In this document: positions 1 to 64,000 of the stretch, one piece after another
How positions within the stretch are numbered: position 1 is the first letter of the stretch
Layout: each line of letters begins with the position of its first letter
IMG/VR virus record: IMGVR_UViG_3300011727_000001
Span: 19,900-83,899 of that record
Reading direction: 5' to 3' (one strand)
Length of the DNA stretch: 64,000 nucleotides
From: a virus
Taxonomy: Duplodnaviria; Heunggongvirae; Uroviricota; Caudoviricetes
Notes under the pieces: model-generated
Told to the model about the DNA's origin: nothing
What the model saw: the letters and a program-made list of their open reading frames with translations, nothing else
Databases searched by the model: none
Program-made: the position numbers and the translations under genes

Positions 1-516
1 CGCAGCCGAGCTTCACGGCATCTTTCAGTTCATCAAGAGCTTCAAAGGAAATCGCGGCACCGTTATCACCAGCCGCCAGAACCTGATCAGCCGGAGTCAG
101 CTTGCGGATACCATCGAATTCCTTCGTATTGGTGCCGCTATCGCCGATGATCAGAGTGCGACGGAACTTACGGCCGAGTGCTTTCGACTTAGCAGCAAGC
201 TGAATGGCAATCTGGTCATTGAGCGCGGACTGAACTTCGGTTGTGAAGTTGTCCATATCGACCTGACCAGCCAGAACCTTCAGACGAGTGTCCACTGGAA
301 TGAACTTAGCTGCACCTTCCGGCACATCTTCGTATTCCGACAGGAACTCACCTTCGCTCAGTTCGCCTTCGCGAACATACGAGTAGACCTTATCCTTGGC
401 CTGAGTGAATGGCAGAAGGGCGAAGAGTTCATCATTGTCGATGATTTCCTCGATAACGCCACGCTGCCGGTCTTCAATCGACAGCTTGTTGGCTTCTTCG
501 ACAAGCAGCGGCATTT
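1..516 (-). CDS. Probable major capsid protein, N-terminal ~172 codons; gene continues past the window start
   Basis: Open frame from ATG at 514-516 (SD AAGGAG 8 nt upstream) runs to position 1 with no stop. It sits directly downstream of the scaffold gene, in the terminase-portal-scaffold-capsid order. Assigned by position only. Confidence 0.45.
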
Positions 517-534
517 TAAAACTCCTTATGTTAG

Positions 535-584
535 TCAGTGCCGTCATGGTAAGTAACTGATTACTTATAATACCGTGACGGCAC
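535..584 (-). promoter_or_regulatory. Copy of the conserved promoter-like motif (GGTAAGTAACTGATTACTTATAATA) sitting in the loop of a 12-bp inverted repeat (TGCCGTCATGG / CCGTGACGGCA), upstream of the capsid gene
   Basis: Motif and inverted-repeat arms read directly from the sequence. Confidence 0.5.
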
Positions 585-605
585 AGGTTATTGCAAGCGA
601 ATTTT

Positions 606-637
606 CTTAGTAAGCGCTTACTTATCTGCTATAAAGC
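606..637 (-). promoter_or_regulatory. Conserved promoter-like motif (CTTAGTAAGCGCTTACTTATCTGCTATAAAGC); second copy upstream of the capsid gene
   Basis: Matches the TAAGTnnnTTACTTAT..TATAGC consensus seen 26 or more times in the window. Confidence 0.5.
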
Positions 638-650
638 AAAAATTATGCCT

Positions 651-1604
651 TTAATTACTCTTAGCGAGACCGGCTGCGATGCGAGAAGCGCCAAAAAGCT
701 GGTCACCCCGCTTAGCAATTTCCTGCTGAGACTGTGTGCCAGAGTTATTATGGCGTGAACCTGCACCCGGCGTCATCTTTGCCTTCATCAGGGAATCTTT
801 ATCCGGATCAGCCTCTACGATCTTGCGCAAAGCTGCATCAAAAGACAAAGGTTCGCCACCGGCGTCGACAAGAGGCGTGCGGCCGGATGCGCCAGCGGGC
901 TTGTCATAAGCGACCGTCTTACCGTCCTTCATCTCAAAGTGACTGCCGTAAAGAACGCGAGCTTTTGTAGGCGTCAGAACCAGATCTTCAGAAATGAATT
1001 TGGAGGTCGCAAAGTTTTGACCAACGGTGAGATTGTCGATGTCGCCAGAAAGGGTCTTGATCGTTCCCTGAAGCGTATTGCGTTCTTCATCCCATGCCTT
1101 GCGTTCAGCTTCGCGCTCTTCAGCGATACGCTGCTTCAGACGATCATATTCGCCTTTAGCTTCGAGATCCTTCTCTTCACGGGTCTTTTCCGCTTCGAGC
1201 AGAGCCTTCACCTTATCGAGATCGATGCCTTTGAACTTGGCCAGCTCGGTATTAGCCGTCAGCAGAGCTTCTTCAGTTTCCTTCAGTTTGCCCTTCTTTT
1301 CCATGACTTCGCGCAGGAGTTTGCTTTTCTCCTTTTCGCTTTCGCTCATGTTTTTTTCGGCTTCTTCCTGAGCTTTGCGGTCAGCTTCCGCTTTTTCCGC
1401 GGCAGCCTTTTCAGCAGCAGCTTTCTCGGCACTAGCCTTTTCTGCGGCCGCCTGCTCAGCGGCAGCTTTTTCCGCTTCACTTGGCTCAGTCGCGCCGCCG
1501 CCTGCTCCGGTTTCTGGAGCCAGGAATGGTTTAGGGCCGCGGCCTGACATAATGGTAGCGATACCACCGCCAGCAGCCAATGCACGTTTCAGGACAACAC
1601 TCAT
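651..1604 (-). CDS. Probable head scaffolding protein (Ala/Glu/Lys-rich coiled coil)
   Basis: 317 aa. Low-complexity AEKAAAEK repeats and heptad-like charged segments. Lies between the portal and capsid genes. Confidence 0.5.
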   Translation of the reverse strand: MSVVLKRALAAGGGIATIMSGRGPKPFLAPETGAGGGATEPSEAEKAAAEQAAAEKASAEKAAAEKAAAEKAEADRKAQEEAEKNMSESEKEKSKLLREVMEKKGKLKETEEALLTANTELAKFKGIDLDKVKALLEAEKTREEKDLEAKGEYDRLKQRIAEEREAERKAWDEERNTLQGTIKTLSGDIDNLTVGQNFATSKFISEDLVLTPTKARVLYGSHFEMKDGKTVAYDKPAGASGRTPLVDAGGEPLSFDAALRKIVEADPDKDSLMKAKMTPGAGSRHNNSGTQSQQEIAKRGDQLFGASRIAAGLAKSN

Positions 1605-1637
1605 ATTATCTCCTTTGACCAGTATCTCGGTCTATCT

Positions 1638-3278
1638 TCATTTTCGTCCGGTATCTTGGACTTCCTTTTGGCCTTTAGTAGCCGGTGATTTTTCATTCGG
1701 AGTATCCTTCGTGACCTGCCCCTGGCGGGACTGACCGGCGACCGGAGTTGAGCCGAATGAGGTTGGCGGCTGAAGGGAAATTTCCTCCCCCTCAAGCCAG
1801 TTGTTGATATCTTCTTGGATCTTCTGTTTGATGTCATTGCGCAGTTGCGGGAACAGCTTCTCAATCATAAGGCGCATATGCTCGCGACGGATTTCCGCTG
1901 GAGCCGTCAATTTCGCCAATGCCTCAGCTGTCACAAGATCATCAACCAGACGCATAACGTCGAAAGTGGTTGGATAGGTTACGAGGTTGTCCGTAGGCGT
2001 GGGAATACCCGCCCAACGACAAACCAGATCGACAATCTTATTTTCAGCGTTCTGACAGGACTGCGCTTTCGTCAGCAGGAGTGAATTCACACGCTCAAAG
2101 TCATATGCTTTGGCAACACCAGATGAGTTATCAATACCGACCGCGTTGTCCTGCTTGGTGCGTTCACCTGCCAAACCAATGGTGTGATAAATCTCGTTGA
2201 TGATTTTGTTAATCACCGCAAGAATAACGCCGGCCTGTTTCGGATCAGGCGACAGATACTCAGGCTTGGCACTTGAACCGGCGCCTGGATCATAAACAAA
2301 GACGCGCTTGGTGCCGAGTTCCAACACCTTGCTATACATATCATCACCGGCGGAAATAGCATTTGCCGGAATAGCCAACTGAGAGAAGGTCTGATCTTGA
2401 ATAATCGCATCAAGGTTTGACAAATAGTTGGTTACTGCGCGATCCAGATAAGCAATATCATCAATAAGCCCCTGAGCCTCATATGGCTGGGACTCGATAG
2501 TGTGATCATGCAAGATGACCGGGACAATACCGAGATCATGCGTCTGGCGATCAATCTCGCGCACCACGCGCTCAACTTTTCGGCCAGATTTAACCTCATA
2601 TTCTTCGAACAACACCCATTCATTGCGTGTCCAGAGGCGCATACGTTCGATAACTTCGCCTGAATCCTCGATTGGATCGGCATCGTTTCGTGTTAGTTCC
2701 CGAAGCTTGATCCACAGCAGACCACCGTCGCCATCTTCATCGTAAGCGTAATCAAGAATGTCCAGAGCATTGACCACGTAAGCATAGATACGAATATCTT
2801 GCTTTTTGGCTTCCGCAACAGAAATGGCTCGATTTGCTCCATTCTCGGTCTCTGTAACTCTCATGTTGTTATCGACCACGATAGCAACACGTCCAAAAAT
2901 GGAATTAGCGCCAGCCGACGAGCGCATGAATTGCGAGATGTCGTGACCATTCAAAGTGGTTCGTGACCAAAACTTTTTGACAATATCAGGCGCATCATCG
3001 AGCTTGCGAGCAATCGAGCCTTTAAAAAGGTATTTCTGAACGAGGTCGACCACCTCGCGAGTGTGGTTGAAGCGATAGGCGCGCTGCAGTCGCTTACCAA
3101 ACTCTTCCTCGCCTTCCTTGTGATAGCGAAAAATATTGTCCGTAAACCATGCCCGGCCGCCATTGTAGCAAGCTGAGAGAAAATGCCAGTGAGCCGCCAT
3201 AATATTATAGCGAGGATGACGCCGATCGTAGAAGGCGCGAAGTTTATTATTATGGTCTGCTTGTTTTACCGTTGCCAT
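1638..3278 (-). CDS. Portal protein
   Basis: 546 aa, immediately downstream of the large terminase gene. Size and position are typical of a portal, with an acidic/Gln-rich C-terminal tail. Confidence 0.55.
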   Translation of the reverse strand: MATVKQADHNNKLRAFYDRRHPRYNIMAAHWHFLSACYNGGRAWFTDNIFRYHKEGEEEFGKRLQRAYRFNHTREVVDLVQKYLFKGSIARKLDDAPDIVKKFWSRTTLNGHDISQFMRSSAGANSIFGRVAIVVDNNMRVTETENGANRAISVAEAKKQDIRIYAYVVNALDILDYAYDEDGDGGLLWIKLRELTRNDADPIEDSGEVIERMRLWTRNEWVLFEEYEVKSGRKVERVVREIDRQTHDLGIVPVILHDHTIESQPYEAQGLIDDIAYLDRAVTNYLSNLDAIIQDQTFSQLAIPANAISAGDDMYSKVLELGTKRVFVYDPGAGSSAKPEYLSPDPKQAGVILAVINKIINEIYHTIGLAGERTKQDNAVGIDNSSGVAKAYDFERVNSLLLTKAQSCQNAENKIVDLVCRWAGIPTPTDNLVTYPTTFDVMRLVDDLVTAEALAKLTAPAEIRREHMRLMIEKLFPQLRNDIKQKIQEDINNWLEGEEISLQPPTSFGSTPVAGQSRQGQVTKDTPNEKSPATKGQKEVQDTGRK

Positions 3279-3303
3279 ATCACAATCCCGATGTTCCTTA
3301 GAT

Positions 3304-3330
3304 ATTAAGTCAGCGCTTACTTATTTGCAA
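3304..3330 (-). promoter_or_regulatory. Conserved promoter-like motif upstream of the portal gene
   Basis: TAAGTCAGCGCTTACTTATTTGCAAGG, between the terminase stop codon and the portal start. Confidence 0.45.
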
Positions 3331-3332
3331 GG

Positions 3333-4601
3333 TTACAAAGAAATACCGAGAATTTTGATATCGCGAACCGGATATTCGAGATCAGCAAAGTAACCGAACG
3401 CATCCGCGGCGTGTTCGACGCCGGCAGATTTATCAACCTCACGAGTGCCAGGTTTGTAAATTGTCTGCTCCAGGGCGTTGATGAAGTGACGGCATTTGCG
3501 GTTCACGCGTAAACGAACCACTCCCTCCGCTGTCTTCAGAAGACGATTAACCGAGTTAACGCGATCAGCGACGGCCGGATGCTTGCGCTTGAATTTGATA
3601 TTGGTGAAACCAGCCTCTCGAAGAATGTCCAAATCGGACTCCCCTCGCCCATGGGATCGGTTGTTGCCAGCAGGGTCGGGGTAGATCCGGATCTGGTTCA
3701 TCTGGCGATAATAGCGTTTGGCTAATTCATCCGCGGTCTCCTGCGTATTCGAACCAAACAGAACACACTCATCCACGACCCAGATTTCGCCATTCGGTTG
3801 CTCTTGAATAATCACCGATGACATTGGATCGATGTTAAAATCCTGACCGATGTAAATTGGCAAATGTGGATTGAATTCGTAATCACCGACATGAATTTTT
3901 CGATCGAAGGAGTAATAGACGCGACCAGACATCGTTTCAAAGGACGCTTCAAACTCTTGACGGAAGGATTTTTCATCCATATCTCGCCGAGCCTGCTCGA
4001 TCTCCTTTTTAGGAATGAAAGGCGAAGTAATTGTCGGAAACTGCCATGATTTCCAGGCGTTGACGACATTTCGACCTTTCTCATCCTTATAAGTATCGCC
4101 GCGCTGGCCTTCCATGTATTTTTCATAGAGCCAGTTGAACGATTTAGGCGTGCCAATAAATATAACGCGACCACCGGTGGTCGCCAAAGTCGGACGAAGA
4201 ACGGTTTCCCAAGTTTCCTCTTTAACGTCCTGCGCTTCATCAATAACCAGGAAGTTAATACCAACACCGCGGAGTGAATCCGGTTTGTCGGCGCCCTTGA
4301 GCATGATCTTCGATCCATTGATGAGATGGATTGTCATTCGCGTTTCGTTTACGCGTTTAATCCATTTCGCCGGAATAGAGTTCTTCAGATCATCCCAAAG
4401 AATGTCGCGTGCCATCTGATATGTCGGTGCTACATACCAGACTAATTGGTTCTTCTTTTCTGAGGCCGCCTGAATAAGGGCGATCTTACAAACCTGAGTT
4501 TTACCCCAGCGGCGCCCAGCCACAATCACTCGGTATCGACGAGGATCGCGAAGAACACGTTTTTGACCGAGATGAACCTTAAGCTGACCAGGCGCAATCA
4601 T
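3333..4601 (-). CDS. Terminase large subunit
   Basis: 422 aa. Walker A VIVAGRRWGKT near the N-terminus, Walker B-like VIDEAQ, and a C-terminal RNase-H-like nuclease region (GQDFNIDPMS...DPAG). Confidence 0.85.
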   Translation of the reverse strand: MIAPGQLKVHLGQKRVLRDPRRYRVIVAGRRWGKTQVCKIALIQAASEKKNQLVWYVAPTYQMARDILWDDLKNSIPAKWIKRVNETRMTIHLINGSKIMLKGADKPDSLRGVGINFLVIDEAQDVKEETWETVLRPTLATTGGRVIFIGTPKSFNWLYEKYMEGQRGDTYKDEKGRNVVNAWKSWQFPTITSPFIPKKEIEQARRDMDEKSFRQEFEASFETMSGRVYYSFDRKIHVGDYEFNPHLPIYIGQDFNIDPMSSVIIQEQPNGEIWVVDECVLFGSNTQETADELAKRYYRQMNQIRIYPDPAGNNRSHGRGESDLDILREAGFTNIKFKRKHPAVADRVNSVNRLLKTAEGVVRLRVNRKCRHFINALEQTIYKPGTREVDKSAGVEHAADAFGYFADLEYPVRDIKILGISL

Positions 4602-5263
4602 GCTGAAACTCCGGTCAGATCCTGATCGACAGACTTCAGCAACTCCTCGATATCAGTATCTTCATCAAGAGCGCCAATATCGCGATGATGTTGAACGATA
4701 TCTTCCGCGGTAAGATCGATCAGTGGCAGTTCAGGCAGATCCGCGACGTCAACTTCTTCATCAGCTCGCAGAATTTTATGTAGGCGAGCTTCAACGCCTT
4801 CGATCATCGTAAGCTGAAACCGACGAATGGCTTTAAGATCATCATCAATAGCCGCCATAGCGCCGCCAGCTTTGATCTGATCCTGGACAATCTTGGCCGC
4901 GATAGCGGAAGCTTGCTTAATCAGCTGGTAGCCCTGCAGCCGCGTTTCTTCGATCCAGCCTGCCTTCTTAGCCGCAAATGTTTCAGAGCGTGCTGCGGCC
5001 GCCGCTGCTTGATTTAACGCCGCTTGTTGAACAGCACTCTGCACCTCATGAGCACGCGAGCCGCGTTTAATGCCGTGATTTTTAAAACGCTGGGATAGAT
5101 TTTGCCGAGAAACGCCAAATTCGTCAGCGAGTTCGCCAACGCCCTTCGTTCCCAGTTCGTAGCATTCTACGATTTGAGCCCATTCCGCATCTGAAAGACG
5201 GCGGGACTTTTTGTCATCTCCGGACGTGTCCTCATTCAAACCGGAGATATTTTCATCAGACAT
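4598..5263 (-). CDS. Putative terminase small subunit (N-terminal HTH DNA-binding protein)
   Basis: 221 aa. Overlaps the TerL start by 4 nt. HTH-like segment EWAQIVECYELGTKGVGELADEFGVSRQNLSQR. Confidence 0.5.
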   Translation of the reverse strand: MSDENISGLNEDTSGDDKKSRRLSDAEWAQIVECYELGTKGVGELADEFGVSRQNLSQRFKNHGIKRGSRAHEVQSAVQQAALNQAAAAAARSETFAAKKAGWIEETRLQGYQLIKQASAIAAKIVQDQIKAGGAMAAIDDDLKAIRRFQLTMIEGVEARLHKILRADEEVDVADLPELPLIDLTAEDIVQHHRDIGALDEDTDIEELLKSVDQDLTGVSA

Positions 5264-5273
5264 AAACCTATAA

Positions 5274-5304
5274 CCTTAACTAAGCGCTTACTTATAGACT
5301 AGCC
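5274..5304 (-). promoter_or_regulatory. Conserved promoter-like motif upstream of the TerS gene
   Basis: CCTTAACTAAGCGCTTACTTATAGACTAGCC, 11 nt upstream of the start codon. Confidence 0.45.
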
Positions 5305-5329
5305 GGAGAAGCATTCCCTGTCCACTTTC

Positions 5330-5360
5330 TTAATAAGTAATTAATTACTTAATATAATAA
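5330..5360. promoter_or_regulatory. Perfectly palindromic variant of the motif (TAAGTAATTAATTACTTA)
   Basis: 18-bp perfect palindrome read directly; AT-rich surroundings. Confidence 0.4.
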
Positions 5361-5407
5361 CTATAAGATTAGTAAGAGAAAGGATGAGGGAAACTCTCCG
5401 GATCGTC

Positions 5408-5665
5408 TCAAAGACCCCCTACCCTAAACCAGTCATACGCTTTTATTGTCGGTCGAACGATTTTACTCATTCCGGAACGCTCAAGCTCGACGATGCCGCG
5501 TTTTGACAAAAATCTTAATGACGTTCGTAGCGAGCCGTAGGCACATTTGTAAGGAAGCGCCTGATGCAGCTCTGTTATAGTGTAGAAAGATCCGACATCT
5601 GCGGCCTCCAATACCAGAAACATAATTTGGCGCTGTTTATCTGTTCGCTTTGGTTTATACGACAT
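5408..5665 (-). CDS. Small winged-helix DNA-binding protein
   Basis: 85 aa. wHTH-like TITELHQALPYKCAYGSLRTSLRFLSKRGIVE. Overlaps the upstream GNAT gene stop. Confidence 0.35.
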   Translation of the reverse strand: MSYKPKRTDKQRQIMFLVLEAADVGSFYTITELHQALPYKCAYGSLRTSLRFLSKRGIVELERSGMSKIVRPTIKAYDWFRVGGL

Positions 5666-6575
5666 TGAGTTTCAGCCTTTCATTTGGACGCTGAAGATCA
5701 AACTGCGTAATGGGTAAACAATCCGGCACACTGCCTTTAGGATCTGGACATTTCCAAATTCCATACATTGGAGATGCGAGGCTCATCTGCTGGATACCTT
5801 TGATTACCTCAACAGTGGTCATAGCCGCCACGCGCGCTGCGCCTCGCTCGCGATTAGCGCCAGTATTTTCAAGCGCCGAGTTCTTTAGGTAGAAATCCTT
5901 ACAAGCTTGCACCAGCTTTTCAGCCGCCGCCGGGCTTTTACTTTCGATCTCTGATACGATCGCCAAGTAATCCTGCGGTGATGCCTCAAAATGCGAGCGG
6001 AAAAATTTCAGACCGGCTTCAAACTTGTTTGCGTTTCTAGGCTCGACAAAACGAAAGCCGGCCTTCTGTCCGAACAGATTAAACTTGGACATCGACGATT
6101 GAATTTCCATGAAGGTATTACCCTCCATGCGCGATACCAAATTCATCATGCGATAACCGACGCCAATTCCGCGATACATCGTGTCCACGACAAAACGAGA
6201 GATGACGCGAAAATTGGCGTTGATGTAGTTATATCTGTTCGTGTTTGTCAGCCGCGTCTCGCCTGAGCCCGGCGCCAGATTAGGAAACACCATATGGCGC
6301 TCACGCAGCATACCTTTTGGCGAACCAGTGACAATCACGCCGATCGTTTCATCGAATAATCTCAAGCGCCAGTATCGCGGCCCAAACGGAAGAGCTTCGG
6401 CTTTGTAATGAAGATCATGGAGTAGATCCCAATCGGCTTTAGTTCCGCGCTCAACAACCATTTCACGGGCGAGTGCGAAATTCGCTCTAGGGCTGGCATT
6501 ACGCTGAATAAGCGTGTCTGTATCAAAAGCGCTCATAACGCTTACCCTCGCGCTTCTGCGCTCGTTTACGCGCAT
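5655..6575 (-). CDS. GNAT-family acetyltransferase domain protein; true start possibly ATG at 6536
   Basis: GNAT motif A-like VVDTMYRGIGVGYRMMNLV. An internal ATG at 6536 overlaps the stop of the upstream small ORF. Confidence 0.4.
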   Translation of the reverse strand: MRVNERRSARVSVMSAFDTDTLIQRNASPRANFALAREMVVERGTKADWDLLHDLHYKAEALPFGPRYWRLRLFDETIGVIVTGSPKGMLRERHMVFPNLAPGSGETRLTNTNRYNYINANFRVISRFVVDTMYRGIGVGYRMMNLVSRMEGNTFMEIQSSMSKFNLFGQKAGFRFVEPRNANKFEAGLKFFRSHFEASPQDYLAIVSEIESKSPAAAEKLVQACKDFYLKNSALENTGANRERGAARVAAMTTVEVIKGIQQMSLASPMYGIWKCPDPKGSVPDCLPITQFDLQRPNERLKLNVV

Positions 6576-6687
6576 ACCAGTAGACGTGTGCTTTAGTAAT
6601 CAGCAAATGAGTGACGTTCTTCAGCCCGATTGCTAACCAGATCAGTAAGAATACGGTTACGAGAATAGAAAAACCTGTAGGTGTCAT
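6517..6687 (-). CDS. Small membrane peptide (~57 aa, one TM)
   Basis: MTPTGFSILVTVFLLIWLAIGLKN.... Overlaps neighbouring genes at both ends. Below the 60-aa cutoff of the ORF track. Confidence 0.3.
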
Positions 6688-6800
6688 TCGTCATCTCCAT
6701 TTCGCTTCTTCAAAACTTTGAATTCGAGATAAGCGACGAAGAGAATTATACCGACGAACCAAATCGTCAGTTCCTGAATGGCGTAGCTAAAATCGGCCAT
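6684..6800 (-). CDS. Small membrane peptide (~38 aa, one TM)
   Basis: MADFSYAIQELTIWFVGIILFVAYLEFKVLKK. Its start overlaps the stop of the upstream ORF (ATGGCCGATTTTAG). Confidence 0.3.
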   Translation of the reverse strand: MADFSYAIQELTIWFVGIILFVAYLEFKVLKKRNGDDE

Positions 6801-7011
6801 TATATTCTCTCCACCATTTAAGCGTTTTATCGCAGTGGTTATGATCCAGCCGATCAAGAACGTGGCAGAGAACACAACCCCACCGCTTGCGATGACTTCG
6901 AGCCTGCGCGGCGCGATAAGAAACTGTTTCCGTAGGTCGCCCGCCCAAAAGAGAATTTATGAGGATCGACAAAGCGACGCCGATCGTATGTAGGTAGCTA
7001 ATTACGGACAT
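6787..7011 (-). CDS. Small membrane protein (~74 aa)
   Basis: MSVISYLHTIGVALSILINSLLGG..., with a C-terminal CVLCHVLDRLDHNHC segment. Confidence 0.3.
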   Translation of the reverse strand: MSVISYLHTIGVALSILINSLLGGRPTETVSYRAAQARSHRKRWGCVLCHVLDRLDHNHCDKTLKWWREYNGRF

Positions 7012-7105
7012 AGACCAGCTCCTGATGAGCGATAACAGGCGCAACGCCTGAGCAGGTCGAAAGAAATAGCGCAATAGCTAAAGCGCCAAATAGCTTTTTA
7101 GGCAT
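7001..7105 (-). CDS. Small signal-peptide / lipoprotein-like peptide (~34 aa)
   Basis: MPKKLFGALAIALFLSTCSG.... Its ATG overlaps the ABC ATPase stop codon (ATGCCTAA). Confidence 0.25.
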
Positions 7106-7742
7106 TGTGACCTCCGCGCTCAATGTCGACCTTCTCGCGAAATCGCTTTGTGATGGTCAAATCCGGGCCGAGTTCTTCCGCCAAATCTGTGTGAGTTGTG
7201 GCGACCATGAGTGTTTTACCAAGCCGCCGGGCGATCTTTTGGATATTAAAAGCAACGATTTTGGCTGTGACGCGATCCAGAACGGCGCCAAACTCGTCGG
7301 CGATCCAAACATCAGCATCTTGCTCCATGATCTTTGCGAGCTTCAGCCGGTAGCGCTGGCCGTCCGACAACTCGGAAGGCTTGCGAATATAGATCCAGGC
7401 ATCGGAGATACCGGCTTTCGCCAGGAGATCGGTCGCCTCGACGGTGGAATTGCCAACCAGGTCGATTACGGGCTTCTCTTCGAGGACGATTTCACCGAGA
7501 TCTGCAATCTTTTTACCTTCGCTCAGCATTTGGGCTTTTAAATCGCGCAACAATAGCGACTTGCCAGAGCCCGACTGACCGGTGATGTAAACAACGTCGC
7601 CTTGATCGATATTAACCTTCAGGTTGTCGTAAATAACGAACTCTTTATCCGACAAAGCCAAACCAAAGCTCTCACCGATCTCAAGCACGCGCGGTGAGCG
7701 CTCAACATTGGATTTGAATGCGCGAGAGATGGTGTATTCCAT
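7098..7742 (-). CDS. Stand-alone ABC-type ATPase (nucleotide-binding domain only, 214 aa)
   Basis: Walker A GQSGSGKS, signature LSDGQRYRL, Walker B DVWIADE, H-loop TTHTD. No transmembrane domain. Confidence 0.7.
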   Translation of the reverse strand: MEYTISRAFKSNVERSPRVLEIGESFGLALSDKEFVIYDNLKVNIDQGDVVYITGQSGSGKSLLLRDLKAQMLSEGKKIADLGEIVLEEKPVIDLVGNSTVEATDLLAKAGISDAWIYIRKPSELSDGQRYRLKLAKIMEQDADVWIADEFGAVLDRVTAKIVAFNIQKIARRLGKTLMVATTHTDLAEELGPDLTITKRFREKVDIERGGHNA

Positions 7743-8075
7743 TTATTCTTCCATTTGCTCTGTAGTGGCGATATCGGCTAACGCAAGTCTGACGGTCTCC
7801 AGGTATCCAAGCATCATCATCGCTGAAACATCCGGTCTGTCGTCCTCAGGTAGAATTAGCTCCGAGATGAATTTCATTTCTTTCGCGTCCCATCCGAGTA
7901 TTAGACATCCGGTGTAGCGCCCTTCCCTCGCCTCCTTCGCGAACTCCTGAAAGGCGAGGGCGGTATCGACGTCATAGTCGCCCCGCTCTTCTTCAACTGA
8001 CACATCCGGATTAGTCGCCGGCGAAATCTCCTCTCGTGTTGTGATTGAGATTACTTTTCCCGGCGCCTCTTCCAT
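7743..8075 (-). CDS. Hypothetical acidic protein
   Basis: 110 aa; abuts the ABC ATPase start. Confidence 0.35.
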   Translation of the reverse strand: MEEAPGKVISITTREEISPATNPDVSVEEERGDYDVDTALAFQEFAKEAREGRYTGCLILGWDAKEMKFISELILPEDDRPDVSAMMMLGYLETVRLALADIATTEQMEE

Positions 8076-8089
8076 AAGTCACCTCTTAC

Positions 8090-8779
8090 TTATGATCTTT
8101 GATCAATATATGCGACAAAGGCATCCGCACCTTTCTGCCCCGTCTCATCTTCAATACGGGACATGAAATCGCGAATGATGCGTGATTGAGAGATGGATAC
8201 ACGTTTGAAACCGAGCGCATCAGCGACCGGCGCCGCAGTATCATCAACCTCTTCAGTTTTTTGAATATTAGCCTGCTGCTGAGCCTCAACCGCCTCACTA
8301 ATATTTTCTACGAAGAAATCATCATTGATTTCACCGAGGTCTGCAGTTGAAAAATCCAGCTCTTTTTCATCAAAACCAAGCGTGGTCAGATCGATATCTG
8401 TTTCCGCCAACCGGCGCAGTTCGTCTTGAATGAGAGCCATATCGTAAGATTGGCCCGTCACTCGGTTATCTGCCAAACGAAGTGCGTCGGCTTGGTCTTT
8501 GGTTAGGTCAGAACGAACAATAACCGGCACACGTTTACGACCGAGTTTGATGGCGGCCAGACGACGGCCATGACCTGCGATGATCTCGCCGTTTGTCCAA
8601 ATGACAATAGGCTGTGTCCAGCCATAGGTCAGAATAGAGTTTGCCAGTTTCTCGACTTCACCTTCAGGGTGATTTTTCGCATTAAGCGCATATGGAACGA
8701 GCTTATCGACATCCCATAGCTCAATTTTGGGCTGATCACTCATCATAGGTCTTTCTATAAATATCCATAAGTTCTTCAC
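8090..8779 (-). CDS. ParB-like nuclease domain protein 1; start probably at MMSDQ near 8746
   Basis: ParB N-terminal box GHGRRLAA, plus conserved ParB/Srx-like surroundings. Confidence 0.6.
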   Translation of the reverse strand: MKNLWIFIERPMMSDQPKIELWDVDKLVPYALNAKNHPEGEVEKLANSILTYGWTQPIVIWTNGEIIAGHGRRLAAIKLGRKRVPVIVRSDLTKDQADALRLADNRVTGQSYDMALIQDELRRLAETDIDLTTLGFDEKELDFSTADLGEINDDFFVENISEAVEAQQQANIQKTEEVDDTAAPVADALGFKRVSISQSRIIRDFMSRIEDETGQKGADAFVAYIDQRS

Positions 8780-8905
8780 GAGAAGGTTGGCGATTACTTA
8801 TGCGCGGTTCGAAGAATTCCCCTGCCCCACATTCGTCGCACTCCTCGCGCGTAAACTTCGTGGAATAAAAGCGACATCCTGTGCATTCGGGAAACTTCGG
8901 CTCTT

Positions 8906-9634
8906 TCACTCGGCGATCTCCGCCAATGCCGCATCAAGTTCTTTGTCGGTGATCTGGTCTTGGAGCCCTTTCACATCGAACTGATCAATCAGAAGATGAA
9001 CCAAGGCGTCACCGGCGTTTGTAAGATCATCAGCATCAGTGAAGGATTGGGCTTTTTGCGTTCGAGCGATCAAAGCGGTCAGCCGCTCTGCGTCACGCAG
9101 GGATAGTTTAAAGCGCATTACCGTATGAGTTTTGGGCGCCTTGGCGGCCGGAGGTTCAGGCGCCTCCTCAATCTCCGACGTTTCGAAATTCCCGTCAATT
9201 TCCAGATCGTCGAGCGCTATATTAACACTTGAGAAGATTGTTGTGAGATCCTCGTCCCCATAAGGAAGGAAGCTTTGCAGTTCGTTTGCATCACCCATGC
9301 TTTTAAGAAGTTCGGCAAAGCTCAAGGTGTCATCGGCGCCGTAACGAGCATTATCGAGAACCGAAATCTCTTTGGCGCGCTTATCATCAATCGGCCCCAG
9401 ATTTACGACTGGAATTTCAGAAAGTCCGAGTTTAACGGCTGCCTGCCATCGATGCTCGCCGCCGATAATCTCCAGCACACCATCAACTTCTCGAACAACA
9501 ACAGGCTTGAATAGCCCGTTTCGTTTAATCGACTCCTCAAGTTTCGCTTCATTATCAGGCGACACGAAATTCGTGTTCCAGGAGTTAGCCTGAAGCTTTT
9601 GAGGGGCAATATTGAGCAATTGTGGTTGCGGCAA
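8906..9634 (-). CDS. ParB-like nuclease domain protein 2
   Basis: ParB box GGEHRWQAA. 242 aa. Acidic C-terminal half. Confidence 0.6.
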   Translation of the reverse strand: MPQPQLLNIAPQKLQANSWNTNFVSPDNEAKLEESIKRNGLFKPVVVREVDGVLEIIGGEHRWQAAVKLGLSEIPVVNLGPIDDKRAKEISVLDNARYGADDTLSFAELLKSMGDANELQSFLPYGDEDLTTIFSSVNIALDDLEIDGNFETSEIEEAPEPPAAKAPKTHTVMRFKLSLRDAERLTALIARTQKAQSFTDADDLTNAGDALVHLLIDQFDVKGLQDQITDKELDAALAEIAE

Positions 9635-9646
9635 AGCATTATCCTC

Positions 9647-9669
9647 TGTTAAGTAACTACTTACTTACC
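9647..9669. promoter_or_regulatory. Promoter-like motif in a divergent intergenic region (ParB2 gene on minus strand, helicase gene on plus strand)
   Basis: GTTAAGTAACTACTTACTTACC. Confidence 0.4.
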
Positions 9670-9703
9670 ACAAAAGCCACAATAGGCAATAAGGATTTTT
9701 TCT

Positions 9704-11299
9704 ATGGCTGTTATTCAGCTCGCGCATAACGCAGTCGCAGCAAAACTGGTAAACCCACCGGCCGACGTCGCTCAGATCACCGCAGATCTGCTGTCTTATG
9801 TCGTGGATGGCGCTGATCATTTGTGGTCGGTGAATAGCGGCCGCTGGGATGGAAAGTCCTCTTTTTACGATACGGTCAAACATACCTTCCCGGCTGGGTT
9901 CGTTTATCTTGTCCACGCGGAGCTGAAAAAACGCGGCCATACTGTGCATCTTATCCGCAAGCCTCATCACGAACCTTTGGGGCCGGAGAATCCTATCGTT
10001 GATCAGTTCGGAAATGATGATCCTCGATATGACTATCAGATGCGTGCGCTTAGGCAGGTTGAGAAACACGGCCGCGGAATTATTCAGGTAGCCACCGGTG
10101 GGGGTAAGTCCAAGATCGCAAAGCTGATCATGGCTCGATACCGCCGCATGTCCTTGTTTCTAACAACTCGCGGCATTCTTCTCTATCAAATGGATGATCA
10201 ACTGAAAGAGATCGGTCTTAACACCGGCCAGATTGGCGATGGCGAATTCAAGGTTGTGCGCGGTGTTAACCTTGGAATGGTGCAGACGTTGGTTCAGGCG
10301 TTGGAAGTGCCGGATCTTAATGCAGAGATACGAGCGGTCGTGAAATCAATTCATTTGTCGAAGAACAAGGATGAAAATTTACCGCGTGAACGAATTGTCG
10401 AAATAGCTAAAGAGCGATTTGACGAAAAGACGAAAAAGCGAAATCGCATTCTCAAAGTGCTTGAAATGATTGAGGTTGTAATAGGTGAGGAAGCACATGA
10501 GGCCGGCGGTGAAAGCTATTACAAGATCCTGCAGCACTGTAAGAACGCTTCTATTCGAGTTGCGCTGACCGCCACTCCGTTTATGCGCGATAGCGCCGAA
10601 GATAATATGAGACTGATGGCTGCTTTTGGGCCGAAGCTGATCGTCATCACCGAGGAAATGCTGATCAACCGCGGCATCCTTGCAAAACCGTATTTCAAGT
10701 TTGTTGACTGCGCCCCTCACCCAAAATTGCGACGCACAAGCCCTTGGGAGCGCGCCTATAAGCTCGGCTATATCGATAATGACTTTATGCTGCAGGACGC
10801 ATTGAAGGATGCGCTGAGGGCAAAAAATGTCGGCTTGCCGGTTATGACGCTCTGCGTGCGTAAAGAGCACGGTCAAAAGATCGAGGACTATTACAACGCT
10901 AACGGTTTGCGTGCGAAATTTATCTACGGCGAAAGCAAGATGGAAATTCGCCGGCGTTACATCGACATGCTCGCGACCGGCGAGATCGATGTCCTGATCG
11001 GCACCACTATTCTTGATGTGGGTGTTGACGTGCCAGCTGTCGGATTGGTTCAGCGCCTGGGCGGCTATAAAGCTGAAGTGCAATTGCGCCAACAGATTGG
11101 TCGTGGATTGCGAGCAAAGAAGAATATGCCAAACTATGCCTTCATCGCTGATTACTCCTGCAACATTAACACCACTCTCTCCGACCACGCTCGGCAGCGT
11201 CGATCCATTGTGGAAGCAACTCCGGGTTTCGTTGAAGGCATTCTTCCTAAAGGACAGGATTTTGATTGGTCTATCTTCGAGACAAAGGCGGCCGCATGA
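9704..11299 (+). CDS. SF2 DNA/RNA helicase (DEAH/type III restriction-res-like)
   Basis: Motif I ATGGGKSK, motif II GEEAHE, motif VI QQIGRGLR. 531 aa. Confidence 0.7.
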   Translation: MAVIQLAHNAVAAKLVNPPADVAQITADLLSYVVDGADHLWSVNSGRWDGKSSFYDTVKHTFPAGFVYLVHAELKKRGHTVHLIRKPHHEPLGPENPIVDQFGNDDPRYDYQMRALRQVEKHGRGIIQVATGGGKSKIAKLIMARYRRMSLFLTTRGILLYQMDDQLKEIGLNTGQIGDGEFKVVRGVNLGMVQTLVQALEVPDLNAEIRAVVKSIHLSKNKDENLPRERIVEIAKERFDEKTKKRNRILKVLEMIEVVIGEEAHEAGGESYYKILQHCKNASIRVALTATPFMRDSAEDNMRLMAAFGPKLIVITEEMLINRGILAKPYFKFVDCAPHPKLRRTSPWERAYKLGYIDNDFMLQDALKDALRAKNVGLPVMTLCVRKEHGQKIEDYYNANGLRAKFIYGESKMEIRRRYIDMLATGEIDVLIGTTILDVGVDVPAVGLVQRLGGYKAEVQLRQQIGRGLRAKKNMPNYAFIADYSCNINTTLSDHARQRRSIVEATPGFVEGILPKGQDFDWSIFETKAAA

Positions 11300-11493
11300 C
11301 GCCGGATGAGAAACGTCTAGCCATTCACTTCTTTGACGCCCGTGGGAAGTCCATGCTTACACGGGATCATCAGGAGGAGCTAATTAACAAGCTTGAGGCT
11401 GAAAACCTTGAATTAAGGCGCTTGCTGAAGAAAGCAAGTGCGGCGCTAAAGGTCGAAAGAGCTAAATCGGTAATTACCGAAACCCTGAATTAG
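11266..11493 (+). CDS. Small coiled-coil protein
   Basis: 75 aa, overlaps the helicase 3' end. Leucine-zipper-like LINKLEAENLELRRLLKK. Confidence 0.3.
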   Translation: MVYLRDKGGRMTPDEKRLAIHFFDARGKSMLTRDHQEELINKLEAENLELRRLLKKASAALKVERAKSVITETLN

Positions 11494-11510
11494 CGCATTA
11501 TCCCGTAACT

Positions 11511-11550
11511 GCCCTGCTATAAGTAAGTGATTAGTTACTATTAGCAGGGC
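11511..11550 (+). promoter_or_regulatory. Promoter-like motif (TAAGTAAGTGATTAGTTACTA) in the loop of a perfect 9-bp inverted repeat (GCCCTGCTA / TAGCAGGGC), upstream of the plus-strand kinase gene
   Basis: Read directly. Same core as the motif at 40308-40336. Confidence 0.5.
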
Positions 11551-11556
11551 AACGAC

Positions 11557-12126
11557 ATGCAATACATCCCCTACCCTCGTTTTATTGCGCTTTGCGGCAA
11601 TCCGACATCCGGTAAATCAACGGCGCAAGAGATCCTTTCGAAGGATCTTAATTATCTCCCAATCGACGACGGTCATGTGCTGCGTGAATTCGCGGTGAAT
11701 AAGCTTGGTCTTTCATGGGACGATGTTCAGACAATCGACGGTAAGCTCCGCGAAACCGAAATTCTCGGAAAGACATGGCAGAACCGAAAACTACTGGGCG
11801 AGCTGGGCAATGTGCTTGAAGGCATGTTCGGCGAGCACATCATGCCGTTCATCGCCACTCGTAATCTTTATCCTAATGCCTTTTATTCATTTGGCTCTGT
11901 TCGCAAGACCCAGGGGCAGTTCTTCCGTGCCAATGGCGGCGTTGTAATTGAGATCGTAAATCCCCTCGCTCCGCCGAGCGGAAATGCTTTCGATGAATAC
12001 GACCGCAGCTGCATCAGCGCAACCGTCATTAATGACGGTCAGGTTCGTTATGACGATCCGGCCCAAGCCAAAGAGGTGCTGCGTCAAGACTTGCTGGCGA
12101 CAGTCGAGAGATTGCGCCATGGATAA
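11557..12126 (+). CDS. P-loop kinase, deoxynucleoside-monophosphate-kinase-like
   Basis: Walker A GNPTSGKST. ~190 aa, a size typical of phage dNMP kinases. Family assignment is tentative. Confidence 0.45.
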   Translation: MQYIPYPRFIALCGNPTSGKSTAQEILSKDLNYLPIDDGHVLREFAVNKLGLSWDDVQTIDGKLRETEILGKTWQNRKLLGELGNVLEGMFGEHIMPFIATRNLYPNAFYSFGSVRKTQGQFFRANGGVVIEIVNPLAPPSGNAFDEYDRSCISATVINDGQVRYDDPAQAKEVLRQDLLATVERLRHG

Positions 12127-12646
12127 GCCTTTAACTGCAACATGGCTCTCTGGTGTCGGGATTAAGCGGCCAGAAGCGCTCACCCTCAATGTTAAAAGCT
12201 TCTCACTTGGCGGGGTCGTGTCCCGAACGCAACAAGAGCCGGGATATCAGGTCTTTTGTGAAGGCGATTTCATTGGCTGGTTCAATTATCAAGGAGCGTT
12301 TCAAGGCAACTCCTTGAGCATTCCTATTTTGGAAATGGATGATCTATCACAATTGACGAGAGGCGCGCCTCATCAGGCCATCAAATCGCCTGTAAGCAAT
12401 CGAACAATTCATCTCAAATGCGAAACCATGCATCGAAAGCTTGACGAACTTGAACTCGCGTTGGCTCAAGACAGAGAAGTCGTGCATTCTGCCTTTAAAC
12501 AAAAGCACAACATTCCAACAAGCGCTGAAATCTCACGGGAGCCGCGTGATAACAGTATTCTCTACCGCTGGCGCGTATTCGTGGTTTCCTTGGATGATTC
12601 AGAGCTTCTCTTCGATCTTCCCGGCTTTACTCCCTCCCCTGACTAG
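12117..12646 (+). CDS. Hypothetical protein
   Basis: ~176 aa. ATG at 12118 overlaps the kinase stop codon. Confidence 0.35.
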
Positions 12647-12668
12647 ACTTTCTTAACCATTATGGTCT

Positions 12669-12708
12669 ATCCGTTTTTAGCTAGAACACGAAATAGCTAA
12701 AAACGGAT
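12669..12708. promoter_or_regulatory. 15-bp perfect inverted repeat (ATCCGTTTTTAGCTA n10 TAGCTAAAAACGGAT) just upstream of the ParA gene; candidate operator or centromere-like site
   Basis: Read directly. Contains the TAGCTAAA element that recurs elsewhere in the window. Confidence 0.5.
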
Positions 12709-12715
12709 ATAGCCA

Positions 12716-13375
12716 ATGAGCGAATTAGTGATCGCGTGCCTATCCCAGAAGGGCGGCGTAGGTAAATCTACCCTCGCTCGTTTGATCGCCAGAACTTATG
12801 CTTCTGCCGGCTGGCGCGTAAAAATAGCTGACTTCAATACCAAACAGCTCACCTCTGTCGATTGGGTGGGCATGAGAATGTCTACCGATATGGTGCCGGA
12901 GATTGCGGCGGAGCCATATACCTCGGTCAAGGGTTTCAAGCGCGAGCCGTTTGATTTGATCGTTGCCGATGGCAAGCCTGATAGTGATAACTCCAGTCTG
13001 GATATCGCTAAGGCCGCGCAGCTGGTGATTATTCCAACCGGTTTGGCTTTGGACGATCTTAAACCCCAAATCCTATTCGCGAACGAACTGGTTTCAAAAG
13101 GCGTTGACCGCAAGCGGATCTTAATCGTCCTGAATAAAATCACCGAAAGCACAACTGCTGTTCAAGAGGCGCGCGAATATCTGCGGTCAGCTGGGTATCA
13201 GATCGCGGAAAACGACCTTACTGCAAAGACCGGCTATCAGATGGCGCAGAATATCGGCCGGTCGGTAGCTGAAACGAATTTCCAATCTCTGAACGAGCGC
13301 GCCGATGAACTGGCCGCAGAAATTGTCCAGAAGATGAACGAATTATCGGAGGCCGCAAATGAGCAAGGCAAGTAA
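12716..13375 (+). CDS. parA: ParA/MinD-family partition ATPase
   Basis: Deviant Walker A LSQKGGVGKST. 219 aa. Confidence 0.8.
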   Translation: MSELVIACLSQKGGVGKSTLARLIARTYASAGWRVKIADFNTKQLTSVDWVGMRMSTDMVPEIAAEPYTSVKGFKREPFDLIVADGKPDSDNSSLDIAKAAQLVIIPTGLALDDLKPQILFANELVSKGVDRKRILIVLNKITESTTAVQEAREYLRSAGYQIAENDLTAKTGYQMAQNIGRSVAETNFQSLNERADELAAEIVQKMNELSEAANEQGK

Positions 13376-13616
13376 TCCAACCAAAGCCCCTGTGCCAAAG
13401 CCAGCCCGTTCGCTCAAAATGAGCTTTATGGGAGCCGCTGTAGCCCCGACAACTCCTGCAAGCAATATGACCGAAAAGCTGAAGGATATGAGCTTTAAAG
13501 TCGATCCGGAGTTTCACCGTCGCTACAAATCAGCGGCGGCGCTTAATGGCGTTCAAATGAAGGATATCCTTGAACAAAGCTTTGAACTCTGGCTGGAAAA
13601 GCAGAATTCAAAATGA
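13359..13616 (+). CDS. ParG-like small DNA-binding partner (putative ribbon-helix-helix C-terminus)
   Basis: 85 aa. Overlaps the ParA stop. Disordered basic N-terminus and structured C-terminus, typical of ParG/RHH centromere-binding proteins. Confidence 0.4.
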   Translation: MSKASNPTKAPVPKPARSLKMSFMGAAVAPTTPASNMTEKLKDMSFKVDPEFHRRYKSAAALNGVQMKDILEQSFELWLEKQNSK

Positions 13617-13730
13617 GGAGGCGCCCGTTACAGGGCGCTTTCGCTTTTTAGCGATAAGGCTAAAGGCCGAAATCGCGAAAACAATCATGGCAATCGAGAA
13701 GATGGCGTGCGTTACAATAACTTCAGTCAT
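13608..13730 (-). CDS. Small TM peptide (~40 aa), translationally coupled to the HslV-like gene
   Basis: MTEVIVTHAIFSIAMIVFAISAFSLIAKKRKR.... Its ATG overlaps the HslV-like stop (TATGACTGA). Confidence 0.3.
   Translation of the reverse strand: MTEVIVTHAIFSIAMIVFAISAFSLIAKKRKRPVTGASSF
13619..13649 (+). terminator. Rho-independent terminator ending the ParA/ParG operon
   Basis: GCGCCC-gttaca-GGGCGC followed by TTTCGCTTTTT. Confidence 0.6.
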
Positions 13731-14193
13731 AGCTGACAGTCTCCACTTTACCGCCAGTCCACGGATCAAGCTGAATTGCCAGCTCAACCGCTTCAACGGC
13801 ACTCCTGCCCAGAACCATAGCGGCAAGTGCAGTCTGCTCACCGCTGCCAATTGCGTAGTAATCGGCCTTTAGAGGGCCGCTGAAAGCCTGTCCATCATCC
13901 CAGTAGTAGGCATCACCGGCTTTATCGACAACGAGCGCCTGGACGCCGTATTCGCGATCTGCATTAATTCTGGTCAGATCGCTACTTCCAGTCCCAAGAT
14001 GCTCAACAAGAAGGTGTAGGAAGCACGTTGGCTCGCCAACCTTACTGGACGAGATGCCGATGAGAAAATCACCGATCTTAAAGACTTTGCTTTTGGAGCC
14101 GATCGGATGTTTATCACCAGACCATGCTCGGCTGTCTCCAGCCATAATTCCATCACGATAAGCAATTGTGGTCATTGGAACGCTTTCTGACAT
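13723..14193 (-). CDS. HslV/proteasome-beta-like Ntn-hydrolase peptidase; mature N-terminus probably the MTTIAY start near 14175
   Basis: TTIAYRDGIMAGDSR matches the HslV TTIVSVRRNGHVVIAGDGQ region. KVFKIGDFLIGISS matches KVRRLYNDKVIAGFAG. YAIGSGEQTALAA matches IAIGSGGPYAQAA. Confidence 0.65.
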   Translation of the reverse strand: MSESVPMTTIAYRDGIMAGDSRAWSGDKHPIGSKSKVFKIGDFLIGISSSKVGEPTCFLHLLVEHLGTGSSDLTRINADREYGVQALVVDKAGDAYYWDDGQAFSGPLKADYYAIGSGEQTALAAMVLGRSAVEAVELAIQLDPWTGGKVETVSYD

Positions 14194-14399
14194 TCGCGAA
14201 CAGCAGTGGCGAAAAGAGCAATCGCAAGTGCGGGATCGACACCGGCGGTCAGAGCTTCCTGAGCTGATATCTCGATTTTAGCATTGGCAGCAGTCATAGC
14301 CTCAATAATCTCCGCTTTGTAAGCTTCGAGGCTTTCGGTGTAGCGGAGTAGGGCGCTTGCTTTCTGAAGCTCCGGATCATGATTATCGACGTGAGACAT
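14172..14399 (-). CDS. Hypothetical protein
   Basis: 75 aa, all-alpha. Overlaps the HslV-like gene start. Confidence 0.35.
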   Translation of the reverse strand: MSHVDNHDPELQKASALLRYTESLEAYKAEIIEAMTAANAKIEISAQEALTAGVDPALAIALFATAVRECQKAFQ

Positions 14400-14423
14400 G
14401 AAACCTCTCTTTCAGTCATAACC

Positions 14424-14445
14424 ATAAGTAAGCGCTTACCTACAG
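14424..14445 (-). promoter_or_regulatory. Promoter-like motif (ATAAGTAAGCGCTTACCTACAG)
   Basis: Consensus core, 25 nt upstream of the 14399 start. Confidence 0.4.
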
Positions 14446-14740
14446 TCAATCGGAAATAGCGGTTTAGCTAAAGGGCGATAAGGCTATGTAGCGAAATAGC
14501 AGGAGCGGTGGTTAGAGAGGATATTCGGGTTCTGGGATTTCCCGGATGTCAACTTAAGCCAATGTCCGTCTCGATAAGTCCAGTAGGAGAGGTGGTTAGG
14601 AGCCGGAAGTGTGGCGAGCGATGTATGTATCCCCTTGATTTCATTACGTTTTTTCTAAGACTTCGCTTGCATCATGTGCAGCATATGCTATTCTCTAATC
14701 ATCAGAGAGCGAGACAAACAAACAAGCAATCTGACAAAAC

Positions 14741-14768
14741 AAATAATAAGTAATCAGTTACTAAATTA
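14741..14768 (+). promoter_or_regulatory. Promoter-like motif in plus orientation (AAATAATAAGTAATCAGTTACTAAATT), followed by the GAGAGAGAAA ribosome-binding site and the ATG at 14784
   Basis: Same sequence as the reverse complement of the minus-strand copies, which shows the motif follows the orientation of the downstream gene. Confidence 0.55.
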
Positions 14769-14783
14769 AGAGAGAGAAATATT

Positions 14784-15362
14784 ATGACAACTTCTGAAAA
14801 TGCATTCTTCATCGCTGTATCTAATCGCGCAAAAGACGTGAAAAGCGAAAGCAACAAACAGCTTGCTATGAAGTTAGCAACAGCAATATCGCTTTCGAAA
14901 AACACAAACTTTCTTGAAAAGCTGAATGTTTCATCTGCTGATTTTGTTGATACGAAACACGCTGCTGACAAGCTTTGCTTGTATAGCATCAGACAGATAG
15001 TCAATGTTGTATCTGCTATCACAAAAGCGACAGAACGCGCTTCACTGCATGACATAAGCGAAACAGTCTTTGCAGCGCTTCGCACAATGATCAACTTTTC
15101 AAACGCTGATCGCGCTTTCACAAAAGCTGACTTATGCGCTTGTATTGATAGCGCTGCGAAGATCAGCGACGATAAAAAAGCGCTGATCTATCGTAAGAAA
15201 GCAATGCACGACGCTGCTTATGCAAATCGTCAAATGACAATCGCGCTCAACGTAATGCGCGTTCTGAAAATGATCAAAACAGAAAACAAGTTTGAATATA
15301 CTGTAGCGAAGAATAACAGCGCAGTTAAAGCACTCAATAAGCTGTTTGATGAACATAAGTAA
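14784..15362 (+). CDS. Hypothetical all-alpha protein in an AT-rich island with atypical codon usage
   Basis: 192 aa. Strong preference for A-ending codons (GCA/ACA/AAA), unlike the surrounding genes. Confidence 0.5.
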   Translation: MTTSENAFFIAVSNRAKDVKSESNKQLAMKLATAISLSKNTNFLEKLNVSSADFVDTKHAADKLCLYSIRQIVNVVSAITKATERASLHDISETVFAALRTMINFSNADRAFTKADLCACIDSAAKISDDKKALIYRKKAMHDAAYANRQMTIALNVMRVLKMIKTENKFEYTVAKNNSAVKALNKLFDEHK

Positions 15363-15365
15363 TCA

Positions 15366-15399
15366 CTGACTTAGCGCGCTGAAATATGCGCGCTAAGTC
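15366..15399 (+). terminator. 13-bp perfect inverted repeat (TGACTTAGCGCGC n8 GCGCGCTAAGTCA) directly after the 14784 gene; possible terminator without a clear T-run
   Basis: Read directly. Confidence 0.35.
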
Positions 15400-15430
15400 A
15401 CTCAGAACCCCTCGGCGCATCCCGCGCCAC

Positions 15431-15607
15431 ATGACGAGTAGTTCCATGACATTGATTATTCTCAGTTCCTTGGCGGCTCTAGTCGCACGACGCTCATACC
15501 TCGCATTCGATTATCCGTCCGAGCGAAACATATTCGCCTTGGTGATGTCACTCACTCTGCTGGCCGTAATCGCTGTTGGAAGCATGGAAGTTCCTACGCA
15601 TGTATAG
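15431..15607 (+). CDS. Small membrane protein (two predicted TM segments)
   Basis: MTSSSMTLIILSSLAALVARR...LVMSLTLLAVIAVG. Confidence 0.3.
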   Translation: MTSSSMTLIILSSLAALVARRSYLAFDYPSERNIFALVMSLTLLAVIAVGSMEVPTHV

Positions 15608-15788
15608 CGTGATGCTTTTGACAGTGATCGGAACCGGTGCCGGCTCAGTGACGGAAACTCAGATCATTGAGACGGTGCCGACGATTGATGAATGTCTCGA
15701 TTTCAGTGGCCGCTTTCAGCCTCGAAAGATCATTTTACCGACCGGCCAGATGCTGACGATTAAACTGGCGTGTGAGAAGCAAGCATGA
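15576..15788 (+). CDS. Small hypothetical protein with a hydrophobic N-terminus
   Basis: 70 aa; overlaps both neighbouring genes. Confidence 0.3.
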   Translation: MEAWKFLRMYSVMLLTVIGTGAGSVTETQIIETVPTIDECLDFSGRFQPRKIILPTGQMLTIKLACEKQA

Positions 15789-15967
15789 GCAGGAAACAGA
15801 AAGACGCGCCGGAGCTGTATGTGGCTCCGCACAAATACAAACGCGAAACCTTGGCCGCTAGAACGGCGGCCTGGGACACTCTGGATCTGGATGACCTTAA
15901 TCCGCTGGCAGAGATGAATATTCCGATTGGTGTCCTGATTAAGTCCAGCTTTGAAAGGGAGTATTGA
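15785..15967 (+). CDS. Small hypothetical protein
   Basis: 60 aa, start/stop overlaps with neighbours. Confidence 0.3.
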   Translation: MSRKQKDAPELYVAPHKYKRETLAARTAAWDTLDLDDLNPLAEMNIPIGVLIKSSFEREY

Positions 15968-16139
15968 TATGGCTATGACTAATGCAGAAAAGGTGCGCGC
16001 CTATCGCGAACGCCAAAAGATCGCCAAGGGAAGTCCGATCCGGATCAGCCTCACCAAAGGCGAACGCGAAACCCTAATGAGGGCGCTGGAAACCACGGGT
16101 ATGCAGGACAATCCCCTATATGAGCGCCTGAAAGCCTAA
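15951..16139 (+). CDS. Small basic hypothetical protein
   Basis: 62 aa; last gene of the plus-strand island. Confidence 0.3.
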   Translation: MKGSIDMAMTNAEKVRAYRERQKIAKGSPIRISLTKGERETLMRALETTGMQDNPLYERLKA

Positions 16140-16149
16140 CACCCAATTA

Positions 16150-16172
16150 CCCGCTTCGGCGGGTTTCTTTTT
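16150..16172 (+). terminator. Rho-independent terminator
   Basis: CCCGC-ttcg-GCGGG followed by TTTCTTTTT. Confidence 0.7.
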
Positions 16173-16186
16173 GGCTAATCACCACC

Positions 16187-16588
16187 CCATGGCCGCCCCA
16201 AATTTGGACTATAGCCGAGGGAAGGGCGTTCCTCCGCCGGCTCCCATGGCTACACCATGGCGCTTTAGCTAAATGGCTGTAACGCTAAGCCTATAAATAG
16301 CTAAATCGTTACCATGGACACCCTAGGCAACCCACGGGACACCATGGAAAGGGTAGGGGCTAAAATCCCCACAGAAGCCCGTAGACGCGCCCCATGGGGA
16401 AATATAGAACACACTCGCACCCATGGGCTTAAAGCGCCCCTATGCCCCGTTATGTCGATCTGGGGTGGGTTTCTGACCTGTATATGGCGCACCCCGGTTC
16501 CATCCGGCGCCCGCTCCCATGGAGCCCACCGGTTCCAGAAAACCCCATGGGCCGACGTCACCAGGGATCTCCCATGGCAAACCATGGG
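16187..16588. repeat. Array of ~11 irregularly spaced CCATGG iterons, extended consensus (C/A)CCATGG(G/C)
   Basis: Hexamer at about 16187, 16236, 16255, 16312, 16345, 16395, 16425, 16519, 16548, 16572 and 16583. About 0.1 copies expected by chance in 400 bp. Confidence 0.6.
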
Positions 16589-16655
16589 CTGAGACTGGCC
16601 AAAAACAAAGGGTGACCCGTCGATCACCCTTGGTTCATTGAGCTGGACTGATGCT

Positions 16656-17447
16656 TTACGCCGCCAGCACCTCTTCGAGACGACGGGTCTGTGGACTGTC
16701 GATCAGTTCATAGACCGGTGCACGGAACGATCCGGAGTTCTTGACGATGCCCATAGTCTGAAGCGCAGTCATGGTAGAGGATGTCTGCGTAGACATGGTG
16801 CCTGGGTCAACTGTGTGCCGGATCAGAATGGCTTGCATCGCCTTGGACACTTTCACTTTGTCACACACCGCAGCTTTAGCCATCTCCCCTGTGAAGCTTT
16901 CACCTGCTTTGCGGAACGAGAACAAGGATTTGCACACCGCGATATTGACCTTGTTCGTCATTGTCCCGTCGCGCAGGGCCTTCACAATGTCCGCCAGCTT
17001 CTCCACGGCATAGACGTTGTAGCGTGAACCTTCGGATACTGAGCGGTTCACGAATTCAGGCTCGACCTGTGAGGCGATCAGAATTGCCGCTGCAGAAGGC
17101 ATGACCAGTTTCGCCCGTGATTTGTCGAGGTTCTTCTGGATGCGATCATTGTTTGGGTTCTTGGTGCGCTCATAGGCAGCGCGGTCATCAAAACCCTTGG
17201 CAACTTTGTTCGCCATCGCCAAGCGCTCCGCATCCGTGTAACCATCAGCCAATTGGGTGAGGGACTGTTCCGGATCGGTGCTTGTCGGGGCAGGGCCGGC
17301 CGAGACTTGGACTGTTTCCGGTGATTTCGCAGTATCTCCGGTGTCATCTTCAAGTGCCTGAAGCATTGCCAAGTCGTGATCTGTAAGTTCCGCCGCGTTA
17401 ACGGTTACAGGCGTTACTAATGCTTTATTGTTATTCTTGCGAGCCAT
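16656..17447 (-). CDS. Hypothetical protein (263 aa) embedded in the repeat-rich region
   Basis: The only long ORF between 16.2 and 18.7 kb. No motif recognised. Confidence 0.45.
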   Translation of the reverse strand: MARKNNNKALVTPVTVNAAELTDHDLAMLQALEDDTGDTAKSPETVQVSAGPAPTSTDPEQSLTQLADGYTDAERLAMANKVAKGFDDRAAYERTKNPNNDRIQKNLDKSRAKLVMPSAAAILIASQVEPEFVNRSVSEGSRYNVYAVEKLADIVKALRDGTMTNKVNIAVCKSLFSFRKAGESFTGEMAKAAVCDKVKVSKAMQAILIRHTVDPGTMSTQTSSTMTALQTMGIVKNSGSFRAPVYELIDSPQTRRLEEVLAA

Positions 17448-17559
17448 GATTTTTAACTTTCTCTCTTTTATTCGTAAGCGTTATTGCTTTCGATAATTAG
17501 AGAATAGAACGCTAATTCGTGGTTGTCGGCTGGTAAAACGAGGTTTGTTGCTATGGTTA

Positions 17560-18130
17560 TATTATGCGGAACGGCATCGCCGCGTGTGGAGCCGGAAGGT
17601 TCTTTGGTCAGGCCGTGGATTTCCATGGGCGCGCCGCGGCGTTTACGAGCCGGAGAATTCTTACCCTAGGAGGCGCGAAAAACCTCTTTACGAACCGGAG
17701 GATTTTAGCTGACCCTTAATTCGCGTCTCCATACTATGTATATAGTTATTTAAATAACTAATAAGTTACTTACTAAGTTTGGAAAAAAATTAAGGGTCAG
17801 CGTTTTCAAGGGAACTCTCCGGCTCGTATAAAACGTGGCGCGAAAGTTGGTGGGATGTTATATCCGCGGAGGTGCCGTGGTTGTTCCGAGGTCAGACCAT
17901 GGATGCGCCGCGGTGTTTCCTTGGTTGCTCCATGGGTGGATGGGGAAATTTGCTGGGAGATCCCGTTGAACCATGGCGCGGCCCACAATCCACCGCACTT
18001 ACTTCTCACCAACTTCTCACCAGCTTCTCTTTCATTTCCCACGCATATCTCCTTCACTTCTCATCAGCTCTATAACTCACCACACCTACGCAGCTATCTT
18101 CTCTATGGTGCATACGTCTCTACGCCATGG
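17560..18130. repeat. Complex repeat region: direct repeats of TTTACGARCCGGAGRATT (two copies plus one inverted), of CATGG(G)CGCCGCGGYGTTT (two copies), further CCATGG copies, CTTCTCACCA repeated twice, and a ~140-nt pyrimidine-rich tract (17990-18130)
   Basis: All repeats read directly. Candidate origin or regulatory region. Confidence 0.45.
17705..17802 (-). promoter_or_regulatory. Promoter-like motif (CTAATAAGTTACTTACTAAG) plus palindrome TAGTTATTTAAATAACTA, inside a 14-bp inverted repeat (GCTGACCCTTAATT / AATTAAGGGTCAGC)
   Basis: Read directly. Confidence 0.4.
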
Positions 18131-18570
18131 CTCTCTTGCGCTACTGGTCTGTTAGTGTCTTCTATCGCCGGATCGTCATTTAGCTTATTCCGTAAATAGC
18201 TATTTATTGACGTCATAACCCTTATCAGGCCAGTGTTGTGCGTGATCTATGATTATATGATCGCTAATTCGCTCAGATTTGCTCACCTGATAGCGTTTAT
18301 ATGTATTTGCTTATCAGTAATCATCTGGAGAGTGTTTGCGCTCTGGTGAGCTTCTATGCGCTTTTCTATATTCAGCTGATTAGCCTTATAGCGGTTTACA
18401 TATTTCGCTTTTTAGCGATATGGCGGTTTTCATGTAAACTTGCTGCTAACTTAGCGCTAAGGAGTTTCTTATTTGCCATAAGAAGGTCTATATCAATTAG
18501 AACTGTCATTCCGGAACCGTAACGATATCGTTCCATGGGATCGGGCGACCGTGGCTTGACATAATGTAAA

Positions 18571-18606
18571 GGAAAAGCCGAGACGCTTTCAGGAACGTCC
18601 CGGCTT
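18571..18606 (-). terminator. Rho-independent terminator on the minus strand (11-bp stem with one mismatch, U-run on the minus strand)
   Basis: GGAAAAGCCGAGACG...CGTCCCGGCTT. Confidence 0.45.
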
Positions 18607-18721
18607 AGGTTGACGAAGGATAGTGTTTAAGAGCGCTACCTCTTCGTCATTATCGGTGTTGTTCCACTACGCCGAAGAGCAAGGCATAGTTTGCACGACC
18701 GCCGACTGCGCGCTTAACTGA

Positions 18722-19102
18722 TTAGATCGTGGTGAGCAGCATTACCTCTGTGATGCCTTTGACAGCATGTTCCAGCGATTTCGCTTGCAGCTGTAGATTA
18801 AGCGACCGTTTTGATCCGTCACTCAGACATGACAGATTATGAGCGTCCGGCTCATATGCGATATCCACGACGTAGATCTCTTCCGGTTCGTTATCGAATT
18901 CCATACGCAGAATTTCGACGAGCACGCCTTGGTTGATCAGAAAGCTTCCGGATTCTGTGAGCGCGTCGTATTCCTTTAGCGTTAAGTGCGCCGGAAGTGG
19001 CTCGAAGCGATTGATTAGAGCGCTGTAAATTACAGTGTGATGATGCTCCAGCTGCGCGCGATCCGGACGCGTTTGAATGAAGTCCTTGGCTAATACAGTC
19101 AT
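18722..19102 (-). CDS. Hypothetical protein
   Basis: 126 aa. Confidence 0.35.
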   Translation of the reverse strand: MTVLAKDFIQTRPDRAQLEHHHTVIYSALINRFEPLPAHLTLKEYDALTESGSFLINQGVLVEILRMEFDNEPEEIYVVDIAYEPDAHNLSCLSDGSKRSLNLQLQAKSLEHAVKGITEVMLLTTI

Positions 19103-19330
19103 TGCGCTTTCCCCTCAGCCTTGCATGTATTCGTTGATTGAATCCACAGCAGCGTCGATTGCTTCGCGACGTGTCATAGTTCCGGCGCCAAAACGCTCGT
19201 TCATTTCACGATAGACACTACGCGCAACTGATAAGATCCATGCTTTGCTCATTGTTCTTCTCTGCTCTGTTTGTTTCGATAATTAGTTATCGCATGAGCA
19301 GAGAAGGGGATCGGTTGGATTGTTTAGGTA

Positions 19331-19498
19331 TTAGTCTTCCGACTGTTGCTCCTGCTTGAGGCGATCGGTTAAATCGCAAAGAGAGTTTTCTTCCTCTTCG
19401 GTAAGATTCCATTCACCGGCGCCGATCTGCATCTGAAACTCCGTTGACAAAATAGCCTTTCGGAGAGCCGCCTTTTCTGCCTCATTAAGATTGTTCAT
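19331..19498 (-). CDS. Small acidic hypothetical protein (~55 aa)
   Basis: MNNLNEAEKAALRK.... RBS AAGGAA. Below the ORF-track cutoff. Confidence 0.3.
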   Translation of the reverse strand: MNNLNEAEKAALRKAILSTEFQMQIGAGEWNLTEEEENSLCDLTDRLKQEQQSED

Positions 19499-19504
19499 TT
19501 GTAA

Positions 19505-19545
19505 TTCCTTCTATTTATTTAGCTAAATAGCTTATTAGTTAATTA
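19505..19545 (-). promoter_or_regulatory. Second-class intergenic motif TTTAGCTAAATAGCTTATTAGTTAATTAGC
   Basis: GCTAAATAGC family. Related copies at 12669-12708, 14455-14492, 16262-16312, 18176-18215 and 20600-20640. Confidence 0.4.
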
Positions 19546-19603
19546 GCCCTCATCATCAAATAGACGCCGAGGATCATGAGCGCTACACCGACCCATGTCA
19601 TGG

Positions 19604-19861
19604 TCAGCTCACGGCGCGCTCGTTCATCATCTGACGGGTTTCAAACATCGGATGCTTAAGTTTGGGCTCGAAGTCCCGTCTCCATTCGCGATAGTTCACC
19701 GGATCGAATTCGATTTGCTTCCTGCAACTGGCGCAATACCAACTGTGTGATCCGTGGTTCCACCACTCTGCCGGGGCGGTCTGACAAAGTGTTCTGTTGC
19801 AGCTGCCGCCTTCCTTGCCCTTGTCAGGCTTATCCGGCCCCTTATAATCACCGTATGCCAT
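19604..19861 (-). CDS. Small Cys-rich (zinc-binding?) protein
   Basis: 85 aa with CNRTLC and CASC pairs. Confidence 0.35.
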   Translation of the reverse strand: MAYGDYKGPDKPDKGKEGGSCNRTLCQTAPAEWWNHGSHSWYCASCRKQIEFDPVNYREWRRDFEPKLKHPMFETRQMMNERAVS

Positions 19862-20112
19862 TATTCGTTCTCCGGAGTGAAAATCGGACTTTCAGTAAAA
19901 TTGGCATCCTGTTCCGCGATACCTGTCGGATCAAAGATGTCACAGAACAAACCAATGGCGTCTTGCACAAATTGAGGCGCTTTCTCCAGGTCGTGAGCCT
20001 GAACGAACCAATCTGTGAAGGCTTTAATTTGCGCAACATCCTCTTTTCCGATTAAGTCACGCACGGCTTTGTAGTGGTCGATCGTCGCCTGGGTTTCTGC
20101 CGATATAGCCAT
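19861..20112 (-). CDS. Hypothetical protein
   Basis: 83 aa, acidic. Confidence 0.35.
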   Translation of the reverse strand: MAISAETQATIDHYKAVRDLIGKEDVAQIKAFTDWFVQAHDLEKAPQFVQDAIGLFCDIFDPTGIAEQDANFTESPIFTPENE

Positions 20113-20117
20113 TTCAC

Positions 20118-20594
20118 TTACTCCGTCGCATTGTTTCGATAATCATTTATAGCATACGAGTTTGAGGCAGTCGGTTGGTTTGCTAAGGCGCCAGCGAGGA
20201 AAATGAAGAGCAATACGACTAGACTGATGATTGAAAGAGGCGAGCTTTCTGACTGCGGCTTACCGTGGCTCTGTTCGCTGCGAGGATCTTCGTCGTAGCT
20301 AATGCCACGTTCATGGAGAACATCATTGACGGCACATCCGGCGCGATAGTGAAGCTGTATTAATTCGATACATGGCGCACCCCAGCCCGTTGGTCGAACC
20401 AAATGAGCCGTCGTGTGCAGGATTTCGCGGAGATCAAGAAAATCGTTAGTCGTCAGTAACGACCCTTGACCGTATTGATGTCGGCGAATTTTGTCATGCA
20501 TGGCGTGATAGGCGCTATTGGAAGACAATTCGCAAATAGCAAAGATGCCATCGGCAATCTCTTTCATCTGCTCATTATTGGGTTGCCGAAACAT
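20118..20594 (-). CDS. Hypothetical protein with a C-terminal TM segment
   Basis: 158 aa. LSIISLVVLLFIFLAGALA near the C-terminus. Confidence 0.35.
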   Translation of the reverse strand: MFRQPNNEQMKEIADGIFAICELSSNSAYHAMHDKIRRHQYGQGSLLTTNDFLDLREILHTTAHLVRPTGWGAPCIELIQLHYRAGCAVNDVLHERGISYDEDPRSEQSHGKPQSESSPLSIISLVVLLFIFLAGALANQPTASNSYAINDYRNNATE

Positions 20595-20599
20595 AGCTT

Positions 20600-20640
20600 T
20601 CCTTTGTCGCTAAATAGCCTATTAGCTAAATACCTATTTC
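20600..20640 (-). promoter_or_regulatory. Second-class motif GCTAAATAGCCTATTAGCTAAATACC
   Basis: Two tandem half-sites immediately upstream of the 20594 start. Confidence 0.4.
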
Positions 20641-20951
20641 AGTTTTGGAATATGCCAGATTTGGTTATTCGCAAGGCCATAAACCTGCCCTTCAAAGGTG
20701 CGCGCAATTTTTAGAGCGAACGCTTTGAGCTTCTCGTGCGGAAATCCCGAAGAGAAGATTGACGGCAGTTTGGTTTCGGTTTGCTCTTCGTAAACCTGTT
20801 GGAGACGATTGATATAGTCTTGAAACGGCTTATCTGGATTGTTGGGGTAGGTCATATAATCCCAGCGACATTGATCAGCCGCGTGACTTCGATTTGTCGC
20901 CGCGTAATGGTGATAATATTCGAGGCGCAACTCTTTAAAGGTCGTGATCAT
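20634..20951 (-). CDS. Hypothetical protein
   Basis: 105 aa. Confidence 0.35.
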   Translation of the reverse strand: MITTFKELRLEYYHHYAATNRSHAADQCRWDYMTYPNNPDKPFQDYINRLQQVYEEQTETKLPSIFSSGFPHEKLKAFALKIARTFEGQVYGLANNQIWHIPKLK

Positions 20952-21421
20952 GGTCGGCTCACGTCGTAGCGAGGATCGACATCCTTATCGCCGGGGTATT
21001 TCCCGCTTTTGTCACAGATCATGACCTGAAGGACGTCATAGTTCTCGCGATTAAGGAATTGACCGCACTGGACGGTGTAGTGCTCTTTTGCGCGAGCGCC
21101 GCACTTCCGGATCTTGAAAGGGAAAGACCAGTCGAGGTCGAGAAAGCCTTCCTCTGGAGCCTTCTCGCTTTTCCGCATATGTTCGCCAACGACGTTGAGG
21201 ATCATGCAGCCGATATCGAGCGGTATATTACCGACGATGAGGAGCTCCGGGAGTCCTCGGAGCGCGTTCCCGATCGTGTAAAGATAACCTTCATCATCAG
21301 GACTGATCGGGAAGATTCCGAATACGTGCTGTCCCACTCGGTCGATATTGCTTTGAATTTGCTGTTGGAACATCGTCTGTCCTTTCGTGTTTCTTGTTTT
21401 CACAATCGCACGATGCAGCAA
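20948..21421 (-). CDS. Hypothetical protein
   Basis: 157 aa. Confidence 0.35.
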   Translation of the reverse strand: MLHRAIVKTRNTKGQTMFQQQIQSNIDRVGQHVFGIFPISPDDEGYLYTIGNALRGLPELLIVGNIPLDIGCMILNVVGEHMRKSEKAPEEGFLDLDWSFPFKIRKCGARAKEHYTVQCGQFLNRENYDVLQVMICDKSGKYPGDKDVDPRYDVSRP

Positions 21422-21890
21422 GGATATCGGCTGGGATTTCGAGGCGTTTGGAGGTATCTTTCTCCATTATAGCAAGCTCTACGTCGCATTGGCGCGCTCG
21501 GGACGCGCCGAGGGCTCGTATTCTGATCAGAGTATGATTATTTTACCGTGGAGTCGAGAAGCTCGAATTGCGAGGTTGAAGTCGGGGAAAATCTCGCTAT
21601 ATTATGAAGGTGGAGAGCAGGCGCGAACCTGCTCCCCGACTAGCTAGAAAATCAGTTTGACCCGGACATCGAGTGACCAGCTCGTCCGGGTCTTTCTAAT
21701 TTTAAAGCTGACGTGTAAGGGTATTAACCACATGACGTCACCTCCATTTGAGAGCAAGGCTGTTGCCACAGCCGGGGAGCCTTATCTCCACGGTTGCGCC
21801 GGCTGGTGCGGCGCTGCTGCTTCGCTCTCAAATCTGATCTGATTATTTAAACAGACATTGATTTTAAAACAATGAATGGATTGAAATAAT

Positions 21891-22130
21891 TTATCTTCCA
21901 CCCTCGGTGAGGTGTTCAAGCGTGTTCATAAACACAGCCGCTTCATGCATTGGGTCGTCGGCTTGGCCAATCTGATCTACTTCTTCAACGTCGATCCTAA
22001 ATACCTGATCGCGTAGGCGCAGATAGATATGTCCATTGCTTGAAAAGCCAACTGAGGAATACTGATCTAGCATTCCCTGCGCGATGATGACATTGACGAT
22101 CTGGTTGCGGAGCTCGTTTCTGCTGGTCAT
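21891..22130 (-). CDS. Hypothetical protein
   Basis: 79 aa. Confidence 0.3.
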   Translation of the reverse strand: MTSRNELRNQIVNVIIAQGMLDQYSSVGFSSNGHIYLRLRDQVFRIDVEEVDQIGQADDPMHEAAVFMNTLEHLTEGGR

Positions 22131-22200
22131 GATATCTCCTTTGCGAGTAAAGCGATATCATTGCCATATTTTGCGGACTAAAGAAGCACCAAGAATGGGG

Positions 22201-22494
22201 CTAAAATCGTCCGTAATTAGGATTTGAACGCATCAGCGCCTGTTCGGCGGATTTTTCCTCCAAATATTGTTGAGTTTTCAACTTTTGGGCCATTTTCTCC
22301 GCTCTTTCTTGTTTTCTGATAGCCCTTTCTCGATCTGCAATAATTTGCTGAACGGTGGTAGCGCTCGGCGGGGAGGCGGGCATTACGCAATCACACTGGA
22401 TAAGAAATCGCTGACCTACAAAAGAAGTCCACCAACTGCCTGGATCGCCGGTTCCGCCGCACTTTTTACACAAAGGGTCAAATTCGTCATTCAT
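22201..22494 (-). CDS. Small zinc-ribbon-like protein
   Basis: CKKCGG...CDC motifs. Confidence 0.35.
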   Translation of the reverse strand: MNDEFDPLCKKCGGTGDPGSWWTSFVGQRFLIQCDCVMPASPPSATTVQQIIADRERAIRKQERAEKMAQKLKTQQYLEEKSAEQALMRSNPNYGRF

Positions 22495-23186
22495 GCCGAG
22501 GTCTTCACGTTGAGGGCTGTATCAACTAACGCTGAAATTACAGAGGATGGAACCATTGAACCGACCGCGTTCTTATCAATCTCTTTTAGCGCCGCGATCA
22601 ACCTTTCATTCTCCGCATCCTTCACTGCAAGCATTCGCTCGTATTCCCGAATAGCGGGAAGACGATCTACTGGCAGATCAGGGCGCTGGCTCAAAACAGA
22701 ATTACGCTGCGCCATATTATCATGATTGGCTTTCCAGTGATTTCTGTCAGCTTCTGCGGCTTCGGCGCGGATAGTCGCCTCGATTTTTTCATCGATGACT
22801 TTATCCATAGCGCTTTCAGTGGCTTTTAATCGCTTGGTAAGGTGCGTAACAACCTTGGCGGCTTCGGAGTGAAGGACGTATTCGCCGTTAGGGGCTTGCG
22901 ACCAATCAGGTGCGCGAAATGTGGCGAAGTCGCCTATGTGTTCTGCACCCACGAAATCATACTGCACCAATCCCGCCAGCGGATCGGCGGAAGGCGTGGC
23001 GCGAATGGTCTTTGGTTCGAGCGCTTTCTTTTCTGCGCACGATTTACAAGACCACGCTCTCTTATCCCCGGTGAAGGAAGCTTTGCAGTGGCTGCACTTA
23101 CCGATATAGCCGCCGTCTGCATAGCCAAAGTTAGACAGGTCGTGCTTTAATTCATTTGTCATGCTGCTAAACTCCAAACGAGCCAC
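22491..23186 (-). CDS. Hypothetical protein with an N-terminal Cys4 zinc ribbon
   Basis: 231 aa. CSHCKAS...CKSC. Confidence 0.35.
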   Translation of the reverse strand: MARLEFSSMTNELKHDLSNFGYADGGYIGKCSHCKASFTGDKRAWSCKSCAEKKALEPKTIRATPSADPLAGLVQYDFVGAEHIGDFATFRAPDWSQAPNGEYVLHSEAAKVVTHLTKRLKATESAMDKVIDEKIEATIRAEAAEADRNHWKANHDNMAQRNSVLSQRPDLPVDRLPAIREYERMLAVKDAENERLIAALKEIDKNAVGSMVPSSVISALVDTALNVKTSA

Positions 23187-23362
23187 GCGATTAGTGCCGG
23201 AATGGTGGCGATAAAATACAAAAGCAGATTGCCTACGAGCCTTCCGGCTTCAGCATAGTCGCCGCCTGTCGATTTATCTTGTTTCAGGTATGCCCACAGA
23301 AATGCCAGTGCCGTGACTACCACCGGTGCGATCCACCAGCCAAATGAGATTTCAACTGTCAT
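23159..23362 (-). CDS. Small two-TM membrane protein
   Basis: 67 aa, two hydrophobic helices. Confidence 0.35.
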   Translation of the reverse strand: MTVEISFGWWIAPVVVTALAFLWAYLKQDKSTGGDYAEAGRLVGNLLLYFIATIPALIAWLVWSLAA

Positions 23363-23582
23363 TCTGCTGTCCTTTCAGAGCTTGCTCTATCATTGCCTTA
23401 TCTGCTTGGATTTTTGCGTGCCGCTCACGCTTTGAGGCGCAATGCTCGTCAGGAATGCAATGATTGCCGGTTAATCCGCAGCCGAAACCGGCCATCGACC
23501 ACGCTGTTGGTTTCGGAGATACGGAATACTGAACCGGACATGACGTGCCGAAACTTGGGTGATTAGGATTAATCATTCCCAT
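23352..23582 (-). CDS. Small Cys-rich hypothetical protein
   Basis: 76 aa. Confidence 0.3.
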   Translation of the reverse strand: MGMINPNHPSFGTSCPVQYSVSPKPTAWSMAGFGCGLTGNHCIPDEHCASKRERHAKIQADKAMIEQALKGQQNDS

Positions 23583-23799
23583 CTCCTTGCGCCAAGGTCG
23601 CGCGGCTCGCCGGTCGTTCTAATTTAAACCCATAAAACTCAAGCGCCCTTAAAACGTCACGCATCTGGCGGCGACAATTATTGCGATATTTTGAGGTTTG
23701 CTTCCCCCAGCTCAGCGTGTAATCGCAAGAGTGGTAGCTATGAATCCTTTGGGCTAAGCTATCAATTTGCTCTTGTGATAGGTCGAATGGCTCTTTCAT
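23569..23799 (-). CDS. Hypothetical protein
   Basis: 76 aa. Confidence 0.3.
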   Translation of the reverse strand: MKEPFDLSQEQIDSLAQRIHSYHSCDYTLSWGKQTSKYRNNCRRQMRDVLRALEFYGFKLERPASRATLAQGDGND

Positions 23800-24347
23800 T
23801 TGCCTGCCTCCTTGGCCGTGACTGCAGGGAAAAGAGCGCGGATGGCGGCAGCTCCATGCTTAAGCCCGCTTTCTTGTCCTTTTTCAAATGCCTTCCAATC
23901 TGCTAATCCAGCGCAGTCAGCGACGTGATAGGAAAGCACAGCATTCTCAACGACCTCGGCACACTCTTCACGCACCGCTACCAGATCAACAGGCTTGGTG
24001 ACTACGCAGGTGAGAATGCGGCGCTCAAAATCAGCTTGCGCGGCGGTTTCAGCCGCGATGTCATCTTGAAATTCAGAATGGTGATCCTCTTGATGGGGAA
24101 GATATAAACGCCAGACCCCATTTTCATTTTGGATCACATAATCACCGAATGCCGTTTTCGCCTCGCGATTAAGAGAGCGAGAACAGAAAATCCGCCAATT
24201 CAGTTTTGTTATCTCTACTGCGCAAGGCATAGAGAGATGGGGAATAATTGCGAGTAACGCCTTTTCCAACATAACTGCCGGGATGTTACCTTGCGTCGCG
24301 TCAAGCGCATCCTGCATAGCAATATCCGGTATTTGAATCGCCGTCAT
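23796..24347 (-). CDS. Hypothetical protein
   Basis: 183 aa. Confidence 0.35.
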   Translation of the reverse strand: MTAIQIPDIAMQDALDATQGNIPAVMLEKALLAIIPHLSMPCAVEITKLNWRIFCSRSLNREAKTAFGDYVIQNENGVWRLYLPHQEDHHSEFQDDIAAETAAQADFERRILTCVVTKPVDLVAVREECAEVVENAVLSYHVADCAGLADWKAFEKGQESGLKHGAAAIRALFPAVTAKEAGK

Positions 24348-24943
24348 ACCGCGACCCCTTTCGTATCCAAATCATAGAGATGGGTTTTGCAGATCGACAT
24401 CGCCTTGTTCCAGAGCGTCGTATCGGCGTCGAGTAGAGCGCGCTCCAGCAATTCCTTTTTCTCACGCAGATAAAGCGGGGCGAATTGCGGATCGTGCTGA
24501 ACGATGGTGGACGTGTTATCTATAAGGTCGGCGACCTTGACGGTCTGCACCCATGCCGGCGCCTGCTTGATACGCTCAAGGTTCAGCTCAAACCGGGCTT
24601 TGCGATTTCCCGCCGACAAATCCACATTGGTCAAAGCCTTTACACCTCTTCCAACCTGTGGCCCGAATACCTGTTCGATGTATTCCAGCGTGACTTTGGT
24701 ATCTTCTACCACATCATGCAGATATGCCGTGGCGACAGCTGTCCAGGGAATGTTCGGCACTTCTTCGACAAGGCGCGCGACAGCGGTTGGATGGACGATA
24801 TATGGCTCACCGGTATATTTGCGAGTTTGACCGACCGCCATATGTGCGACTGTGGCTAAAAACATCGCTTCACGGATAATGGATTGGCCAAGCATTCCGG
24901 CTCTTACCATAACTCTCTCCTGTTGAACCTGACCCAAGGTCAA
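24344..24943 (-). CDS. HD-domain small alarmone hydrolase, (p)ppGpp-hydrolase-like (SpoT/Mesh1 family)
   Basis: GEPYIVHPTAVARLV...AYLHDVVEDT matches the RelA/SpoT hydrolase motif GEPYI(T)HPL(A)VA...LLHDV(I)EDT. ~190 aa single domain. Confidence 0.65.
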   Translation of the reverse strand: MTLGQVQQERVMVRAGMLGQSIIREAMFLATVAHMAVGQTRKYTGEPYIVHPTAVARLVEEVPNIPWTAVATAYLHDVVEDTKVTLEYIEQVFGPQVGRGVKALTNVDLSAGNRKARFELNLERIKQAPAWVQTVKVADLIDNTSTIVQHDPQFAPLYLREKKELLERALLDADTTLWNKAMSICKTHLYDLDTKGVAV

Positions 24944-25588
24944 AACGCTCTAGCCGAATAGAGCTTCCTTGGGTTTTCGGGTATTGCTACTAAACCTGCT
25001 CATTCGTCAGGAGTTTGCGCACCGTCGGCGTAACTGAAACTGGCGTGTTTAACCGGAGTATCACCTCTCCGCAGTCGGCCCATTTGCGCGGTTGGTCTAC
25101 TGCTACGTCTTTCCACTTCGAGCTGATATGGCGCCATCTATGCCAATCCTATGGCGTCGAAACCCTCGCGGTATTCGATCAGCTTCTCGTTCGTCCATTC
25201 GGACAAATACAAAGTCGGATTCTACTGAGGGAGAGCCGATATCCCGGTGAAGTTTTCTTTAATGTCGTTATCACCCTGACCGCGTTTGCCGCTCGACACT
25301 TCTCCTGATTGATCAGATCAGGGGCTGAGACTTCAGCCAAAGAACTAATTAATTTCGTGCCGAGGTGAGGAGTTGAACCTCAAGTCTTTTCCTTCATGCG
25401 TCATGACTGCCCTCCAAAATCGACTTTCCTCTTTAAAGCCCACGCTTCTCAACTTGGCCCCATACCGCGAATACTGAACGGTCGAGTTAGGAACCCCGGC
25501 ATATGTGCGGATCTCTCTCCGCTTGTCACGATTTCACTCGTCGCCGGAGGCGCGACCTCCAGGTGCCTGCTTGGCTTACTGTGAAGCC

Positions 25589-25708
25589 TTATTTCACGAG
25601 CTTTTCATTCCGGAAGGGTTCGTAACCTCGTCCCCATGCGACGACATATGCAAAGGCGCCGAGGGTCAAAATCCCTGCAAGGGAGAGAAGAAAATAGGTT
25701 CCAAACAT
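25589..25708 (-). CDS. Small TM peptide (39 aa)
   Basis: MFGTYFLLSLAGILTLGAFAYVVAWGRGYEPF.... RBS GAGG. Promoter-like motif upstream. Confidence 0.3.
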   Translation of the reverse strand: MFGTYFLLSLAGILTLGAFAYVVAWGRGYEPFRNEKLVK

Positions 25709-25740
25709 TCACACCTCATTCGTTCGTTTACGAGAAATTA

Positions 25741-25772
25741 TTAACTCACTGCTTACTTATTGTTTATAGCAA
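25741..25772 (-). promoter_or_regulatory. Promoter-like motif
   Basis: TTAACTCACTGCTTACTTATTGTTTATAGCAA. Confidence 0.45.
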
Positions 25773-25805
25773 TGCGAACGGAGGGTTAAAATAGGTTTCT
25801 TTCAA

Positions 25806-26399
25806 TTAAGAATGGTATTTAGCTTTAAATCTATCAAAATCCGGATCGGTCTCTTTGAGGTGTGCATACAAAGCATAATTCACACGACAATGGGTTCCGG
25901 GCGTAAGTGCGCGGCGAGGGGTATAAGTTGCTGTTTCACGATTTTCAATATTGATAAGATTAGCGTCTAAGAGGGCGTGAAATTCAGGGTATTCATCGGT
26001 TAGTTCTGGGGAGAGAAATCTTCCGCTTGGCTTTACCACATACTCGCACATTAACCGCTTCGATCCATCGCTAAGACGATCTAAGTTTTCCAGTAGCATT
26101 TGAGAAACTAACTTATATTTTGTAGACTTTCTTTTCTTTTCCGCTCGCGCTTTGCTTACCTCTGCGAGCCATGCGTAGGTGTAAAAAAATATACCCCAAA
26201 TTATAAGCGCTGATGAAAATGCAAATACAATGTAAATGATAGGAAGAAAATAAGAACCAAACTCTTTCATATTTACAAAAGTAGAGTAGTCCAACAGTAT
26301 AAGTATTGCAGCCGAAACGGCGCCTATAAAACCATATTTAAATGGTTTTTCGACAATCTTATCGCTAGTATTTAGCAATTCATTGGGATTAATTATCAT
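25806..26399 (-). CDS. Membrane protein, paralogue A (N-terminal two TM segments plus cytoplasmic domain with a PSGRFLSPE motif)
   Basis: 197 aa. Shares the KPSGRFLSPELTDEYPEF block with the adjacent ORF. AT-rich DNA. Confidence 0.45.
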   Translation of the reverse strand: MIINPNELLNTSDKIVEKPFKYGFIGAVSAAILILLDYSTFVNMKEFGSYFLPIIYIVFAFSSALIIWGIFFYTYAWLAEVSKARAEKKRKSTKYKLVSQMLLENLDRLSDGSKRLMCEYVVKPSGRFLSPELTDEYPEFHALLDANLINIENRETATYTPRRALTPGTHCRVNYALYAHLKETDPDFDRFKAKYHS

Positions 26400-26411
26400 A
26401 GCGTTCCGCGC

Positions 26412-26963
26412 TCACTTCTTTTTATTATTGTAGTAAATGCGATTTACGCGGTATGGTTTTCCTGCAAAGGATGAGTGTATTGTATATATTCCATATGCTG
26501 AATCGCTTTCGCTTTCCTCACCTTCCACAAGATCAGCGGTGCATAATTCATCAAACGCATCACCCCATTCAGGTGAAAGAAATCTACCGCTTGGCTCCTT
26601 CATGTAAAGTTTAAGCATAGATTTTGCATTAGGGCTTAATCTATTAGCGTTTTCTATGAGGCGTTTAAGCTCCTCTTTATTCGCGGATCTGCTACTCCAC
26701 TTGGAGTAAATCCAAGTGAGCGATATTTTAAAAACGTCTCTTAGGGCGTATAAAATTCCAAAACCTATTAAAAAACACGACATTACGCCCAAAATACGCG
26801 CTAACGGCAGAACCCAACTGCCTATGTCATTGGCGTCTATTCCTCCGCTACTATGTAGGGTTTCCACGGTAAGTGCTAAAATAAATAAAACAAAGCCGTA
26901 TATGAGCGGTTTTGAAAGCATAGATTCGATTGTATTCAGCCAATCTTTAGGGTTCGCGCTCAT
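26412..26963 (-). CDS. Membrane protein, paralogue B
   Basis: 183 aa. EPSGRFLSPEWGDAFDEL block and the same TM topology as paralogue A. Confidence 0.45.
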   Translation of the reverse strand: MSANPKDWLNTIESMLSKPLIYGFVLFILALTVETLHSSGGIDANDIGSWVLPLARILGVMSCFLIGFGILYALRDVFKISLTWIYSKWSSRSANKEELKRLIENANRLSPNAKSMLKLYMKEPSGRFLSPEWGDAFDELCTADLVEGEESESDSAYGIYTIHSSFAGKPYRVNRIYYNNKKK

Positions 26964-27031
26964 ATCTGATCCATTATCGCCGATGTTCTATACTCATTAC
27001 CGATCAGCAACTTTTAAGTAAAGCCGCAGAT

Positions 27032-27379
27032 TTAGTAATCCGCGGCATAAAACACTGACATAATACGAACAGTTACATTAGGATCATCCGGATGCTCGGA
27101 GCCGGAGCGTTCATCAAGGGCGTAATAGTCAATCTTGAACATATAACGCTCGCCATCGACGGTAAAAACACCAAAGTCATGCTCATGATGCGGATCATCG
27201 CCATCTGGGAAGTCGTTAAAGGCTTTCATAGCGTCAACGATGGAAAAAAGCTTCTCAGCCGTTGGCATCTCGGTTGCGAGGGAGCCGGCGACCACGACAC
27301 GAGCGTTCAGACCAAATCCGGTCATGCGCAGTTGGTCGTTAAGCGCGCGGATGCGCAAGGTCTTTTCTTCGTCAGCCAT
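27032..27379 (-). CDS. Hypothetical acidic protein (start at MADEEK)
   Basis: ~115 aa. Confidence 0.35.
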   Translation of the reverse strand: MADEEKTLRIRALNDQLRMTGFGLNARVVVAGSLATEMPTAEKLFSIVDAMKAFNDFPDGDDPHHEHDFGVFTVDGERYMFKIDYYALDERSGSEHPDDPNVTVRIMSVFYAADY

Positions 27380-27602
27380 TATTCTGTTTCCTGTATGAGA
27401 TATAACATTGCTCTTCGGAAACCTGAGAGGACTCCACATCACGCATAGGCGCGCGATCAAGTTCGCCCGTTTTCGCCCAGTCCTTTAGAAGCCGCTTGTG
27501 GAGCTCAACAGCTTCCTCTTCCGATCTGGCAAAAACTTCATCAGTAAAAACCGCGACCACTCTGAATGCTTGACCTTCTGATTTATCAGTCACCACATAT
27601 CC
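27372..27602 (-). CDS. Hypothetical protein (~76 aa, probable GTG start)
   Basis: Only the C-terminal ~75 aa of the 187-aa track ORF look protein-like. GGAGGA RBS and a GTG start overlap the upstream stop. Confidence 0.3.
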   Translation of the reverse strand, partial: GYVVTDKSEGQAFRVVAVFTDEVFARSEEEAVELHKRLLKDWAKTGELDRAPMRDVESSQVSEEQCYISYRKQNNG

Positions 27603-27865
27603 TCCGAATATAACTCTGGTGTTGGTTTGTCTTTGATCTGTCCGGCGCGAATAGCGATGTAATAAGCTTCGACGCGGCCGACATATCGTCCGGTGTTGGT
27701 GAGAAAGCCTTGCAGCTGTGGGATAGCGCCTGTTCCCTCGATACCCATGGATAGATCCATCGCGGCGATGATCGTGTGATGTCGGGCAGGGGGAGGAAGT
27801 GAGATAATCGCCCCGTAATAGATAGCGGCTGCCACAATACGCTCTTCTGTGACGGGTTTCGTCAT
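27590..27865 (-). CDS. Hypothetical protein
   Basis: 91 aa. Confidence 0.35.
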   Translation of the reverse strand: MTKPVTEERIVAAAIYYGAIISLPPPARHHTIIAAMDLSMGIEGTGAIPQLQGFLTNTGRYVGRVEAYYIAIRAGQIKDKPTPELYSEDMW

Positions 27866-28131
27866 GCGTCACCAATATGTTCAAGGATGAGCAATCGTGC
27901 GCCGTCAACGCTTGGCGCCTCAGAGAAATCCTCATCTGTGTTATCGGTGAGCCAGGCTTGAAGCTGATCGGCGAGACGGCGCAGCTCCGTTTCGGGGCGA
28001 TGAAGCTCTATCTTTTCAAAAGCGGAATTGGACTGTGCGACGAATTCATGCGCCGCCGCTTCTGAACCTGCTACAAACAGGCAAAGATCGTTACACCACA
28101 CTTCATCGTCATGTTGGACATGATACCTCAT
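27862..28131 (-). CDS. Hypothetical protein
   Basis: 89 aa, acidic. Confidence 0.35.
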   Translation of the reverse strand: MRYHVQHDDEVWCNDLCLFVAGSEAAAHEFVAQSNSAFEKIELHRPETELRRLADQLQAWLTDNTDEDFSEAPSVDGARLLILEHIGDA

Positions 28132-28132
28132 A

Positions 28133-28330
28133 TCACCACCAATCCGGCGATAGCTTCATGCCATTGCCTTCGATTGCGCGACGGGCTGCGCCATCGATAT
28201 TCTTGATCTGCTCAAGATTGATCAGCTTAATAGGGTTAGCCTGCTTCTTACGCTCAAGATTACGTTTCGTAAGGAGACCGGCGATGTATCCGCGTTTGAA
28301 GGCGAATTTTGCACGTATATTAGTTTTCAT
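28133..28330 (-). CDS. Small basic hypothetical protein
   Basis: 65 aa. Confidence 0.3.
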   Translation of the reverse strand: MKTNIRAKFAFKRGYIAGLLTKRNLERKKQANPIKLINLEQIKNIDGAARRAIEGNGMKLSPDWW

Positions 28331-28761
28331 TAAAACCTCCCAAAATGAGGGGTGAGTTTGCGCTGATCATCAACCAAGCCTTTAATCAGACGGTCGTGCA
28401 TTGGCTTTGCGATTGCTTTAGCGATCGCCAGTGATGCGTATTCACCGCCAACAGACCGATCTCCTACCTTGATGGTGTAGAAGATCCGTAGCCCGGCTTT
28501 TGGGTTAGGATTGCGCGGATCGTGGCGCTCGCCTCTGATCTGGTAAATATCGACGTTGGCGGCCGGATAGCGTTCGTCCTTGTAGGAGAACTCTGGCGCC
28601 GCTCTTGGTATCGACAGAACAGGACTGAATAGTTCGTCCATAGTGAGAAGCGAGACAGGACGGCCGAGTGAGAAGGGCGGAGAGCTTTTTAAAATCTCCG
28701 TAATGAGAGATTTCCTGCTTTGTCTTCCCATCATCGCAGTTACAAGATCACTCAGAGCCAT
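28330..28761 (-). CDS. Hypothetical protein
   Basis: 143 aa. Confidence 0.35.
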   Translation of the reverse strand: MALSDLVTAMMGRQSRKSLITEILKSSPPFSLGRPVSLLTMDELFSPVLSIPRAAPEFSYKDERYPAANVDIYQIRGERHDPRNPNPKAGLRIFYTIKVGDRSVGGEYASLAIAKAIAKPMHDRLIKGLVDDQRKLTPHFGRF

Positions 28762-28982
28762 TTCGGCACCGCGTAAACGATTTTGTCATAGGAAATATAA
28801 AAAACTGTGCCGACGATAAATCCGGGAACAACCTTCGTAGTCTCAAGAGTGAGAAAGGTATTATGTTCGCAGTTTAAAACTTTACCAACGATTTCAACGC
28901 CGCTCGTTAGGCCAATAGATAGCGTATAGGAGCGTTTATCAGCCTTATTATGGATCGTTTTGATTGCCAGAAACATACTCAT
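28752..28982 (-). CDS. Hypothetical protein
   Basis: 76 aa. Confidence 0.3.
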   Translation of the reverse strand: MSMFLAIKTIHNKADKRSYTLSIGLTSGVEIVGKVLNCEHNTFLTLETTKVVPGFIVGTVFYISYDKIVYAVPKWL

Positions 28983-29188
28983 GCTAATACCTCGCGGCGC
29001 GCACGACGGATTTGCGCGATAATGTTTTTCATCGCCCGACGATTGCTATCAGTGCATCGAAAAGGAAGGATACCGGCCAACTGACCGGCTATTCTTATGT
29101 GAAAATGTCTTGTTCCGCGCTCGACGCTCCAGTCATCACCCTTATCGAGTTCCTCACGTAACTGAGCCGGTATGCGAAAGTTGCTCAT
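28979..29188 (-). CDS. Hypothetical protein
   Basis: 69 aa. Confidence 0.3.
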   Translation of the reverse strand: MSNFRIPAQLREELDKGDDWSVERGTRHFHIRIAGQLAGILPFRCTDSNRRAMKNIIAQIRRARREVLA

Positions 29189-29409
29189 TAAGCGGCACCC
29201 CCTGGGAAAGGCACAACTTGAGCGGAAGTCGAATTCTCCTTCGGCGCAACTTCGAGCGGCATATCCTCTGCTGAAAGCAGTTGCACCGCGGATAAAGTTA
29301 TCCGTGCGCCACCTATGTTTGCTTGCAGAGCAAAACTGTTATCGCCTTGCTGCTTTAGCCTAAGTTTGCCAGACGCAAAGGCTGCTTCTAATAGGGCGTC
29401 AATTAACAC
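29188..29409 (-). CDS. Hypothetical protein
   Basis: 73 aa. Confidence 0.3.
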   Translation of the reverse strand: MLIDALLEAAFASGKLRLKQQGDNSFALQANIGGARITLSAVQLLSAEDMPLEVAPKENSTSAQVVPFPGGAA

Positions 29410-29418
29410 TTCTTACTC

Positions 29419-29450
29419 CTTATAAGTCATCAATTACTTATTTATAGCAG
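29419..29450 (-). promoter_or_regulatory. Promoter-like motif
   Basis: CCTTATAAGTCATCAATTACTTATTTATAGCAG. Confidence 0.45.
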
Positions 29451-29475
29451 AAGCGAAGTTGGATAACTTATGGGT

Positions 29476-29718
29476 TTATTCTGAGGTCGCTAATCTCCGC
29501 TCTGACCAGTTGTTAAATGCTTGGTCTGAATTAGGTTGTGTCAGGTTTATAGCGGATTGAACGGCATTAATAAGCGCGCCTCTGTCAGCTTCGCTATACT
29601 CTGCAAGGCTGCTTTTAATAGGGCATTCACGATCCGGATAGCGAGCCACATAGGAACGACGCATAGAGCGAAGAAATCCCTCGGCGGCAAACTCAAGGCG
29701 CAGTCGGCTCAAGTTCAA
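29476..29718 (-). CDS. Hypothetical protein
   Basis: 80 aa. Confidence 0.3.
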   Translation of the reverse strand: MNLSRLRLEFAAEGFLRSMRRSYVARYPDRECPIKSSLAEYSEADRGALINAVQSAINLTQPNSDQAFNNWSERRLATSE

Positions 29719-30073
29719 TTTTCAACTCCTTCAGCAATCGGCGAACATCAACATAAGTCCACTCTTTGCGGTATTTTGCAGGGCCGTAGTCGGTTTTGTT
29801 TAGCTCTATAGCAATCTCATGACCGTTTGCGTCCGCTTTTAGTCTGCGAACATTGACGATCACCGGTAGCAGAGCCGCTATCATCTCCTCGTGATATTTT
29901 CGGCGCGCTGCGTTCATCGCCGGAACAGCGGCGGCACCGCGCTCCTTAGGGGTCATAGGGCGACGAATAAGCACCATTCCGGGCGCAAGGTGTTCAATCA
30001 GGGTGGGATCGGCCGCCAAGGCTTGCTTGACGACCATCAGTGCCTTTCGCAGATCAATGTCGGATTGCATCAT
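29693..30073 (-). CDS. Hypothetical protein
   Basis: 126 aa. Confidence 0.35.
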   Translation of the reverse strand: MMQSDIDLRKALMVVKQALAADPTLIEHLAPGMVLIRRPMTPKERGAAAVPAMNAARRKYHEEMIAALLPVIVNVRRLKADANGHEIAIELNKTDYGPAKYRKEWTYVDVRRLLKELKIELEPTAP

Positions 30074-30377
30074 GCGCCTGCTCAGCGTCGATTACGCCGT
30101 TTGCGACATCGTAAAGGATCGCCATGAGTTGTTCATTGTTGAGGGCGATTGAGATAGCCATAAGTTTCTTACCTATCTCAATTTGTTTCAGCTCACGCTC
30201 ACCCCACTGTTCCGGATCGTTTAGAAGAGGCGAGAGCCCGGTTGAGAAAATTTCCGCTGTTCCATCAGCTCGAAGCACCACTCCGCAGTCACCTTCGCTA
30301 ATCAATGGCTTGTTTGATTCCGATTTTGCGGTTAGTGTAGTGAACAAACTGGGAACATTTGCACAAGGCATACGCAT
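30054..30377 (-). CDS. Hypothetical protein
   Basis: 107 aa. Confidence 0.35.
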   Translation of the reverse strand: MRMPCANVPSLFTTLTAKSESNKPLISEGDCGVVLRADGTAEIFSTGLSPLLNDPEQWGERELKQIEIGKKLMAISIALNNEQLMAILYDVANGVIDAEQAHDAIRH

Positions 30378-30565
30378 AAACTCCTGATATTGCTGTATTT
30401 TAATAAGTGTTCTTATTTTATTATAGCAAATTAAAATCGGGTCTCTGCGGAGATAATAATCGCGGAATTTGCACTGTAAGAATTGATTTTCCGGTCAAAG
30501 ATTAACGTGTTTGAGTTTTAAACAAGTTTTTAAGCTCATGTAAAAGTTTGGAGGTCGCTAAGTAA

Positions 30566-30778
30566 ATGCAGGAGCAGAAATTTGAAGGCGAAGTTAGCGC
30601 GCTTTGGATTACTATTATTGATGCCGTTGAAGGACATTTTGCAAGTCGCGGAATGACATTTTCGCGAGAGGCTTATTTAAATCAAGCCTCCGCGGATCAT
30701 GAACAAATGTGCCGAGAATTGCTGTTCTTCGGCACAGATACGTTTCCAACAGTATCGGAAAATGTGTTAGCGGCTTAA
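30566..30778 (+). CDS. Small hypothetical protein on the plus strand
   Basis: 70 aa. AT-rich upstream region (30380-30560). Confidence 0.3.
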   Translation: MQEQKFEGEVSALWITIIDAVEGHFASRGMTFSREAYLNQASADHEQMCRELLFFGTDTFPTVSENVLAA

Positions 30779-31029
30779 TTCGGCTGCGCTTCTAGCTCTT
30801 TAAGTGCTTTTGTGAGTTCAAAGTCACCCACGGTTGAACATACACGGCGCTCGAAAAGAATAATTTTACCATCTTCAGTATGGCGTGGGGGCGTAATGGT
30901 TTCGTTTAGAGCTTTAGCACGCTCGTCACATACATCAATCGGGGTGATAGATAACACTTTCGCCTCGACCGTAGGCTCTGCTCCGCCTCCAAGCATTTGA
31001 ATTAAAATCATTACGCCCGCTAACTTCAT
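30775..31029 (-). CDS. Small secreted protein (signal peptide)
   Basis: MKLAGVMILIQMLGGGAEP. Confidence 0.35.
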   Translation of the reverse strand: MKLAGVMILIQMLGGGAEPTVEAKVLSITPIDVCDERAKALNETITPPRHTEDGKIILFERRVCSTVGDFELTKALKELEAQPN

Positions 31030-31048
31030 ACTCAGTCCGCTTCCATTG

Positions 31049-31345
31049 CTATGTGCCTCGTTTCGAGGCCCAGTTCCGTTTCAACTCTATTATACCTTTT
31101 AGCGCAGCGTGATGCTCATACTTGGGATGACGGCGCCAGAAGGCTAGTGATTTCTCACACTGAACCAGTTCTTTTTCCGCCTGTCTTTTATCTGCAACGG
31201 TAGAAAGAGGATTGTCGCGAACAAATATGAGGAAGAGCTGCTGATCGTAATGTTTGAGATAGTGCTTTGTGCCATCCCAATTCCAAGGATTCAAGGCCGG
31301 TCGTGCTGAACCCGCTGTTCTTGACGTGTTATAAAAGAAAGTCAT
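31049..31345 (-). CDS. Hypothetical protein
   Basis: 98 aa. Confidence 0.35.
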   Translation of the reverse strand: MTFFYNTSRTAGSARPALNPWNWDGTKHYLKHYDQQLFLIFVRDNPLSTVADKRQAEKELVQCEKSLAFWRRHPKYEHHAALKGIIELKRNWASKRGT

Positions 31346-31501
31346 TTCATGCCTCGCTATTTAGCTTTATCGCTATTTAGATAATAAGCTAACAAACGAC
31401 GGCAGACGGCTGGAGACTTAAGGCGCACCCATGGGACGCGCCGGCCAGCAAAAAGCCCAGAGCTTTAACTCTGGGCTTCTCGCTGCGTCTGGGAGGACGG
31501 C

Positions 31502-32365
31502 TTATCGGATATTCAGAAATGGAACGGTTGAGCCGGGAACGAACTGCTGCGGCAGAGCGCCATCCCATTTTTGAGCTTTCGTCAGTTCAACCAGATTAGG
31601 ACTATCACGCAAGGCGTCTGATTTTGCTTTAATAGCCGACGCCTCCGCTTCACCTTTTAGACGAGTGGATTCGGCTTCAGCGGCTGCTTCCGCAAGTTTA
31701 ACCTTCGCATTTGCTTCCGCTTCATTTACCCGGATCTGGTTGTCAACTTCGGCGCGTTTCAACTCTTCACGACGTGTATTTGTTGCCATTTCAGCTCTGG
31801 CGCGATCTTCGGCTGCTCGCTCGACGGTATCGGAAAAATTGATATTCTCGATATTGATACCTTCGATCTTAATCTGACGATCGCCGATAACAGCAACAGC
31901 TGAGGATAGCTCGGTATTCAAACGGCCACGTTCGCGAATAGCAGCTTCTGCATTGAATTTGCCAAATACGCTTTTGATATGCTCACGAACCTGACGTTTA
32001 AGAACGCGATCTTCAAATCCGGCAAGCGTCTGATATTCCCGGTAGACAGACATAATCACATCGTCGGTGGAAACCGGGGCGTAATTGATTGAGAAGGTTA
32101 CATTCGCTGTCTGGCGATCTGAGGTGTAAACCGGCTCATTCGGAAATTCGATAACCTGGGTGCGTGTGGAGATGTATTTCACATCGTCAATGAATGGCTT
32201 TTTAAGGTGAAAGCCTGGCTGGGCAACACCGGCGATTTTACCCTGACTGACGATAACACCGCGCTCACCTTCATCGACGGTGTAGAACGAACCACCGAGA
32301 AGTCCGATAGCGAAAATTGCGACAATGCCAGCTACAATAAGCTTTGCGATGGATGATGGTTTCAT
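31502..32365 (-). CDS. SPFH/band-7 (prohibitin/HflKC-like) membrane protein
   Basis: N-terminal TM, then YTVDEGERGVIVSQGK and an SPFH core, then a coiled-coil Ala/Glu-rich tail. Confidence 0.7.
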   Translation of the reverse strand: MKPSSIAKLIVAGIVAIFAIGLLGGSFYTVDEGERGVIVSQGKIAGVAQPGFHLKKPFIDDVKYISTRTQVIEFPNEPVYTSDRQTANVTFSINYAPVSTDDVIMSVYREYQTLAGFEDRVLKRQVREHIKSVFGKFNAEAAIRERGRLNTELSSAVAVIGDRQIKIEGINIENINFSDTVERAAEDRARAEMATNTRREELKRAEVDNQIRVNEAEANAKVKLAEAAAEAESTRLKGEAEASAIKAKSDALRDSPNLVELTKAQKWDGALPQQFVPGSTVPFLNIR

Positions 32366-32478
32366 TTCTTGCCTTTCTTGGCAGTTGATTTGGAGAAATA
32401 ATCGAGAATTACTTTGACGCCTGTGGCTACCAGCACGGCAACGACGATGGCGCCTAAGACGGTCAGGAAGAACATTGG
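32362..32478 (-). CDS. Small TM peptide (38 aa) coupled to the SPFH gene
   Basis: MFFLTVLGAIVVAVLVATGVKV.... Overlaps the SPFH start (ATGA). Confidence 0.3.
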   Translation of the reverse strand, partial: PMFFLTVLGAIVVAVLVATGVKVILDYFSKSTAKKGKK

Positions 32479-32485
32479 AGCCTCC

Positions 32486-32616
32486 TAGAAAATCAGCTTA
32501 ACGAGGCCGATACAGCCAATAAGCAAGGCGAAAGCGACGGCCAGAAACACCGGACCGTAATTACCGTTAAACGCGGTTCCGTTTTCGTTGATGGTGTTCA
32601 TATCTTCGGGTTTCAT
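32486..32616 (-). CDS. Small TM peptide (43 aa)
   Basis: MKPEDMNTINENGTAFNGNYGPVFLAVAFALLIGCIGLVKLIF. Confidence 0.3.
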
Positions 32617-32707
32617 GACGGGCTTTCCTGAACATCAAAGCGGCACTCATCACCAAGCCGAGTAGAAGAGTTCCAATCCAGATGGTGATGAGGCGCTCAA
32701 GCATTGA

Positions 32708-33109
32708 TTAACCCAGTGTTGGGCGGTGGCCGGCTTTAGCAGCTGCAACTGCCTGACCGATGATATCTGCGATCACATGAGCCGGATGGAGACCGTCACC
32801 GATGTCCATGATGCTGACTGAAACCACCGGCTCTTCGCATGTAGAGCAGCAACCGGCTTCCGCTTCTTCATCAGCGTCTTCCACACCAAGTTCTGTCAGT
32901 TCATCGCAAAGATCCTGCTCGGCGACACCGGCGTCGAAAGAGAGAAGCTTGGTGATTGTGGCGAGGGTTTCAGCTGTAACTGGAATAGCCAGACCGGGAT
33001 TTGCACGGGTCGAAACGATGATGCCGCTTTCCATATCTTTCAGAACGCGACGAGCGCCGGCGAGCTGGGTTTTAACTTTGACGGCTTTTTCCAAGTTATT
33101 GATGTGCAT
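32708..33109 (-). CDS. Hypothetical protein
   Basis: 133 aa, acidic, Cys cluster. Confidence 0.35.
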   Translation of the reverse strand: MHINNLEKAVKVKTQLAGARRVLKDMESGIIVSTRANPGLAIPVTAETLATITKLLSFDAGVAEQDLCDELTELGVEDADEEAEAGCCSTCEEPVVSVSIMDIGDGLHPAHVIADIIGQAVAAAKAGHRPTLG

Positions 33110-33156
33110 GTCGCACTCCTTTTGATTTATCAGGGTAAGTAGCTGAGCTAAATAAA

Positions 33157-33187
33157 TTAACTCAGCGCTTACTTATTTTATAGCAAA
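33157..33187 (-). promoter_or_regulatory. Promoter-like motif
   Basis: TTAACTCAGCGCTTACTTATTTTATAGCAAAC. Confidence 0.45.
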
Positions 33188-33221
33188 CAAAATTCAGGAA
33201 TACATGAGGTTAGTTCAGGTA

Positions 33222-34664
33222 TTATGCGACTTTTTGTTGGGTTGTTTCATTAAAGCCAAGGCGAAGATCCAGCGCGTAACCGGCCTCATCACTGCGTTTA
33301 CGAACGGCTTCGAAGCTTTCACCTTCATAGTGACCATTCATATAGATCACCTTCAGGGCGTTGGCGTCGATCTGCTCCGGCGTGGCTTCACTTTCTTTCA
33401 GAACCACACTGGTATTGCCATCGCGAAGAACGATCTGACGACCAGCCTTGGACGTCTTAGAGGGATCGGTCGCTGGCTTTTTCTGAATATCTTCCCAGCC
33501 TGCACCGGTAGAAATTGCGTTGGCTTTCATGGCGAAATTCAGATCGTTACGAGTATGGCTTTGCAGCAATCCGCCGCCCATACCAAATGCGATATTGTCG
33601 ATGGAGAAACCAGCTGCAGCCATTTCAACCATAAGATTAGCAATCGATTCCGCGTTCATACCGTCGCCTTGAATGACGCCGACTTTCGAGTTCAGAACGC
33701 GATGACCTTTGCTGTTCACGGTGCCGCCGAATTTATCCCAAAGGATTTGCAGCGTTTTGATTGGTGTAAGAACCGGGTCTCCCGAATCCGGACGCACAAT
33801 CAGTTTCCCGCCGATCTTCATGATCTTATCGCGCAGCTCGCCGCCGTAGATATTTTCCAGGGCGTTAAACAGATCATAGCTGTCTGAAACAACCGAGAAC
33901 ATACCGTCCCCAAAGGCGTCGATCATATTGCTATAAGCTTTCGCCTCGCCATCGCGACCCCAAGAGGTCATAGTCGAGTGCTCTGAGGCAGGGATCGAAT
34001 AACCGGCGCAGATATTCCGATCATTATAAATACGGCGAACCGCGAGAAGTCCTTCGATCGTATCTGTGCCTTGGAAGTTAATCAGGTGCGCCATTGCGCC
34101 CAGACCGGCAGATTCACCGCTCGATACACCGCGTCCGCCGAAGTCATGCAATTTGAACGGCAGACCGTCCAGGTTATCGCATGTAAGGCGCATCATTCCC
34201 CGGATCATCGCTTTGACGTGGAAAGAGGTTGTCGCAACAGAGGTAGGATACCAGATGGCGCGAAGCATTGCTGTTTCAACGAAGCTTGTCAGCCAAGGCA
34301 GATCAGGGTCAGTGTTGCGAACCTGAACCAGAGGCACGCTCTTTTCCACATAGCTGCCTTCTGGCAGCGATTGAATCTCCAACGGCAGGTAACCGTTGTG
34401 CTTCATCACAATGTGCTCCCAGCCAGCGCGATTGAACGGCAGACCGTGTGTCTTCATCAACGCTTCGGCTTCGTCAATCATTGATGGCGTGATCTGATGC
34501 ATCAGATAATCGCGAATGAAGGCGTGAATGCCGACAAACAGGACGCCGCCTGGCTGATCAGTTGGGCGGGATTCGATATACGAGGACATGAACTTTGTGT
34601 TCGGCGGCAGCTGGAGAAAATGCGAGTGCTTATAGCTATCACTCGCCAGAATGATATTCGTCAT
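33222..34664 (-). CDS. nadV: Nicotinamide phosphoribosyltransferase (NAMPT/NadV family)
   Basis: 480 aa. N-terminal NIILASDSYKHSHF...PPNT matches the NAMPT NILLATDSYK signature. Length fits. Confidence 0.8.
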   Translation of the reverse strand: MTNIILASDSYKHSHFLQLPPNTKFMSSYIESRPTDQPGGVLFVGIHAFIRDYLMHQITPSMIDEAEALMKTHGLPFNRAGWEHIVMKHNGYLPLEIQSLPEGSYVEKSVPLVQVRNTDPDLPWLTSFVETAMLRAIWYPTSVATTSFHVKAMIRGMMRLTCDNLDGLPFKLHDFGGRGVSSGESAGLGAMAHLINFQGTDTIEGLLAVRRIYNDRNICAGYSIPASEHSTMTSWGRDGEAKAYSNMIDAFGDGMFSVVSDSYDLFNALENIYGGELRDKIMKIGGKLIVRPDSGDPVLTPIKTLQILWDKFGGTVNSKGHRVLNSKVGVIQGDGMNAESIANLMVEMAAAGFSIDNIAFGMGGGLLQSHTRNDLNFAMKANAISTGAGWEDIQKKPATDPSKTSKAGRQIVLRDGNTSVVLKESEATPEQIDANALKVIYMNGHYEGESFEAVRKRSDEAGYALDLRLGFNETTQQKVA

Positions 34665-34673
34665 AGTAACCTC

Positions 34674-35702
34674 TTAGAGCAGGTTGGAGATGAGGGTGAA
34701 GTGATCTTCGAAGAACCGGTCTGAACCGAGATCATCGAAGTAATACCAATCCGCGTGAGCGGCATCGTCGCCGCCGGCGACAGCGGGAAGATCAATGTGG
34801 TTCGGGATGACAAACATATACATCATCGAAACCACACGACCGCGCAGTGACCGTGACGGATTATCGGCAAGCTCGTGGCTGGCCAGATTATGTTCGATGT
34901 TGGACAGATCGAGACCGGTTTCTTCCTTCAGCTCACGCTTAGCGGCTTCAAGAAAAGTTTCACCGCTTTCAACGAAACCGCCGGGTGTCGCGAGCAATCC
35001 GCGTCCAATTGCTTTACCGCGTGTCACAAGCAGGATCTTACCGCGATGAACAACGAGAGCGTCTGCGGCGAGAAATGGCCCTGTGCCGTATTCTTCACGG
35101 TTACGCTGATATGTATCGACCTCAGCCACAAGGTTTTTGAACGCATCGCTGAAAGTGAATGCTTTCATCCAAGGCAAGAGGCGAGCGGAGACTGCATCTT
35201 GCGGCAGGCGCGGCAGGCGGCGCAAATATTCGATCCGAATATCGGAAGCGTTAATGGTGCCATGCTGGGCTGTCAGCTGAACGGAGTTCCATTCGGGAAA
35301 CATATTCAGATAGTAGGACGAGGCATCTTTGCCGTATCCGGTTAACGCAATCGTTACGTCGCGCAGACCATGATTACGAAAACCACCGCCGTTGAGATGA
35401 TCCAAGACAGCTTCGTTAACGGTTTTGCGCAGTTCATTCGCCCAACGATAGTCCGGCTGGTAATCGCGAAGAGGGGCGATGATAATGCGGCCGGACATTA
35501 CTTCGTGACGGAACACGCTTTCGATCATTTCTTTTCGTTCATCAAAGGTGAACGGGTTGATCGGCGTGCGAGCCTGATAGGCAGAGCCGACAATCAGAAT
35601 GAGAGTTTCAACCTTGTTCAAGGCTTCGCGAATAACGTGCTCATGCCCGATATGCAGTGGCTGGAAGCGCCCAATGTAAACGCCGTAATTGTAGTCAGCC
35701 AT
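34674..35702 (-). CDS. Bifunctional NMN adenylyltransferase (NadM-type) with C-terminal Nudix hydrolase
   Basis: N-terminal GRFQPLHIGH nucleotidyltransferase motif. C-terminal Nudix box GGFVESGETFLEAAKRELKEETGL. Confidence 0.8.
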   Translation of the reverse strand: MADYNYGVYIGRFQPLHIGHEHVIREALNKVETLILIVGSAYQARTPINPFTFDERKEMIESVFRHEVMSGRIIIAPLRDYQPDYRWANELRKTVNEAVLDHLNGGGFRNHGLRDVTIALTGYGKDASSYYLNMFPEWNSVQLTAQHGTINASDIRIEYLRRLPRLPQDAVSARLLPWMKAFTFSDAFKNLVAEVDTYQRNREEYGTGPFLAADALVVHRGKILLVTRGKAIGRGLLATPGGFVESGETFLEAAKRELKEETGLDLSNIEHNLASHELADNPSRSLRGRVVSMMYMFVIPNHIDLPAVAGGDDAAHADWYYFDDLGSDRFFEDHFTLISNLL

Positions 35703-35898
35703 GAAAGATATTCCTTTTTATGTTGAAGATTTTATCGCCGCATCGCGCCACTTCCCCGTCGAAATCATCAATAGGATCAGAGTAGTAGGTGCTGCCGTCT
35801 TTCACGCCGGATATCTTGTGAGCTACACCGGCGACGATTATGCGATCGCTTCCAATGTTGAGAAATCTTGCGCTATGCAGAGTTGCTTCGGTTTTCAT
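35695..35898 (-). CDS. Hypothetical protein
   Basis: 67 aa. Confidence 0.3.
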   Translation of the reverse strand: MKTEATLHSARFLNIGSDRIIVAGVAHKISGVKDGSTYYSDPIDDFDGEVARCGDKIFNIKRNIFHG

Positions 35899-35905
35899 GA
35901 TTAGC

Positions 35906-35932
35906 CTATGAGTAATCAGTTACTTATTACGC
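35906..35932 (-). promoter_or_regulatory. Promoter-like motif
   Basis: CTATGAGTAATCAGTTACTTATTACGC. Confidence 0.45.
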
Positions 35933-35938
35933 GGCTGA

Positions 35939-36280
35939 TTAAAAATCACCGTTGCTCTGTCTGGTGCTTAGAAGGTCGAGACCAAACTTAATTGCCGAAC
36001 AATACGAAGGTTTGGCTAAGTGGCTTTCGGGAAATTCGCGATTGGATAGAAGAGGTGAGCCGTCGGATGTCTTACGAGCCGGTTTGTATTCGCGATTAAT
36101 CAGAATACACCGTGCTGTATGATCGCCGAGTCCATAACAGGGTAATTCAGCCATCTTCGGCACACTTTCGCCGACTGTAGAAAGAGCTGAATACGTGGTC
36201 GCTAATGCGGGATTGCTAATCATAGCGAGTGCGGCGGTTGTTGCGAAAAACTTGGTGATCTTCATGATTTTCACTTTCAT
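35939..36280 (-). CDS. Small secreted protein (signal peptide, Cys-containing)
   Basis: MKVKIMKITKFFATTAALAMISNPALA. Confidence 0.4.
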   Translation of the reverse strand: MKVKIMKITKFFATTAALAMISNPALATTYSALSTVGESVPKMAELPCYGLGDHTARCILINREYKPARKTSDGSPLLSNREFPESHLAKPSYCSAIKFGLDLLSTRQSNGDF

Positions 36281-36368
36281 TTATTGCGATGATTATTTTT
36301 CGCATGATCAGACGAGGGATGCGGGAGGATAGTGAAGGAACTTTCGCTCCTTCACTATTTTGAGAGGG

Positions 36369-36789
36369 TTATTCTTCGTCGAGGGCGGCCAGCTCCTTCA
36401 TAAGTTCTTCCTTGGATTTCGCTTTCAGGTCGCCTTCTTCGCGAACCGAGATAGCTTCGAGAATGCGTTGGCGCTGAGCGGCCTTTTCGCGTTTCTTCAA
36501 CACGGCCGATGCTTCTTCGGTCTTGACCGCATAAACACGCTTCACGATTTCCAGCTCGGCTTCGAGCAGAGTTTTTCGGTCGTTATCCTTTTTCAGGATC
36601 GCGCCACCCAGGATACTACCGGTTGAAAGTTTTTCGATTTCCGAATTGATCTGCTGCGCGATAGCTTCAAGATCAAAGCCATCTTTCGAGGAGACCGGAA
36701 CCTCCCAAAGCTGCTCGGTATTGATGAAGCCACGATTGGTCGGAAAACGCGATTTACTGCGCGAGGCGAGTTCGAAAATATTCATATCC
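36369..36789 (-). CDS. Hypothetical protein (start probably the internal MDMNIF)
   Basis: The N-terminal part of the track ORF overlaps the upstream 668-aa gene in another frame. Confidence 0.35.
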
Positions 36790-36831
36790 ATCTTCCTTAT
36801 GGATTCGAGTTGAGAGGGATGCGGCGCCGGA

Positions 36832-38838
36832 TCAGAACTTGATCCGGTAAGCCTTACTGCCGCGAGTTGTATCGACAACGACAACAGCTTCATCTTTACG
36901 GGTTGAGGAGAAGCCAACGCCTGAAAGCTGCTCAGTTGACGGCTGTGTTTTTGTTTTCGCACCCAGCACTTCAAAGACCTTCCGATGTTCTTCGAGGTCG
37001 CCGCGCAGAAATTCATTGTAAATTCCGCGTGCCTGGTCGGGATTCAGACAATCCTTGAGGATAAAGAACCAGTGCTTGTTGCCGATCTGCTGGCTATCCC
37101 AGTGATTAGGGGAGGCGAGCAGTGTATTTACCGGCACAAGGGTCTCGGTTGAGACGCCCCATTTTTCGATCGATCCGGATGTCGGTGACAGCTTTTCGCT
37201 AGGTTTGAAGTCCGTTACCGTGCCATTCTTCACAATGAAACTGGCAAGGGTGATGCGTTCACCTGGGGTGACAATTTTCGGATAACTGAATGTCTTAGTT
37301 TCGCCGTTGAAGTAGAACTCAACTTCAAAACCAACATCTTCACGCCGACGCTGACTGTATTGATGCACTTCGATGGTGTAAGCGCCATCGCGTGGCTTGC
37401 GCCAGCTAAGATTTTCAACCGGTGCTTTTGGATCGTGCTTATCCATACCGTTCATGTCCACGTCCAAGACGCCATGACGATTGCGATAATAAATATGACC
37501 TTCTGGGGCAATGGCGTGCAGATCGAGATCGTCGGCGTTATGCCATGAAAGCGAGACACGCAGCGGAACGTCGATATTACCACCGGCGCGCTTAACGCGC
37601 TCTTTGATGGAGTCGGTCACATCGCCATTATAAGACCAGGCGAAATCATTATCCCATTTAAACAGCTTACCGGTGTTTTCCTGCAGCGGTGCCGTCATGC
37701 TCATGAAATTACCGAGGTGTTGATTTTCAACCAGCAATTTAATGGAGCGCGCGGTCGGCACGATGTTTGCCAAGAAATCATCAATTGAGATATTTTCGGC
37801 CTTATCGATTTTAACCGCTGTTGGTTTAACCGCTTCCATCAGAAGGTCAGTCAAACCGCCCTTCATTTGACCGCGCACAGCGTTATCAACGAACAGAACA
37901 TTATTGACGGATACATCGGACAGTTTTGCAAAGCGACGATGGATAGCGCCTTCCAGACCCAGCACATGCAGTTTAGCAACCGCCTGTTCGATCATCTTTG
38001 GCGTAATCAAAGAGGAGGAGCGCTTGTAATTCTGCGGTGCAACCTTGCTTTCGTATTTAGCAACTGCCTTTTCCAGCTCAACACCATCAGACAGATCCAC
38101 AACCAATGTGCCGATCACTGTATTGCGGAAGAGAGCTACCGGATTGATACGGTTACCGCCCAATGTGTGAGCGAGATTTGACCAGGAAAAGGCTTCTTTA
38201 TTGTCGGACTTATCAAAATCCGCTTTCAACTTCCGGAAGGCTTTCACAGCATCTGCGAATTCAGCGCCGCGATAGATACTGTTGGATTTGATCAGATCAT
38301 CGACCGTTGTAAGAGCGTCATTGGTCAGCTCTGTAAGGCCGCGCCAGAAAACACCGTAATTTGTATTGATTGAGCCGCGATCAGCGTCCGGCTTCGGCGA
38401 GAAATGACGATTTTCGATCGGAACCAGAAAGTGATTGAAGGTATGGGATGTGCCGTCAATCAGCTCATAATTCTGTTTGTGACCGAACTGACGTTCGCGA
38501 GTGCGGAATACACCGTTGATCAGGTGCGCTTGAACCACTTCGTGCAGTTTCTTCGCAACCACGTCATATGGATAAGGAAGGTTTGGAATATCCCAGAGTG
38601 TTTCAAGTTTGCCGTTGATGATAGCGACAACATGACCGACATTACGAATGAAGGAACGATCGTAAGAACCGTCGTGAACAGTGCGAACACGGAAAATAGG
38701 ATCAGTGCCTTCAGGAAAGGTTTCGAGATAGGTCTCCCACAGCTGGTCACGCTCTACACCGACGGTATAAAGCTCATGCTTTGACAGCTGGGCGAAACGA
38801 TGCGCCACAAGATTGGCGAACTTAACAAATTCAGACAT
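36832..38838 (-). CDS. Large protein of unknown function (668 aa)
   Basis: Long uninterrupted ORF, RBS and promoter motif upstream. No recognisable motif. Confidence 0.5.
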   Translation of the reverse strand: MSEFVKFANLVAHRFAQLSKHELYTVGVERDQLWETYLETFPEGTDPIFRVRTVHDGSYDRSFIRNVGHVVAIINGKLETLWDIPNLPYPYDVVAKKLHEVVQAHLINGVFRTRERQFGHKQNYELIDGTSHTFNHFLVPIENRHFSPKPDADRGSINTNYGVFWRGLTELTNDALTTVDDLIKSNSIYRGAEFADAVKAFRKLKADFDKSDNKEAFSWSNLAHTLGGNRINPVALFRNTVIGTLVVDLSDGVELEKAVAKYESKVAPQNYKRSSSLITPKMIEQAVAKLHVLGLEGAIHRRFAKLSDVSVNNVLFVDNAVRGQMKGGLTDLLMEAVKPTAVKIDKAENISIDDFLANIVPTARSIKLLVENQHLGNFMSMTAPLQENTGKLFKWDNDFAWSYNGDVTDSIKERVKRAGGNIDVPLRVSLSWHNADDLDLHAIAPEGHIYYRNRHGVLDVDMNGMDKHDPKAPVENLSWRKPRDGAYTIEVHQYSQRRREDVGFEVEFYFNGETKTFSYPKIVTPGERITLASFIVKNGTVTDFKPSEKLSPTSGSIEKWGVSTETLVPVNTLLASPNHWDSQQIGNKHWFFILKDCLNPDQARGIYNEFLRGDLEEHRKVFEVLGAKTKTQPSTEQLSGVGFSSTRKDEAVVVVDTTRGSKAYRIKF

Positions 38839-38854
38839 CGGGTTTTTCTACTCC

Positions 38855-38888
38855 GTTAAGTAATCAGTTACTGATTATTGCAAATAAA
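38855..38888 (-). promoter_or_regulatory. Promoter-like motif
   Basis: CCGTTAAGTAATCAGTTACTGATTATTGCAAATAAA. Confidence 0.45.
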
Positions 38889-38925
38889 ATCTAGCAATCT
38901 CTTGAGTGGATTGCGGGAGGGTTGT

Positions 38926-39150
38926 TTAGAAACCGCCTGGTTTAAGGTGGTTGCAGTGAGTGCAAATTTTGTCGTCGGAATACACAACGGTAAAAACGTG
39001 TGGGCCGCCAAATCGAGCGATTTCAATTCCAATTGAACGCCATTTATGTCGATTAAGACGACATAGAAGCTTCCTTACGAGCTTTCGCACGGGCTTGCCT
39101 TTCTCTGTATTGAGTAAGGAGAACATCGGATTCAGCCCAATCATGAACAT
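38926..39150 (-). CDS. Small zinc-finger-like protein
   Basis: 74 aa, C-terminal CTHCNH. Confidence 0.3.
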   Translation of the reverse strand: MFMIGLNPMFSLLNTEKGKPVRKLVRKLLCRLNRHKWRSIGIEIARFGGPHVFTVVYSDDKICTHCNHLKPGGF

Positions 39151-39361
39151 TCGCGATGTGGGTTGCGCAGTTGCAGCGCCAGCATTTGGCTTTTAGACGG
39201 ACGTGGTGGGTGCCTAGATTATCAACCACCCCAGGCTCTGGTTGAAGATATGGTTCACCTCCCCACCATCCAGCGCACCAGATGTGTCCGAAGAGACGGC
39301 ACATAATACCAGTCTTCTCCCATTTATTGGCTTTCCAACGAAGAACAACGCGCTCCGTCAT
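39053..39361 (-). CDS. Small Cys/His/Trp-rich protein
   Basis: 102 aa. CWRCNC. Confidence 0.3.
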   Translation of the reverse strand: MTERVVLRWKANKWEKTGIMCRLFGHIWCAGWWGGEPYLQPEPGVVDNLGTHHVRLKAKCWRCNCATHIANVHDWAESDVLLTQYRERQARAKARKEASMSS

Positions 39362-39954
39362 TCTTCTTCCACCGTTTCATCATCGCCGCCTGGATCGAAA
39401 TCGATCAATACTCGCCGCGGTCGGCCGCCTTCACCATATTCGATGTAAACGGGGTATGAACCATCACCATAAAAGGTCGAGATCATCACACCCATACCAT
39501 CGTGTCCGCCATCATGCTGAAAAGATGCGAAACCTTTATCAACCGTAGTTGGTGTGAAGGGATTTGCTGCTTCAAATTCTTTATAAATACGGTCGATCAG
39601 ATCACGTTTGGCGATATTCTCTGGCGTATTCCATTTTTGATGTTCAGGCTGAACACCTTCGATGCGTGGGTTGGCCATCAACCAGTTTCGCCACTCTGTA
39701 TGTTCATGAAGGAAGTTGTCGCGATTGTTAGCCCAGCGCTGAAATTCACGACTGCGGTCATTATATCCGGAGCGCTTAAAGAAGCGATCACAAATGCCAT
39801 GCCAGTTATCGCCCAGATCTTTCGGACGAGCTTCGTTATTATCCTTCAGAACATAGCAGCCATCACCGATCCAGATAGAGCCGGCGTCAACATCAATGGA
39901 ACTTACTTCCAAGAAATTTGGAAATTTTGGATGAGAGTTTTGAACATCAGCCAT
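39358..39954 (-). CDS. Hypothetical protein
   Basis: ~198 aa from MADVQ. Confidence 0.35.
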   Translation of the reverse strand: MADVQNSHPKFPNFLEVSSIDVDAGSIWIGDGCYVLKDNNEARPKDLGDNWHGICDRFFKRSGYNDRSREFQRWANNRDNFLHEHTEWRNWLMANPRIEGVQPEHQKWNTPENIAKRDLIDRIYKEFEAANPFTPTTVDKGFASFQHDGGHDGMGVMISTFYGDGSYPVYIEYGEGGRPRRVLIDFDPGGDDETVEEE

Positions 39955-40304
39955 CACGCATACTCCTCCGCCCAAGTCTCTGCGAAACGGCAGTTCCCCG
40001 GCATGTCAGCAAACATCGGGCGAATTTCTTCGCGCTTATAACCGGCCAAACCACAGCCGATCGGCGTGACATAAAAGGTCATTTCCTGGTGGGATCGGGC
40101 GAAGGTTTTAAATTCTTCGACTGATTTGCGAATGCGTTCGAGTGGCAAGGTGCGGATCTGATGATCCTTGGTTGGAATGGCATAACTGCGCCCCTGCAAG
40201 CCTTCACCTTGAAACAGAATTGCTCCGTGTTTGCGCAGCGCGTCCAATGCAGCTCCGGCACCGTGTCGTCCAGCGAGGTTGGAGCCAAAAACAAAAATAT
40301 CCAT
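39954..40304 (-). CDS. Hypothetical protein, possible Rossmann-like nucleotide-binding fold (tentative)
   Basis: Pattern IFVFGSNLAGRHGAGAA...GRSYAIPTKD...VTPIGCGLAGY. No firm family assignment. Confidence 0.3.
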   Translation of the reverse strand: MDIFVFGSNLAGRHGAGAALDALRKHGAILFQGEGLQGRSYAIPTKDHQIRTLPLERIRKSVEEFKTFARSHQEMTFYVTPIGCGLAGYKREEIRPMFADMPGNCRFAETWAEEYA

Positions 40305-40307
40305 TTT

Positions 40308-40336
40308 CTTTCTCTCTATCAGTAAGTGATTAGTTA
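40308..40336 (-). promoter_or_regulatory. Promoter-like motif (variant AGTAAGTGATTAGTTACTATTA)
   Basis: Near-identical to the copy at 11521-11545. Confidence 0.45.
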
Positions 40337-40770
40337 CTATTATCGACGGAATTAATGCCTAATGTGGCCAAATAATCCGCTCTTTCATTTAGCGAATGAC
40401 CGGTATGACCTCGAATCCAGTTGAAGCTGACCTCATGCGCCTTGCAAAGCGCGTCAAGTTCCTTCCAGAGGTCGACGTTCTTGATGGCTTTACCTTTTGT
40501 TTTCCAGCCACGCTTTACCCAGCCATCGATCCATTTAGTCATACCATTCCGCACATATTGGCTATCGGTATAAACTTCGACGATCTGCCTTGGTCGCGTA
40601 ATAGCTTTCAATCCTTGAATTACAGCCATCAGCTCCATACGATTATTGGTCGTATCAATTTCCCCGCCATAAATTTCTTTTGAATGGCCTTTGTATCGAA
40701 GTATCGCCGCCCACCCGCCAACTCCCGGATTTGGTCTGCAGCCGCCATCTGTGTAAATTTCAATTGTCAT
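40330..40770 (-). CDS. rnhA: Ribonuclease HI
   Basis: IEIYTDGGCRPNPGVGGWAAIL, TNNRMEL, YTDSQYV and HTGHSLNERAD active-site motifs. Confidence 0.85.
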   Translation of the reverse strand: MTIEIYTDGGCRPNPGVGGWAAILRYKGHSKEIYGGEIDTTNNRMELMAVIQGLKAITRPRQIVEVYTDSQYVRNGMTKWIDGWVKRGWKTKGKAIKNVDLWKELDALCKAHEVSFNWIRGHTGHSLNERADYLATLGINSVDNSN

Positions 40771-41276
40771 TAAGGTTCAACCCTTTCAGCAAAAGCGACC
40801 ACTTGAACGCCCTTCGAGGTATTCCAATCGATGCAGCCACGAGCTGGCTCATCCGGAACGAGAAAGATCCGGAGCGTATGCTCGTCAGCGTTTTTAGGTT
40901 CTTCTGGGGAGAGAGTGGCTTCGAACGTATCTACCGCGTTCATTGTCTCCCAAAACTTACGCCACATATCGAACGCAACTTCGGGGTTTTCAGCGCGAAC
41001 AAACTGATCTGCGCTGTCGCCGTTGGCATCGTAGCCGGTGATGAAGTAGAGATTGAAGGCCGGAGTGATTTCAGCATCCTCGGCTTTCTCGGTTTCACCT
41101 TCCATAATAATCGTGTCGTCAAACGTGCGAATATCGTCCGTTTCGGCCCAATCCAACTTGGAGGCGTTTTCCCGAAGGGCGGCGAATTTCTCAGCGTCCT
41201 CGGCAGATTTTGCTTGAACAATAGCCTGTTCAATAAGGTAGGCGTCGCGACCGCGCTTAACCAAGTAATTCTGCAT
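40770..41276 (-). CDS. Hypothetical acidic protein
   Basis: 168 aa. Confidence 0.35.
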   Translation of the reverse strand: MQNYLVKRGRDAYLIEQAIVQAKSAEDAEKFAALRENASKLDWAETDDIRTFDDTIIMEGETEKAEDAEITPAFNLYFITGYDANGDSADQFVRAENPEVAFDMWRKFWETMNAVDTFEATLSPEEPKNADEHTLRIFLVPDEPARGCIDWNTSKGVQVVAFAERVEP

Positions 41277-41290
41277 TTTCTCTCTCCTGC

Positions 41291-41316
41291 ACTAAGTGCT
41301 TACTTATTTATAGCGG
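41291..41316 (-). promoter_or_regulatory. Promoter-like motif
   Basis: ACTAAGTGCTTACTTATTTATAGCGG. Confidence 0.45.
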
Positions 41317-41391
41317 ACTTAAAAAGGGTCGCATCGGGTTTCTTATTTGCGGCGTATTTATTTTCACGAATACGCCGCAAACTCTTCGATC

Positions 41392-42174
41392 TTAGGGTGC
41401 TGGATTGAGGATAGCTCGGAGTTTTACGGCTACTGCAGAGTTTGCATTCAGCTCAAGGGACTGTTTTGTGCGCGTGGCGATCTTCACAGTGTCGAACAGG
41501 TTCATAATCTGTCCGGCTTGACTACGAGCCGTTCCCTCGTTGTAACCTTCAGTATCAGATTTGGCACCGGCCATTTTATAAGCCGCAACAAGCTCGGTGG
41601 AGGACATCGTGCCGGTCTTTTCGAGCAGATTGAATGCCATCACGACGAATGTAGATGGCGCGCGGCCGGAGGCCAGTGACGTAAAGAGATTTTCAAACTT
41701 CTCCGCAACTTTCTTCTGTGTAGGGATGAGTTTAAGCGTATCAGCTTTGACTTGATCCAACGCCGCATCATCGAGCGGAACGCTGCTGACTTCGAGCAGA
41801 AAGTATTCCGAGGCGACACTGTTAAGGTCACGCGCTACGCGCGGCGCGGCTGGCGCACGGGGAGTTTTTGACGCCTTAACGACTGTCTGTGTCGTAGCGG
41901 GCGCGGCTGCGATAGCGCTCTCCTGTTCCGCATACGCCTCCTGGCGTTCGATTGTTGCCTCAACCTTGCGAAGATCGCTTTCGTCCAGCGTAAGATCATC
42001 CAGGCTTGTATCGATTTCCGGGTTTTCGACGACAACATCGGCAACAGCCTGATCAACGGCTTCGATTAATTCTTCCAGATCATCATCAGAGCCGCTAATT
42101 TCGAGATCGCCCAGAAGATTATCAATCTCCGACATATCAGTGGCGCTTACTGTTTTATTATTCGCATCCATCAT
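41392..42174 (-). CDS. Hypothetical protein with a strongly acidic N-terminal half
   Basis: 260 aa. First ~90 aa very rich in Asp/Glu. Confidence 0.35.
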   Translation of the reverse strand: MMDANNKTVSATDMSEIDNLLGDLEISGSDDDLEELIEAVDQAVADVVVENPEIDTSLDDLTLDESDLRKVEATIERQEAYAEQESAIAAAPATTQTVVKASKTPRAPAAPRVARDLNSVASEYFLLEVSSVPLDDAALDQVKADTLKLIPTQKKVAEKFENLFTSLASGRAPSTFVVMAFNLLEKTGTMSSTELVAAYKMAGAKSDTEGYNEGTARSQAGQIMNLFDTVKIATRTKQSLELNANSAVAVKLRAILNPAP

Positions 42175-42253
42175 ATTTCTCCGTTTCGCTCTGCGCTTTA
42201 TTGCGCTTGTTACTTTTTATAGATCAGAGCGAAACGGGGTGCGGCTGGGTTGT

Positions 42254-42505
42254 TTAGGAAGTTTTATTATCCTTTTCACGTTCAAGAAAAGCGTCAACAG
42301 CCTCGCTGATCAAGGTCGTGCCGATACCTTGCATATATGAGGGAATAAGGAATGGAACGATCGTTTTACGTCCATTACTGAAACTAAACATATATACCGT
42401 GGCGCAGCGACCACGGGTTAAACCGCTTGATACTTCCAAGGTTTCGCTATCAAGGCGTGTAACGGTGAGATCCTTGATGCTAGGCGGCATTTTTCTCATC
42501 CTCAA
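42254..42505 (-). CDS. Hypothetical protein
   Basis: 83 aa. Confidence 0.3.
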   Translation of the reverse strand: MRMRKMPPSIKDLTVTRLDSETLEVSSGLTRGRCATVYMFSFSNGRKTIVPFLIPSYMQGIGTTLISEAVDAFLEREKDNKTS

Positions 42506-43034
42506 GAGAGAACCAGTTCTGTTTGAAACCTTTGAAAAAGCACGCCATCATGCGGTCAACGTCATATGCCGCAGCGTGAGCCTTTGACGGGTCATATTCC
42601 TCATTCATCGCGAAACAAAGCTCTTGGAGAGTGGGTTTCTTACCATCCGGTGTAGCCCACACGCCTTTGAGCATTGTATCGATCATAGGACGGTCAGGAA
42701 GAGCCAGTCCTGCGCGTTTCAACTCGTAAGCGAGGAAAGGGCCGTCAAAGCTTTCGCCGTTGTGTGCGACGAAGTGTGTGGCTTTTGACAGCACCTTGTA
42801 GACAGCTGGCGCGACTGCTTCCCAGGTTGGCTTTCCAATAAGATCAGCCGATGAAATACCATGAACACGCTGTGCATCAACCGCAATTGAGCGCTCCGGA
42901 TCGATGCGTTGTTCAAAAGCGAAGACCTTTGTGCCATCTTCGCGCCATAGACCAATATAAACTTCAATCAAGCGATGATCCCCGATCTCAAGACCGGTGG
43001 TTTCGGTATCAAGCCCGGCAATTAGAGCGGCCAT
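42480..43034 (-). CDS. DnaQ-like 3'-5' exonuclease (DEDDh, DNA polymerase III epsilon family)
   Basis: Exo I GLDTETTGL, Exo II HNGESFDGPFL, Exo III HAAAYDVD. Confidence 0.8.
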   Translation of the reverse strand: MAALIAGLDTETTGLEIGDHRLIEVYIGLWREDGTKVFAFEQRIDPERSIAVDAQRVHGISSADLIGKPTWEAVAPAVYKVLSKATHFVAHNGESFDGPFLAYELKRAGLALPDRPMIDTMLKGVWATPDGKKPTLQELCFAMNEEYDPSKAHAAAYDVDRMMACFFKGFKQNWFSLEDEKNAA

Positions 43035-43044
43035 ATTATACTCC

Positions 43045-43587
43045 TCAGACGTGTTTCCACGTCGTGCGTTTAATGATGTTACTAAGGGTTGATCGAGCTA
43101 TCCCGAATTGATCCATAAGATCAGGCACACTCTTTGTTTCCGCCAACTTGCGAATTTCGATCACTTGATCGGCAGTAAGTTTGGCGTTTGAATTTTGGGA
43201 GCCTCGGCCGGTCTTAAGACCGTTGCGATGAGCATGGCGCTCGTTATCGCTTCCGGATGACCATTCGAGATTGGTTAGAGCGTTATTCTCTTTGTCGCCG
43301 TCGATATGGTTCACTTGCGGAAGATTACTCGGATTAGGCAGAAAGCGCAGAGCGACCGCTCGGTTCACAAGAACGGACTTTGTAAATCCCATCCAAGTCA
43401 TGTTGAAATAAACACGACCGGATTTCTTGTGAACGCGAACCTTGATTGGGTCATACTGATCTGAAACCAACTCGCCTTTATTCGTAGCCCTGCGGCAGCG
43501 TAAAATGGAGCCATCCTCTTTCGGAACGAGATAGCGATATTTGATCGCGTGAAGAATCCATTTGTCCTTATTAAAACGGCGCGTCAC
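43045..43587 (-). CDS. HNH homing-type endonuclease
   Basis: NHIDGDKENNALTNLEW...RHAHRNG HNH motif, plus a C-terminal HTH-like region. Confidence 0.65.
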   Translation of the reverse strand: MTRRFNKDKWILHAIKYRYLVPKEDGSILRCRRATNKGELVSDQYDPIKVRVHKKSGRVYFNMTWMGFTKSVLVNRAVALRFLPNPSNLPQVNHIDGDKENNALTNLEWSSGSDNERHAHRNGLKTGRGSQNSNAKLTADQVIEIRKLAETKSVPDLMDQFGIARSTLSNIIKRTTWKHV

Positions 43588-43895
43588 TTCTTACCCTTCT
43601 CGCGGATATCAGCGATGATCTGTTCGAGAATGCGAAGAAATTCTTCCTCACAAAGACCGGACATCGTATCCCAGAGCCCATCAGAGAGAATGAGTAATTC
43701 CCGGTCATTGATTTTTCCGGCTTCATAGGCCGTCACCCACTTATCGAGAGCAGCGCTACCTTTGCGCGTCAGCTCGGCTGCGAATGACGGCCAATTATCC
43801 GTGTCAGATTGCTTCACAGACATAGAGACCAACCAAATTTCCGTTTTCATCCTCTTGGCCGTCGAGGTAGTGTTTACCATCGGCGCAGCTGACAA
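43584..43895 (-). CDS. Hypothetical protein
   Basis: 103 aa. Confidence 0.3.
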   Translation of the reverse strand: MSAAPMVNTTSTAKRMKTEIWLVSMSVKQSDTDNWPSFAAELTRKGSAALDKWVTAYEAGKINDRELLILSDGLWDTMSGLCEEEFLRILEQIIADIREKGKK

Positions 43896-44010
43896 AAAGT
43901 CCCTCTTCGTCTTCCTGAACGACGACTTTGGTGTGGGGTTTTAAACACGTAAAACCTTCATCACATTTCAAGTGATCACCGGCTTTGACTTCATTGGCTT
44001 TAGCAAACAT
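43804..44010 (-). CDS. Small Cys-containing hypothetical protein
   Basis: 68 aa; overlaps the previous ORF in another frame. Confidence 0.3.
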   Translation of the reverse strand: MFAKANEVKAGDHLKCDEGFTCLKPHTKVVVQEDEEGLFVSCADGKHYLDGQEDENGNLVGLYVCEAI

Positions 44011-44021
44011 TTAGACCTCAT

Positions 44022-44050
44022 ATTAGCTAATTGATTACTTATTATAGCAA
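44022..44050 (-). promoter_or_regulatory. Promoter-like motif
   Basis: ATTAGCTAATTGATTACTTATTATAGCAA. Confidence 0.45.
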
Positions 44051-44055
44051 GCTGA

Positions 44056-44706
44056 TTAAAGGGTGTCGGGTGGGTTTGCGAAATGACGTCGCCGGTTCAT
44101 AGCGACTTCAAATGCGTCGAGAAAATACTCTTTGGCTTCGTAGGCGCTCAGCATTGCGATTTCGTATGGCGCGCAAAGTGTCTCTGCGTGTAGCATGTCT
44201 GATGGATCATCCGGCGAGTGCGGCACGATCTGTCGGAATTCTGCAGTGCAAACGGCCTTATCCGCGATCTTAATCTCAGGAGGGAAGGGGTTGGCCAAAT
44301 TGAAGCGCTTGGCGAATACCAAGTCCGCCCGATCTTCGATAGGCTTCATGATAGCGTGAACAGCCGGATGATGTTTCACTGGCTGGATCATATCGCCAGT
44401 CATGTATTCCGGAGCGTCATGCAGTAACGCCTCAAGCTCTAAATCCGGGCGATTAAGATACTCGACCATGAATTTAGCACAGAGAACAGAATGTTCGGCC
44501 ACGGAGAATGAAATACGGCTGCGAAACTGTTTGTGCTGCGTAGCGCCATTCCAGCGATTGGCGTTAGCCAAATGATGCGCCACGACTTCAATATCGATCT
44601 CCTCGGCACTTGGATGAAATGGGTAAATCTTACGCCCATTCGCTGTGTTCATGGACGGGCCGCGATCTGTGGGATGCGCCGGAGGTTGATAAAAAGGAGA
44701 CATCAT
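44056..44706 (-). CDS. HD-domain phosphohydrolase (YfbR-like 5'-deoxynucleotidase family)
   Basis: VAEHSV...LLHDAPEYMTGD, an HD motif with the YfbR-type H...HD...E...D spacing. Confidence 0.6.
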   Translation of the reverse strand: MMSPFYQPPAHPTDRGPSMNTANGRKIYPFHPSAEEIDIEVVAHHLANANRWNGATQHKQFRSRISFSVAEHSVLCAKFMVEYLNRPDLELEALLHDAPEYMTGDMIQPVKHHPAVHAIMKPIEDRADLVFAKRFNLANPFPPEIKIADKAVCTAEFRQIVPHSPDDPSDMLHAETLCAPYEIAMLSAYEAKEYFLDAFEVAMNRRRHFANPPDTL

Positions 44707-44758
44707 TGCTTTTCTTTCTTTGTGAAATGATCGTGGGGAAGATTGTCTAACCCACGAT

Positions 44759-44782
44759 CATAACTAAGTAATTACTTACCTT
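44759..44782 (-). promoter_or_regulatory. Promoter-like motif preceded by a 9-bp inverted repeat
   Basis: CATAACTAAGTAATTACTTACC. IR GATCGTGGG / CCCACGATC at 44730-44759. Confidence 0.45.
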
Positions 44783-46145
44783 CTCGCGCACGACGAAGGG
44801 CGCGAAGTTTCTTACCGCATACACCGTAGAGCTTTTCGGCCTGTCGTTGCGAGATTTCACCAGCTTCAACACGCGTGTAAGCCTCACGATACTTCTCCGG
44901 AATTTCAGTCGGATCAGACTTTGCTTTCGGAGCAGGAGTGGCCGCCTTTACTGGCTTCTTGGCTGGCTTTTTCTTTTTCACAACCGCCTGTTTAGCTTTC
45001 TTCTCAGCCACCGCTTCTGCGACAACCTTTTTCACCTCTTTTACCGAAACACTTTCTTCAGGTTTCTTGTCATCGAGCGCAGCAACAGGTTTCGCATCCT
45101 TCTTGATTTCAGCCACCTTCGGCAGGCTGTTGCCCACAACTTCAACCTTCGGGGTGATAGAAAGATCGGTGCCTTTAGGGCCGCCGATAATAACTGCCTC
45201 AATCACTCCGATATGATCACCAGCAATAACATTGGCGAGGATTTGGGCTGATGGGGCGTGAGACGTCATAGGTTTGTTATTAATCAGCAGCGAATATGCT
45301 TCTTGAGGAAGCTTAGCCACGATGTGATAAGCAGCGGCGCGCATCTTATCCGGCTCGTTATATGGAACCGCGATCACATCTTCCGGTGCAACTTTAATCA
45401 GCGTGACCAGATCGCCGCCAAATCCGCGAATATAGCCGCGGCGCGCGACGTGCAAACCGGTCGAGCACTCAACACGACGGCTATCATCAACCATCTTTTC
45501 TGCCATAGACACGCGAGAGCCAACGCGTTGTGGCACATTCCGACTGTGGCAATCGTGAAAGAGATCGGCGGCTTTGTCGCGATATTTCAGGATCTTGTAA
45601 GCAACGATCGAGCCATCATCGGCAATCGGCAAATCGCCGCGTTCCATGAAGTTCAAAAGTTCCTGCACAGAATGCTTGCGTTTATCGATAACTTTGGAGA
45701 GACGTTCCAGAAACTTCTCAAGACCTTTGGAGTTCTGAAACGCTGCATATTCAAGCTGTTTTTCGAGCTTTTCGACGCCGGGAATTTCAACACCATTCAC
45801 CACAGCGACAGTTGTTTCCGCTTCGGGATTGACCGTTGGAGCGACGTAATGACGATCCGTTTCCTGATTGCCATTACCGAGATTGAAGTGCGAGGCAAAA
45901 TCTTTGAATTTGCGTTTGATGAAGCGAATGAAACCGCCGGACTGTTTCTCGATTTTGCTTTCGAGCGAATAATTATCCAGGTCGATCTCAACGGTTTTGT
46001 GCTTGGCGAGTGGGCGCACGATGTCGTCCATGATCGACTTGGTGCGCCAGCCAGACGCCGGCAGATTAATCTCCTTGCCTTCAGAGGTGTAGAGGGTGAC
46101 GCCATCCTTACTTGTGATGGCGGATACAATGCGAACCTTACTCAT
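44772..46145 (-). CDS. rIIB: rIIB-like protein
   Basis: Block STGLHVARRGYIRGFGG...VAPEDVIAVPYNEPDKMRAAAYHIV aligns with T4 rIIB SRGLHVCSKSYIRHFGS...VHPRDVVSIPIDYNDAKMRTCQYEV. It lies directly downstream of the rIIA-like gene. Lys/Ala-rich C-terminal tail. Confidence 0.7.
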   Translation of the reverse strand: MSKVRIVSAITSKDGVTLYTSEGKEINLPASGWRTKSIMDDIVRPLAKHKTVEIDLDNYSLESKIEKQSGGFIRFIKRKFKDFASHFNLGNGNQETDRHYVAPTVNPEAETTVAVVNGVEIPGVEKLEKQLEYAAFQNSKGLEKFLERLSKVIDKRKHSVQELLNFMERGDLPIADDGSIVAYKILKYRDKAADLFHDCHSRNVPQRVGSRVSMAEKMVDDSRRVECSTGLHVARRGYIRGFGGDLVTLIKVAPEDVIAVPYNEPDKMRAAAYHIVAKLPQEAYSLLINNKPMTSHAPSAQILANVIAGDHIGVIEAVIIGGPKGTDLSITPKVEVVGNSLPKVAEIKKDAKPVAALDDKKPEESVSVKEVKKVVAEAVAEKKAKQAVVKKKKPAKKPVKAATPAPKAKSDPTEIPEKYREAYTRVEAGEISQRQAEKLYGVCGKKLRALRRAREGK

Positions 46146-48610
46146 GCTGCTTCCTTTTCAACTACTGCGATTTTGTTGATGGTGATTGGCGCAGGAGCCG
46201 GAACTGGCTCTGCGTCAGGAATTGCTTTGATTTTGGGAGTTTGGGCGGCAAGGGTTGCCGCTTTGGCTTCAGCTTTCGCTTGTGCCTGATATTTTCGTTG
46301 AAGAGCCTTCACAACGATCATAAAGTCGTCCAGCGATGCGGCGTCATCAACATTTGCGTAAGGAAATGACTTTGCAAAGACGCTCAGATAGGCAAATTTC
46401 CGGTTCGCCTCTCTACGCTCCAAACGCAAATATCCGTAAACACTTTGCGCGGCATTAATCACCGCCTCCAGCATTTCTGAAATCCGGGCGTGTTCGCCCT
46501 GATCTTGTTTTTTGCGCTGATATTGCCCGTGCAAGCGCTCTTTCAGCCTTTGAGTGCAAAACAATGCCTTTTCAAAAACTTCGGTAAGTTTAGTTTTAGG
46601 CGGGAAAAACCATTCAGCAGCCGATCGATGATGTATAACGGATTGAACGAGCTGCGACGGTTCGCGATATCCGACGTTCTCAGCGACAAATCCCTGAGCC
46701 ATCATGACCGCGTAAAGCACCTCTTTCTTCTTGATATTTTCATGAAGAAACTCCGCCATTGCGGCATAAAGATTAACCGAACCACGCGCCTTTAACGCCG
46801 CTTCATCTTTGACATCACATGCAATCGCGACATCGCCGAAATAATTTGTAACCGTCTTCGCATAGTTCGTAACCGGCCCCACGCCATAACTGTGATACCA
46901 GTCATTTACCTGGCGAAGATAATATCGTGCTGTGACGAGAGCTGGCTCGCCCTGCTCTTTTTTATTCGGTTTCAAATTCATCAAGCTGATGAAACGAGCG
47001 TCTTCCGGCGTTTTCTTTGCGCGTTTAGGCGGTGCGGTGATCGCAACCTCTTCAACGCTGATGCCATAGCGTTGAGCTTCCTGTTTGATTTTAGCAATCA
47101 TGCCGTGTTGGCTGCGCTTCAAAACAAATGTCATGTAGCTATGAGCGTTGCCATATTCCGGATCTTTAATTTTCGCGCGTTTCCGTTCATCCGCAATAGT
47201 CGAAATCACGTCCCGTTGATTAAAACTGATATAGAGCTTTGGCATCACCTCGGCATCGGATTGATCTACCGTATCGATGCGCTTCGGCTTCGCCAGTCCA
47301 GCCCAACTGCCGACTTCGAAAGAAAATAAATTTCTATGCAAAGCCAATTTATTTGCAATGCGAAGATACAGGCGGCTTTCGACTTTAAAATCATCAATTC
47401 CACGATCCCTCGCGCGGCGGAAAACGCGACGATAATCAGGGCGAAGTTTCGCAAACTCACGTCGAACGGCCTTAACTTGGTTGCGAACCAAACGCTCAAT
47501 ATGAAAAACGGCCAGTTTCGCTGCAATGTCCTCGATCCGAACAACTGCAGCTTTTGGGCTATCATCAACCTGACGCGTTATTTCGCGATAGTCCTGGTAG
47601 TTAATTCTGCGATTCCAAATTCGCTTCTCGTTGGTCGAGATCACCGCGGCGGTATCCTTGATAATCGTCTTGGCCACCGGCTTCATGCTTTGTTCGAGAA
47701 CGCGATGGGCGCGCTGCATCAAACCAAGCAGAGTATTTTTAGTCTTATCTGTATAAGACAGGGACTCACGAGAGGGTGTTACGCCGACCGAATTAGCGGC
47801 CGCCATTACAATTAAACGATATTGATGCGGAATAAGGTTTCCGATTTTAACCAGACTGTCATGAATCTCTTTATCTGTGGTGGAGACCGGATAAAGAACG
47901 GTGCCATAAAGACAATAAACATGGCTTTCATTCATTCCGGCTCTTGGTGCCAGAATGAAATTATGCGTGGCGTTCTCGTAGTCGAAACGGTTGATCAAAT
48001 CGCCATTCAGATTGGCGACCATTCCGCCCTGCATAACTACAGAGCGAATAATCTCCTCAAACTCGGCGCGATCTTTTTCGTTTTTCAACGGAATAGAGAC
48101 GGTGACGCCGGTTTCTTCACTCGGCACTTTTACCATCTGTCGGAAGTCAGGTTTACCATCCGTCTCAGCGCCGCCGCGCGAGATCGCAAACACATGACGA
48201 AAACCACCGTTACAAGATGTCACGGAGAAGTGGTCGGAATAAGCAAATGGGGCTTTCGAACCGAGGCCGAAACCGCCGGTCTGACTGGAGTCCTGGATCT
48301 TAGTGGTGCCACCGTAGCGACAATAGATCGTGCCGATCTTGTCAGCGGGAATACCTGGGCCAAAGTCCTTAATGACCAGCTCTGTGTCAGTTAGGGTGAT
48401 TTCTACCGGAATATCACGCTTATTGGACACGATGTGCGCGTCATAGGCGTTACATACAACCTCGCGCACAACGGCGCGCTTCTTATCACGGTAAAGAGTG
48501 TCAGAAAGAACGGTAAAGAATTCTGCGGATTCTGACATTGTGAATGCGTGGGCTTTGCCACCGCCAATAATGGCGTGAGTATCGAGCCCTGCTATCTGCG
48601 ATACTTCCAT
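46142..48610 (-). CDS. rIIA: rIIA-like protein (N-terminal GHKL/HATPase_c domain)
   Basis: N-box REVVCNAYDAH (ExxxNAxDA) and G1 box KDFGPGIP. 822 aa. Adjacent to the rIIB homologue. Confidence 0.7.
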   Translation of the reverse strand: MEVSQIAGLDTHAIIGGGKAHAFTMSESAEFFTVLSDTLYRDKKRAVVREVVCNAYDAHIVSNKRDIPVEITLTDTELVIKDFGPGIPADKIGTIYCRYGGTTKIQDSSQTGGFGLGSKAPFAYSDHFSVTSCNGGFRHVFAISRGGAETDGKPDFRQMVKVPSEETGVTVSIPLKNEKDRAEFEEIIRSVVMQGGMVANLNGDLINRFDYENATHNFILAPRAGMNESHVYCLYGTVLYPVSTTDKEIHDSLVKIGNLIPHQYRLIVMAAANSVGVTPSRESLSYTDKTKNTLLGLMQRAHRVLEQSMKPVAKTIIKDTAAVISTNEKRIWNRRINYQDYREITRQVDDSPKAAVVRIEDIAAKLAVFHIERLVRNQVKAVRREFAKLRPDYRRVFRRARDRGIDDFKVESRLYLRIANKLALHRNLFSFEVGSWAGLAKPKRIDTVDQSDAEVMPKLYISFNQRDVISTIADERKRAKIKDPEYGNAHSYMTFVLKRSQHGMIAKIKQEAQRYGISVEEVAITAPPKRAKKTPEDARFISLMNLKPNKKEQGEPALVTARYYLRQVNDWYHSYGVGPVTNYAKTVTNYFGDVAIACDVKDEAALKARGSVNLYAAMAEFLHENIKKKEVLYAVMMAQGFVAENVGYREPSQLVQSVIHHRSAAEWFFPPKTKLTEVFEKALFCTQRLKERLHGQYQRKKQDQGEHARISEMLEAVINAAQSVYGYLRLERREANRKFAYLSVFAKSFPYANVDDAASLDDFMIVVKALQRKYQAQAKAEAKAATLAAQTPKIKAIPDAEPVPAPAPITINKIAVVEKEAA

Positions 48611-48635
48611 TGTTTTCTCTCTCTCTCTCGATCTG

Positions 48636-48666
48636 TAACTAAGTGATTACTTATTGTTTATAGCAG
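48636..48666 (-). promoter_or_regulatory. Promoter-like motif upstream of rIIA, followed upstream by a 12-bp perfect hairpin (48676-48704)
   Basis: CTAAGTGATTACTTATTGTTTATAGCAGACG. Hairpin ATACTCGCGGAT / ATCCGCGAGTAT. Confidence 0.5.
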
Positions 48667-48709
48667 ACGTTGAGAGGGATACTCGCGGATTCTGCATCCG
48701 CGAGTATGG

Positions 48710-49330
48710 TTAGTTGAGGTATGTCGCGGAACGACGCTCTTTATGAATATCGTTGAGGCGACATACGATAGCGTCATGGACAAACTGTTCGCGAATGTCC
48801 CAAGCAGTTTCGAAGATCAATGAGGAATTGATACTATCGCGGAGCTGCTGAATACCGCCCAGCACGACAAGAGCGTGGTGTTGTTGATAGATGGGATTGT
48901 CCGCCGGTTTTCCATCTTCAACGACATAATCCGGAAGTGGCGCGAGATAATAAAGCGTGTCGTAGTAATGCCGTGTGGCGTTCAGACAGGTATCGATAAA
49001 CTGCGCGGCGCGCTGGAGAACTTCCGGACTGACACCACTCCCATTGCTCATGGTAAACTCGCAAGCGAGGTATCCCATAAAATCAAGCGGTGTTCGATCA
49101 GTGATCAGCGGTCGTGGAAGTTTGCTAATCTGATCGATATGATTTTCCAGAAGCTTTGTCTGAAGGTAAAGGCGATCCTCCAAAGGAAGATCGCCAACGG
49201 CATTATAGCCAAGCTCCTTGGCGATTTGAGAGGTTGAAGTCTCGTAGAACTCAATTCCCAAATCGTCAGCTACCGCGCGCGCCAACGTCGTTTTGCCCGA
49301 TCTGTGAGCGCCAGTAAGCCCAAAAAGCAT
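48710..49330 (-). CDS. P-loop nucleoside/nucleotide kinase family protein (exact specificity unclear)
   Basis: Walker A GLTGAHRSGKTT. 206 aa. Adjacent to the dUTPase and ThyX genes. Confidence 0.45.
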   Translation of the reverse strand: MLFGLTGAHRSGKTTLARAVADDLGIEFYETSTSQIAKELGYNAVGDLPLEDRLYLQTKLLENHIDQISKLPRPLITDRTPLDFMGYLACEFTMSNGSGVSPEVLQRAAQFIDTCLNATRHYYDTLYYLAPLPDYVVEDGKPADNPIYQQHHALVVLGGIQQLRDSINSSLIFETAWDIREQFVHDAIVCRLNDIHKERRSATYLN

Positions 49331-49824
49331 TAATTCACCCCTGTAGAGCCGAAGCCGCCTTCACCGCGTTCAGTTTCGGAGAAATCACCACCGGTAAATG
49401 CAAACTCACCCTTGGTAACAGGTGCGATAACCATCTGGGCAATGCGGTCGCCCGGATTGACGTAGAAGGTCTGATCGGAGGTGTTCAGCAGGATAACGCC
49501 GATCTCGCCACGATAATCGCTATCAATGGTTCCCGGAGTATTCAGAACCGTCACGCCATGTTTCAGCGCGAGACCGGAGCGAGGGCGAATTTGCGCTTCA
49601 AAGCCAGGCTGCAATTCAATGGCGATACCGGTTTTGATTAAACGGCGCTGACCTGGAAGGATTGGAAGGGCCTCATGACCTGGCTGTGGGCCGTGGCTGC
49701 CGTAATCCTCTGGATAAGTTACCGCAGAAAGATCGGCACCAGCAGCGCCATCGGTGCCATAAACAGGCGCTTTGGCGTTTGGGTGCAACTTTTTAACACC
49801 AACGAGAGTTTTAGACATGATCAT
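49330..49824 (-). CDS. dut: dUTP diphosphatase
   Basis: Motif 3 GTIDSDYRGEIGVILLN and motif 5 FxxTxRGxxGFGS-like C-terminus (TERGEGGFGSTG). Confidence 0.85.
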   Translation of the reverse strand: MIMSKTLVGVKKLHPNAKAPVYGTDGAAGADLSAVTYPEDYGSHGPQPGHEALPILPGQRRLIKTGIAIELQPGFEAQIRPRSGLALKHGVTVLNTPGTIDSDYRGEIGVILLNTSDQTFYVNPGDRIAQMVIAPVTKGEFAFTGGDFSETERGEGGFGSTGVN

Positions 49825-50030
49825 CCTTTCAGGATTGTTTCCGCAGCGGCGGCATATCCGGCTGCGAGGGATTCAACTGCTGCTGTTTTGGCAGCGTCGG
49901 GAGAGAGGTGAGGCCCAGACCAGAAACATTCATCTTCGGGGCCATCATCGAGCGTCCAGTAAAAGCCTGGCTTGAGATCGGGATGGCTCCCGATCTCCTT
50001 AATTCGAAGGCTCAGAGAGACTGTCGTCAT
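49821..50030 (-). CDS. Hypothetical protein
   Basis: 69 aa. Confidence 0.3.
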   Translation of the reverse strand: MTTVSLSLRIKEIGSHPDLKPGFYWTLDDGPEDECFWSGPHLSPDAAKTAAVESLAAGYAAAAETILKG

Positions 50031-51040
50031 CCCGGCACGTATTCGTTAGGGAGCGTTTTGCGATACTGAATCCAACCTTCGCCGAGGTTGCCGGCGAGTT
50101 CAGAATGTTTCCAAGTTTTAACGCCATCACGGGAGAAGCTATCCTCGATCATGTGTCCGAAATGATCGAAGACATCAGGTTTCGCTTGATGTTCGGCAGG
50201 GGAGGCATGAAGCGGCTCAGATCCGACAAGATCGTCATATCGTTGCAATTCACGCTCATATGAAGCATCGCCGTCGAACGGAGTGTAGGAGATACGCGCA
50301 CACCGTGCAGTGGAGAGTTTGAGCAGAAGCTCCCAGAACTTCTCTGTAGAACCGGCACGACTGCCAACACGAGCGCGCGCCTCTTCGCGATCTTCATTGG
50401 TGATGTATGGCAGATGCCACTGATCGCCTTCCAGCTCCTGATATACGGCATTATCGAGCGCCTCACCGACCAGAACGGCCAGATCGCGAATATGCGGCTC
50501 GGCGTCCTTATGATCGCGCAGATGTCGGAAGTTCGCCCACTGTGTTGAAGTAACCAGAACATCAATAAACATGAACGGCTCAAGCAAGCGATTGACGATT
50601 TGCTTGTGGTAATCAGCCTTCATGAAGGCTTCCGCAACCTCTACAGCCGCATCACGCGCCTTCAACCATGCTTCTTCTGGCGACACTGACTCCTTATAAC
50701 GCGACCAGACTTCAATTCCGTCGTAATCATCCGGATTCTCGGCGTTGGAACCAAAATTAAAGACATCAACAAGCGCGTTCCAATCTTCACCGGCTTGCAT
50801 ACCTGGCTGGTTTTTACCCCAATGCCAAGGAATAAACGGCGCTGTAGTGACTTCAAGCAGCATCTTATGAGCCGGCACGGCACGCGAGGAACGCGCATTG
50901 CGGCTAAATACACGGTGCGTCATAAGCTCGGAGTGAATGATCCGAGGATAGCGCAAGTGCATGGTGACGATCGGTGGTGCGCCATTGGTGGGTTTACTGG
51001 CAAGAATTACCTTAGCGAACATCAAATCCTTAGAGGACAT
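50027..51040 (-). CDS. thyX: Flavin-dependent thymidylate synthase ThyX
   Basis: ThyX signature RHRVFSRNARSSRAVP (RHRxxxxxxxSxR). Confidence 0.85.
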   Translation of the reverse strand: MSSKDLMFAKVILASKPTNGAPPIVTMHLRYPRIIHSELMTHRVFSRNARSSRAVPAHKMLLEVTTAPFIPWHWGKNQPGMQAGEDWNALVDVFNFGSNAENPDDYDGIEVWSRYKESVSPEEAWLKARDAAVEVAEAFMKADYHKQIVNRLLEPFMFIDVLVTSTQWANFRHLRDHKDAEPHIRDLAVLVGEALDNAVYQELEGDQWHLPYITNEDREEARARVGSRAGSTEKFWELLLKLSTARCARISYTPFDGDASYERELQRYDDLVGSEPLHASPAEHQAKPDVFDHFGHMIEDSFSRDGVKTWKHSELAGNLGEGWIQYRKTLPNEYVPG

Positions 51041-51042
51041 GA

Positions 51043-51270
51043 TTACCCTTTCAGAGTTTCATCGGACACTTCCAGAAGGATCTCAGGGATCTCTTTCGTG
51101 CCTTCGTTGATTTTGGAGTGAATTGCGTCGGAGAAGATTTTCATCTCCCGATAGGAGAGACCTTGAATAATGCCGGCGAGTTGCTTGAGCTTTGCATTGG
51201 GATCTGGCTGCTTTGGAGTCGCCTCGATGCGGCGTTGATCGCGCATGTAGTCATTTAGCGACATCTTCAC
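51043..51270 (-). CDS. Hypothetical protein
   Basis: 75 aa. Confidence 0.3.
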   Translation of the reverse strand: MKMSLNDYMRDQRRIEATPKQPDPNAKLKQLAGIIQGLSYREMKIFSDAIHSKINEGTKEIPEILLEVSDETLKG

Positions 51271-51541
51271 CCCGCGCCTTCATCACAGCGACAACGGTGC
51301 GCTTCTCAAGCTCACAGCCGCAATAGCCGGTGTGTTCAGAGTGATCGATCAACAGATTGTGGTTCTCAATCGCGCAGTGAGCTAGTTCCTTAATCAGAAC
51401 CCGTTGAGCGCGGTTTTCGTTCACCAGCTTGTTGTTATGTTCAAGCAGCTCGGTAACACGGCGATCATGTTCTGCCGAATTGTCGATTGTGGAGATAAAA
51501 TTAATGCTGAAATTCGGGCGACTGCGAAACCATCCAAACAT
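51251..51541 (-). CDS. Hypothetical protein
   Basis: 96 aa. Confidence 0.3.
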   Translation of the reverse strand: MFGWFRSRPNFSINFISTIDNSAEHDRRVTELLEHNNKLVNENRAQRVLIKELAHCAIENHNLLIDHSEHTGYCGCELEKRTVVAVMKARGEDVAK

Positions 51542-51558
51542 TTCTGACTCCTGATTAT

Positions 51559-51586
51559 ATCTAAGTGCTTACTTATTATATAGCGC
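51559..51586 (-). promoter_or_regulatory. Promoter-like motif abutting a 10-bp hairpin (51583-51612) that may terminate the upstream Grx/RNR transcript
   Basis: CTAAGTGCTTACTTATTATATAGCGCG. Hairpin GCGCGTGTGA / TCACACGCGC. Confidence 0.45.
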
Positions 51587-51629
51587 GTGTGAAATGGGTC
51601 ACACGCGCTATTTTCGCTTATTTCACGGA

Positions 51630-51878
51630 TTAAAAATCATCCGACATGGTGTCGAGATACGCGGCAAGATCGTCAGCGCCGCCCACAAGTTTGTCACCAT
51701 GGAATACTTGCGGGAATGAAGTATATCCTTCAGCTTTAAAAGCGGCTCGTTGTTCGTCGGTCACCCGATGATCAACACTGTAGCCAAGGCCGCGATCGTC
51801 CAGCATCTTTTTGGCGCGATCACAATGGCTACAGCCTGGGCGAGTAATGATGTGATACTCGTTCATCATGCCTCGCAA
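51630..51878 (-). CDS. Glutaredoxin/NrdH-like redoxin
   Basis: CSHC active site in a ~80-aa thioredoxin-fold-sized protein, adjacent to the RNR genes. Confidence 0.65.
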   Translation of the reverse strand: MRGMMNEYHIITRPGCSHCDRAKKMLDDRGLGYSVDHRVTDEQRAAFKAEGYTSFPQVFHGDKLVGGADDLAAYLDTMSDDF

Positions 51879-53647
51879 GCCACACAGGCATTTTCACGCG
51901 CCTTCTTTTGCGCCGCGTTTTCACCATTGCGATAGTAAAGCGATTTCAGACCGCCCCGCCATGCTGCGCGGATAATGTCGATATCGTCCTTCATGGTAGC
52001 TTCGTTGCGAAGAACGATGTTCATGGACTGTCCCTGATCGACATAAACGCCACGATCAATGCCCTGTCGGACAACTTCATGCTGATCAATGTCGATCCAC
52101 GGTTTGAAGACTTCCTTTTCCAGATCGGTCAGAAAATCGAGATGATCAACGCGACCGCCTTGCTTCATAACTGAACGCCAGACGTCGGCGGTATCTTTTC
52201 CGTGACGCTGGAGAACTTCGCGGAAGATTGGACAGTATTGCGTGAAGATAACCTTCGCAGCATCATTTTCAAAAACGACAGCCTCTTCCGGCTCAATCGA
52301 CTTCGAAACCTGTCCACAAATGACTGAGGAGGATTGCGTCGGCGCGATAGCGTTAACGGTCAGATTACGCATACCGTAACCCTTCATCCCCTCTGGCTCA
52401 CCAAATTTCTCCGCCAGCCAGCGGGACGCGGCGATGGATTCTTCGTGAATATACTTATGAACTTCGATGTTCAAAGCCCGTGCATCTTCACTTTCGAACG
52501 GGATCATCTTCGATTTAAGCAGTGAGTGATAACCCAGGGTGCCAAGACCGAGCGCACGCCAGCGAACGGCAAAACGATGAGCATCTGCCAGCAAACGATA
52601 CTTAGGATTTTTATCCGGCTCAATCTTGTCGATGTAATCCGACATCACAGCATCGAGGAAATAAATCATTTCACGAATGAATGGGGTATTTTTCCATTCA
52701 TCATAATAGAGAAGATTTGCCGATGAGAGATTGCACACAAAACTTTCATTCGGGCTGGAAGGCAGCATGATTTCGGTGCAGAGATTTGATGCGTGAATAT
52801 CGATTCCAAGGTCTTTCAGAACCTGTGGCTTTGCGCGATTAGCGTTGCCTGGGAAGAAGATAAACGGACGACCGGTTTCGCGGCGTTTATTACGAATTTT
52901 CGCCATCAAATTACGACGAGGAGAGCCTTTTGGATCTGTTTCAAGGGCTTCCATAAATTCGTCAGTGAGACCAACAGCGAAATCAAGATGCTGGATCTTA
53001 TGATGCACACCGCCAGCGATGGAGCGCATTTTCAGCCATTCTTCAATGTCCGGATGATCAACATTGAGATAAATGCAGCATGAGCCGCGACGAACGGACG
53101 ACTGCGAAACCACCTCGATATCCTCCTGAAGGAGGCGTGCGAAGTGAACCGGCCCGTTGGACTCGCCACCTTTGCTGATCGGTGTTCCAAACGGACGCAA
53201 TGCGCTCATGGCAACCGATGTGCCAGCACCGGCACCGGTCATAGCGCCAACTTCTGCAACCTTCCACAGAATGGAGTCGAGATTGTCGTCCATATAGGAG
53301 CCGTTACATGAAATTGGCAGCGCACGTCCGGCGCCAAAGTTTGACCAGACCGGCGAAGATGGCGAGAACCAGCCACGCTTGGCGCCATGGCGCAAGGTCG
53401 GAAGAGGAAAGCCGAGAATATTTTCGGCAGCTTCAATCATATCTTCCAAGCGATCCACAGCGGCGGCGAGGAGGGCGTCATGCGCCACTCCCGCTTTTAA
53501 ATAACCGCGTGAAAGCACCTGTAGAGAGATTTCATTGAGGTGGTGATAATCTGGACGGCTCATATGTTTCTTATCCTTAAAAGTCATCGTCTTCCGCGGC
53601 ATCTGCTTGCGTGTAGCTGGTTGGTTCGGAGTTGAAGAAATCGACAC
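51866..53647 (-). CDS. nrdA: Ribonucleotide reductase class I alpha subunit (no ATP cone); real start probably an internal Met (about 53587 or 53563), to avoid overlap with nrdB
   Basis: Active-site NLCTEI, a downstream active-site Cys region, and a C-terminal CVAC redox pair. Confidence 0.75.
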   Translation of the reverse strand: MSISSTPNQPATRKQMPRKTMTFKDKKHMSRPDYHHLNEISLQVLSRGYLKAGVAHDALLAAAVDRLEDMIEAAENILGFPLPTLRHGAKRGWFSPSSPVWSNFGAGRALPISCNGSYMDDNLDSILWKVAEVGAMTGAGAGTSVAMSALRPFGTPISKGGESNGPVHFARLLQEDIEVVSQSSVRRGSCCIYLNVDHPDIEEWLKMRSIAGGVHHKIQHLDFAVGLTDEFMEALETDPKGSPRRNLMAKIRNKRRETGRPFIFFPGNANRAKPQVLKDLGIDIHASNLCTEIMLPSSPNESFVCNLSSANLLYYDEWKNTPFIREMIYFLDAVMSDYIDKIEPDKNPKYRLLADAHRFAVRWRALGLGTLGYHSLLKSKMIPFESEDARALNIEVHKYIHEESIAASRWLAEKFGEPEGMKGYGMRNLTVNAIAPTQSSSVICGQVSKSIEPEEAVVFENDAAKVIFTQYCPIFREVLQRHGKDTADVWRSVMKQGGRVDHLDFLTDLEKEVFKPWIDIDQHEVVRQGIDRGVYVDQGQSMNIVLRNEATMKDDIDIIRAAWRGGLKSLYYRNGENAAQKKARENACVACEA

Positions 53648-54572
53648 GCGTTGGCGCCAGAAGACCCTCGGTCATCCAGAAGGTCGCCTGCTTCTGCTCC
53701 GGCGTGACGTCGAATGTTGGGGTGTAGCCAATATCCAAAAGGCTCTCATTGAGGCGCTCGCGCACATAGCCCTTAAGGATGTCGGCGTTTAAACCAGGGG
53801 CTTCATAACCATCGAGCATCCAATCAATCAGATTGCACTCTGCGGTGTATGTGACCTCAGTTTCTTCCTTAACGCGTTGCAACAGTTCATCATCGAAAAG
53901 CTCCGGATATTGCTCGCGAAGGGTATTGATGATTTTACTGCCGGCCTGACCGTGGAGCAGTTCTTCGTTACGGGTATATTTGACCTGCTGAGAGGTGTCC
54001 TTCAGGACGTTTTTGTTACGGTTGAGCCGCAAAATCACGTAGAAGGGAGCGAAAAGACTGACATTTTCCACGAAAAGCGTGAAAAGGATCAGGCTGTAAA
54101 TATACTGCTTACGCTGATTATGAGGATAGACACGCTCGGCGTGTTTGTTGAGATAGATTACTCGACCGGCGAGGGCCGGAACCTTCATAATTTCGCGGAA
54201 AATACCGAAAAGACCGAGCTTTTTGAGGAGCTTTTCATAAGCATTGTTATGAATGGTCTCCACATATGCCATGGTAATACCAAGGTCTTTAATCGATGGA
54301 TGCGGAAGATGGTCACCGAGACGCTTCCAGAATTCTTTTACGGAGATTTCAATCTGAGCGATTGCTGCCAAAACGCGCGTTACCACAAGGCGCTCGTGGT
54401 CGGTCAGTTTGAGCTTAAAGTCCACCACATCGCTATCGAAGGTAAACTTCTTCGCAGTCCAGAAGCCATCTTGCATGGCTTCGATGAATGTCTGCGCCCA
54501 CGGATAGTAATCAGGCATCCGCTCGATCTGCGGATCGAACAGCTTAACGATCTGGGTATCAGTCGCTTTCAT
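53577..54572 (-). CDS. nrdB: Ribonucleotide reductase class I beta subunit
   Basis: Ferritin-like di-iron ligand spacing (EISVKEFW...E..H) and the acidic C-terminal tail EDDDF used for alpha binding. Confidence 0.75.
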   Translation of the reverse strand: MKATDTQIVKLFDPQIERMPDYYPWAQTFIEAMQDGFWTAKKFTFDSDVVDFKLKLTDHERLVVTRVLAAIAQIEISVKEFWKRLGDHLPHPSIKDLGITMAYVETIHNNAYEKLLKKLGLFGIFREIMKVPALAGRVIYLNKHAERVYPHNQRKQYIYSLILFTLFVENVSLFAPFYVILRLNRNKNVLKDTSQQVKYTRNEELLHGQAGSKIINTLREQYPELFDDELLQRVKEETEVTYTAECNLIDWMLDGYEAPGLNADILKGYVRERLNESLLDIGYTPTFDVTPEQKQATFWMTEGLLAPTRVDFFNSEPTSYTQADAAEDDDF

Positions 54573-54603
54573 ATTTTCACCTTATAAGGAAACAAGATTT
54601 AGA

Positions 54604-54634
54604 TAATAACTAATTGCTTACTTATTATCTAGGG
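54604..54634 (-). promoter_or_regulatory. Promoter-like motif upstream of nrdB
   Basis: ATAATAACTAATTGCTTACTTATTATCTAGG. Confidence 0.45.
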
Positions 54635-54645
54635 TAAATAAAAAA

Positions 54646-55212
54646 TCAGGCTACTCGCTGAGCCAAAATTGCCTGAACCTGCTTGAAAGCAGGTGTCTGA
54701 ATACCGGCGTGACAGATAGCGGCCGCGTCAGCCAAGTGCTCATTCTTCAAAGTAGGAACCATCACACCGCCGCGTTTAGTCGTCAGCCATGGCGCGTTTG
54801 GGTAGGTCTCGTTCGCCCACTCAATCATCTCCTGCTTGCTTGCAGTCCGGGTGCCTACGGTAGTTTTCTTCGTTTCAACCGGTGCTACTTCGAGAAGCGG
54901 AATTTTGATGCTGGCGTAAATACCAATGGTAATGCCGAAACCCAGAACGGCGTTGTAATCTTGTCCGCCAGATGGCACCTCTGCAAAGCAAACAGTAACG
55001 TCGGAAAGAAAGTCGCTAACACCCTTGGCGATTTCTTGTGCGCGTAAAAGATTGTCCGAGGACGAGCGAACGGACTTATTTTTGTTTTTCTGGGTCTCGA
55101 TAAGCCTCATGCCGATAACATCAAGCTCTTCGGTGCCGAGGTCGTAGCTCATTTTGGTCATACCGAAATTGCGCAGACTCCCATCGAGGCCGCAGATGAT
55201 AATCTTAGCCAT
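54646..55212 (-). CDS. RuvC-like Holliday junction resolvase (RNase-H fold)
   Basis: N-terminal KIIICGLDGSLRNFGM resembles the RuvC motif IILGIDPGSRVTGY. 188 aa. Confidence 0.5.
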   Translation of the reverse strand: MAKIIICGLDGSLRNFGMTKMSYDLGTEELDVIGMRLIETQKNKNKSVRSSSDNLLRAQEIAKGVSDFLSDVTVCFAEVPSGGQDYNAVLGFGITIGIYASIKIPLLEVAPVETKKTTVGTRTASKQEMIEWANETYPNAPWLTTKRGGVMVPTLKNEHLADAAAICHAGIQTPAFKQVQAILAQRVA

Positions 55213-55685
55213 TAAAATCTTCCGAATTTTTCATTGTTTGCGTAAACCTCGGCCGCATTTCGCTTTTCAGCTTCCGCATCCGAGATGATCTTTTGTTCGG
55301 TTTTCTCGATGAAATCCGTAACAAGAGTTGGAAGATGTTCACCTTCCAAATTGAGTTTTTCGGCAAAAACGCCGCCAAAGAGAGGGACAGCCTGATCGAG
55401 TTTTACAGCATCCCATTCGCATTGCTTCCAAGGCATGTCGTCTACAGGAGTGAAAGAGAAAATAATCTTCCCGCTCTTACCGATCCGAACGTCCTTAAAG
55501 AACAGCTCTTGGTCGCCAAACACCGGCTTCGTTTTATAAGTGCCATCATTCTGTAGTAGCGACGCTTGCGGCGCACCTTCAACAACGTGAACCGTGTCTT
55601 TCATGGATGTGTTGATCTGCTCAACCACTCGTTCGAACAGCTTATCGCGGTCGATCTTGGTTTCAGTTAAATGAACATTGGCCAT
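55212..55685 (-). CDS. Hypothetical protein
   Basis: 157 aa. Confidence 0.35.
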   Translation of the reverse strand: MANVHLTETKIDRDKLFERVVEQINTSMKDTVHVVEGAPQASLLQNDGTYKTKPVFGDQELFFKDVRIGKSGKIIFSFTPVDDMPWKQCEWDAVKLDQAVPLFGGVFAEKLNLEGEHLPTLVTDFIEKTEQKIISDAEAEKRNAAEVYANNEKFGRF

Positions 55686-55696
55686 TGTGTTACCTA

Positions 55697-55726
55697 TCTA
55701 AGTGATTACTTATTAAATTATAGCAA
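55697..55726 (-). promoter_or_regulatory. Promoter-like motif
   Basis: TCTAAGTGATTACTTATTAAATTATAGCAA. Confidence 0.45.
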
Positions 55727-55854
55727 TCGGGTAGCGCGATGCGCTTATAATTTACTGAGCGGGATGAGCCGCTGGAGTGTGTTAAAAAGCCGGCCGAGCA
55801 TAACCCGGCCGGACATAACCTTCATATTTGCCCATAACGCGATATGTTATGAAG

Positions 55855-56151
55855 TCAGTCACTAAGCGCGCCCTGACTTCTGGCATATTCGAGAAACTTC
55901 TCAATCTTTTGGCGCTTTTCCTCCATAGCTGGAAGGTCTGCCTCATTAACCCGCTCGATCGCGCCTGTTTCAACCAGCAACATCATAACGGTTAGAAGAT
56001 CCACGAATTCGACGCGAATACGCTCTGCATTGGTCAGTTCCTGACCGGGCTGTATCTCACCCAATCCGAAGCGAAGCGCTTTTGAAACGCGTTGTCCGAC
56101 CTCACAGCATTCTTCCGCAAGGCAGCTCAAAAGATGTTCTTGGCGGTTCAT
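55855..56151 (-). CDS. MazG-like nucleotide pyrophosphohydrolase (small all-alpha)
   Basis: LAEECCEVGQRVSKAL resembles the MazG EExxE..K motif. 98 aa. Confidence 0.45.
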   Translation of the reverse strand: MNRQEHLLSCLAEECCEVGQRVSKALRFGLGEIQPGQELTNAERIRVEFVDLLTVMMLLVETGAIERVNEADLPAMEEKRQKIEKFLEYARSQGALSD

Positions 56152-58085
56152 ACTGTGATCTCCGAAACGATGGTTTTATTGTTCTTGGACTCAACCTGAA
56201 TGATATTGGAGATCCAGTCTTTGAGGTTGTTATGGGAGATAACGAACACGGAGCCGCGCTCTTTTGCTTTATCTTCCAAAATCTGCATCAGGCGCTCAAG
56301 TCCGGCAGGGTCAAGCGCGTCGTCAATCTCGTCACCAATGAACAATTCAATTGGCTTGGTTGCGCGTGTCGCGACCAGATCCTGCAGCGCGAGTGCCGCG
56401 GAGATACGAACCTTTCGTTTTTCACCGCCTGACAAACCGGCAAAAGACTTCGAACGATCCTTTTTCTCCACTTCAATGGAGAACTTCTCACGCAATTCGC
56501 CTTTGGCGTTCTTTACCAAGGTCGTCCAATTTGCCTGAATGTTATTATCCGACAATGTAGCCAGATATTTCGACGTTTGCTGATTAAGAAACGGCGTAAC
56601 TTCATCAAGAATATGGGCGCGAACACCGGCTGGAGAGAACACCTTGGATACGCTTTCGGCGATTTTCAATTCGGTATCGACTTGCTTGAGCTTATCGAGG
56701 AGATCTTGCCCCGCGCCGTCGGCTTCCTGCAGTTTCTTTCGATGCTTATCGAGCGTAGCCTCATGCGGATTAAGCTCTGCTGTAATCGCTTTAACGCGCT
56801 CACCAGTCGCTTTTGCAGTGCTTGCGAGTTGCGCACGTTGAGACTTCAAGCGCTCACCGGCGTTGATCTGTGACTGAATCTGAGCGCGTTCCTGAGTGAC
56901 TTTCGATGTATCAGTCATTGTGGCCTGAAAATCAGAGACTGCTTTCTGAGCATCAGCTATTTTCCGCTGCTCTTTAATCAACTCAGCCTTCGCCTCATCG
57001 CGGATTTTGGTCGAGTGCTCAATCTTTTCATTGACGGATTTCTTGGCCGCGCCCAACTCATTTTCGGTCATTGGGCGACCGCACTCATTGCACGGACAGC
57101 CAACTTTGTGCTGTATCCCGGTAAGTTCCGCGGTGAGACGCTGCAAGTCGCGCTCACTGGACTGGATTGTCTGCTGAACAATCTGCGCGGCGTGCTGCGC
57201 AGATACAACCGCGGAGTTCAGCTGTTGCAGCTTTACACCTTCCTGACTAACAGCCGCAATTCGTGTATCACAATCAGCAACGGAGGCGGCGAGAGCGACG
57301 AAATCAACTTTGGCAATCTGCGCGTCCAGCTCTTTAATATCCCGAACCAGATTGGTGACTTCAACCTTACCAGCATCAATGCGCGTCTTTTGGTTATTTT
57401 GCCACTGAACCGACAAAGCGGTCTCGTTCGTGATCTGGTCTTGAATCCACGTCTTCTGCTGTTCGGTCTGGGCGATAACCGCTGATACTTGATCACGTTC
57501 TGCTTTTTTCGCCGCCATGCGCTTATTGGCTTCTTTGTAAGCCTCTTCGAGCAGGGTCACGCCGGACGCCTCCTCAAGCAGCAGTTTGAGTTGCTTGTCG
57601 GTCATTGCCGGAAGATCGGGCATCTTTTCCTGACCGGCGTAGATCGCACCGGTAAACACGTCGAGGGACGCGCCGAGGATCTTCGTGAGAATTTCCTGCG
57701 TGAGCTTATCAGTGCCTTTGGTCAGATCGTTGATTGTGCCGTCAGACTTCAAATGTTGGACATTAAGACCGTTCTTACCCTTCGAATGCTTGCGATAGCG
57801 TGTGACGCGGTAAATCTCACCAGCATCGTCAATATCGACCTGACCCATCGTGCCTTTACCGGCGGTGAAATTGATAACATCGTCGCCGGACACGCCGCGC
57901 GCTGTCACGCCATATAAAGTCCAGCAAAGACCGTCAGCCAATGATGATTTGCCGGCGCCGTTGGAATCTGACGATGTATCGTCGCTGTTAATTCCTTGAA
58001 TAAGAACCAAACCGCGATCATCAAACTTAACTTCCGCATCCGTGAGTGTGAGGAAGTTTTCAAGCTTCATTTTGGTGAATTTCAT
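56148..58085 (-). CDS. sbcC: SbcC/Rad50-family ATPase (start at MKFTKMK)
   Basis: Walker A GAGKSS, coiled coil with zinc hook CPCNECGRP, signature LSGGEKRK, Walker B IGDEIDDALD. Confidence 0.8.
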   Translation of the reverse strand: MKFTKMKLENFLTLTDAEVKFDDRGLVLIQGINSDDTSSDSNGAGKSSLADGLCWTLYGVTARGVSGDDVINFTAGKGTMGQVDIDDAGEIYRVTRYRKHSKGKNGLNVQHLKSDGTINDLTKGTDKLTQEILTKILGASLDVFTGAIYAGQEKMPDLPAMTDKQLKLLLEEASGVTLLEEAYKEANKRMAAKKAERDQVSAVIAQTEQQKTWIQDQITNETALSVQWQNNQKTRIDAGKVEVTNLVRDIKELDAQIAKVDFVALAASVADCDTRIAAVSQEGVKLQQLNSAVVSAQHAAQIVQQTIQSSERDLQRLTAELTGIQHKVGCPCNECGRPMTENELGAAKKSVNEKIEHSTKIRDEAKAELIKEQRKIADAQKAVSDFQATMTDTSKVTQERAQIQSQINAGERLKSQRAQLASTAKATGERVKAITAELNPHEATLDKHRKKLQEADGAGQDLLDKLKQVDTELKIAESVSKVFSPAGVRAHILDEVTPFLNQQTSKYLATLSDNNIQANWTTLVKNAKGELREKFSIEVEKKDRSKSFAGLSGGEKRKVRISAALALQDLVATRATKPIELFIGDEIDDALDPAGLERLMQILEDKAKERGSVFVISHNNLKDWISNIIQVESKNNKTIVSEITV

Positions 58086-58101
58086 GTTCTTCTCTCTTTC
58101 A

Positions 58102-58575
58102 TCAGGAACGAAATTCATCGTGTGACAGATGAGTAATCGCCTTCAGGGACAGCACCTTGGTTCTGCAACCGGTAGGCATATCGTAGCTAAATTTATCCAG
58201 AAGACTGTCCATATCGGATGTGACTGCTTTGATATAAAGCTTAATATACCCAGAGTGAGACAGGTTATTCTCCAGCTCTCTCAATAAGGCAGAGCCAATT
58301 CCAATCTTTCTGAAAGCTGGTTTTAGATAGATAAAGGTAACAGTTGCCTCGATCGCTGACCCGTAATTGTCATAGGTCGCCATCCCCACAATCTCGTCAT
58401 TTATTTCGACAAAAATACCTTTTGAAGGTAATGAGTTTGAGCGTTGGGGAATAATTTTCTCGTAAAACATATTTTCGAGAAAGCTTTTAGCCGCCGCGGC
58501 ATATCGGCCGCGGCAGGAAGCTTTGATAAAGCAAATATTATTTTGCATATTGATTGTCCTAGATATGACAATCAA
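58102..58575 (-). CDS. GNAT-family N-acetyltransferase (AT-rich insert)
   Basis: Motif A FRKIGIGSALLRELE. 157 aa. Local AT content higher than neighbours. Confidence 0.55.
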   Translation of the reverse strand: MIVISRTINMQNNICFIKASCRGRYAAAAKSFLENMFYEKIIPQRSNSLPSKGIFVEINDEIVGMATYDNYGSAIEATVTFIYLKPAFRKIGIGSALLRELENNLSHSGYIKLYIKAVTSDMDSLLDKFSYDMPTGCRTKVLSLKAITHLSHDEFRS

Positions 58576-59410
58576 CGATGGAAATCAGAGCGTCTTCGGG
58601 GAGCGCATCGAGGAATTTACCGATACGTTCGTTCCATTCGTCTGCATCGGTCTCATTACTGACGATGCCGAACCAACCCATGCTGCCGCGTTCGGCCCAT
58701 TTACGATCGGTTACGATTGCAAGGGTGGAGATTGCACGATCACGGGCGGCCTGAATGTATTTTTCACGACCCACAAGCAAAGCATCTTTGTCGAAAAAGA
58801 AGCCATCGCTACCAAGATTTTCAGCAATTTTTACGATTTGCGGCTGAGAGTGATATTGCTCGCGCGCCTTCTGATGATCTTTTGAGTTTTCATCAAAAAC
58901 CTGCTGCCAGCTCTTCCAAGCTTCTTCAACGCCGGTCATCGCTTTATCGTATGCTTCACCAGCCTGCTTACCGGCTTCATCACGCATACCATCGATATCG
59001 ATTTCGCACTTTTTCAGACTGTCGTGGCGCTTGCCGTCTTTACCGAGCAAGAAGCCGCTCCAGCGACCACCAACAGTGTAATAATCCCACTTTTTATCTG
59101 GGTTGGTGCGATTGATCGCTTTTACCAGTTCACCAGCCTCATCAACGGTATGATAGCCGTATTTATGCTCGTCATCTGTATCCGGTTCGCTGCCGAATTC
59201 GACCTTTTTCAGACCGTAATAGTCTGTCGCGAAAGCGGAGATCGTTGGATAATCCGGATCGTCTTTGCGACCTTCGTAATCGGCGCGGATCTCTTCGGTT
59301 TGATCGACATCCTGAATGAATTCATCGTCGTGACCGGTGCATTCAAATTCATGGAAAGGCGCGAGGTTGTGATCTACGTCACCAATGACCATTGCTGCAA
59401 AATGTGACAT
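58559..59410 (-). CDS. Hypothetical protein (283 aa) between sbcC and sbcD
   Basis: No motif recognised. Trp/Asp-rich. Confidence 0.4.
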   Translation of the reverse strand: MSHFAAMVIGDVDHNLAPFHEFECTGHDDEFIQDVDQTEEIRADYEGRKDDPDYPTISAFATDYYGLKKVEFGSEPDTDDEHKYGYHTVDEAGELVKAINRTNPDKKWDYYTVGGRWSGFLLGKDGKRHDSLKKCEIDIDGMRDEAGKQAGEAYDKAMTGVEEAWKSWQQVFDENSKDHQKAREQYHSQPQIVKIAENLGSDGFFFDKDALLVGREKYIQAARDRAISTLAIVTDRKWAERGSMGWFGIVSNETDADEWNERIGKFLDALPEDALISIVDCHI

Positions 59411-59412
59411 GC

Positions 59413-59769
59413 TTATTCTCCTTGATTAATCGCAGCCGACAGATCGCCGGACATTGCTGCGCGTTGAATATTGGTCTCGCGTGCGGGACGAGCCGTTGGT
59501 TTCTTTTGTGTGGATGTGACGTTGGCCGAAGAATGCTTCGCACTGCGCGTGGAGATATTGGCGCGAGGATTACGATCACCGGTCTGCTCGGTTTGTTTGA
59601 TTACCGTGCAGCGATCGCCGTCTTTGTTTTTATACATTTGGGCGGTCGGGTAGGGCAGATCGCGAATGACCTGCTCAACAATGGTGGTCTTTTCGCCAGT
59701 TTTCTTACCCTTTGCATCGAAAACCGATACAATGTGCTGGTTTGCGAGTTTGACGGTATAGAGTTGCAC
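59413..59769 (-). CDS. Hypothetical protein (GTG start)
   Basis: 118 aa, basic C-terminal half. Confidence 0.35.
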   Translation of the reverse strand: MQLYTVKLANQHIVSVFDAKGKKTGEKTTIVEQVIRDLPYPTAQMYKNKDGDRCTVIKQTEQTGDRNPRANISTRSAKHSSANVTSTQKKPTARPARETNIQRAAMSGDLSAAINQGE

Positions 59770-59778
59770 TTTTCTCTC

Positions 59779-59806
59779 CTAAGTATTTGATTACTTACTG
59801 TAACAA
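59779..59806 (-). promoter_or_regulatory. Promoter-like motif
   Basis: CCTAAGTATTTGATTACTTACTGTAACA. Confidence 0.45.
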
Positions 59807-59834
59807 ATACAAAAATGGCGCGCGGTTGGGTTTG

Positions 59835-60926
59835 TTAGGATTCTTCGTAAACTGATCGGGCAGCTTTCAGCACGTCATTGGCGGCTTTTTTAACCGCATC
59901 GCGATCAACATCAGGCTCAAGATCGACCTTATCCACGTAAGCGGTAACGGACTGATCCAGTGTCTGGCCGGACTTAGCTGGTGTCGCGCCTTGACGTTGG
60001 GAGGTCTGAGCCGGCGGTGCCTGAATTGAAGTGCCGAGCGCGCCGTGCGTTTCAAAGAACCGTTTCAACTCGGCCATATCTTCGGACGTCATTTGACTGC
60101 CACGAAAGCGAACATAATTCCCATCGCAAATGAGTTTAATTTCATCCTCGTCACGACCAGATACGTCGATGAATTTCGGCGCATGGGTATCCATGAAACG
60201 AACAGATTCATCATTCACCAACAGAAAGCCTGCTTTTGAACCAATATCGCCCCAGGTTTGATGCGTCGTGGCGCCGATTGAGTAAACTCCACCCTGCATG
60301 ACTTTATGATTGTGATAGTCACCGGCCATTACACGGCGAAACCCGAACTTGGACAATGCGACATCAGTCAGTCCGTGATCAGGCATACCCGGAATAACTC
60401 CGTCGATACCGGCGTGAATGAAAACGTCTGTTTGGTCGATAAGACCGGTAGCAGTGGCGATGCTCTGCAAATCTCGCAGAAGTTCGTCGCGCGACGAGCG
60501 CCAAGGCACAAAGCCGAGATAGTAATCATCTTCGGTATGCACGAGCTGAGGCTCATTGATCACGATAAAGCGGCCTTTATCGGATTGTGTTTGCGCCAAT
60601 GTTTGAATTGCTGAGGACAGCTCACTGGTATCTTTGGATTTAAGATCGTGATTTCCTGGAATGGCATAAATCGTAACGCCCATATCCAAGATTTCTTTGA
60701 TCGTCGCTTGTGTAGGATTAAGAACCTCTGGATCGATCGAGCCTCGAACGTGAAACACGTCTCCGGCGATTACCATCACCTTACCATCGAGCTTGGTTAA
60801 CTCAGTGGCAGCGCGCTTCATTTCATCCAAAATAATGCGCAAGCGGTTATTCACGCCATCCGGATTGATGCGTGAGAACATTGACCAGTTATGGCAGTGA
60901 ATGTCTGATAGAACGGCGTAAGTCAT
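59835..60926 (-). CDS. sbcD: SbcD/Mre11-family nuclease (calcineurin-like phosphoesterase)
   Basis: Motif I LSDIHCH, II AGDVFH, III GNHD, and later H/GD motifs. Confidence 0.8.
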   Translation of the reverse strand: MTYAVLSDIHCHNWSMFSRINPDGVNNRLRIILDEMKRAATELTKLDGKVMVIAGDVFHVRGSIDPEVLNPTQATIKEILDMGVTIYAIPGNHDLKSKDTSELSSAIQTLAQTQSDKGRFIVINEPQLVHTEDDYYLGFVPWRSSRDELLRDLQSIATATGLIDQTDVFIHAGIDGVIPGMPDHGLTDVALSKFGFRRVMAGDYHNHKVMQGGVYSIGATTHQTWGDIGSKAGFLLVNDESVRFMDTHAPKFIDVSGRDEDEIKLICDGNYVRFRGSQMTSEDMAELKRFFETHGALGTSIQAPPAQTSQRQGATPAKSGQTLDQSVTAYVDKVDLEPDVDRDAVKKAANDVLKAARSVYEES

Positions 60927-61210
60927 AACGCGGGAACTTCCACTTTAATAGGCTCAGGAAACCAAAAACCTTGACGATGATAAGTGTCTTGTTTGATGAG
61001 AAATATTTGAGCGTCGTGAAGGTCGAACTTTTGCTCGACCAGCTTCTCCAACACGCACATTCTTCGAGATTTTTGGCGACCGGTAACACACTCTGACCCT
61101 GCAAACGCAGTCTCAAAGAACATTGATCCAACCACGAATTCGTTGGTTGCGCGTTTAGCTGCGGAATACATCATATAAACGCCACGTATATGGGGAGTTG
61201 GAACAATCAT
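60923..61210 (-). CDS. Hypothetical protein
   Basis: 95 aa. Confidence 0.3.
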   Translation of the reverse strand: MIVPTPHIRGVYMMYSAAKRATNEFVVGSMFFETAFAGSECVTGRQKSRRMCVLEKLVEQKFDLHDAQIFLIKQDTYHRQGFWFPEPIKVEVPAL

Positions 61211-61226
61211 CTTTCTCTCTCGTGTT

Positions 61227-61255
61227 CACTAAGTGATTACTTATTATTTATAGCG
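61227..61255 (-). promoter_or_regulatory. Promoter-like motif (closest to consensus)
   Basis: CTAAGTGATTACTTATTATTTATAGCGC. The reverse complement is followed by GAGAGAGAAAG and the ATG. Confidence 0.5.
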
Positions 61256-61278
61256 CTTTTTATGAGGAATGACTGTGG

Positions 61279-62235
61279 TTATTTCACAGAGTTTTTGAAA
61301 TTATCCAGGTTGATCAATTTAGGCCGGCAACTGAGTGTTGCGTTTCCATTTTTAACCGCTTTAAGCATGTAAGTGATGATCTTGTGCATGGCTCGTTGAG
61401 CATCACCATTCCCGGTTCCAAACTTACCGTTCCAGGTTTTTGTATCATCTTCATCTCCATTAACTCCGCACTGAAGATAAGAGTTGAGATAATAATGCGC
61501 ATTACCCTGGCCATTCATCAAAACAGCGCCGGTTTTATCATTGTAGGCTTCAAGCATCATAAGGGTAGAAGAACCCGAATCCCGCCGAAGCATCAGGAGC
61601 GCGCTTGCCAAGAATGGAACTTTAAATCGAGAACTAACAGGGTTAATTTGATCCAAAATCTCTAGCTCGGTTTGGAAAAATTTAAGCTGAGAGTCGCGGT
61701 CATTCTTGCCAGGCGCGCTTTTTACGTAGGAGCTCGCAAGTGTTAACGCTTCTCCAAAACTTCCTTTCGCCAACCAGCTGGTTTTTAAATTCATACCGGC
61801 GGCGCTCATGAAACCCTGAATCGCATCAGGAGAGGTTTTGACTGAACGGCGACTGTCGTAACTGTTATAAAGTCTTTCCGATTCAGCTTTTAAACTAATT
61901 TTAGGATCAAGAATGTCATAAACAATAACAAGCAATTCATCGAGGAAGCTAGCCTTACGATCAATCAAATACGAGCGCGTATGACCATCGACTTTGACGC
62001 AATTTCCATATGTATCTCGCGCCATAAATGCAACAGCATGTTCAGGCTGAAGGGTTTTAAGGTGCAAAGCTGCGCGTAAAGTCTCATTTCTCTGAATTGA
62101 GTTGCGTGGAATTTTCACCCATTCAGTAGCTTTCATAACCTCAGCGGAAACTCGAATATTGTTAACTACAATAGAGGTCGCCGGTGTAACCGGCGACACG
62201 ATTTTAGGTGATGCTGCGCGAAGTGCTTGTGCCAT
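61279..62235 (-). CDS. Hypothetical protein with a DGHTR motif; possible DUF262/ParB-like nuclease superfamily (tentative)
   Basis: GNCVKVDGHTRSY resembles the DGQHR/DGQQR motif of ParB-superfamily DUF262/DndB proteins. Confidence 0.3.
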   Translation of the reverse strand: MAQALRAASPKIVSPVTPATSIVVNNIRVSAEVMKATEWVKIPRNSIQRNETLRAALHLKTLQPEHAVAFMARDTYGNCVKVDGHTRSYLIDRKASFLDELLVIVYDILDPKISLKAESERLYNSYDSRRSVKTSPDAIQGFMSAAGMNLKTSWLAKGSFGEALTLASSYVKSAPGKNDRDSQLKFFQTELEILDQINPVSSRFKVPFLASALLMLRRDSGSSTLMMLEAYNDKTGAVLMNGQGNAHYYLNSYLQCGVNGDEDDTKTWNGKFGTGNGDAQRAMHKIITYMLKAVKNGNATLSCRPKLINLDNFKNSVK

Positions 62236-62249
62236 TTCTATCTCGCTTT

Positions 62250-62277
62250 CTAAGTAAACAATGACTTATTCATAAAG
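62250..62277 (-). promoter_or_regulatory. Promoter-like motif
   Basis: CTAAGTAAACAATGACTTATTCATAAAG. Confidence 0.4.
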
Positions 62278-62305
62278 CGAAATAAAAAGGCAGTCGGTTG
62301 GATAA

Positions 62306-62692
62306 TTAAGGCCGAGCGATGGAAGTTTTTCGCTTGAATTCTTTCAACGGTAAATACCTTTGCAATGCGCCGCCGCGGCTCTCATAGTTCATAATTCGCG
62401 CATGATTTGTGTCGAAGAACCGCTCGATAGGCGCCAGCCAAATATCATCACTCTCCTTACAAAGAACGCCGACAACTTTAATACCTTCGAGGCGGCGTTC
62501 TCGTAGCGTTTCCTCATCGATAGCCCACGCGGCAACACCTTCCCGAATAGCTTCGGAAAGGTTGCGCTTGCCCGACCTGAAAATCTCACCGAGCTTTCGA
62601 TAAGCCAGATACACATTTGTCCCGTTAGGCAATGTATAAACGGCTCCGTAAAGTCTCCGGCCTCTCTTGATTACCCGTTTGGGCAACTTGTC
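62306..62692 (-). CDS. Hypothetical basic protein (start probably the internal MDKLPKR)
   Basis: The track ORF N-terminus overlaps the ASCH gene. ~129 aa from the internal Met. Confidence 0.3.
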   Translation of the reverse strand, partial: DKLPKRVIKRGRRLYGAVYTLPNGTNVYLAYRKLGEIFRSGKRNLSEAIREGVAAWAIDEETLRERRLEGIKVVGVLCKESDDIWLAPIERFFDTNHARIMNYESRGGALQRYLPLKEFKRKTSIARP

Positions 62693-63155
62693 CATTTGCT
62701 TGCGCAGCGAGGGAGGTTTGCGCGCCACTTTCAAAGCCTTTCCATTCGTATAAGCCTTGTTTTCCCTGAATAGGGATCGGATGTTCCAAAATTTCCGGAT
62801 AACGCATCCGCCAGGCATAATTACCAAGATCATACCAGCCGTAAGATTGCTCTTCCTCGGTGATATCATTGAGAAATTCTTCGGTGACAGGCTCGAAACT
62901 ATGCAGCAATGCTGTGCCAATGAGATATCCTCGCGGCAGCTCCTCCAATGGCGGTAACCCGGTCTGAGCGTAATACTTCTGCATAAGCGGATCGGCGAAC
63001 GCGCCTCTTTGATCCGGCGTTATGTTCTTTGTAGCTGCTATTCCAATACGCTGACCTATTGCCGATTTTGGCGGAGCCCAAGTTCGCGTCTCGAAGAATT
63101 TAAAGCCGTGGACAACAAGTGATGCCCACGGCTGCCATATTGAAATAACCTTCAT
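62625..63155 (-). CDS. ASCH-domain (PUA-like) protein
   Basis: N-terminal MKVISIWQPWASLVVHGFKFFETRTW is a typical ASCH signature. Confidence 0.55.
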   Translation of the reverse strand: MKVISIWQPWASLVVHGFKFFETRTWAPPKSAIGQRIGIAATKNITPDQRGAFADPLMQKYYAQTGLPPLEELPRGYLIGTALLHSFEPVTEEFLNDITEEEQSYGWYDLGNYAWRMRYPEILEHPIPIQGKQGLYEWKGFESGAQTSLAAQANGQVAQTGNQERPETLRSRLYIA

Positions 63156-63226
63156 TCCCGCTCCGTCATGCTAAAATCTAATGTATAGCAATAAAGGAGC
63201 TGAAAATTCAGGGAAATGGATTTTCC

Positions 63227-63439
63227 TTATTCGGATAGCTCAGCGAGAACTTCCACTTCACCAGCTTTTAATTCGCGATTTGGCAGGTCTTTAATCGCTT
63301 CCGACCATTCAAGCTGATCATAGGGGGTTTGAAGCGCAAGTGATCGCGCTTCTTCTTCCGTGACAGCTTCAACATTGACCGTGGCGCGCTGCACCTGTTC
63401 GACACGCCGGATCAGGACGACCTCGTAGAGTTTCTTCAT
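63227..63439 (-). CDS. Hypothetical protein
   Basis: 70 aa. Confidence 0.3.
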   Translation of the reverse strand: MKKLYEVVLIRRVEQVQRATVNVEAVTEEEARSLALQTPYDQLEWSEAIKDLPNRELKAGEVEVLAELSE

Positions 63440-64000
63440 GCGGCGTCCTTTTCTTCCGGATCGTCAGTAGAAATATCTACCTCAGCAACAACCGGCGGTG
63501 TGTATTCTGGAGGAAGCAGTTTAACGAGACTGGCAAAACCTGTATCGCCTTCCTCTTCGATCAAACGAGCCAGAGCTTCACGGCTGACCTGCTTACCAGC
63601 CCAAAGAACGTGTCCCTTTTTAACCGACTTCTCTTCACCTTTTTCATTGGTGTATTTTGTGCCTTCGCCGTCGAGAAGATTTTGATCATTCAAAAACTCG
63701 ACCAGTGAGCGCTCACGGTCAAAACGACCTGTTCCGTCTTGCTGGAACATGAACCGCCATTTTGCAGTCTGAAACGGACGGTTGACTTTGTTCTTACGGA
63801 ACCCGCCGGTGACTTCCATACCGATAACATCAGTGCCGAGTTTGATTTGAGCGGCGGACAGCCAGAGACGTTGTGAGAAGTAAAACTCTGGAGCATCTCC
63901 ACCGGTAGTTTTGCGCGGATCGCCGAACATAACGCCAATCTTGTTACGCATCTGATTGAGGAAGATTGAGCACACGCCGTAATCTTCGGAGATCTGCGCA
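63436..64000 (-). CDS. recA: RecA-family recombinase, C-terminal part; gene continues beyond the window end
   Basis: [31 protein letters not shown] aligns with E. coli RecA [53 protein letters not shown] aligns with [22 protein letters not shown]. Confidence 0.75.
   Translation of the reverse strand, partial: [187 protein letters not shown]

Follow-up and report, generated by a model that had tools for sequence, protein, structure and literature searches.

The two-gene cassette formed by parA and the small gene behind it is best explained as the partition module of a phage-plasmid, of type Ib (ParF/ParG-like), and we put the probability of this explanation, together with the mechanism proposed below, at roughly 0.7. 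The cassette lies in a 64-kb stretch of phage DNA (the window, meaning the whole stretch that was analysed), and sequence analysis identifies its products as a ParA and a ParG-like protein. The plasmid life of such phages is already in the literature, and the cassette is real but mostly expected. What appears to be new is the ParG-like partner, the architecture, placement and partial conservation of the TAGC box arrays, and the arrays that flank many cassettes of other phyla, with a box type that tends to follow the beta-strand of the protein.

ParA and its small partner

The operon consists of the following features.

12716–13375, plus strand: parA, encoding a ParF-like ATPase of type Ib; the protein has 219 aa and a deviant Walker-A motif and lacks an N-terminal DNA-binding domain
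13359–13616, plus strand: parG-like gene, encoding 85 aa, of which the N-terminal tail is predicted to be disordered and the C-terminal part is a ribbon-helix-helix domain
13617–13649, plus strand: intrinsic terminator, a 10-pair stem (7 G-C) at 13617–13642 followed by a T run

The sequence-only reading of this DNA had called a deviant-Walker ParA, an 85-aa ParG-like protein with an overlapping start and a strong terminator closing the operon, and all three calls were confirmed. ParA carries KGGVGKST at residues 12–19, and the motif LSQKGGVGKST was invariant among the relatives compared. The protein matched Pfam CbiA/ParA/MipZ and PHROG 164 ('ParA-like partition protein'), and NCBIfam ParA_partition matched it at E 1.7e-23, which is below the equivalog cut-off. 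Residues 5–204 aligned with residues 3–202 of TP228 ParF (PDB 4dzz), a full-length alignment, and an end-to-end alignment was also obtained with ParA 5u1g.

The start of the parG-like gene overlaps the end of parA by 17 nt, and its product matched Pfam ParG above the cut-off (22.7 bits against 21.4). The closest solved relative was ParG 1p94 (E 4e-4), and the next match, omega 1irq, was weak (E 0.04). A profile of 35 sequences of the small protein found ParG 1p94 at E 3.4e-5, followed by other ribbon-helix-helix proteins. In an AlphaFold model of the monomer, residues 1–40 were disordered and confident helices were predicted at 50–63 and 67–84; the best Foldseek match of this model was ParG. 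The segment ahead of the helices had a pLDDT of at least 86 with no assigned secondary structure, and the modelled form was the monomer; the beta-strand of this fold is formed in the dimer only. A proline-lysine/arginine pair in the tail (P13, K14) was kept in 12 of 12 close homologues, and a homologue of the ParG-like protein was located directly 3' of parA in every relative examined.

Two genes at 8090–8779 and 8906–9634, 3 kb from parA on the opposite strand, correspond to genes annotated as "ParB" in relatives; they matched the ParB N-terminal domain only, below the NCBIfam cut-offs. A type Ia ParABS system was considered and rejected, because these genes are N-domain only and 3 kb away and ParA lacks the type Ia N-terminal domain. 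Judged by these matches, the true ParA partner is the unannotated ParG-like protein and not the annotated "ParB" proteins.

The phage and its plasmid-borne relatives

The phage is a member of the RHEph10/pLM21S1/B1VFA group, which are siphoviruses of Alphaproteobacteria of about 110–120 kb. The gene order is the same as in this group: two ParB_N genes, a divergent UvsW-like helicase, a small ORF, dNMP kinase, a hypothetical gene, parA, the small gene and an HslV-like peptidase. RNR, ThyX, rIIA/B and SbcCD are common to this phage and the RHEph10 group, and nadV/nadM are shared with pLM21S1. In contrast to the group, the phage has a lower GC content (about 49% in the window against about 59–63% in the named relatives), and megablast of the 11.5–14.3 kb region found no nucleotide-level match among deposited phages. 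The relatives were found by protein-level searches only; an exact-peptide scan of genome contigs returned no match, and an alignment-based scan succeeded. The phage itself occurs as whole-length contigs of 109.8–116.5 kb in several independent samples, one of them in NCBI assembly GCA_054051425.1.

Pfam matches in the window included the large and small subunits of RNR, ThyX, an rIIA-like HATPase protein, SbcCD and nadV/nadM, in agreement with the RNR, ThyX and rIIA-like genes named earlier. An absence of integrase from the window had also been noted, and no integrase family was matched by any of the 27 ORFs in the Pfam scan, which left aside the remaining, mostly small, ORFs. No tRNA or Rfam family was found in the 64-kb window. 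Virion and packaging genes in the window were the large terminase subunit and a DUF6651 protein; a 546-aa ORF with no family match occupies the portal position, and tail and lysis genes were seen in relatives only, outside the window.

Among the relatives, pLM21S1 was published as a plasmid-like prophage with RepC and par and without an integrase, and its induction failed (PMC4447125). B1VFA and V1VFA-S were published as 'phage-plasmid-like', and relatives form plaques (PMC12509600); the group is also mentioned in PMC7969092. The literature on the group contains no report of lysogeny by the plaque-forming isolates. Publications on the RHEph10 group name parA, 'parB' and repC; the papers and records examined label the parG-like gene only as a hypothetical protein and do not mention the operator and box arrays.

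Among deposited complete genomes, six relatives sharing this gene order are listed as circular plasmids of 115–119 kb. Plasmid-borne ParA homologues with 54–78% identity were found in Shinella, Pararhizobium, Sinorhizobium (pLM21S1), Rhizobium and Methylobacterium, and further homologues on 109–118-kb contigs of isolate drafts. An integrase annotation was absent from the roughly 93% of the RHph_Y2_11 record that was covered. The replication initiator that had been suggested as a search target was not in the window; RepC (Pfam RP-C and RP-C_C) was found on the 110,406-bp contig SRR12087332_458. The longest contig listed with a 98%-identical ParG-like protein is likewise 110,406 bp, and the RepC locus has a GC content of 47.5%, compared with 49% for the window. 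A sibling phage (98% ParG identity) thus appears to carry the RepC initiator, a tie based on equal contig size and similar GC and not on sequence overlap. Exact-protein matches to the ORFs at 62625–63155, 63227–63439 and 61279–62235 near the window end were not found, so the link to RepC stays indirect.

The episomal carriage suggested by the sequence-only reading is supported by the six syntenic circular plasmids, and an extrachromosomal form was thereby found in relatives, this phage being known as whole-length contigs only. Since relatives had already been published or deposited as plasmids, this support is not new. The description of the genome as lytic-looking did not hold beyond appearance, the group having already been proposed as plasmid-like prophages (PMC4447125, PMC12509600).

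It might still be supposed that the cassette has no role in prophage inheritance, being used in lytic growth to position replicating or packaging DNA or being a passenger module derived from a plasmid. The isolation of RHEph10, the RHph phages and B1VFA as plaque formers would suit this, as would the presence of rIIA/B, RNR, ThyX and a replisome of the phage's own; upstream of parA, at 11521, there is also a promoter motif of phage type, and parA could be co-transcribed with the dNMP kinase gene. We consider this supposition very improbable, as the cassette position and all ATPase motifs are kept across relatives at 52–78% ParA identity, at least six relatives are circular plasmids in sequenced bacteria, and the cassette is found together with a RepC initiator and no integrase.

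TAGC box arrays and the putative operator

The element TAGCTAAA is about 10-fold over-represented in the window, with 14 matches against 1.45 expected, and none of 100 shuffles reached 14. Its sites are at 6784, 7075, 10404, 12676/12694, 14463/5, 16264/6, 16298, 19518/20, 20623 and 58184. The recurrence of such elements between 13.6 and 20.7 kb had been noted earlier and holds; sites are present outside that stretch too, from 6784 to 58184. The elements belong to arrays in which TAGC tetramer boxes alternate with AT-rich spacers of 4 bp, giving an 8-bp period; these arrays are located on both cassette flanks and at about nine other, mostly intergenic positions. L104 in the list is a relative compared with the window.

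12674–12721, plus strand: upstream box array, TTTTTAGC TAGAACAC GAAATAGC TAAAAACG GATATAGC CAATGAGC, reaching the parA start codon
13645–13676, plus strand: downstream degenerate box array, TTTTTAGC GATAAGGC TAAAGGCC GAAATCGC, overlapping the terminator T run; L104 counterpart TAATTAGC GCTTTGCC TATTTAGC TAAAAGCG
7063–7102, plus strand: dispersed TAGC array, GAAATAGC GCAATAGC TAAAGCGC CAAATAGC, syntenic in L104 at 2734–2757
11437–11468, minus strand: array of two boxes, located within a 75-aa ORF at its 3' end and ahead of the gene for dNMP kinase; L104 has a syntenic array at 7135–7166
14453–14508, plus strand: six-unit array, GAAATAGC GGTTTAGC TAAAGGGC GATAAGGC TATGTAGC GAAATAGC, adjoining a minus-strand TTGACT-17-TATGGT promoter-like site
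16260–16307, minus strand: dispersed TAGC array between two convergent terminators
18177–18208, plus strand: dispersed TAGC array; syntenic pair in L104 at 14668 and 14888
18377–18424, plus strand: dispersed TAGC array
19516–19555, plus strand: dispersed array, TATTTAGC TAAATAGC TTATTAGT TAATTAGC, 18–50 nt upstream of a minus-strand gene starting at 19498
20601–20634, boxes on both strands: dispersed array directly upstream of a minus-strand gene starting at 20594
31348–31395, minus strand: dispersed TAGC array, the sole clear array far from the par region

TAGC was the most 8-bp-periodic of the 256 tetramers in the window (35 periodic and 27 non-periodic pairs). Same-strand TAGC boxes were spaced by 8 bp seven times and by 16 bp 14 times, each compared with about 1.2 in shuffles. 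A plain lag-8 autocorrelation scan was too insensitive for these arrays because they mix orientations. When 14453–14508 was aligned with L104, the (TA)GC boxes were invariant at 8-bp intervals and the spacers differed; in the syntenic arrays of a relative with 73% ParG identity, the boxes were likewise invariant and the spacers drifted. The existence, periodicity, conservation and placement of the boxes, like the plasmid state of the relatives, are established by sequence analysis, and the repeats are probably protein-binding sites.

Some of the arrays contain two boxes only and could be due to chance. The lag-8 scan also picked up 10401–10454, which was rejected as an array; this part of the helicase gene encodes a run rich in Lys and Glu. 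The repC regions of RHph_Y2_11 and of the sibling contig showed no array.

About 27 ParA/ParG-like cassettes were examined, from Saprospiraceae, Enterovibrio, Colwellia, Desulfobacteraceae and a 23-kb Bartonella plasmid. Many of them, not all, were flanked by 8-bp arrays on one side or on both, mostly TTAGCGAA/TTCGCTAA, and downstream arrays were common in this wider family. The density of TAGC/GCTA per 150 nt was 2.7 upstream and 2.4 downstream, compared with 0.94 elsewhere in these loci. The box type tends to follow the beta-strand of the ParG-like protein: KDLNFKV occurs with TAGCGA, RPLNFKV with AGCACGA and MTFNM with TAGCT. The match is imperfect, as the window and Shinella both have KDMSFKV with the boxes TAGCTA and T(A/C)GCGA, respectively, and Y2_11 combines FKVD with TAGCGA, against a strict link.

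These cassettes bear on the alternative that the arrays are promoter elements or operators of another phage factor, such as a sigma-70-like protein or the Cro/CI-type HTH protein beside repC, with the parA operator as one member of its regulon. Relatives do encode a sigma-70-like factor and an XRE-type HTH protein, the arrays lie beside or just upstream of gene starts, and the general promoter-like motif of the phage, GCTATA + AAGTAA-N4-TTACTT, starts with GCTATAAAT, which contains a GCTA box. Such a factor would not account for 8-bp arrays flanking homologous cassettes in other phyla and on the 23-kb Bartonella plasmid, most of them too short for this phage. The boxes also vary by lineage (TAGCTA, TAGCGA, TCGC/GAAA, TAGCT) where GCTATA + AAGTAA-N4-TTACTT is constant, and tandem 8-bp periodicity is typical of ribbon-helix-helix arrays and not of promoters (PMC3130281). 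We therefore judge this alternative unlikely. The narrower view that the arrays are clusters of the -10-like element GCTATAAAT was rejected as the main reading, since the element is constant in lineages whose array boxes differ.

Two further features overlap or lie just ahead of the upstream array.

12668–12709, strand-symmetric: perfect 16-nt inverted repeat with a 10-nt spacer, proposed as the operator and the core of the upstream centromere-like site
12643–12672, plus strand: putative parA promoter, CTAGAC (12643–12648), an 18-nt spacer and CTATCC (12667–12672)

The arms TATCCGTTTTTAGCTA (12668–12683) and TAGCTAAAAACGGATA (12694–12709) are 100% complementary, and each contains two boxes 8 bp apart, TCCG and TAGC. 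A perfect repeat with a 10-nt spacer had been described before with 15-bp arms; repeat and spacer stand, and the arms are 16 nt, one base longer each. No perfect short-range inverted repeat in the 64 kb is longer; chance would give about 6e-4 repeats like this one (64000 x 41 x 4^-16). The 42-nt operator sequence was absent from IMG/VR. Among five relatives, dyad symmetry was kept in 98.8% of cells, with two positions changed on both arms and a variable spacer. The long repeat was confined to the window/Shinella subgroup; RHEph10- and B1VFA-type relatives have box arrays there and no long hairpin.

We take CTAGAC and CTATCC as putative -35 and -10 elements from their resemblance to the alphaproteobacterial sigma-70 consensus CTTGAC-N17-CTATAT. 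A scan for E. coli-type promoters showed no enrichment (10 found, 15 expected) and gave none for parA. In five relatives CTAGACT, TTAACC and TATCCG are invariant blocks and the remaining intergenic DNA differs; TTAACC (12653–12658) lies inside the 18-nt spacer of the putative promoter. The three blocks are present in the B1VFA/pLM21S1 group too.

The main role of the repeat could instead be that of an RNA hairpin, formed in the 5' leader of parA, that sequesters the ribosome-binding site or stabilises the transcript. As RNA it is predicted to fold at -25.7 kcal/mol (z-score -6.7) with the GGA of the likely Shine-Dalgarno sequence in the stem, and the pairing survives the two double-sided changes and one U-G wobble around a variable loop; the relative L105, however, has an A-G mismatch, the long repeat is restricted to one subgroup, and the arms are made of the same boxes as the arrays. 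If CTAGAC...CTATCC is the promoter, transcription would begin within the left arm, which would prevent the hairpin. We rate such a role as quite unlikely. It would be compatible with the partition module.

Proposed mechanism and comparison with known systems

In the mechanism that we infer for the type Ib partition module, the genome of about 110 kb would be carried as a low-copy circular plasmid, and the RepC-type initiator that replicates it would be encoded beyond the window. The 85-aa ribbon-helix-helix protein would load cooperatively, as dimers, on TAGC boxes spaced by 8 bp; these lie in the two arrays that flank the operon, the one directly ahead of parA including the 16-nt inverted repeat and the other following parG directly. 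The disordered N-terminal tail of the ParG-like protein would stimulate ATP hydrolysis by nucleoid-bound ParA, and sister copies would separate. As the upstream site overlaps the putative -10 element and start region of the parA promoter, the same binding is proposed to autoregulate the operon in the way known for ParG at OF of TP228. The ParG-like protein probably also binds the roughly nine further arrays, mostly intergenic and in the early region, which would be accessory centromere sites, operators of neighbouring promoters, or both.

The sequence-only reading had likened the recurring elements to dispersed centromere sites. This is one of two readings, and an omega-like regulatory role fits the promoter-adjacent positions equally well. 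A bolder version, which we hold as doubtful though possible, is that the ParG-like protein is an omega-like master regulator at more than 10 arrays that couples partition to early and replication genes of the phage, by silencing or timing them, with the dispersed arrays doubling as a multi-site centromere. The arrays concerned are at conserved positions ahead of early genes, of the HslV-like operon and of the dNMP-kinase/par operon and, in the sibling, of the DnaB-primase-ligase operon.

With this phage, a divergent lineage of low GC content joins the large alphaproteobacterial phage-plasmids, a family that has been little studied. The analysis also corrects the partition annotation of this family, the ParA partner being the overlooked ribbon-helix-helix gene and not the ParB N-domain proteins, and it points to specific target sites on the DNA, namely the TAGC boxes with their 8-bp spacing and a 42-bp operator. 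Should the dispersed arrays form a regulon, the phage would offer a parallel to omega in its dual role, with segregation linked to control of the lytic programme.

The closest known system is ParF-ParG of TP228, where ParG binds ACTC boxes with 4-bp AT-rich spacers, direct and inverted, at the operator and the centromere (PMC3130281). As in TP228, a small ParA without an N-terminal domain is followed by a 76–85-aa protein with a flexible tail and a ribbon-helix-helix domain. The candidate sites also resemble parH/OF in having degenerate tetramer boxes with 4-bp AT-rich spacers, direct and inverted, upstream of the operon, a placement in which operator and centromere coincide. Unlike TP228, the box is TAGC and not ACTC, the replicon is a phage, and the operon has arrays on either side, with many more elsewhere in the genome; sequence similarity is low for both proteins (E of about 1e-4).

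The delta/omega system of pSM19035 (Inc18) likewise uses a ribbon-helix-helix centromere-binding protein. Besides binding the centromere, omega recognises short repeats in several promoter regions and acts as a global repressor, and this dual role is a model for the dispersed arrays described here. Its units are 7-bp heptads and its regulon covers copy control and toxin-antitoxin genes, whereas the units here are 8 bp and repC has no array in RHph_Y2_11 or the sibling. In P1 (ParA/ParB/parS) and N15 (SopA/SopB, with dispersed centromere sites), a partition ATPase and a centromere-binding protein keep the extrachromosomal prophage. Those systems are type Ia, with a large ParA carrying an N-terminal HTH and a ParB with an HTH, in contrast to the 219-aa ATPase and ribbon-helix-helix partner of this phage.

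ParA and its ParG-like partner

The sequence-only reading had described a parA gene overlapped by a gene for a small ParG-like protein, with a strong terminator closing the operon, and all three features were recovered, the terminator lying directly 3' of the small gene.

Genes of the partition cassette
12716-13375, parA, 219 aa
13359-13616, parG-like gene, 85 aa, its start overlapping the parA end by 17 nt
13617-13642 and a following T run, intrinsic terminator, stem of 10 pairs with 7 G-C

The ParA protein matched the Pfam families CbiA, ParA and MipZ as well as PHROG 164 (ParA-like partition protein), and it aligned end to end with TP228 ParF (4dzz) and ParA 5u1g. The deviant Walker A motif, LSQKGGVGKST, was unchanged across 12 ParA homologues. 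Because the protein has 219 aa and no N-terminal domain, it was assigned to the type Ib ATPases.

The 85-aa protein scored above the Pfam ParG threshold (22.7 bits versus a cut-off of 21.4). Its closest solved structure was ParG 1p94 (E 4e-4), then omega (E 0.04), and its 35-sequence profile matched ParG (3.4e-5), followed by SvtR, Mnt, an antitoxin and omega, all of which are ribbon-helix-helix proteins. The AlphaFold model, computed as a monomer from a 49-sequence alignment, shows residues 1-40 as disordered and two helices, 50-63 and 67-84; pLDDT exceeds 90 across much of the 45-84 stretch. In this fold the beta-strand arises only in the dimer. Foldseek placed ParG at the top, then CopG, Arc and antitoxins, with weak E-values, as expected because only about 40 residues are available to match. 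By the criteria that can be tested on sequence, the cassette is a type Ib partition system.

Two other genes are annotated as 'ParB', and family records label their homologues 'ParB' or 'ParB-like nuclease' and count them as the partition partner.

Annotated 'ParB' genes
8090-8779, minus strand
8906-9634, minus strand

These genes adjoin each other, divergent from a UvsW-like helicase gene, and their products match only the ParB/Srx N-terminal domain, under the NCBIfam cut-offs. They lie elsewhere on the opposite strand and are unlikely to be the partner of ParA, and the label as used for the relatives seems wrong. An HslV-family peptidase homologue (13723-14193, minus strand; PHROG 1040, E 9e-33) is encoded directly downstream of the cassette, a position it also has in those family members that come from Rhizobiaceae.

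Family membership and probable episomal carriage

No deposited phage matched the window at the nucleotide level. The ParA protein is 54-65% identical to those of the Rhizobium phages RHph_Y2_11, RHEph10, N1_10, B1VFA, V1VFA-S and X66 (115-122 kb), and gene order around the cassette is shared with both phages inspected (RHph_Y2_11 and B1VFA). Homologues with 53-78% identity are carried by circular 115-119-kb plasmids of complete genomes.

Circular plasmids with a ParA homologue
Shinella zoogloeoides
Pararhizobium qamdonense
Sinorhizobium sp. LM21 (pLM21S1)
Rhizobium beringeri (pRlX6)
Methylobacterium, two strains

Gene order is preserved on both sides of the cassette in the Rhizobiaceae plasmids; in the two Methylobacterium plasmids, conservation is limited to the genes upstream and the pair formed by parA and the small gene. 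Isolates of Phyllobacterium, Ancylobacter, Faunimonas and Paracoccus also carry homologues, on contigs of 109-118 kb. The identical ParA was found on 13 contigs; several of these are whole-length (109.8-116.5 kb) and were obtained from independent samples, one being an NCBI assembly.

The genome is a divergent new member of a family whose phage-plasmid lifestyle has already been proposed. In 2015, pLM21S1 was described as an integrase-less 'plasmid-like prophage' with RepC replication and partition systems (PMC4447125), and it has 83 genes in common with RHEph10 (PMC4447125; PMC5537653). A 2025 announcement termed B1VFA and V1VFA-S 'phage-plasmid-like' because parA, parB and repC are present (PMC12509600). 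The episomal carriage suggested by the sequence-only reading agrees with these reports and with the circular plasmids; it is the published expectation for the family and holds no novelty. The same reading placed the cassette in a lytic-looking phage; a gene set with RNR, ThyX and rIIA is normal in this family. RHph_Y2_11 combines RNR, ThyX and rIIA/B with RepC and its own replisome, with no integrase annotated within about 93% of its record. The window holds RNR, ThyX, rIIA-like, SbcCD and nadV/nadM genes. The last two form a NAD salvage pair, nadV (NAMPT) at 33222-34664 and nadM (NMN adenylyltransferase-NUDIX) at 34674-35702, reported in pLM21S1 (PMC4447125) but absent from RHEph10.

The proposed search for a replication initiator found RepC in RHph_Y2_11 and on a 110,406-bp sibling Logan contig, outside the window; 110,406 bp is also the length of the longest contig bearing a 98%-identical ParG-like protein. 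GC content at the repC locus (47.5%) is similar to that of the window (49%). As for the extrachromosomal form, circular plasmids represent the relatives, and whole-length contigs represent the identical ParA. Tad2-like and Acb2/Tad1-hairpin-like genes (anti-Thoeris/anti-CBASS) occur near the par region of the relatives L105 (2388-2684 and 9806-10147 of that sequence) and L106 (2040-2336).

Inverted repeat, box arrays and palindrome

Repeats of the par region and window
12668-12683 (TATCCGTTTTTAGCTA) and 12694-12709 (TAGCTAAAAACGGATA), perfect inverted repeat, 16 nt per arm, 10-nt spacer
12674-12721, upstream array, including the inverted repeat
13645-13676, downstream array, directly after parG
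7063, 11437, 14453, 16260, 18177, 18377, 19516, 20601, 31348, dispersed arrays
3307, 5278, 9651, 11521, 14426, 14748, 25743, 33159, 41290, 48637, 55696, 61227, examples of at least 28 AAGTAA-N4-TTACTT sites

The inverted repeat already noted upstream of parA is the longest perfect short-range one in the window, with a chance expectation of about 6e-4 by our own arithmetic. In five relatives the dyad is preserved (98.8% of cells paired), two positions being altered on both arms while the spacer varies, and CTAGACT and TTAACC upstream of it are invariant. CTAGAC-18 nt-CTATCC resembles the alphaproteobacterial sigma-70 consensus; read as a promoter, it would place a putative -10 and start site within the left arm, which would suit autorepression. 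The repeat could also act as an RNA hairpin, which is compatible with an operator role: the predicted fold (-25.7 kcal/mol) takes in the likely ribosome-binding site, but RHEph10-type and B1VFA-type relatives have the boxes and lack the long hairpin.

The recurring TAGCTAAA elements of the sequence-only reading are well above chance (14 occurrences versus 1.45 expected, with no shuffle reaching 14) and are pieces of arrays in which TAGC tetramers alternate with AT-rich spacers of 4 bp. Distances between TAGC copies on the same strand peak at 8, 16, 24 and 32 bp (n=7 at 8 bp and n=14 at 16 bp, each versus about 1.2 in shuffles), and TAGC ranks first among all 256 tetramers for 8-bp periodicity in the window. 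Apart from the one at 11437, which falls within a 75-aa ORF at its 3' end, the dispersed arrays all occupy intervals that separate called genes or ORFs of 100 aa or more. Most par-region arrays recur at syntenic positions in the relative L104 (73% ParG identity), and when the 14.45-kb array was aligned with a relative, the (TA)GC boxes were invariant at 8-bp steps while the spacers diverged. The same architecture is built from TTAGCGA in RHph_Y2_11, TAGCT in B1VFA/pLM21S1, and TCGC/GAAA in Shinella, L105 and L106.

The AAGTAA-N4-TTACTT palindrome (31 matches with at most 2 mismatches versus 1.75 expected) is far more widespread in the window than the arrays. The sites examined lie 15-45 nt 5' of start codons on either strand. 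In the gene sense, GCTATAAAT or something close to it often precedes the palindrome, and the combination looks like a phage-specific general promoter (-10) together with a hairpin at the 5' end of the transcript. The palindrome is absent from RHph_Y2_11 and retained in pLM21S1, the Shinella plasmid, B1VFA, L104 and L105. It stays constant in lineages whose array boxes differ, which argues against the arrays being plain promoter elements.

The dispersed arrays adjoin promoters or gene starts: the one at 14453 abuts a TTGACT-17-TATGGT site (14449-14421), arrays lie 18-50 nt upstream of the starts at 19498 and 20594, and others precede the DnaB-primase-ligase operon on the sibling contig and the SSB gene in RHph_Y2_11. 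No array was found at repC in RHph_Y2_11 or the sibling contig. The dispersed arrays may be accessory centromeres, omega-like regulon operators, or both. Alternatively, the master repressor could be the Cro/CI-type HTH protein (135 aa) adjoining repC on the sibling contig, although its identity comes from a weak match. A small upstream ORF, also next to repC, appears by eye to encode a second ribbon-helix-helix protein (no Pfam match), and a sigma-70 region-2-like protein is encoded nearby; along with the HTH protein, both are candidates for controlling lysogeny, copy number and the late programme (sibling contig L102, 8915-9322, 9534-9830 and 3914-4567; L019, 41789-41995).

Two intervals between terminators, 16165-16650 (relatively GC-rich) and 17450-18700, have few convincing ORFs and contain direct repeats with CCATGG and long imperfect inverted repeats. 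ARAGORN and Rfam returned nothing there; B1VFA and L104 have tRNA genes in the matching neighbourhood. An AT-rich island at 14600-15350 (GC about 38-42% versus 49% overall) contains a 192-aa ORF (14784-15362) for which Pfam, PHROG and NCBIfam gave no match; one box array and two palindrome motifs flank it.

Boxes, ParG-like proteins and TP228

A ParG-like profile search of the genome collection found about 30 loci in which a homologue immediately follows parA, and flanking repeats were examined in about 27 of them (Saprospiraceae, Enterovibrio, Colwellia, Desulfobacteraceae and others) and in a 23-kb Bartonella plasmid carrying RepA and a restriction system. Many, but not all, have arrays of 8-bp units on the upstream side, and often on the downstream side as well, with TTAGCGAA/TTCGCTAA as the main unit; TAGC/GCTA density per 150 nt was 2.7 and 2.4 in the flanks versus 0.94 elsewhere in the same loci. 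The beta-strand is the DNA-contacting part of the ribbon-helix-helix fold. Box type tends to follow this strand in the ParG-like protein (KDLNFKV with TAGCGA, RPLNFKV with AGCACGA, MTFNM with TAGCT), a correspondence that is imperfect.

In the accessible literature, we found no description of the ParG-like partner, the operator or the 8-bp box arrays, nor of the arrays' cross-phylum conservation or phage-plasmid dispersal; these are useful, incremental additions. Experiments on TP228 showed ParG dimers coating ACTC boxes, which are set in direct and inverted orientation with AT-rich spacers of 4 bp, both at the operator OF and at the centromere parH (PMC3130281). The ParG-like loci share the array architecture of OF and parH, and the cassette would probably work in the same mode as TP228 ParFG/parH.

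Follow-up and report, generated by a model that had tools for sequence, protein, structure and literature searches.

A PPH-family, proteasome-like N-terminal-threonine hydrolase in a coupled accessory cassette of a RHEph10-like phage-plasmid

Introduction

What does an HslV-like peptidase do in a phage genome that has no HslU to go with it? The question is raised by a minus-strand gene in a 64,000-nucleotide stretch of tailed-phage DNA, hereafter called the window. An initial annotation described its product as a free-standing HslV homologue coupled to a 40-residue membrane peptide, and suggested that it might recruit a host unfoldase. The family that comes closest is PPH, described as proteins of about 140 residues that occur in Caudovirales and their proteobacterial hosts, lie on the HslV/BPH side of the superfamily, have no propeptide, and lack both helix H2 and the C-terminal S12/H5 elements, with WP_042125023.1 as the reference sequence (Fuchs et al. 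2021, PMC8665760). I therefore asked to which family the window protein belongs, in what genetic setting it is found, and which function this setting favours.

Results

Start codon and limits of the gene

The reported minus-strand reading frame is present at 13723..14193, comprises 156 codons for amino acids and has the N-terminus MSESVPMTTIAYRDG. The gene end initially given, 14193, is that of the first ATG, which puts the start six codons too far upstream; the true ATG is at 14175. This second ATG (14175..14173) overlaps the TGA (14174..14172) of an upstream reading frame of 75 residues, forming an ATGA motif. Met-Thr-Thr is found at residue 1 in every homologue retrieved, and position 1 of the family profile coincides with residue 1 of the protein. 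Because the homologues all start with Met-Thr-Thr and because of the ATGA overlap, the true product is a protein of 150 residues (MTTIAYRDG...), encoded by 13723..14175 on the minus strand, stop codon included. The six extra codons of the longest frame (MSESVP, 14176..14193, minus strand), which lie inside the upstream 75-residue frame and are read there in another phase, probably do not contribute to the translated peptidase. The 3' end of the gene reads TAT GAC TGA, and the ATG of the 40-residue reading frame is embedded in it.

Family assignment

The window protein matches PHROG family phrog_1040, 'peptidase HslV family', with an E-value of 9.4e-33. It scores 13.7 bits with the Pfam Proteasome model (PF00227), below the cut-off of 22.4, and its NCBIfam scan returned no family match and no HslV-specific model. 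A family alignment and a profile were built from 63 diverse homologues, 25 of which pass Pfam Proteasome on their own (E ≤ 0.01). The resulting profile matches a solved HslV (1m4y, E = 1.5e-11), E. coli HslV (E about 1e-10) and proteasome beta subunits. The search with proteasome/HslV profiles that had been suggested as a check thus gave matches with PHROG and with the family profile, but not with Pfam Proteasome alone.

The invariant columns of the 63-sequence alignment are M1, T2, G9, D14, K30, G110, G112, A116, A129 and D137. Profile comparison aligns T2, D14 and K30 with Thr1, Asp17 and Lys33 of HslV, and the catalytic set of the window protein consists of T2, D14, K30, G110-S111-G112 and D137. 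An Asp-x-x-Thr motif, the GSG loop and the Thr/Asp/Lys triad are invariant across the family, and the motifs quoted in the initial annotation fall on the invariant columns T2, D14, K30, G110/G112 and D137. The column of the oxyanion hole is occupied by G40 in the window protein (within LIGISS), by Gly in most relatives and by Ala in several. In three close relatives the nucleophile is Ser, not Thr; Ser is a weaker nucleophile than Thr in proteasomes.

The phrog_1040 match, the match between the family profile and HslV, and the invariant columns identify the protein as an N-terminal-Thr hydrolase of the proteasome/HslV superfamily with an intact catalytic set, as first proposed. The narrower designation as an HslV homologue proper has to be abandoned: the protein lacks helix H2, falls below the Pfam cut-off and has no NCBIfam HslV match, and it is a PPH member, not an HslV orthologue. 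The label 'peptidase S14', which PGAP attaches to the plasmid homologues, finds no support in Pfam.

Predicted structure and the question of an unfoldase partner

The AlphaFold2 model of the window protein (pLDDT 96.5, pTM 0.90) is a two-sheet proteasome-type sandwich, with helices only at residues 48-60, 113-121 and 126-136 and a single helix (48-60) between the sheets. H1, H3 and H4 are kept in the model, and H2 and the C-terminal H5 are missing. Compared with the family profile, HslV has 15 additional residues (gnltkaavelakdwr) exactly where H2 lies; the model closes with a strand formed by residues 144-148 of 150, and there is no C-terminal S12/H5. When compared with the PDB by Foldseek, the model matched BPH best (5ovs, E = 9e-9), and HslV and 20S beta subunits were matched too. 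The structure prediction proposed with the initial annotation thus returned a proteasome-type fold, confidently modelled, that resembles both BPH and HslV.

These characters are those described for PPH: a single domain of about 140 residues, no propeptide, a nucleophile immediately after Met1, the triad, and the absence of H2 and of S12/H5. The setting is the same as well, tailed phages and prophages of Proteobacteria, since the window carries phage genes and is closest, among the records, to those of Rhizobium phages and Rhizobiaceae phage-plasmids. On the basis of these features the window protein is a member of PPH, a family already described. In its length (140-150 residues), its Met-Thr start, its triad, its missing elements, its occurrence and its want of a partner gene, nothing that defines the family differs; what is local to the window is the RHEph10-like phage-plasmid context, the coupled 40-residue transmembrane ORF and an upstream ORFan in a slot that holds Acb2 genes in relatives. 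HslV (ClpQ) shares the superfamily, the fold, the catalytic residues and the GSG loop, and E. coli HslV starts with the same MTTI; the window protein, however, is 25-30 residues shorter, is without H2 and without an hslU gene, and is encoded by a phage. BPH of Thiobacillus denitrificans (PDB 5OVS) is likewise a group I proteasome-like protein and is thought to be unfoldase-independent, but it has about 185 residues, H2 included, and a long acidic pore loop; it assembles into heptameric double rings. Other relatives, namely the pLM21S1 protein (207 residues), ZCKP1 gp033 (230 residues) and BFVD matches of 275-279 residues, have the same core followed by C-terminal extensions, whereas the window protein stops directly after the last core strand.

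One possibility, put forward in the initial annotation, is that PPH docks onto the host's HslU, or onto a different AAA+ unfoldase of the host, to yield a hybrid ATP-dependent protease. As a rule, hslUV is present in proteobacterial hosts; the protein itself belongs to the HslV superfamily and has the Met-Thr-Thr N-terminus of E. coli HslV, and its Foldseek TM-score to HslV is 0.78-0.79. Grooves next to a beta-hairpin have been described for HslU docking. Yet H2 is deleted, and a variable loop takes its place on the apical H1/H2 face, the one that HslV and the proteasome turn to their regulator. Furthermore, no HslV-specific NCBIfam model is matched, and PPH clusters on the side of BPH, which, according to PMC8665760, is not under the control of an unfoldase. 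Docking onto a host unfoldase seems improbable.

Spread of the family

PPH homologues were found by tblastn in 491 phage records, which include 231 Salmonella phages (Jersey-like) and 128 Escherichia phages (phi92-like and others), as well as Rhizobium, Pseudomonas, Vibrio, Aeromonas and Caulobacter phages and roseophages; for many of these homologues the existing annotation reads 'peptidase HslV family' or 'proteasome subunit beta'. An exhaustive profile search collected 9317 clusters at 50% identity with E ≤ 1e-10, and 693 with E ≤ 1e-30, and 47 viral structure clusters were retrieved from BFVD at E ≤ 1e-3. Since PPH is widespread in phages, an HslV-like gene without HslU is the norm of the family and not a peculiarity of the window genome. 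A literature search for biochemical or genetic studies of the function of a phage PPH found none. The sole related item deals with gp116 of Erwinia phage RAY, which is of the 'HslVU family' and is located in the phage nucleus; a 2025 mBio item on JSS1_004, considered as a lead, covers only expression of the host hslV and has no bearing on PPH.

Replicon context and position of the gene

The window replicon is a RHEph10-like phage-plasmid, and it is a partition operon that marks it as such. This operon (12716..13616, plus strand) is convergent with the PPH gene, lies outside its cassette, and consists of a gene for a ParA ATPase (12716..13375; ParA_partition, E = 1.7e-23) and one for a ParG-like RHH protein (13359..13616; ParG, 22.7 bits for a cut-off of 21.4). 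A 110.5-kb Logan contig encodes a protein with 100% identity to the window protein; identity falls to 61% for the version carried by a 117-kb circular Shinella plasmid and to 36-40% for the versions of Rhizobium phage RHEph10 (115 kb) and plasmid pLM21S1. A search of phage records for DNA nearly identical to the region gave no match. Local synteny is conserved and runs from a helicase gene through a kinase-like gene, parA and the parG-like gene to the convergent set made up of the small transmembrane ORF, the PPH gene and the gene upstream of it. The partition-operon part of this arrangement is seen in the related loci L001-L003 and L093.

The window also carries genes for scaffold (651..1604) and portal (1638..3278), which are adjacent, for the large terminase, two ParB-like proteins and a DEAD helicase, together with a NAMPT and NMNAT/Nudix pair, rIIA/rIIB, thymidylate synthase, RNR and SbcCD. 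No window ORF received an assignment as an unfoldase. None of the nine ORFs of at least 400 residues (portal, TerL, DEAD helicase, NAMPT, rIIA, rIIB, RNR, SbcC and a phrog_1735 protein, the last with no Pfam match) encodes an HslU- or ClpX-like AAA+ unfoldase, and neither HslU, ClpX nor a prohead protease is annotated in the complete RHEph10 genome. There is no HslU among the neighbours of 66 PPH lineages either (see below). The window gene is free-standing, as the initial annotation had it. The same annotation was correct in placing it outside the usual prohead-protease position: there is no gene between portal and scaffold, and the PPH gene belongs to a separate convergent cassette, at a distance of 8.5 kb from the gene for the terminase and of about 10 kb from portal and scaffold.

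The neighbourhoods of PPH genes were compared by clustering the ORFs within 3.5 kb of the gene in 80 IMG/VR loci (seed pattern MTTIAYR[DN]) and annotated relatives, with lineages defined at 85% identity. Across the 66 lineages thus obtained, no neighbour is conserved, in that no family is found in more than 8. The upstream ORF ends in an ATGA overlap with the PPH gene in 35 of 62 lineages. Since the obligatory Met-Thr start (ATG-ACN) always contains a TGA, translational coupling is easy wherever the gene lands. PPH behaves as a mobile single-gene module.

Could PPH be a morphogenetic protease, acting in prohead or virion maturation? In other phages the gene does lie within the structural module: it immediately follows the head-tail adaptor Ad1 in 8 lineages, and elsewhere it precedes the head-closure gene Hc1 or is found beside scaffold, MCP or portal. 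Neighbours that PHROG verifies as head or connector genes are present in 17 of the 66 lineages, in 10 of them directly adjacent, and no other protease is annotated in RHEph10-like genomes. IMG/VR contigs, however, are biased towards structural genes, and the window gene, besides its distance from the terminase, is found beside parAG and coupled to an anti-defence-type slot. A portal-scaffold arrangement without a protease is normal for assembly of the P22/T7/SPP1 type. Neither does the protein fit the prohead proteases (S78, HK97 gp4; S14, ClpP-like; S49; S77, T4 gp21), for its position is wrong and its fold is of the proteasome type and not that of a serine protease; no known prohead protease has a proteasome-type fold. 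A morphogenetic role is plausible for the lineages in which PPH sits in the head module, but for the window protein it is unlikely.

The downstream membrane ORF

The third gene of the cassette (13608..13730, minus strand) encodes a single-pass membrane peptide of 40 residues, MTEVIVTHAIFSIAMIVFAISAFSLIAKKRKRPVTGASSF. Its ATG overlaps the stop of the PPH gene by 8 nucleotides, ATGACTGA, and a GGAG resembling a Shine-Dalgarno sequence is present at 13744..13741, 10 nucleotides upstream. The peptide has one hydrophobic segment (maximal KD17 2.58) followed by a KKRKR tail. The frame is kept open in the related loci L085, L086 and L001, and pN/pS among the three 40-residue versions is 0.13-0.48, which is consistent with coding constraint. 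A small membrane ORF is found downstream of PPH in every RHEph10-like relative examined: it has 40 residues in the window, L085, L086 and L087, has 34 residues in Shinella, where it is unannotated and ATGA-coupled, and has 62-68 residues with two transmembrane segments in RHEph10, pLM21S1 and Pararhizobium p5.

On the plus strand, a GC-rich hairpin at 13617..13642 was scored as an intrinsic terminator serving the convergent parA-parG operon; it may also end the transcript of the PPH cassette on the minus strand. The last codons of the 40-residue ORF coincide with this hairpin.

The overlap that the initial annotation reported between the peptidase stop and the start of the hydrophobic ORF is therefore real, and so is the coupling that it implied at the level of translation. 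The peptide is nevertheless no family-wide partner of PPH: a small hydrophobic ORF immediately follows the PPH gene at only 9 of 82 loci, essentially those of the RHEph10-like group, and the idea was rejected. A functional pair made of PPH and the small membrane protein, be it a protease tethered to the membrane or a module for lysis or its timing with a holin- or antiholin-like peptide, would account for the overlap and for the constancy of the downstream ORF in the RHEph10-like lineage. It would also agree with the location of PPH directly upstream of holin-holin-endolysin in Jerseyvirus wksl3 and its ATGA-coupling downstream of a lysozyme gene in two IMG/VR lineages. Against it stand the low frequency of such ORFs at PPH loci, the fact that small transmembrane ORFs are common in phage accessory regions, and the lack of demonstrable homology between the one-segment peptides (34-40 residues) and the two-segment proteins (62-68 residues). 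In RHEph10, moreover, about 79 kb separate the GH24 endolysin cassette and the PPH gene, which makes membership of the small ORF in the main lysis cassette unlikely for that phage. Such a pair is an improbable explanation of the locus.

The upstream slot

The first gene of the cassette (14172..14399, minus strand), whose TGA overlaps the PPH ATG, encodes a 75-residue ORFan that is present in the window and in L086/L087 and falls into only 2 clusters among 5.8e9 proteins. It has no family match in Pfam, PHROG or PADLOC. AlphaFold2 models it as a helical hairpin (pLDDT 86.5), and Foldseek found zero matches to this model in the PDB. In relatives, the same slot holds a gene of the Acb2/Tad1-hairpin family (PF24729, cut-off 27 bits), with scores of 56 bits in L085, whose PPH is 81% identical to the window protein, 49 bits for RHEph10 gp094 and 37 bits for pLM21S1. 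The slot gene of Pararhizobium p5 is Acb2-like as well (E = 1e-34 with a local HMM made from the L085, RHEph10 and pLM21S1 proteins). Both Acb2 and Tad1 act as sponges with which phages soak up the signals of CBASS and Thoeris. The PF24729 hairpin domain, on which the same-slot genes of relatives score 37-56 bits, gave no match in the 75-residue ORFan. Given its two clusters and the absence of a PDB fold match, the idea that the ORFan is a divergent Acb2 finds no support. PADLOC gave no match for any of the cassette proteins.

The arrangement conserved in the RHEph10-like lineage is thus a variable small gene, PPH, and a small membrane protein gene, in that order. Adjacency to Acb2 was seen only in this group and was rejected as a family-wide trait of PPH. 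Upstream of the cassette, a sigma-70-like match (TTGACT-17-TATGGT) lies at 14421..14449 on the minus strand; the sites found do not exceed those in shuffled sequences, and it was discarded as the cassette promoter because their count is within chance expectation.

Discussion

The reading that I favour, with moderate confidence, is that the window protein is an ATPase-independent accessory peptidase of the PPH family, a minimal branch (about 140-150 residues) of the proteasome-beta/HslV/BPH superfamily, and that at this locus it has a host-directed role, in takeover or counter-defence, and not one in capsid maturation. PPH is the second of three translationally coupled genes that make up an accessory cassette. 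Translation from the ATG that overlaps the upstream stop gives a protein beginning with Met-Thr-Thr, from which the host methionine aminopeptidase would remove Met, exposing Thr2 as Thr1. The subunits would then assemble, probably into rings, because the helices that are retained, H3 and H4, are those that mediate ring stacking in proteasomes (PMC8665760). Such an assembly may act without an ATPase, like BPH or Anbu, on unfolded proteins or on specific protein targets. An accessory, host-directed role in the RHEph10-like lineage is suggested by co-translation with an anti-defence-type gene and by distance from the head and lysis modules; the anti-defence part is drawn from adjacency within one lineage. 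Because PPH is found in the head/connector module or by lysis genes in many other phages, the role of the family as a whole may not be host-directed.

A more specific proposal is that the three genes form a counter-defence module, in which PPH, as a stand-alone threonine protease, would destroy a host immune protein or signalling component and would travel with a swappable slot for sponge-type inhibitors, filled by Acb2/Tad1 in relatives and here by the 75-residue ORFan as a putative new inhibitor, and with the small membrane protein. This proposal is speculative and has a small chance of being correct. It is very unlikely that PPH is instead a specific amidohydrolase or transpeptidase like connectase, or a catalytically dead scaffold: the superfamily does include connectase, a ligase, isolated proteasome subunits are inactive unless assembled (PMC8665760), and Ser replaces Thr in some relatives, but the modelled window protein lacks the helical S3/S4 insertion of connectase, and the invariance of every catalytic residue in the alignment of 63 diverse homologues argues against a dead enzyme.

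PPH, present in 491 sequenced phages, is one of the largest phage-borne enzyme families without a known function, and phages employed in biocontrol, the Jersey-like ones of Salmonella and the phi92-like coliphages, are among its carriers. The window locus leaves what is known of the family unchanged. It is a tidy test case, in which a minimal enzyme of 150 residues is encoded in a compact coupled cassette whose neighbouring slot holds anti-CBASS genes in relatives. The conserved cassette is its most useful new element, and the adjacency to the Acb2 slot is a testable lead for a role in counter-defence or host takeover. If the counter-defence module were real, it would give the PPH family, with its roughly 9000 clusters, a first function, that of a phage anti-immune protease.

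A phage-plasmid with further phage genes

Two ParB-like genes (8090..8779 and 8906..9634, minus strand) and a ParA/ParG-type partition operon (12716..13616, plus strand) are present in the window, and among the relatives of this replicon are circular plasmids of 115–117 kb; the replicon is therefore a phage-plasmid. Elsewhere on the minus strand, a nicotinamide phosphoribosyltransferase gene (33222..34664; phrog_448, E=1.8e-151) adjoins one for an NMN adenylyltransferase/Nudix protein (34674..35702; phrog_395, E=3.3e-50), forming an NAD+ salvage pair. Pairs of this kind are a phage counter to NAD-depleting defences. The window, from a Rhizobiaceae phage-plasmid, and phage RHEph10 also have in common rIIA/rIIB homologues (44772..48610, minus strand) and an SPFH/Band-7 (prohibitin-like) protein (31502..32365, minus strand).

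Start codon, nucleophile and neighbours of PPH

Start codons of PPH, the phage proteasome-like N-terminal-Thr hydrolase family, were counted in 62 lineages (IMG/VR loci L004–L083). The obligatory Met-Thr start (ATG-ACN) always yields TGA in the +1 frame, and in 35 of the 62 lineages an upstream ORF stops exactly there, as it does in the window (14172..14175). The ORFs that end at this point are varied, encoding terminase, portal, adaptor, lysozyme or Acb2. Since the TGA is contained in every ATG-ACN, translational coupling is effectively a built-in property of the PPH start. The homologues of RHEph10 (L002, 4001..4453), pLM21S1 (L003, 4001..4624) and Pararhizobium p5 (L093, 4001..4453) begin with M-S-V, Ser replacing the otherwise invariant Thr nucleophile. 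As read from these N-termini, either Thr or Ser is tolerated as the putative nucleophile in the RHEph10-like lineage.

The slot upstream of PPH is occupied in the window by an ATGA-coupled 75-aa ORFan (14172..14399, minus strand), known from just 2 clusters in a set of 5.8e9 proteins, and in four relatives by Acb2/Tad1-hairpin anti-CBASS/Thoeris genes. The ORFan is predicted to fold as a helical hairpin, for which a fold search of the PDB returned no match; it may represent a new anti-defence protein. Downstream of PPH, the convergent parA-parG operon has its intrinsic terminator hairpin (13617..13642) inside the 40-aa peptide ORF, within the final 11 codons, and the stops of the ParG-like gene (13616) and the peptide (13608) delimit a 9-nt overlap. 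What keeps the peptide's C-terminal tail conserved may thus be the hairpin and not the protein itself.

PPH on plasmids and in Jersey-like phages

PPH homologues on plasmid records (e.g. NZ_KM659098.1, NZ_CP119570.1) carry the PGAP label 'peptidase S14' (ClpP family), which neither Pfam nor fold evidence supports and which therefore looks like a propagated misannotation. One so labelled, of 177 aa, lies on the Rhizobium leguminosarum pSym plasmid pRL9b2 (L092, 6001..6534), outside any prophage and directly 3' of nifA-nifB-fdxN-nifT in the symbiosis region; about 14 similar plasmids have a PPH homologue. The pRL9b2 gene is apparently a bacterial copy that has been domesticated. The most numerous PPH carriers are the Jersey-like phages; there, as seen in Salmonella phage wksl3 (L088, 3501..5054), the gene lies immediately 5' of the holin-holin-endolysin cassette, a position that hints at late or lysis-associated PPH expression in these phages.

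Follow-up and report, generated by a model that had tools for sequence, protein, structure and literature searches.

Several described plasmid and phage systems resemble the locus reported here. The centromeres of plasmid R1 (parC) and of pB171 par2 (parC1 and parC2) consist of short repeats with a period of about 11 bp, which surround a promoter or flank the operon on either side. In type III partition, the winged-helix protein TubR polymerises on the 12-bp tubC repeats. Iteron origins of the Rep_3, P1 RepA and F RepE kind carry direct repeats of about 17–22 bp, usually about two helical turns apart; the iterons of P1 are direct repeats of 19 bp, to which a Rep protein with two winged-helix domains binds as a monomer, and DnaA boxes are present as well. 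Proteins of the P2 Cox and lambda Xis type, which are winged-helix proteins of 70–90 aa, form filaments on phased boxes at attP or at promoters.

The DNA analysed here is a 64-kb window of a rhizobial phage-plasmid of about 110 kb that belongs to the lineage of RHEph10, pLM21S1 and B1VFA. Published descriptions class the phage-plasmids of this lineage as plasmid-like prophages that replicate by a RepC-type system and carry a partition module (PMC4447125; PMC5537653; PMC12509600), in which RepC is the plasmid replication module (PMC4447125; PMC12509600) and an integrase is lacking (PMC4447125). Homologues of the 263-aa protein encoded on the minus strand at 16656–17447, our candidate reader of the repeats described below, were found with 33–47% identity in the Rhizobium phages B1VFA, V1VFA-S, RHEph10 and the RHph series; others are carried by plasmids of about 115–119 kb in Shinella, Methylobacterium, Sinorhizobium (pLM21S1), Rhizobium and Pararhizobium, and by contigs of about 110–118 kb from isolates and metagenomes. 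Searches of phage and plasmid collections returned no close DNA match to the window.

The window encodes a terminase large subunit, two proteins with a ParB_N domain, an SF2 helicase and SbcCD-like proteins, together with a dNMP kinase, an HslV-like peptidase, NadV/NadM and ribonucleotide reductase. A small ParA resembling type Ib is encoded at 12716–13375 and overlaps a ParG-like ribbon-helix-helix gene at 13359–13616. The lineage encodes its own replisome, with RepC as the sole annotated initiator. RepC lies about 52 kb from the winged-helix gene in B1VFA and roughly opposite that gene on the circular Shinella plasmid; therefore, the box locus is not the RepC replicon.

Phased CCNNGG boxes around the winged-helix gene

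Eleven CCATGG sites lie within 401 bp (16187–16587; starts at 16187, 16244, 16255, 16312, 16342, 16392, 16421, 16517, 16545, 16572 and 16582), against about 0.07 expected. Across the window, CCATGG occurs 25 times, against 11.56 ± 2.95 in dinucleotide-preserving shuffles of the 64 kb. Only eight of the 25 sites fall outside 16.1–18.6 kb, and these are scattered; therefore, the enrichment is not general across the window. The first-pass annotation, made from the sequence alone, had reported eleven sites in about 400 bp with ~0.1 expected by chance, and this count is borne out. Its spacing of 11–94 bp needs correction to 10–96 bp from start to start, and the motif that it gave, (C/A)CCATGG(G/C), is too strict in its 3′ (G/C), since three sites have A there. 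Our extended-motif check found no strongly conserved flank beyond the hexamer, the flanks being weakly biased. The further copies that it noticed up to 18.5 kb are present at 17623, 17897, 17930, 17971, 18125 and 18533, and its dismissal of the open reading frames at 16301–16627 as artefacts agrees with the lack of a conserved counterpart in relatives.

The array, which has no strand of its own, occupies a promoter-less stretch of about 435 bp between two terminators. The strong terminator already annotated beside it is an intrinsic terminator on the plus strand (16149–16172; stem 16149–16164 plus a T-run), which ends a block of small genes on that strand. On the other side, where the 263-aa reading frame had likewise been recognised, the terminator scan placed an intrinsic terminator on the minus strand (16608–16631). 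It ends the 263-aa gene, so that the array is flanked by convergent terminators. No sigma-70-like promoter was found by the promoter scan inside this gap, and an AT-rich unwinding element is absent from 16187–16587.

The actual repeat unit is a CCNNGG box that recurs every 10–11 bp. Degenerate boxes start at 16215, 16322, 16332, 16492 and 16561 within the array. One phased run at 16312–16347 comprises four boxes with a 10-bp period (CCATGG, CCTAGG, CCACGG and CCATGG at 16312, 16322, 16332 and 16342), and another at 16561–16587 comprises three boxes spaced by 11 and 10 bp (CCAGGG, CCATGG and CCATGG at 16561, 16572 and 16582), the latter corresponding to a box pair that relatives conserve ahead of the core. 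On the other side of the gene, a proximal group at 17613–17670 contains CCGTGG, CCATGG and CCGCGG at 10–11 bp (17613, 17623 and 17634) and CCTAGG at 17665, and a distal group at 17864–17976 contains seven CCNNGG boxes with an exact 11-bp period (17864–17935) and CCATGG at 17971. Altogether, 17 exact CCATGG and about 15 degenerate CCNNGG sites, more than 30 boxes, are spread over about 2.4 kb.

Runs of at least three boxes at 10–11 bp occur nowhere in the 64-kb window except in the gene-free gaps on either side of the 263-aa gene, and these runs have 3, 4, 3 and 7 boxes. Other spacings gave at most one run each, and did so only for 9–10 and 11–12 bp, which overlap with 10–11 bp. In Markov simulations of both gaps, a run of at least three phased boxes appeared in 2 of 2000 trials. 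Boxes that are one helical turn apart present the same face of the DNA, a layout typical of proteins that bind next to one another. Tandem Repeats Finder reported only ACTTCTCACCA (2.6 copies) and missed the box arrays because their spacers differ. The degenerate boxes that fill the phased runs had also been missed in the earlier annotation.

The gene-free region upstream of the gene (17448–18721) measures 1.27 kb and holds six CCATGG and nine other CCNNGG sites, as well as further repeat families, namely four GAGCCGGAGAATTC-like copies, three copies of ACTTCTCACCA and one 32-nt tandem. All relatives have such a gene-free gap of 1.2–1.9 kb, which is conserved in size. No conserved open reading frame was found in the 1.27-kb gap; its matches are spread over several frames and both strands, and conservation is therefore at the DNA level only. 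At 17700–17801 lies an AT-rich core, with 83% A+T over 60 bp, which is bracketed by a perfect 14-nt inverted repeat (17708–17721/17788–17801) and, further out, by 31-nt arms (17630–17660/17812–17842). This element, situated about 300–380 nt upstream of the gene at a position conserved among relatives, may serve in unwinding or as the core of a promoter. A promoter-like site at 17590–17561 follows just downstream, on the gene side, of the box group at 17613–17670. An origin-like order of boxes, AT-rich core and boxes is thus found at 17613–17976, in the upstream gap and not in the array. Neither of the gaps flanking the gene contains a DnaA, CtrA, IHF or GANTC site.

Conservation of the boxes and an invariant core in related replicons

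In the gene flanks of 37 related loci, CCATGG and CCTAGG were counted 350 times against 33.4 expected. The boxes are enriched at least 4-fold in 31 of these loci, 25 have at least one phased run, and the window is the most enriched of all, with a 23-fold excess of CCWWGG in its gene flanks. In most relatives the gene is flanked on either side by CCATGG clusters, and CCATGG came top or near the top in a de novo hexamer ranking of the flanks. CCTAGG takes its place in B1VFA, and CCAAGG or CCACGG contribute in other relatives; three loci (L034, L039 and L054) have the gene and zero CCWWGG palindromes. The common layout, in coordinates relative to the gene, begins with phased boxes between about −570 and −420. 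Next come a 60-bp stretch where A+T is highest (about −300 to −380) and a second set of phased boxes (about −270 to −170); the gene follows, and beyond it lies a phased run at +59 to +180. The uniform genome-wide density of CCATGG that the first-pass annotation had set against its own reading was not found: in the complete 117-kb Shinella phage-plasmid the total of 32 CCATGG is close to the 27.6 expected, and about one-third of them, seven or eight of the nine CCTAGG and both phased runs are located at the winged-helix locus, to which the clustering is confined.

Within the array, a 20-nt core on the minus strand (16514–16534; AACCGGTGGGCTCCATGGGAG, within GGAACCGGTGGGnTCCAnGG) is invariant. 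The GGAACCGGTGGGnTCCAnGG core is unchanged in 12 copies from diverged genomes in which the rest of the intergenic DNA cannot be aligned, always in the orientation of the gene and about 80–130 nt past its stop codon. Further copies are present at five loci (L019, L022, L023, L028 and L037), and B1VFA has a CCTAGG-type variant, reading GGGGAAC-N10-CCTAGGGG at the equivalent place. The core contains an interrupted palindrome, GGCTCC-ATG-GGAGCC, and is usually preceded by a conserved box pair, CCNNGG-GGAA-CCANGG; in several genomes a second copy follows 0.8–1.3 kb further on. The core can itself be parsed as two boxes in phase, CCGGTG and CCATGG, with a 10-bp offset, which makes it a plausible site for high-affinity nucleation. 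An ECF-type promoter with GGAAC at −35 was also considered for it and rejected, given that no conserved −10 follows and that there are one or two copies per genome.

The relatives have two box clusters downstream of the gene, with two small genes between them. No remnant of these small genes was detected in the window by tblastn. Their absence suggests that the two downstream clusters have merged here, and the 11-site array is probably a fusion that arose through loss of the small genes, as judged from this sequence comparison.

The winged-helix protein and its likeness to described systems

At the N-terminus of the 263-aa protein are a basic tip and an acidic, disordered linker (residues 1–60); a helical domain (63–160) follows, and the C-terminal part (about 166–262) is predicted to adopt a winged helix of the ArsR/SmtB/TubR kind with the recognition helix T-Q-T-S-S-T-M. 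The predicted structure is confident over residues 60–263 (pLDDT above 90), and the topology of the winged-helix domain, α1-α2-α3-αR-β-β-α5, is that of the ArsR/SmtB family. Its closest structural matches are SqrR, CzrA, HlyU, BigR and NolR. Pfam, NCBIfam and PDB sequence searches with the protein gave no family match, and a PDB sequence search with the family profile gave only spurious matches to cytochrome b562 fusions. The protein thus falls into no known initiator family, having no match to a Pfam Rep family, and the top lists of the structure searches contained single, generic winged-helix matches and no two-domain match of the RepE, RepA or Pi kind.

The family has at least 338 cluster representatives. 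Its recognition helix is almost unchanged among family members, and this near-invariant helix fits the near-invariant DNA target offered by the boxes. The gene is monocistronic and lies between terminators; its neighbours in relatives encode small proteins without family assignment. A basic residue follows Q in the helix of two lineages, B1VFA (T-Q-K) and L041 (T-Q-R), and both use CCTAGG. A covariation of K/R with CCTAGG appeared positive at first and was then contradicted by the metagenomic loci L065–L067 and L075, which have the standard helix and yet 12–15 CCTAGG. A 62-aa open reading frame (15951–16139) adjoins the array and has a weak PHROG regulator match. Its product could be the box reader instead.

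Comparison with the ParR-parC system of R1 and with pB171 revealed a shared anatomy of boxes one turn apart, two groups bracketing an AT-rich promoter-like core, and a downstream array, on a large, low-copy plasmid where autoregulation would by analogy be expected; R388 StbA-stbS is a further centromere/operator array that resembles the box anatomy. R1 and pB171 differ from the locus in several respects. Their binder is a small ribbon-helix-helix protein, whereas the candidate here is a winged-helix protein of 263 aa; the operon here lacks a gene for a ParM- or ParA-type motor; and the boxes are palindromic instead of being direct repeats, with partly irregular spacing (10–96 bp) in the 11-box array. 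With TubR-tubC the locus shares an ArsR-like winged helix and short repeats in two clusters on large plasmids or phages. However, no TubZ-like GTPase is encoded nearby, the protein is 2.5 times larger than TubR and has an extra helical domain and an acidic tail, and the similarity is one of generic fold only.

Viewed against type II and III centromeres in general, the tandem 10–12-bp repeats in clusters are there (in the window and in 25 of the 37 relatives). The adjacent protein might be the adaptor: it has a TubR/ArsR-like winged helix, but at 263 aa it carries extra domains, and the TubR chains 6aht and 3m8e are weak Foldseek matches (E 0.45–1.3). No ParM or TubZ gene shares its operon, the nearest NTPase being the ParA that is encoded together with ParG 3.3 kb away. 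The lack of a motor NTPase beside the gene, along with a ParA that is already paired with ParG, weakens a strict centromere reading. Nor do the boxes correspond to parH-like type Ib repeats, which are located at parA-parG and read by a ribbon-helix-helix protein.

Similar partial matches were obtained with the remaining systems. The incC-repA-incA region of P1 likewise has an upstream array by an AT-rich region and a larger non-coding downstream array, in a phage-plasmid with separate replication modules, but its 19-bp iterons, Rep protein with two winged helices and DnaA boxes were not found at the box locus. Compared with iteron origins at large, the repeat is a 6-bp palindrome without conserved flanks at 10–11-bp or irregular spacing, no known Rep family with two winged-helix domains is encoded next to it, and the AT-rich core lies upstream (17700–17801), not in the array, and is not accompanied by DnaA, IHF, CtrA or GANTC sites. 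ArsR/SmtB repressors, dimeric winged-helix proteins that read palindromic DNA, provide the best structural matches; yet they are proteins of about 100 aa whose operators are one or two imperfect 12-2-12 inverted repeats that overlap the regulated promoter, whereas the 17 exact boxes of the locus extend over about 2.4 kb and eleven lie where no promoter-like site is found. P2 Cox and Xis resemble it in their winged helix, their short boxes in helical register and a coated or wrapped complex with regulatory output, but they belong to integrating phages, unlike this lineage without integrase (PMC4447125), and the boxes here are palindromic. As none of these families is matched in full with respect to repeat type, Rep protein, DnaA boxes and motor gene, we did not assign the locus to any of them.

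Competing readings and the proposed binding platform

On the strength of the boxes, their phasing, conservation and restriction to this locus, and the fold of the neighbouring protein, we hold with moderate confidence that the locus is a multi-site, helically phased candidate docking array for the adjacent winged-helix protein, closer to a centromere or operator than to origin iterons. The binding-array reading is supported by the conservation of boxes, phasing and position around the gene in dozens of diverged relatives. From adjacency and fold, we infer that the winged-helix protein binds the boxes; binding would presumably be cooperative. The earlier annotation had proposed either a binding array or a replication origin; comparative conservation and the winged-helix gene support the former, while the latter is not supported for the array itself.

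An origin might still be sought in the locus as a whole, with the winged-helix protein as a dedicated initiator (for example for lytic replication with the phage DnaE, DnaB-like helicase and primase), the upstream gap as the origin and the 11-box array as a titration or handcuffing locus like P1 incA. This combination is in our judgement unlikely. It draws on the two arrays that flank the gene, as in P1 incC-repA-incA, on the 83% A+T core with its inverted repeats between phased box groups at a conserved distance, on a non-coding region that at 1.2–1.9 kb is unusually long, conserved in size and rich in repeat families, and on a lineage that has its own replisome and no annotated initiator besides RepC. 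However, 6-bp palindromes at one-turn spacing are not 17–22-bp direct iterons, both gaps are devoid of DnaA, CtrA, IHF and GANTC sites, and the protein matches neither a Pfam Rep family nor a two-domain structure like RepE, RepA or Pi; the 11-box array has no AT-rich element and sits where transcription converges, and the reported replication module, RepC, is about 52 kb away (PMC4447125; PMC12509600). Somewhat more doubtful still is the idea that the packaged linear genome has the box locus of about 3.5 kb (from ~14.4–14.7 to 18.0–18.1 kb in the window) as its direct terminal repeat, where boxes and protein might serve terminase recognition, the formation or protection of ends, conversion to the circular plasmid or a pause in injection as in T5. 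Fixed ends and terminal repeats of 3,605 and 3,939 bp are reported for B1VFA and V1VFA-S, respectively (PMC12509600). When every 3,605-nt interval of B1VFA was mapped onto the assembled V1VFA-S genome, a length of 3,939 ± 1 nt was obtained only for starts at 39,639–39,809 and ends at 43,243–43,413 in B1VFA, that is, for intervals running from the upstream gap to just past a 199-aa gene and including the proximal boxes, the winged-helix gene and both downstream clusters. A long non-coding stretch rich in direct and inverted repeats inside a terminal repeat also resembles the boundary of first-step transfer in T5. Against this, an exact +334 was not reached by any interval (the closest gave +335), two further regions are 7–32 nt off, the V1VFA-S repeat size is itself a coverage estimate, a search of the predicted boundary zones found no shared motif, and the terminase gene is about 12 kb distant; moreover, the hypothesis is circumstantial and partly post hoc, having been formed after the local indel was noticed. 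If it were true, the locus would be the first DNA to reach the cell interior and each virion DNA would carry it twice, with a genome-end complex formed by the winged-helix protein on its CCWWGG boxes, and it would constitute a new cis/trans module joining packaging ends to plasmid establishment and would place the genome ends of the lineage.

Two further explanations do without the winged-helix protein as box reader, and both are very improbable. The ribbon-helix-helix protein (13359–13616) might bind them as a ParG centromere from which ParA segregates the plasmid, given that the ParA gene (12716–13375) and the overlapping ParG-like gene lie 2.6 kb away, that short palindromes at helical spacing suit ribbon-helix-helix dimers and that two copies of TTTAGCTA, a candidate ParG motif, occur inside the array. 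Yet the region upstream of parA has its own perfect 16-nt inverted repeat of the TAGCTA type (12668–12709; TATCCGTTTTTAGCTA/TAGCTAAAAACGGATA) without CCNNGG. The parA-upstream repeats of relatives are all based on TAGCTA or TAGCGA and change with the type of the ParG β-strand, whereas the window (SFKVD) and locus L007 (TFNMP) differ in this β-strand and both keep CCATGG arrays. In every relative the boxes cluster around the winged-helix gene and not around parAG, so that the TAGCTA-type motif is best allotted to ParG and CCNNGG to the winged-helix protein; the operator and β-strand comparisons led us to reject ParG as the box reader. Slighter again is the chance that no protein-binding array exists, and that the locus is a small RNA or 3′-UTR element, or else a clustered methylation or restriction target (CCWWGG, of the NcoI/AvrII/StyI type) acting as a switch or decoy. 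In most relatives the core runs directly into a strong hairpin, variable in sequence and ending in a T-rich tail, in the orientation of the gene, and this terminator-like hairpin leaves room for a role at the RNA level; the core palindrome also has one symmetric compensatory change (C:G to G:C), and lineages differ in which of two restriction-type palindromes the box takes. The core copy of the window, though, has no significant structure (z = −0.3). Rfam offered nothing beyond one sub-threshold match to mir-35 (E = 0.11) outside both gaps, and a tRNA scan of the region found none. Exact 10–11-bp phasing with seven CCNNGG in a row is a signal of the DNA face and speaks against both the RNA and the enzyme-target readings, and for the related pLM21S1 the search for a DNA methyltransferase was unsuccessful (PMC5537653).

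Under the docking-array reading, each palindromic box would be read by one winged-helix dimer, and dimers would line up side by side, one per turn, on a single face of the helix. Nucleation would probably occur at the core (16514–16534) and the neighbouring box pair, and would lead to a higher-order nucleoprotein complex that takes in the DNA on either side of the protein's own gene. CCATGG is the strongest form of the box here, with CCTAGG as its substitute in some lineages. Because the upstream box groups bracket the AT-rich promoter-like core, the upstream complex would also autoregulate the winged-helix gene, and the downstream complex would be a transcriptionally silent platform, unusually dense in this phage-plasmid with its 11 sites. 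The biological output may be maintenance of the plasmid-prophage, copy control, silencing or a genome-end function.

The lineage is widespread as replicons of about 110–120 kb in rhizobia and their relatives, with hosts in Rhizobium, Sinorhizobium, Shinella, Mesorhizobium, Methylobacterium, Phyllobacterium and Ancylobacter. Our analysis defines in it a conserved, locus-specific cis element, made up of phased CCWWGG boxes and an invariant 20-nt core, which is paired with an uncharacterised winged-helix family and is separate from the RepC and ParA/ParG modules. The pair of boxes and protein makes a third module of these phage-plasmids, for maintenance or regulation, open to concrete tests.

A dispersed motif and the repeat upstream of parA

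A second motif, TTTAGCTA, was found 14 times in the window against about 1.2 copies expected, and its copies frequently form the palindrome TTTAGCTAAA. It is located at window positions 6784, 7075, 10404, 12676/12694, 14463/14465, 16264/16266, 16298, 19518/19520, 20623 and 58184, the majority of copies falling in intergenic spots of the 6.7-20.6-kb maintenance/early region, and two of them lie within the array of CCATGG boxes. Directly upstream of parA there is a perfect 16-nt inverted repeat (TATCCGTTTTTAGCTA / TAGCTAAAAACGGATA; 12668-12709), a possible operator or centromere for the par system. Its counterparts in the related genomes are built on TAGCTA/TAGCGA and vary with the β-strand type of ParG. 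Since the arms of the inverted repeat 5′ of parA match TTTAGCTA, this motif may represent a dispersed candidate site for ParG binding, or an operator.

Repeats in the gap upstream of the winged-helix gene

An 18-mer, GCTTTTTAGCGATA(A/T)GGC, occurs twice in the window (0.11 expected), with one copy just past the stop codon of the ParG-like gene (13643-13660) and the other in the distal part of the gene-free gap upstream of the winged-helix gene (18407-18424), where it sits in a 32-nt tandem repeat (18363-18426). The same gap holds further repeat families at 17589-17704 and 17812-17825, and at 18001-18069. Repeats resembling GAGCCGGAGAATTC, three direct and one inverted, lie on either side of the AT-rich core, ACTTCTCACCA is present in three copies, and two inverted copies of GTTTACAT are found at 18394 and 18436. 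The distal repeat of Rhizobium phage B1VFA differs from that of the window, being CCTTTACA in seven copies, and the related locus L034 carries the repeat GGTTTACA.

Records and copies of the winged-helix family

As annotated, gp142 of RHEph10 (L003, JX483881.1, 4805-5695) is translated without the conserved C-terminal half of the family, whereas tblastn matches this record at 5001-5576 in a frame other than that of gp142, which suggests a frameshift or an annotation error in this record. In Agrobacterium vitis pAvCG78b, a 143-aa ORF (L015, 265,376-265,807) matches the winged-helix protein only over its N-terminal helical domain (residues 40-158), and the same holds for two sister plasmids; thus, this domain also occurs by itself, on 370-kb conjugative plasmids. 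The Methylobacterium phage-plasmids NZ_CP090351.1 and NZ_CP006993.1 each gave two matches to the winged-helix protein, suggesting paralogues. In the record of the 117-kb Shinella zoogloeoides plasmid, NZ_CP132310.1 (L016), the winged-helix gene has its start codon exactly at position 1; this start point may be the outcome of automatic start-gene rotation and carries no functional weight.

Transcriptional layout and possible genome ends

Two tandem genes for ParB_N-domain proteins (8090-8779 and 8906-9634, minus strand) and the SF2 helicase gene (9704-11299, plus strand) are transcribed divergently, forming the main divergence point of the genome, which is kept in all relatives; the matching convergence point is the site of the CCATGG array. 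Interval mapping was carried out genome-wide between B1VFA and V1VFA-S, and matches within ±1 nt fell nowhere but in B1VFA MT770738.1 39,639-43,413 (about 4105-7879 of locus L001), corresponding to about 14.4-18.1 kb of the window. This comparison of sequences suggests that the 3.6-3.9-kb direct terminal repeats of B1VFA and V1VFA-S coincide with the box-bearing locus.
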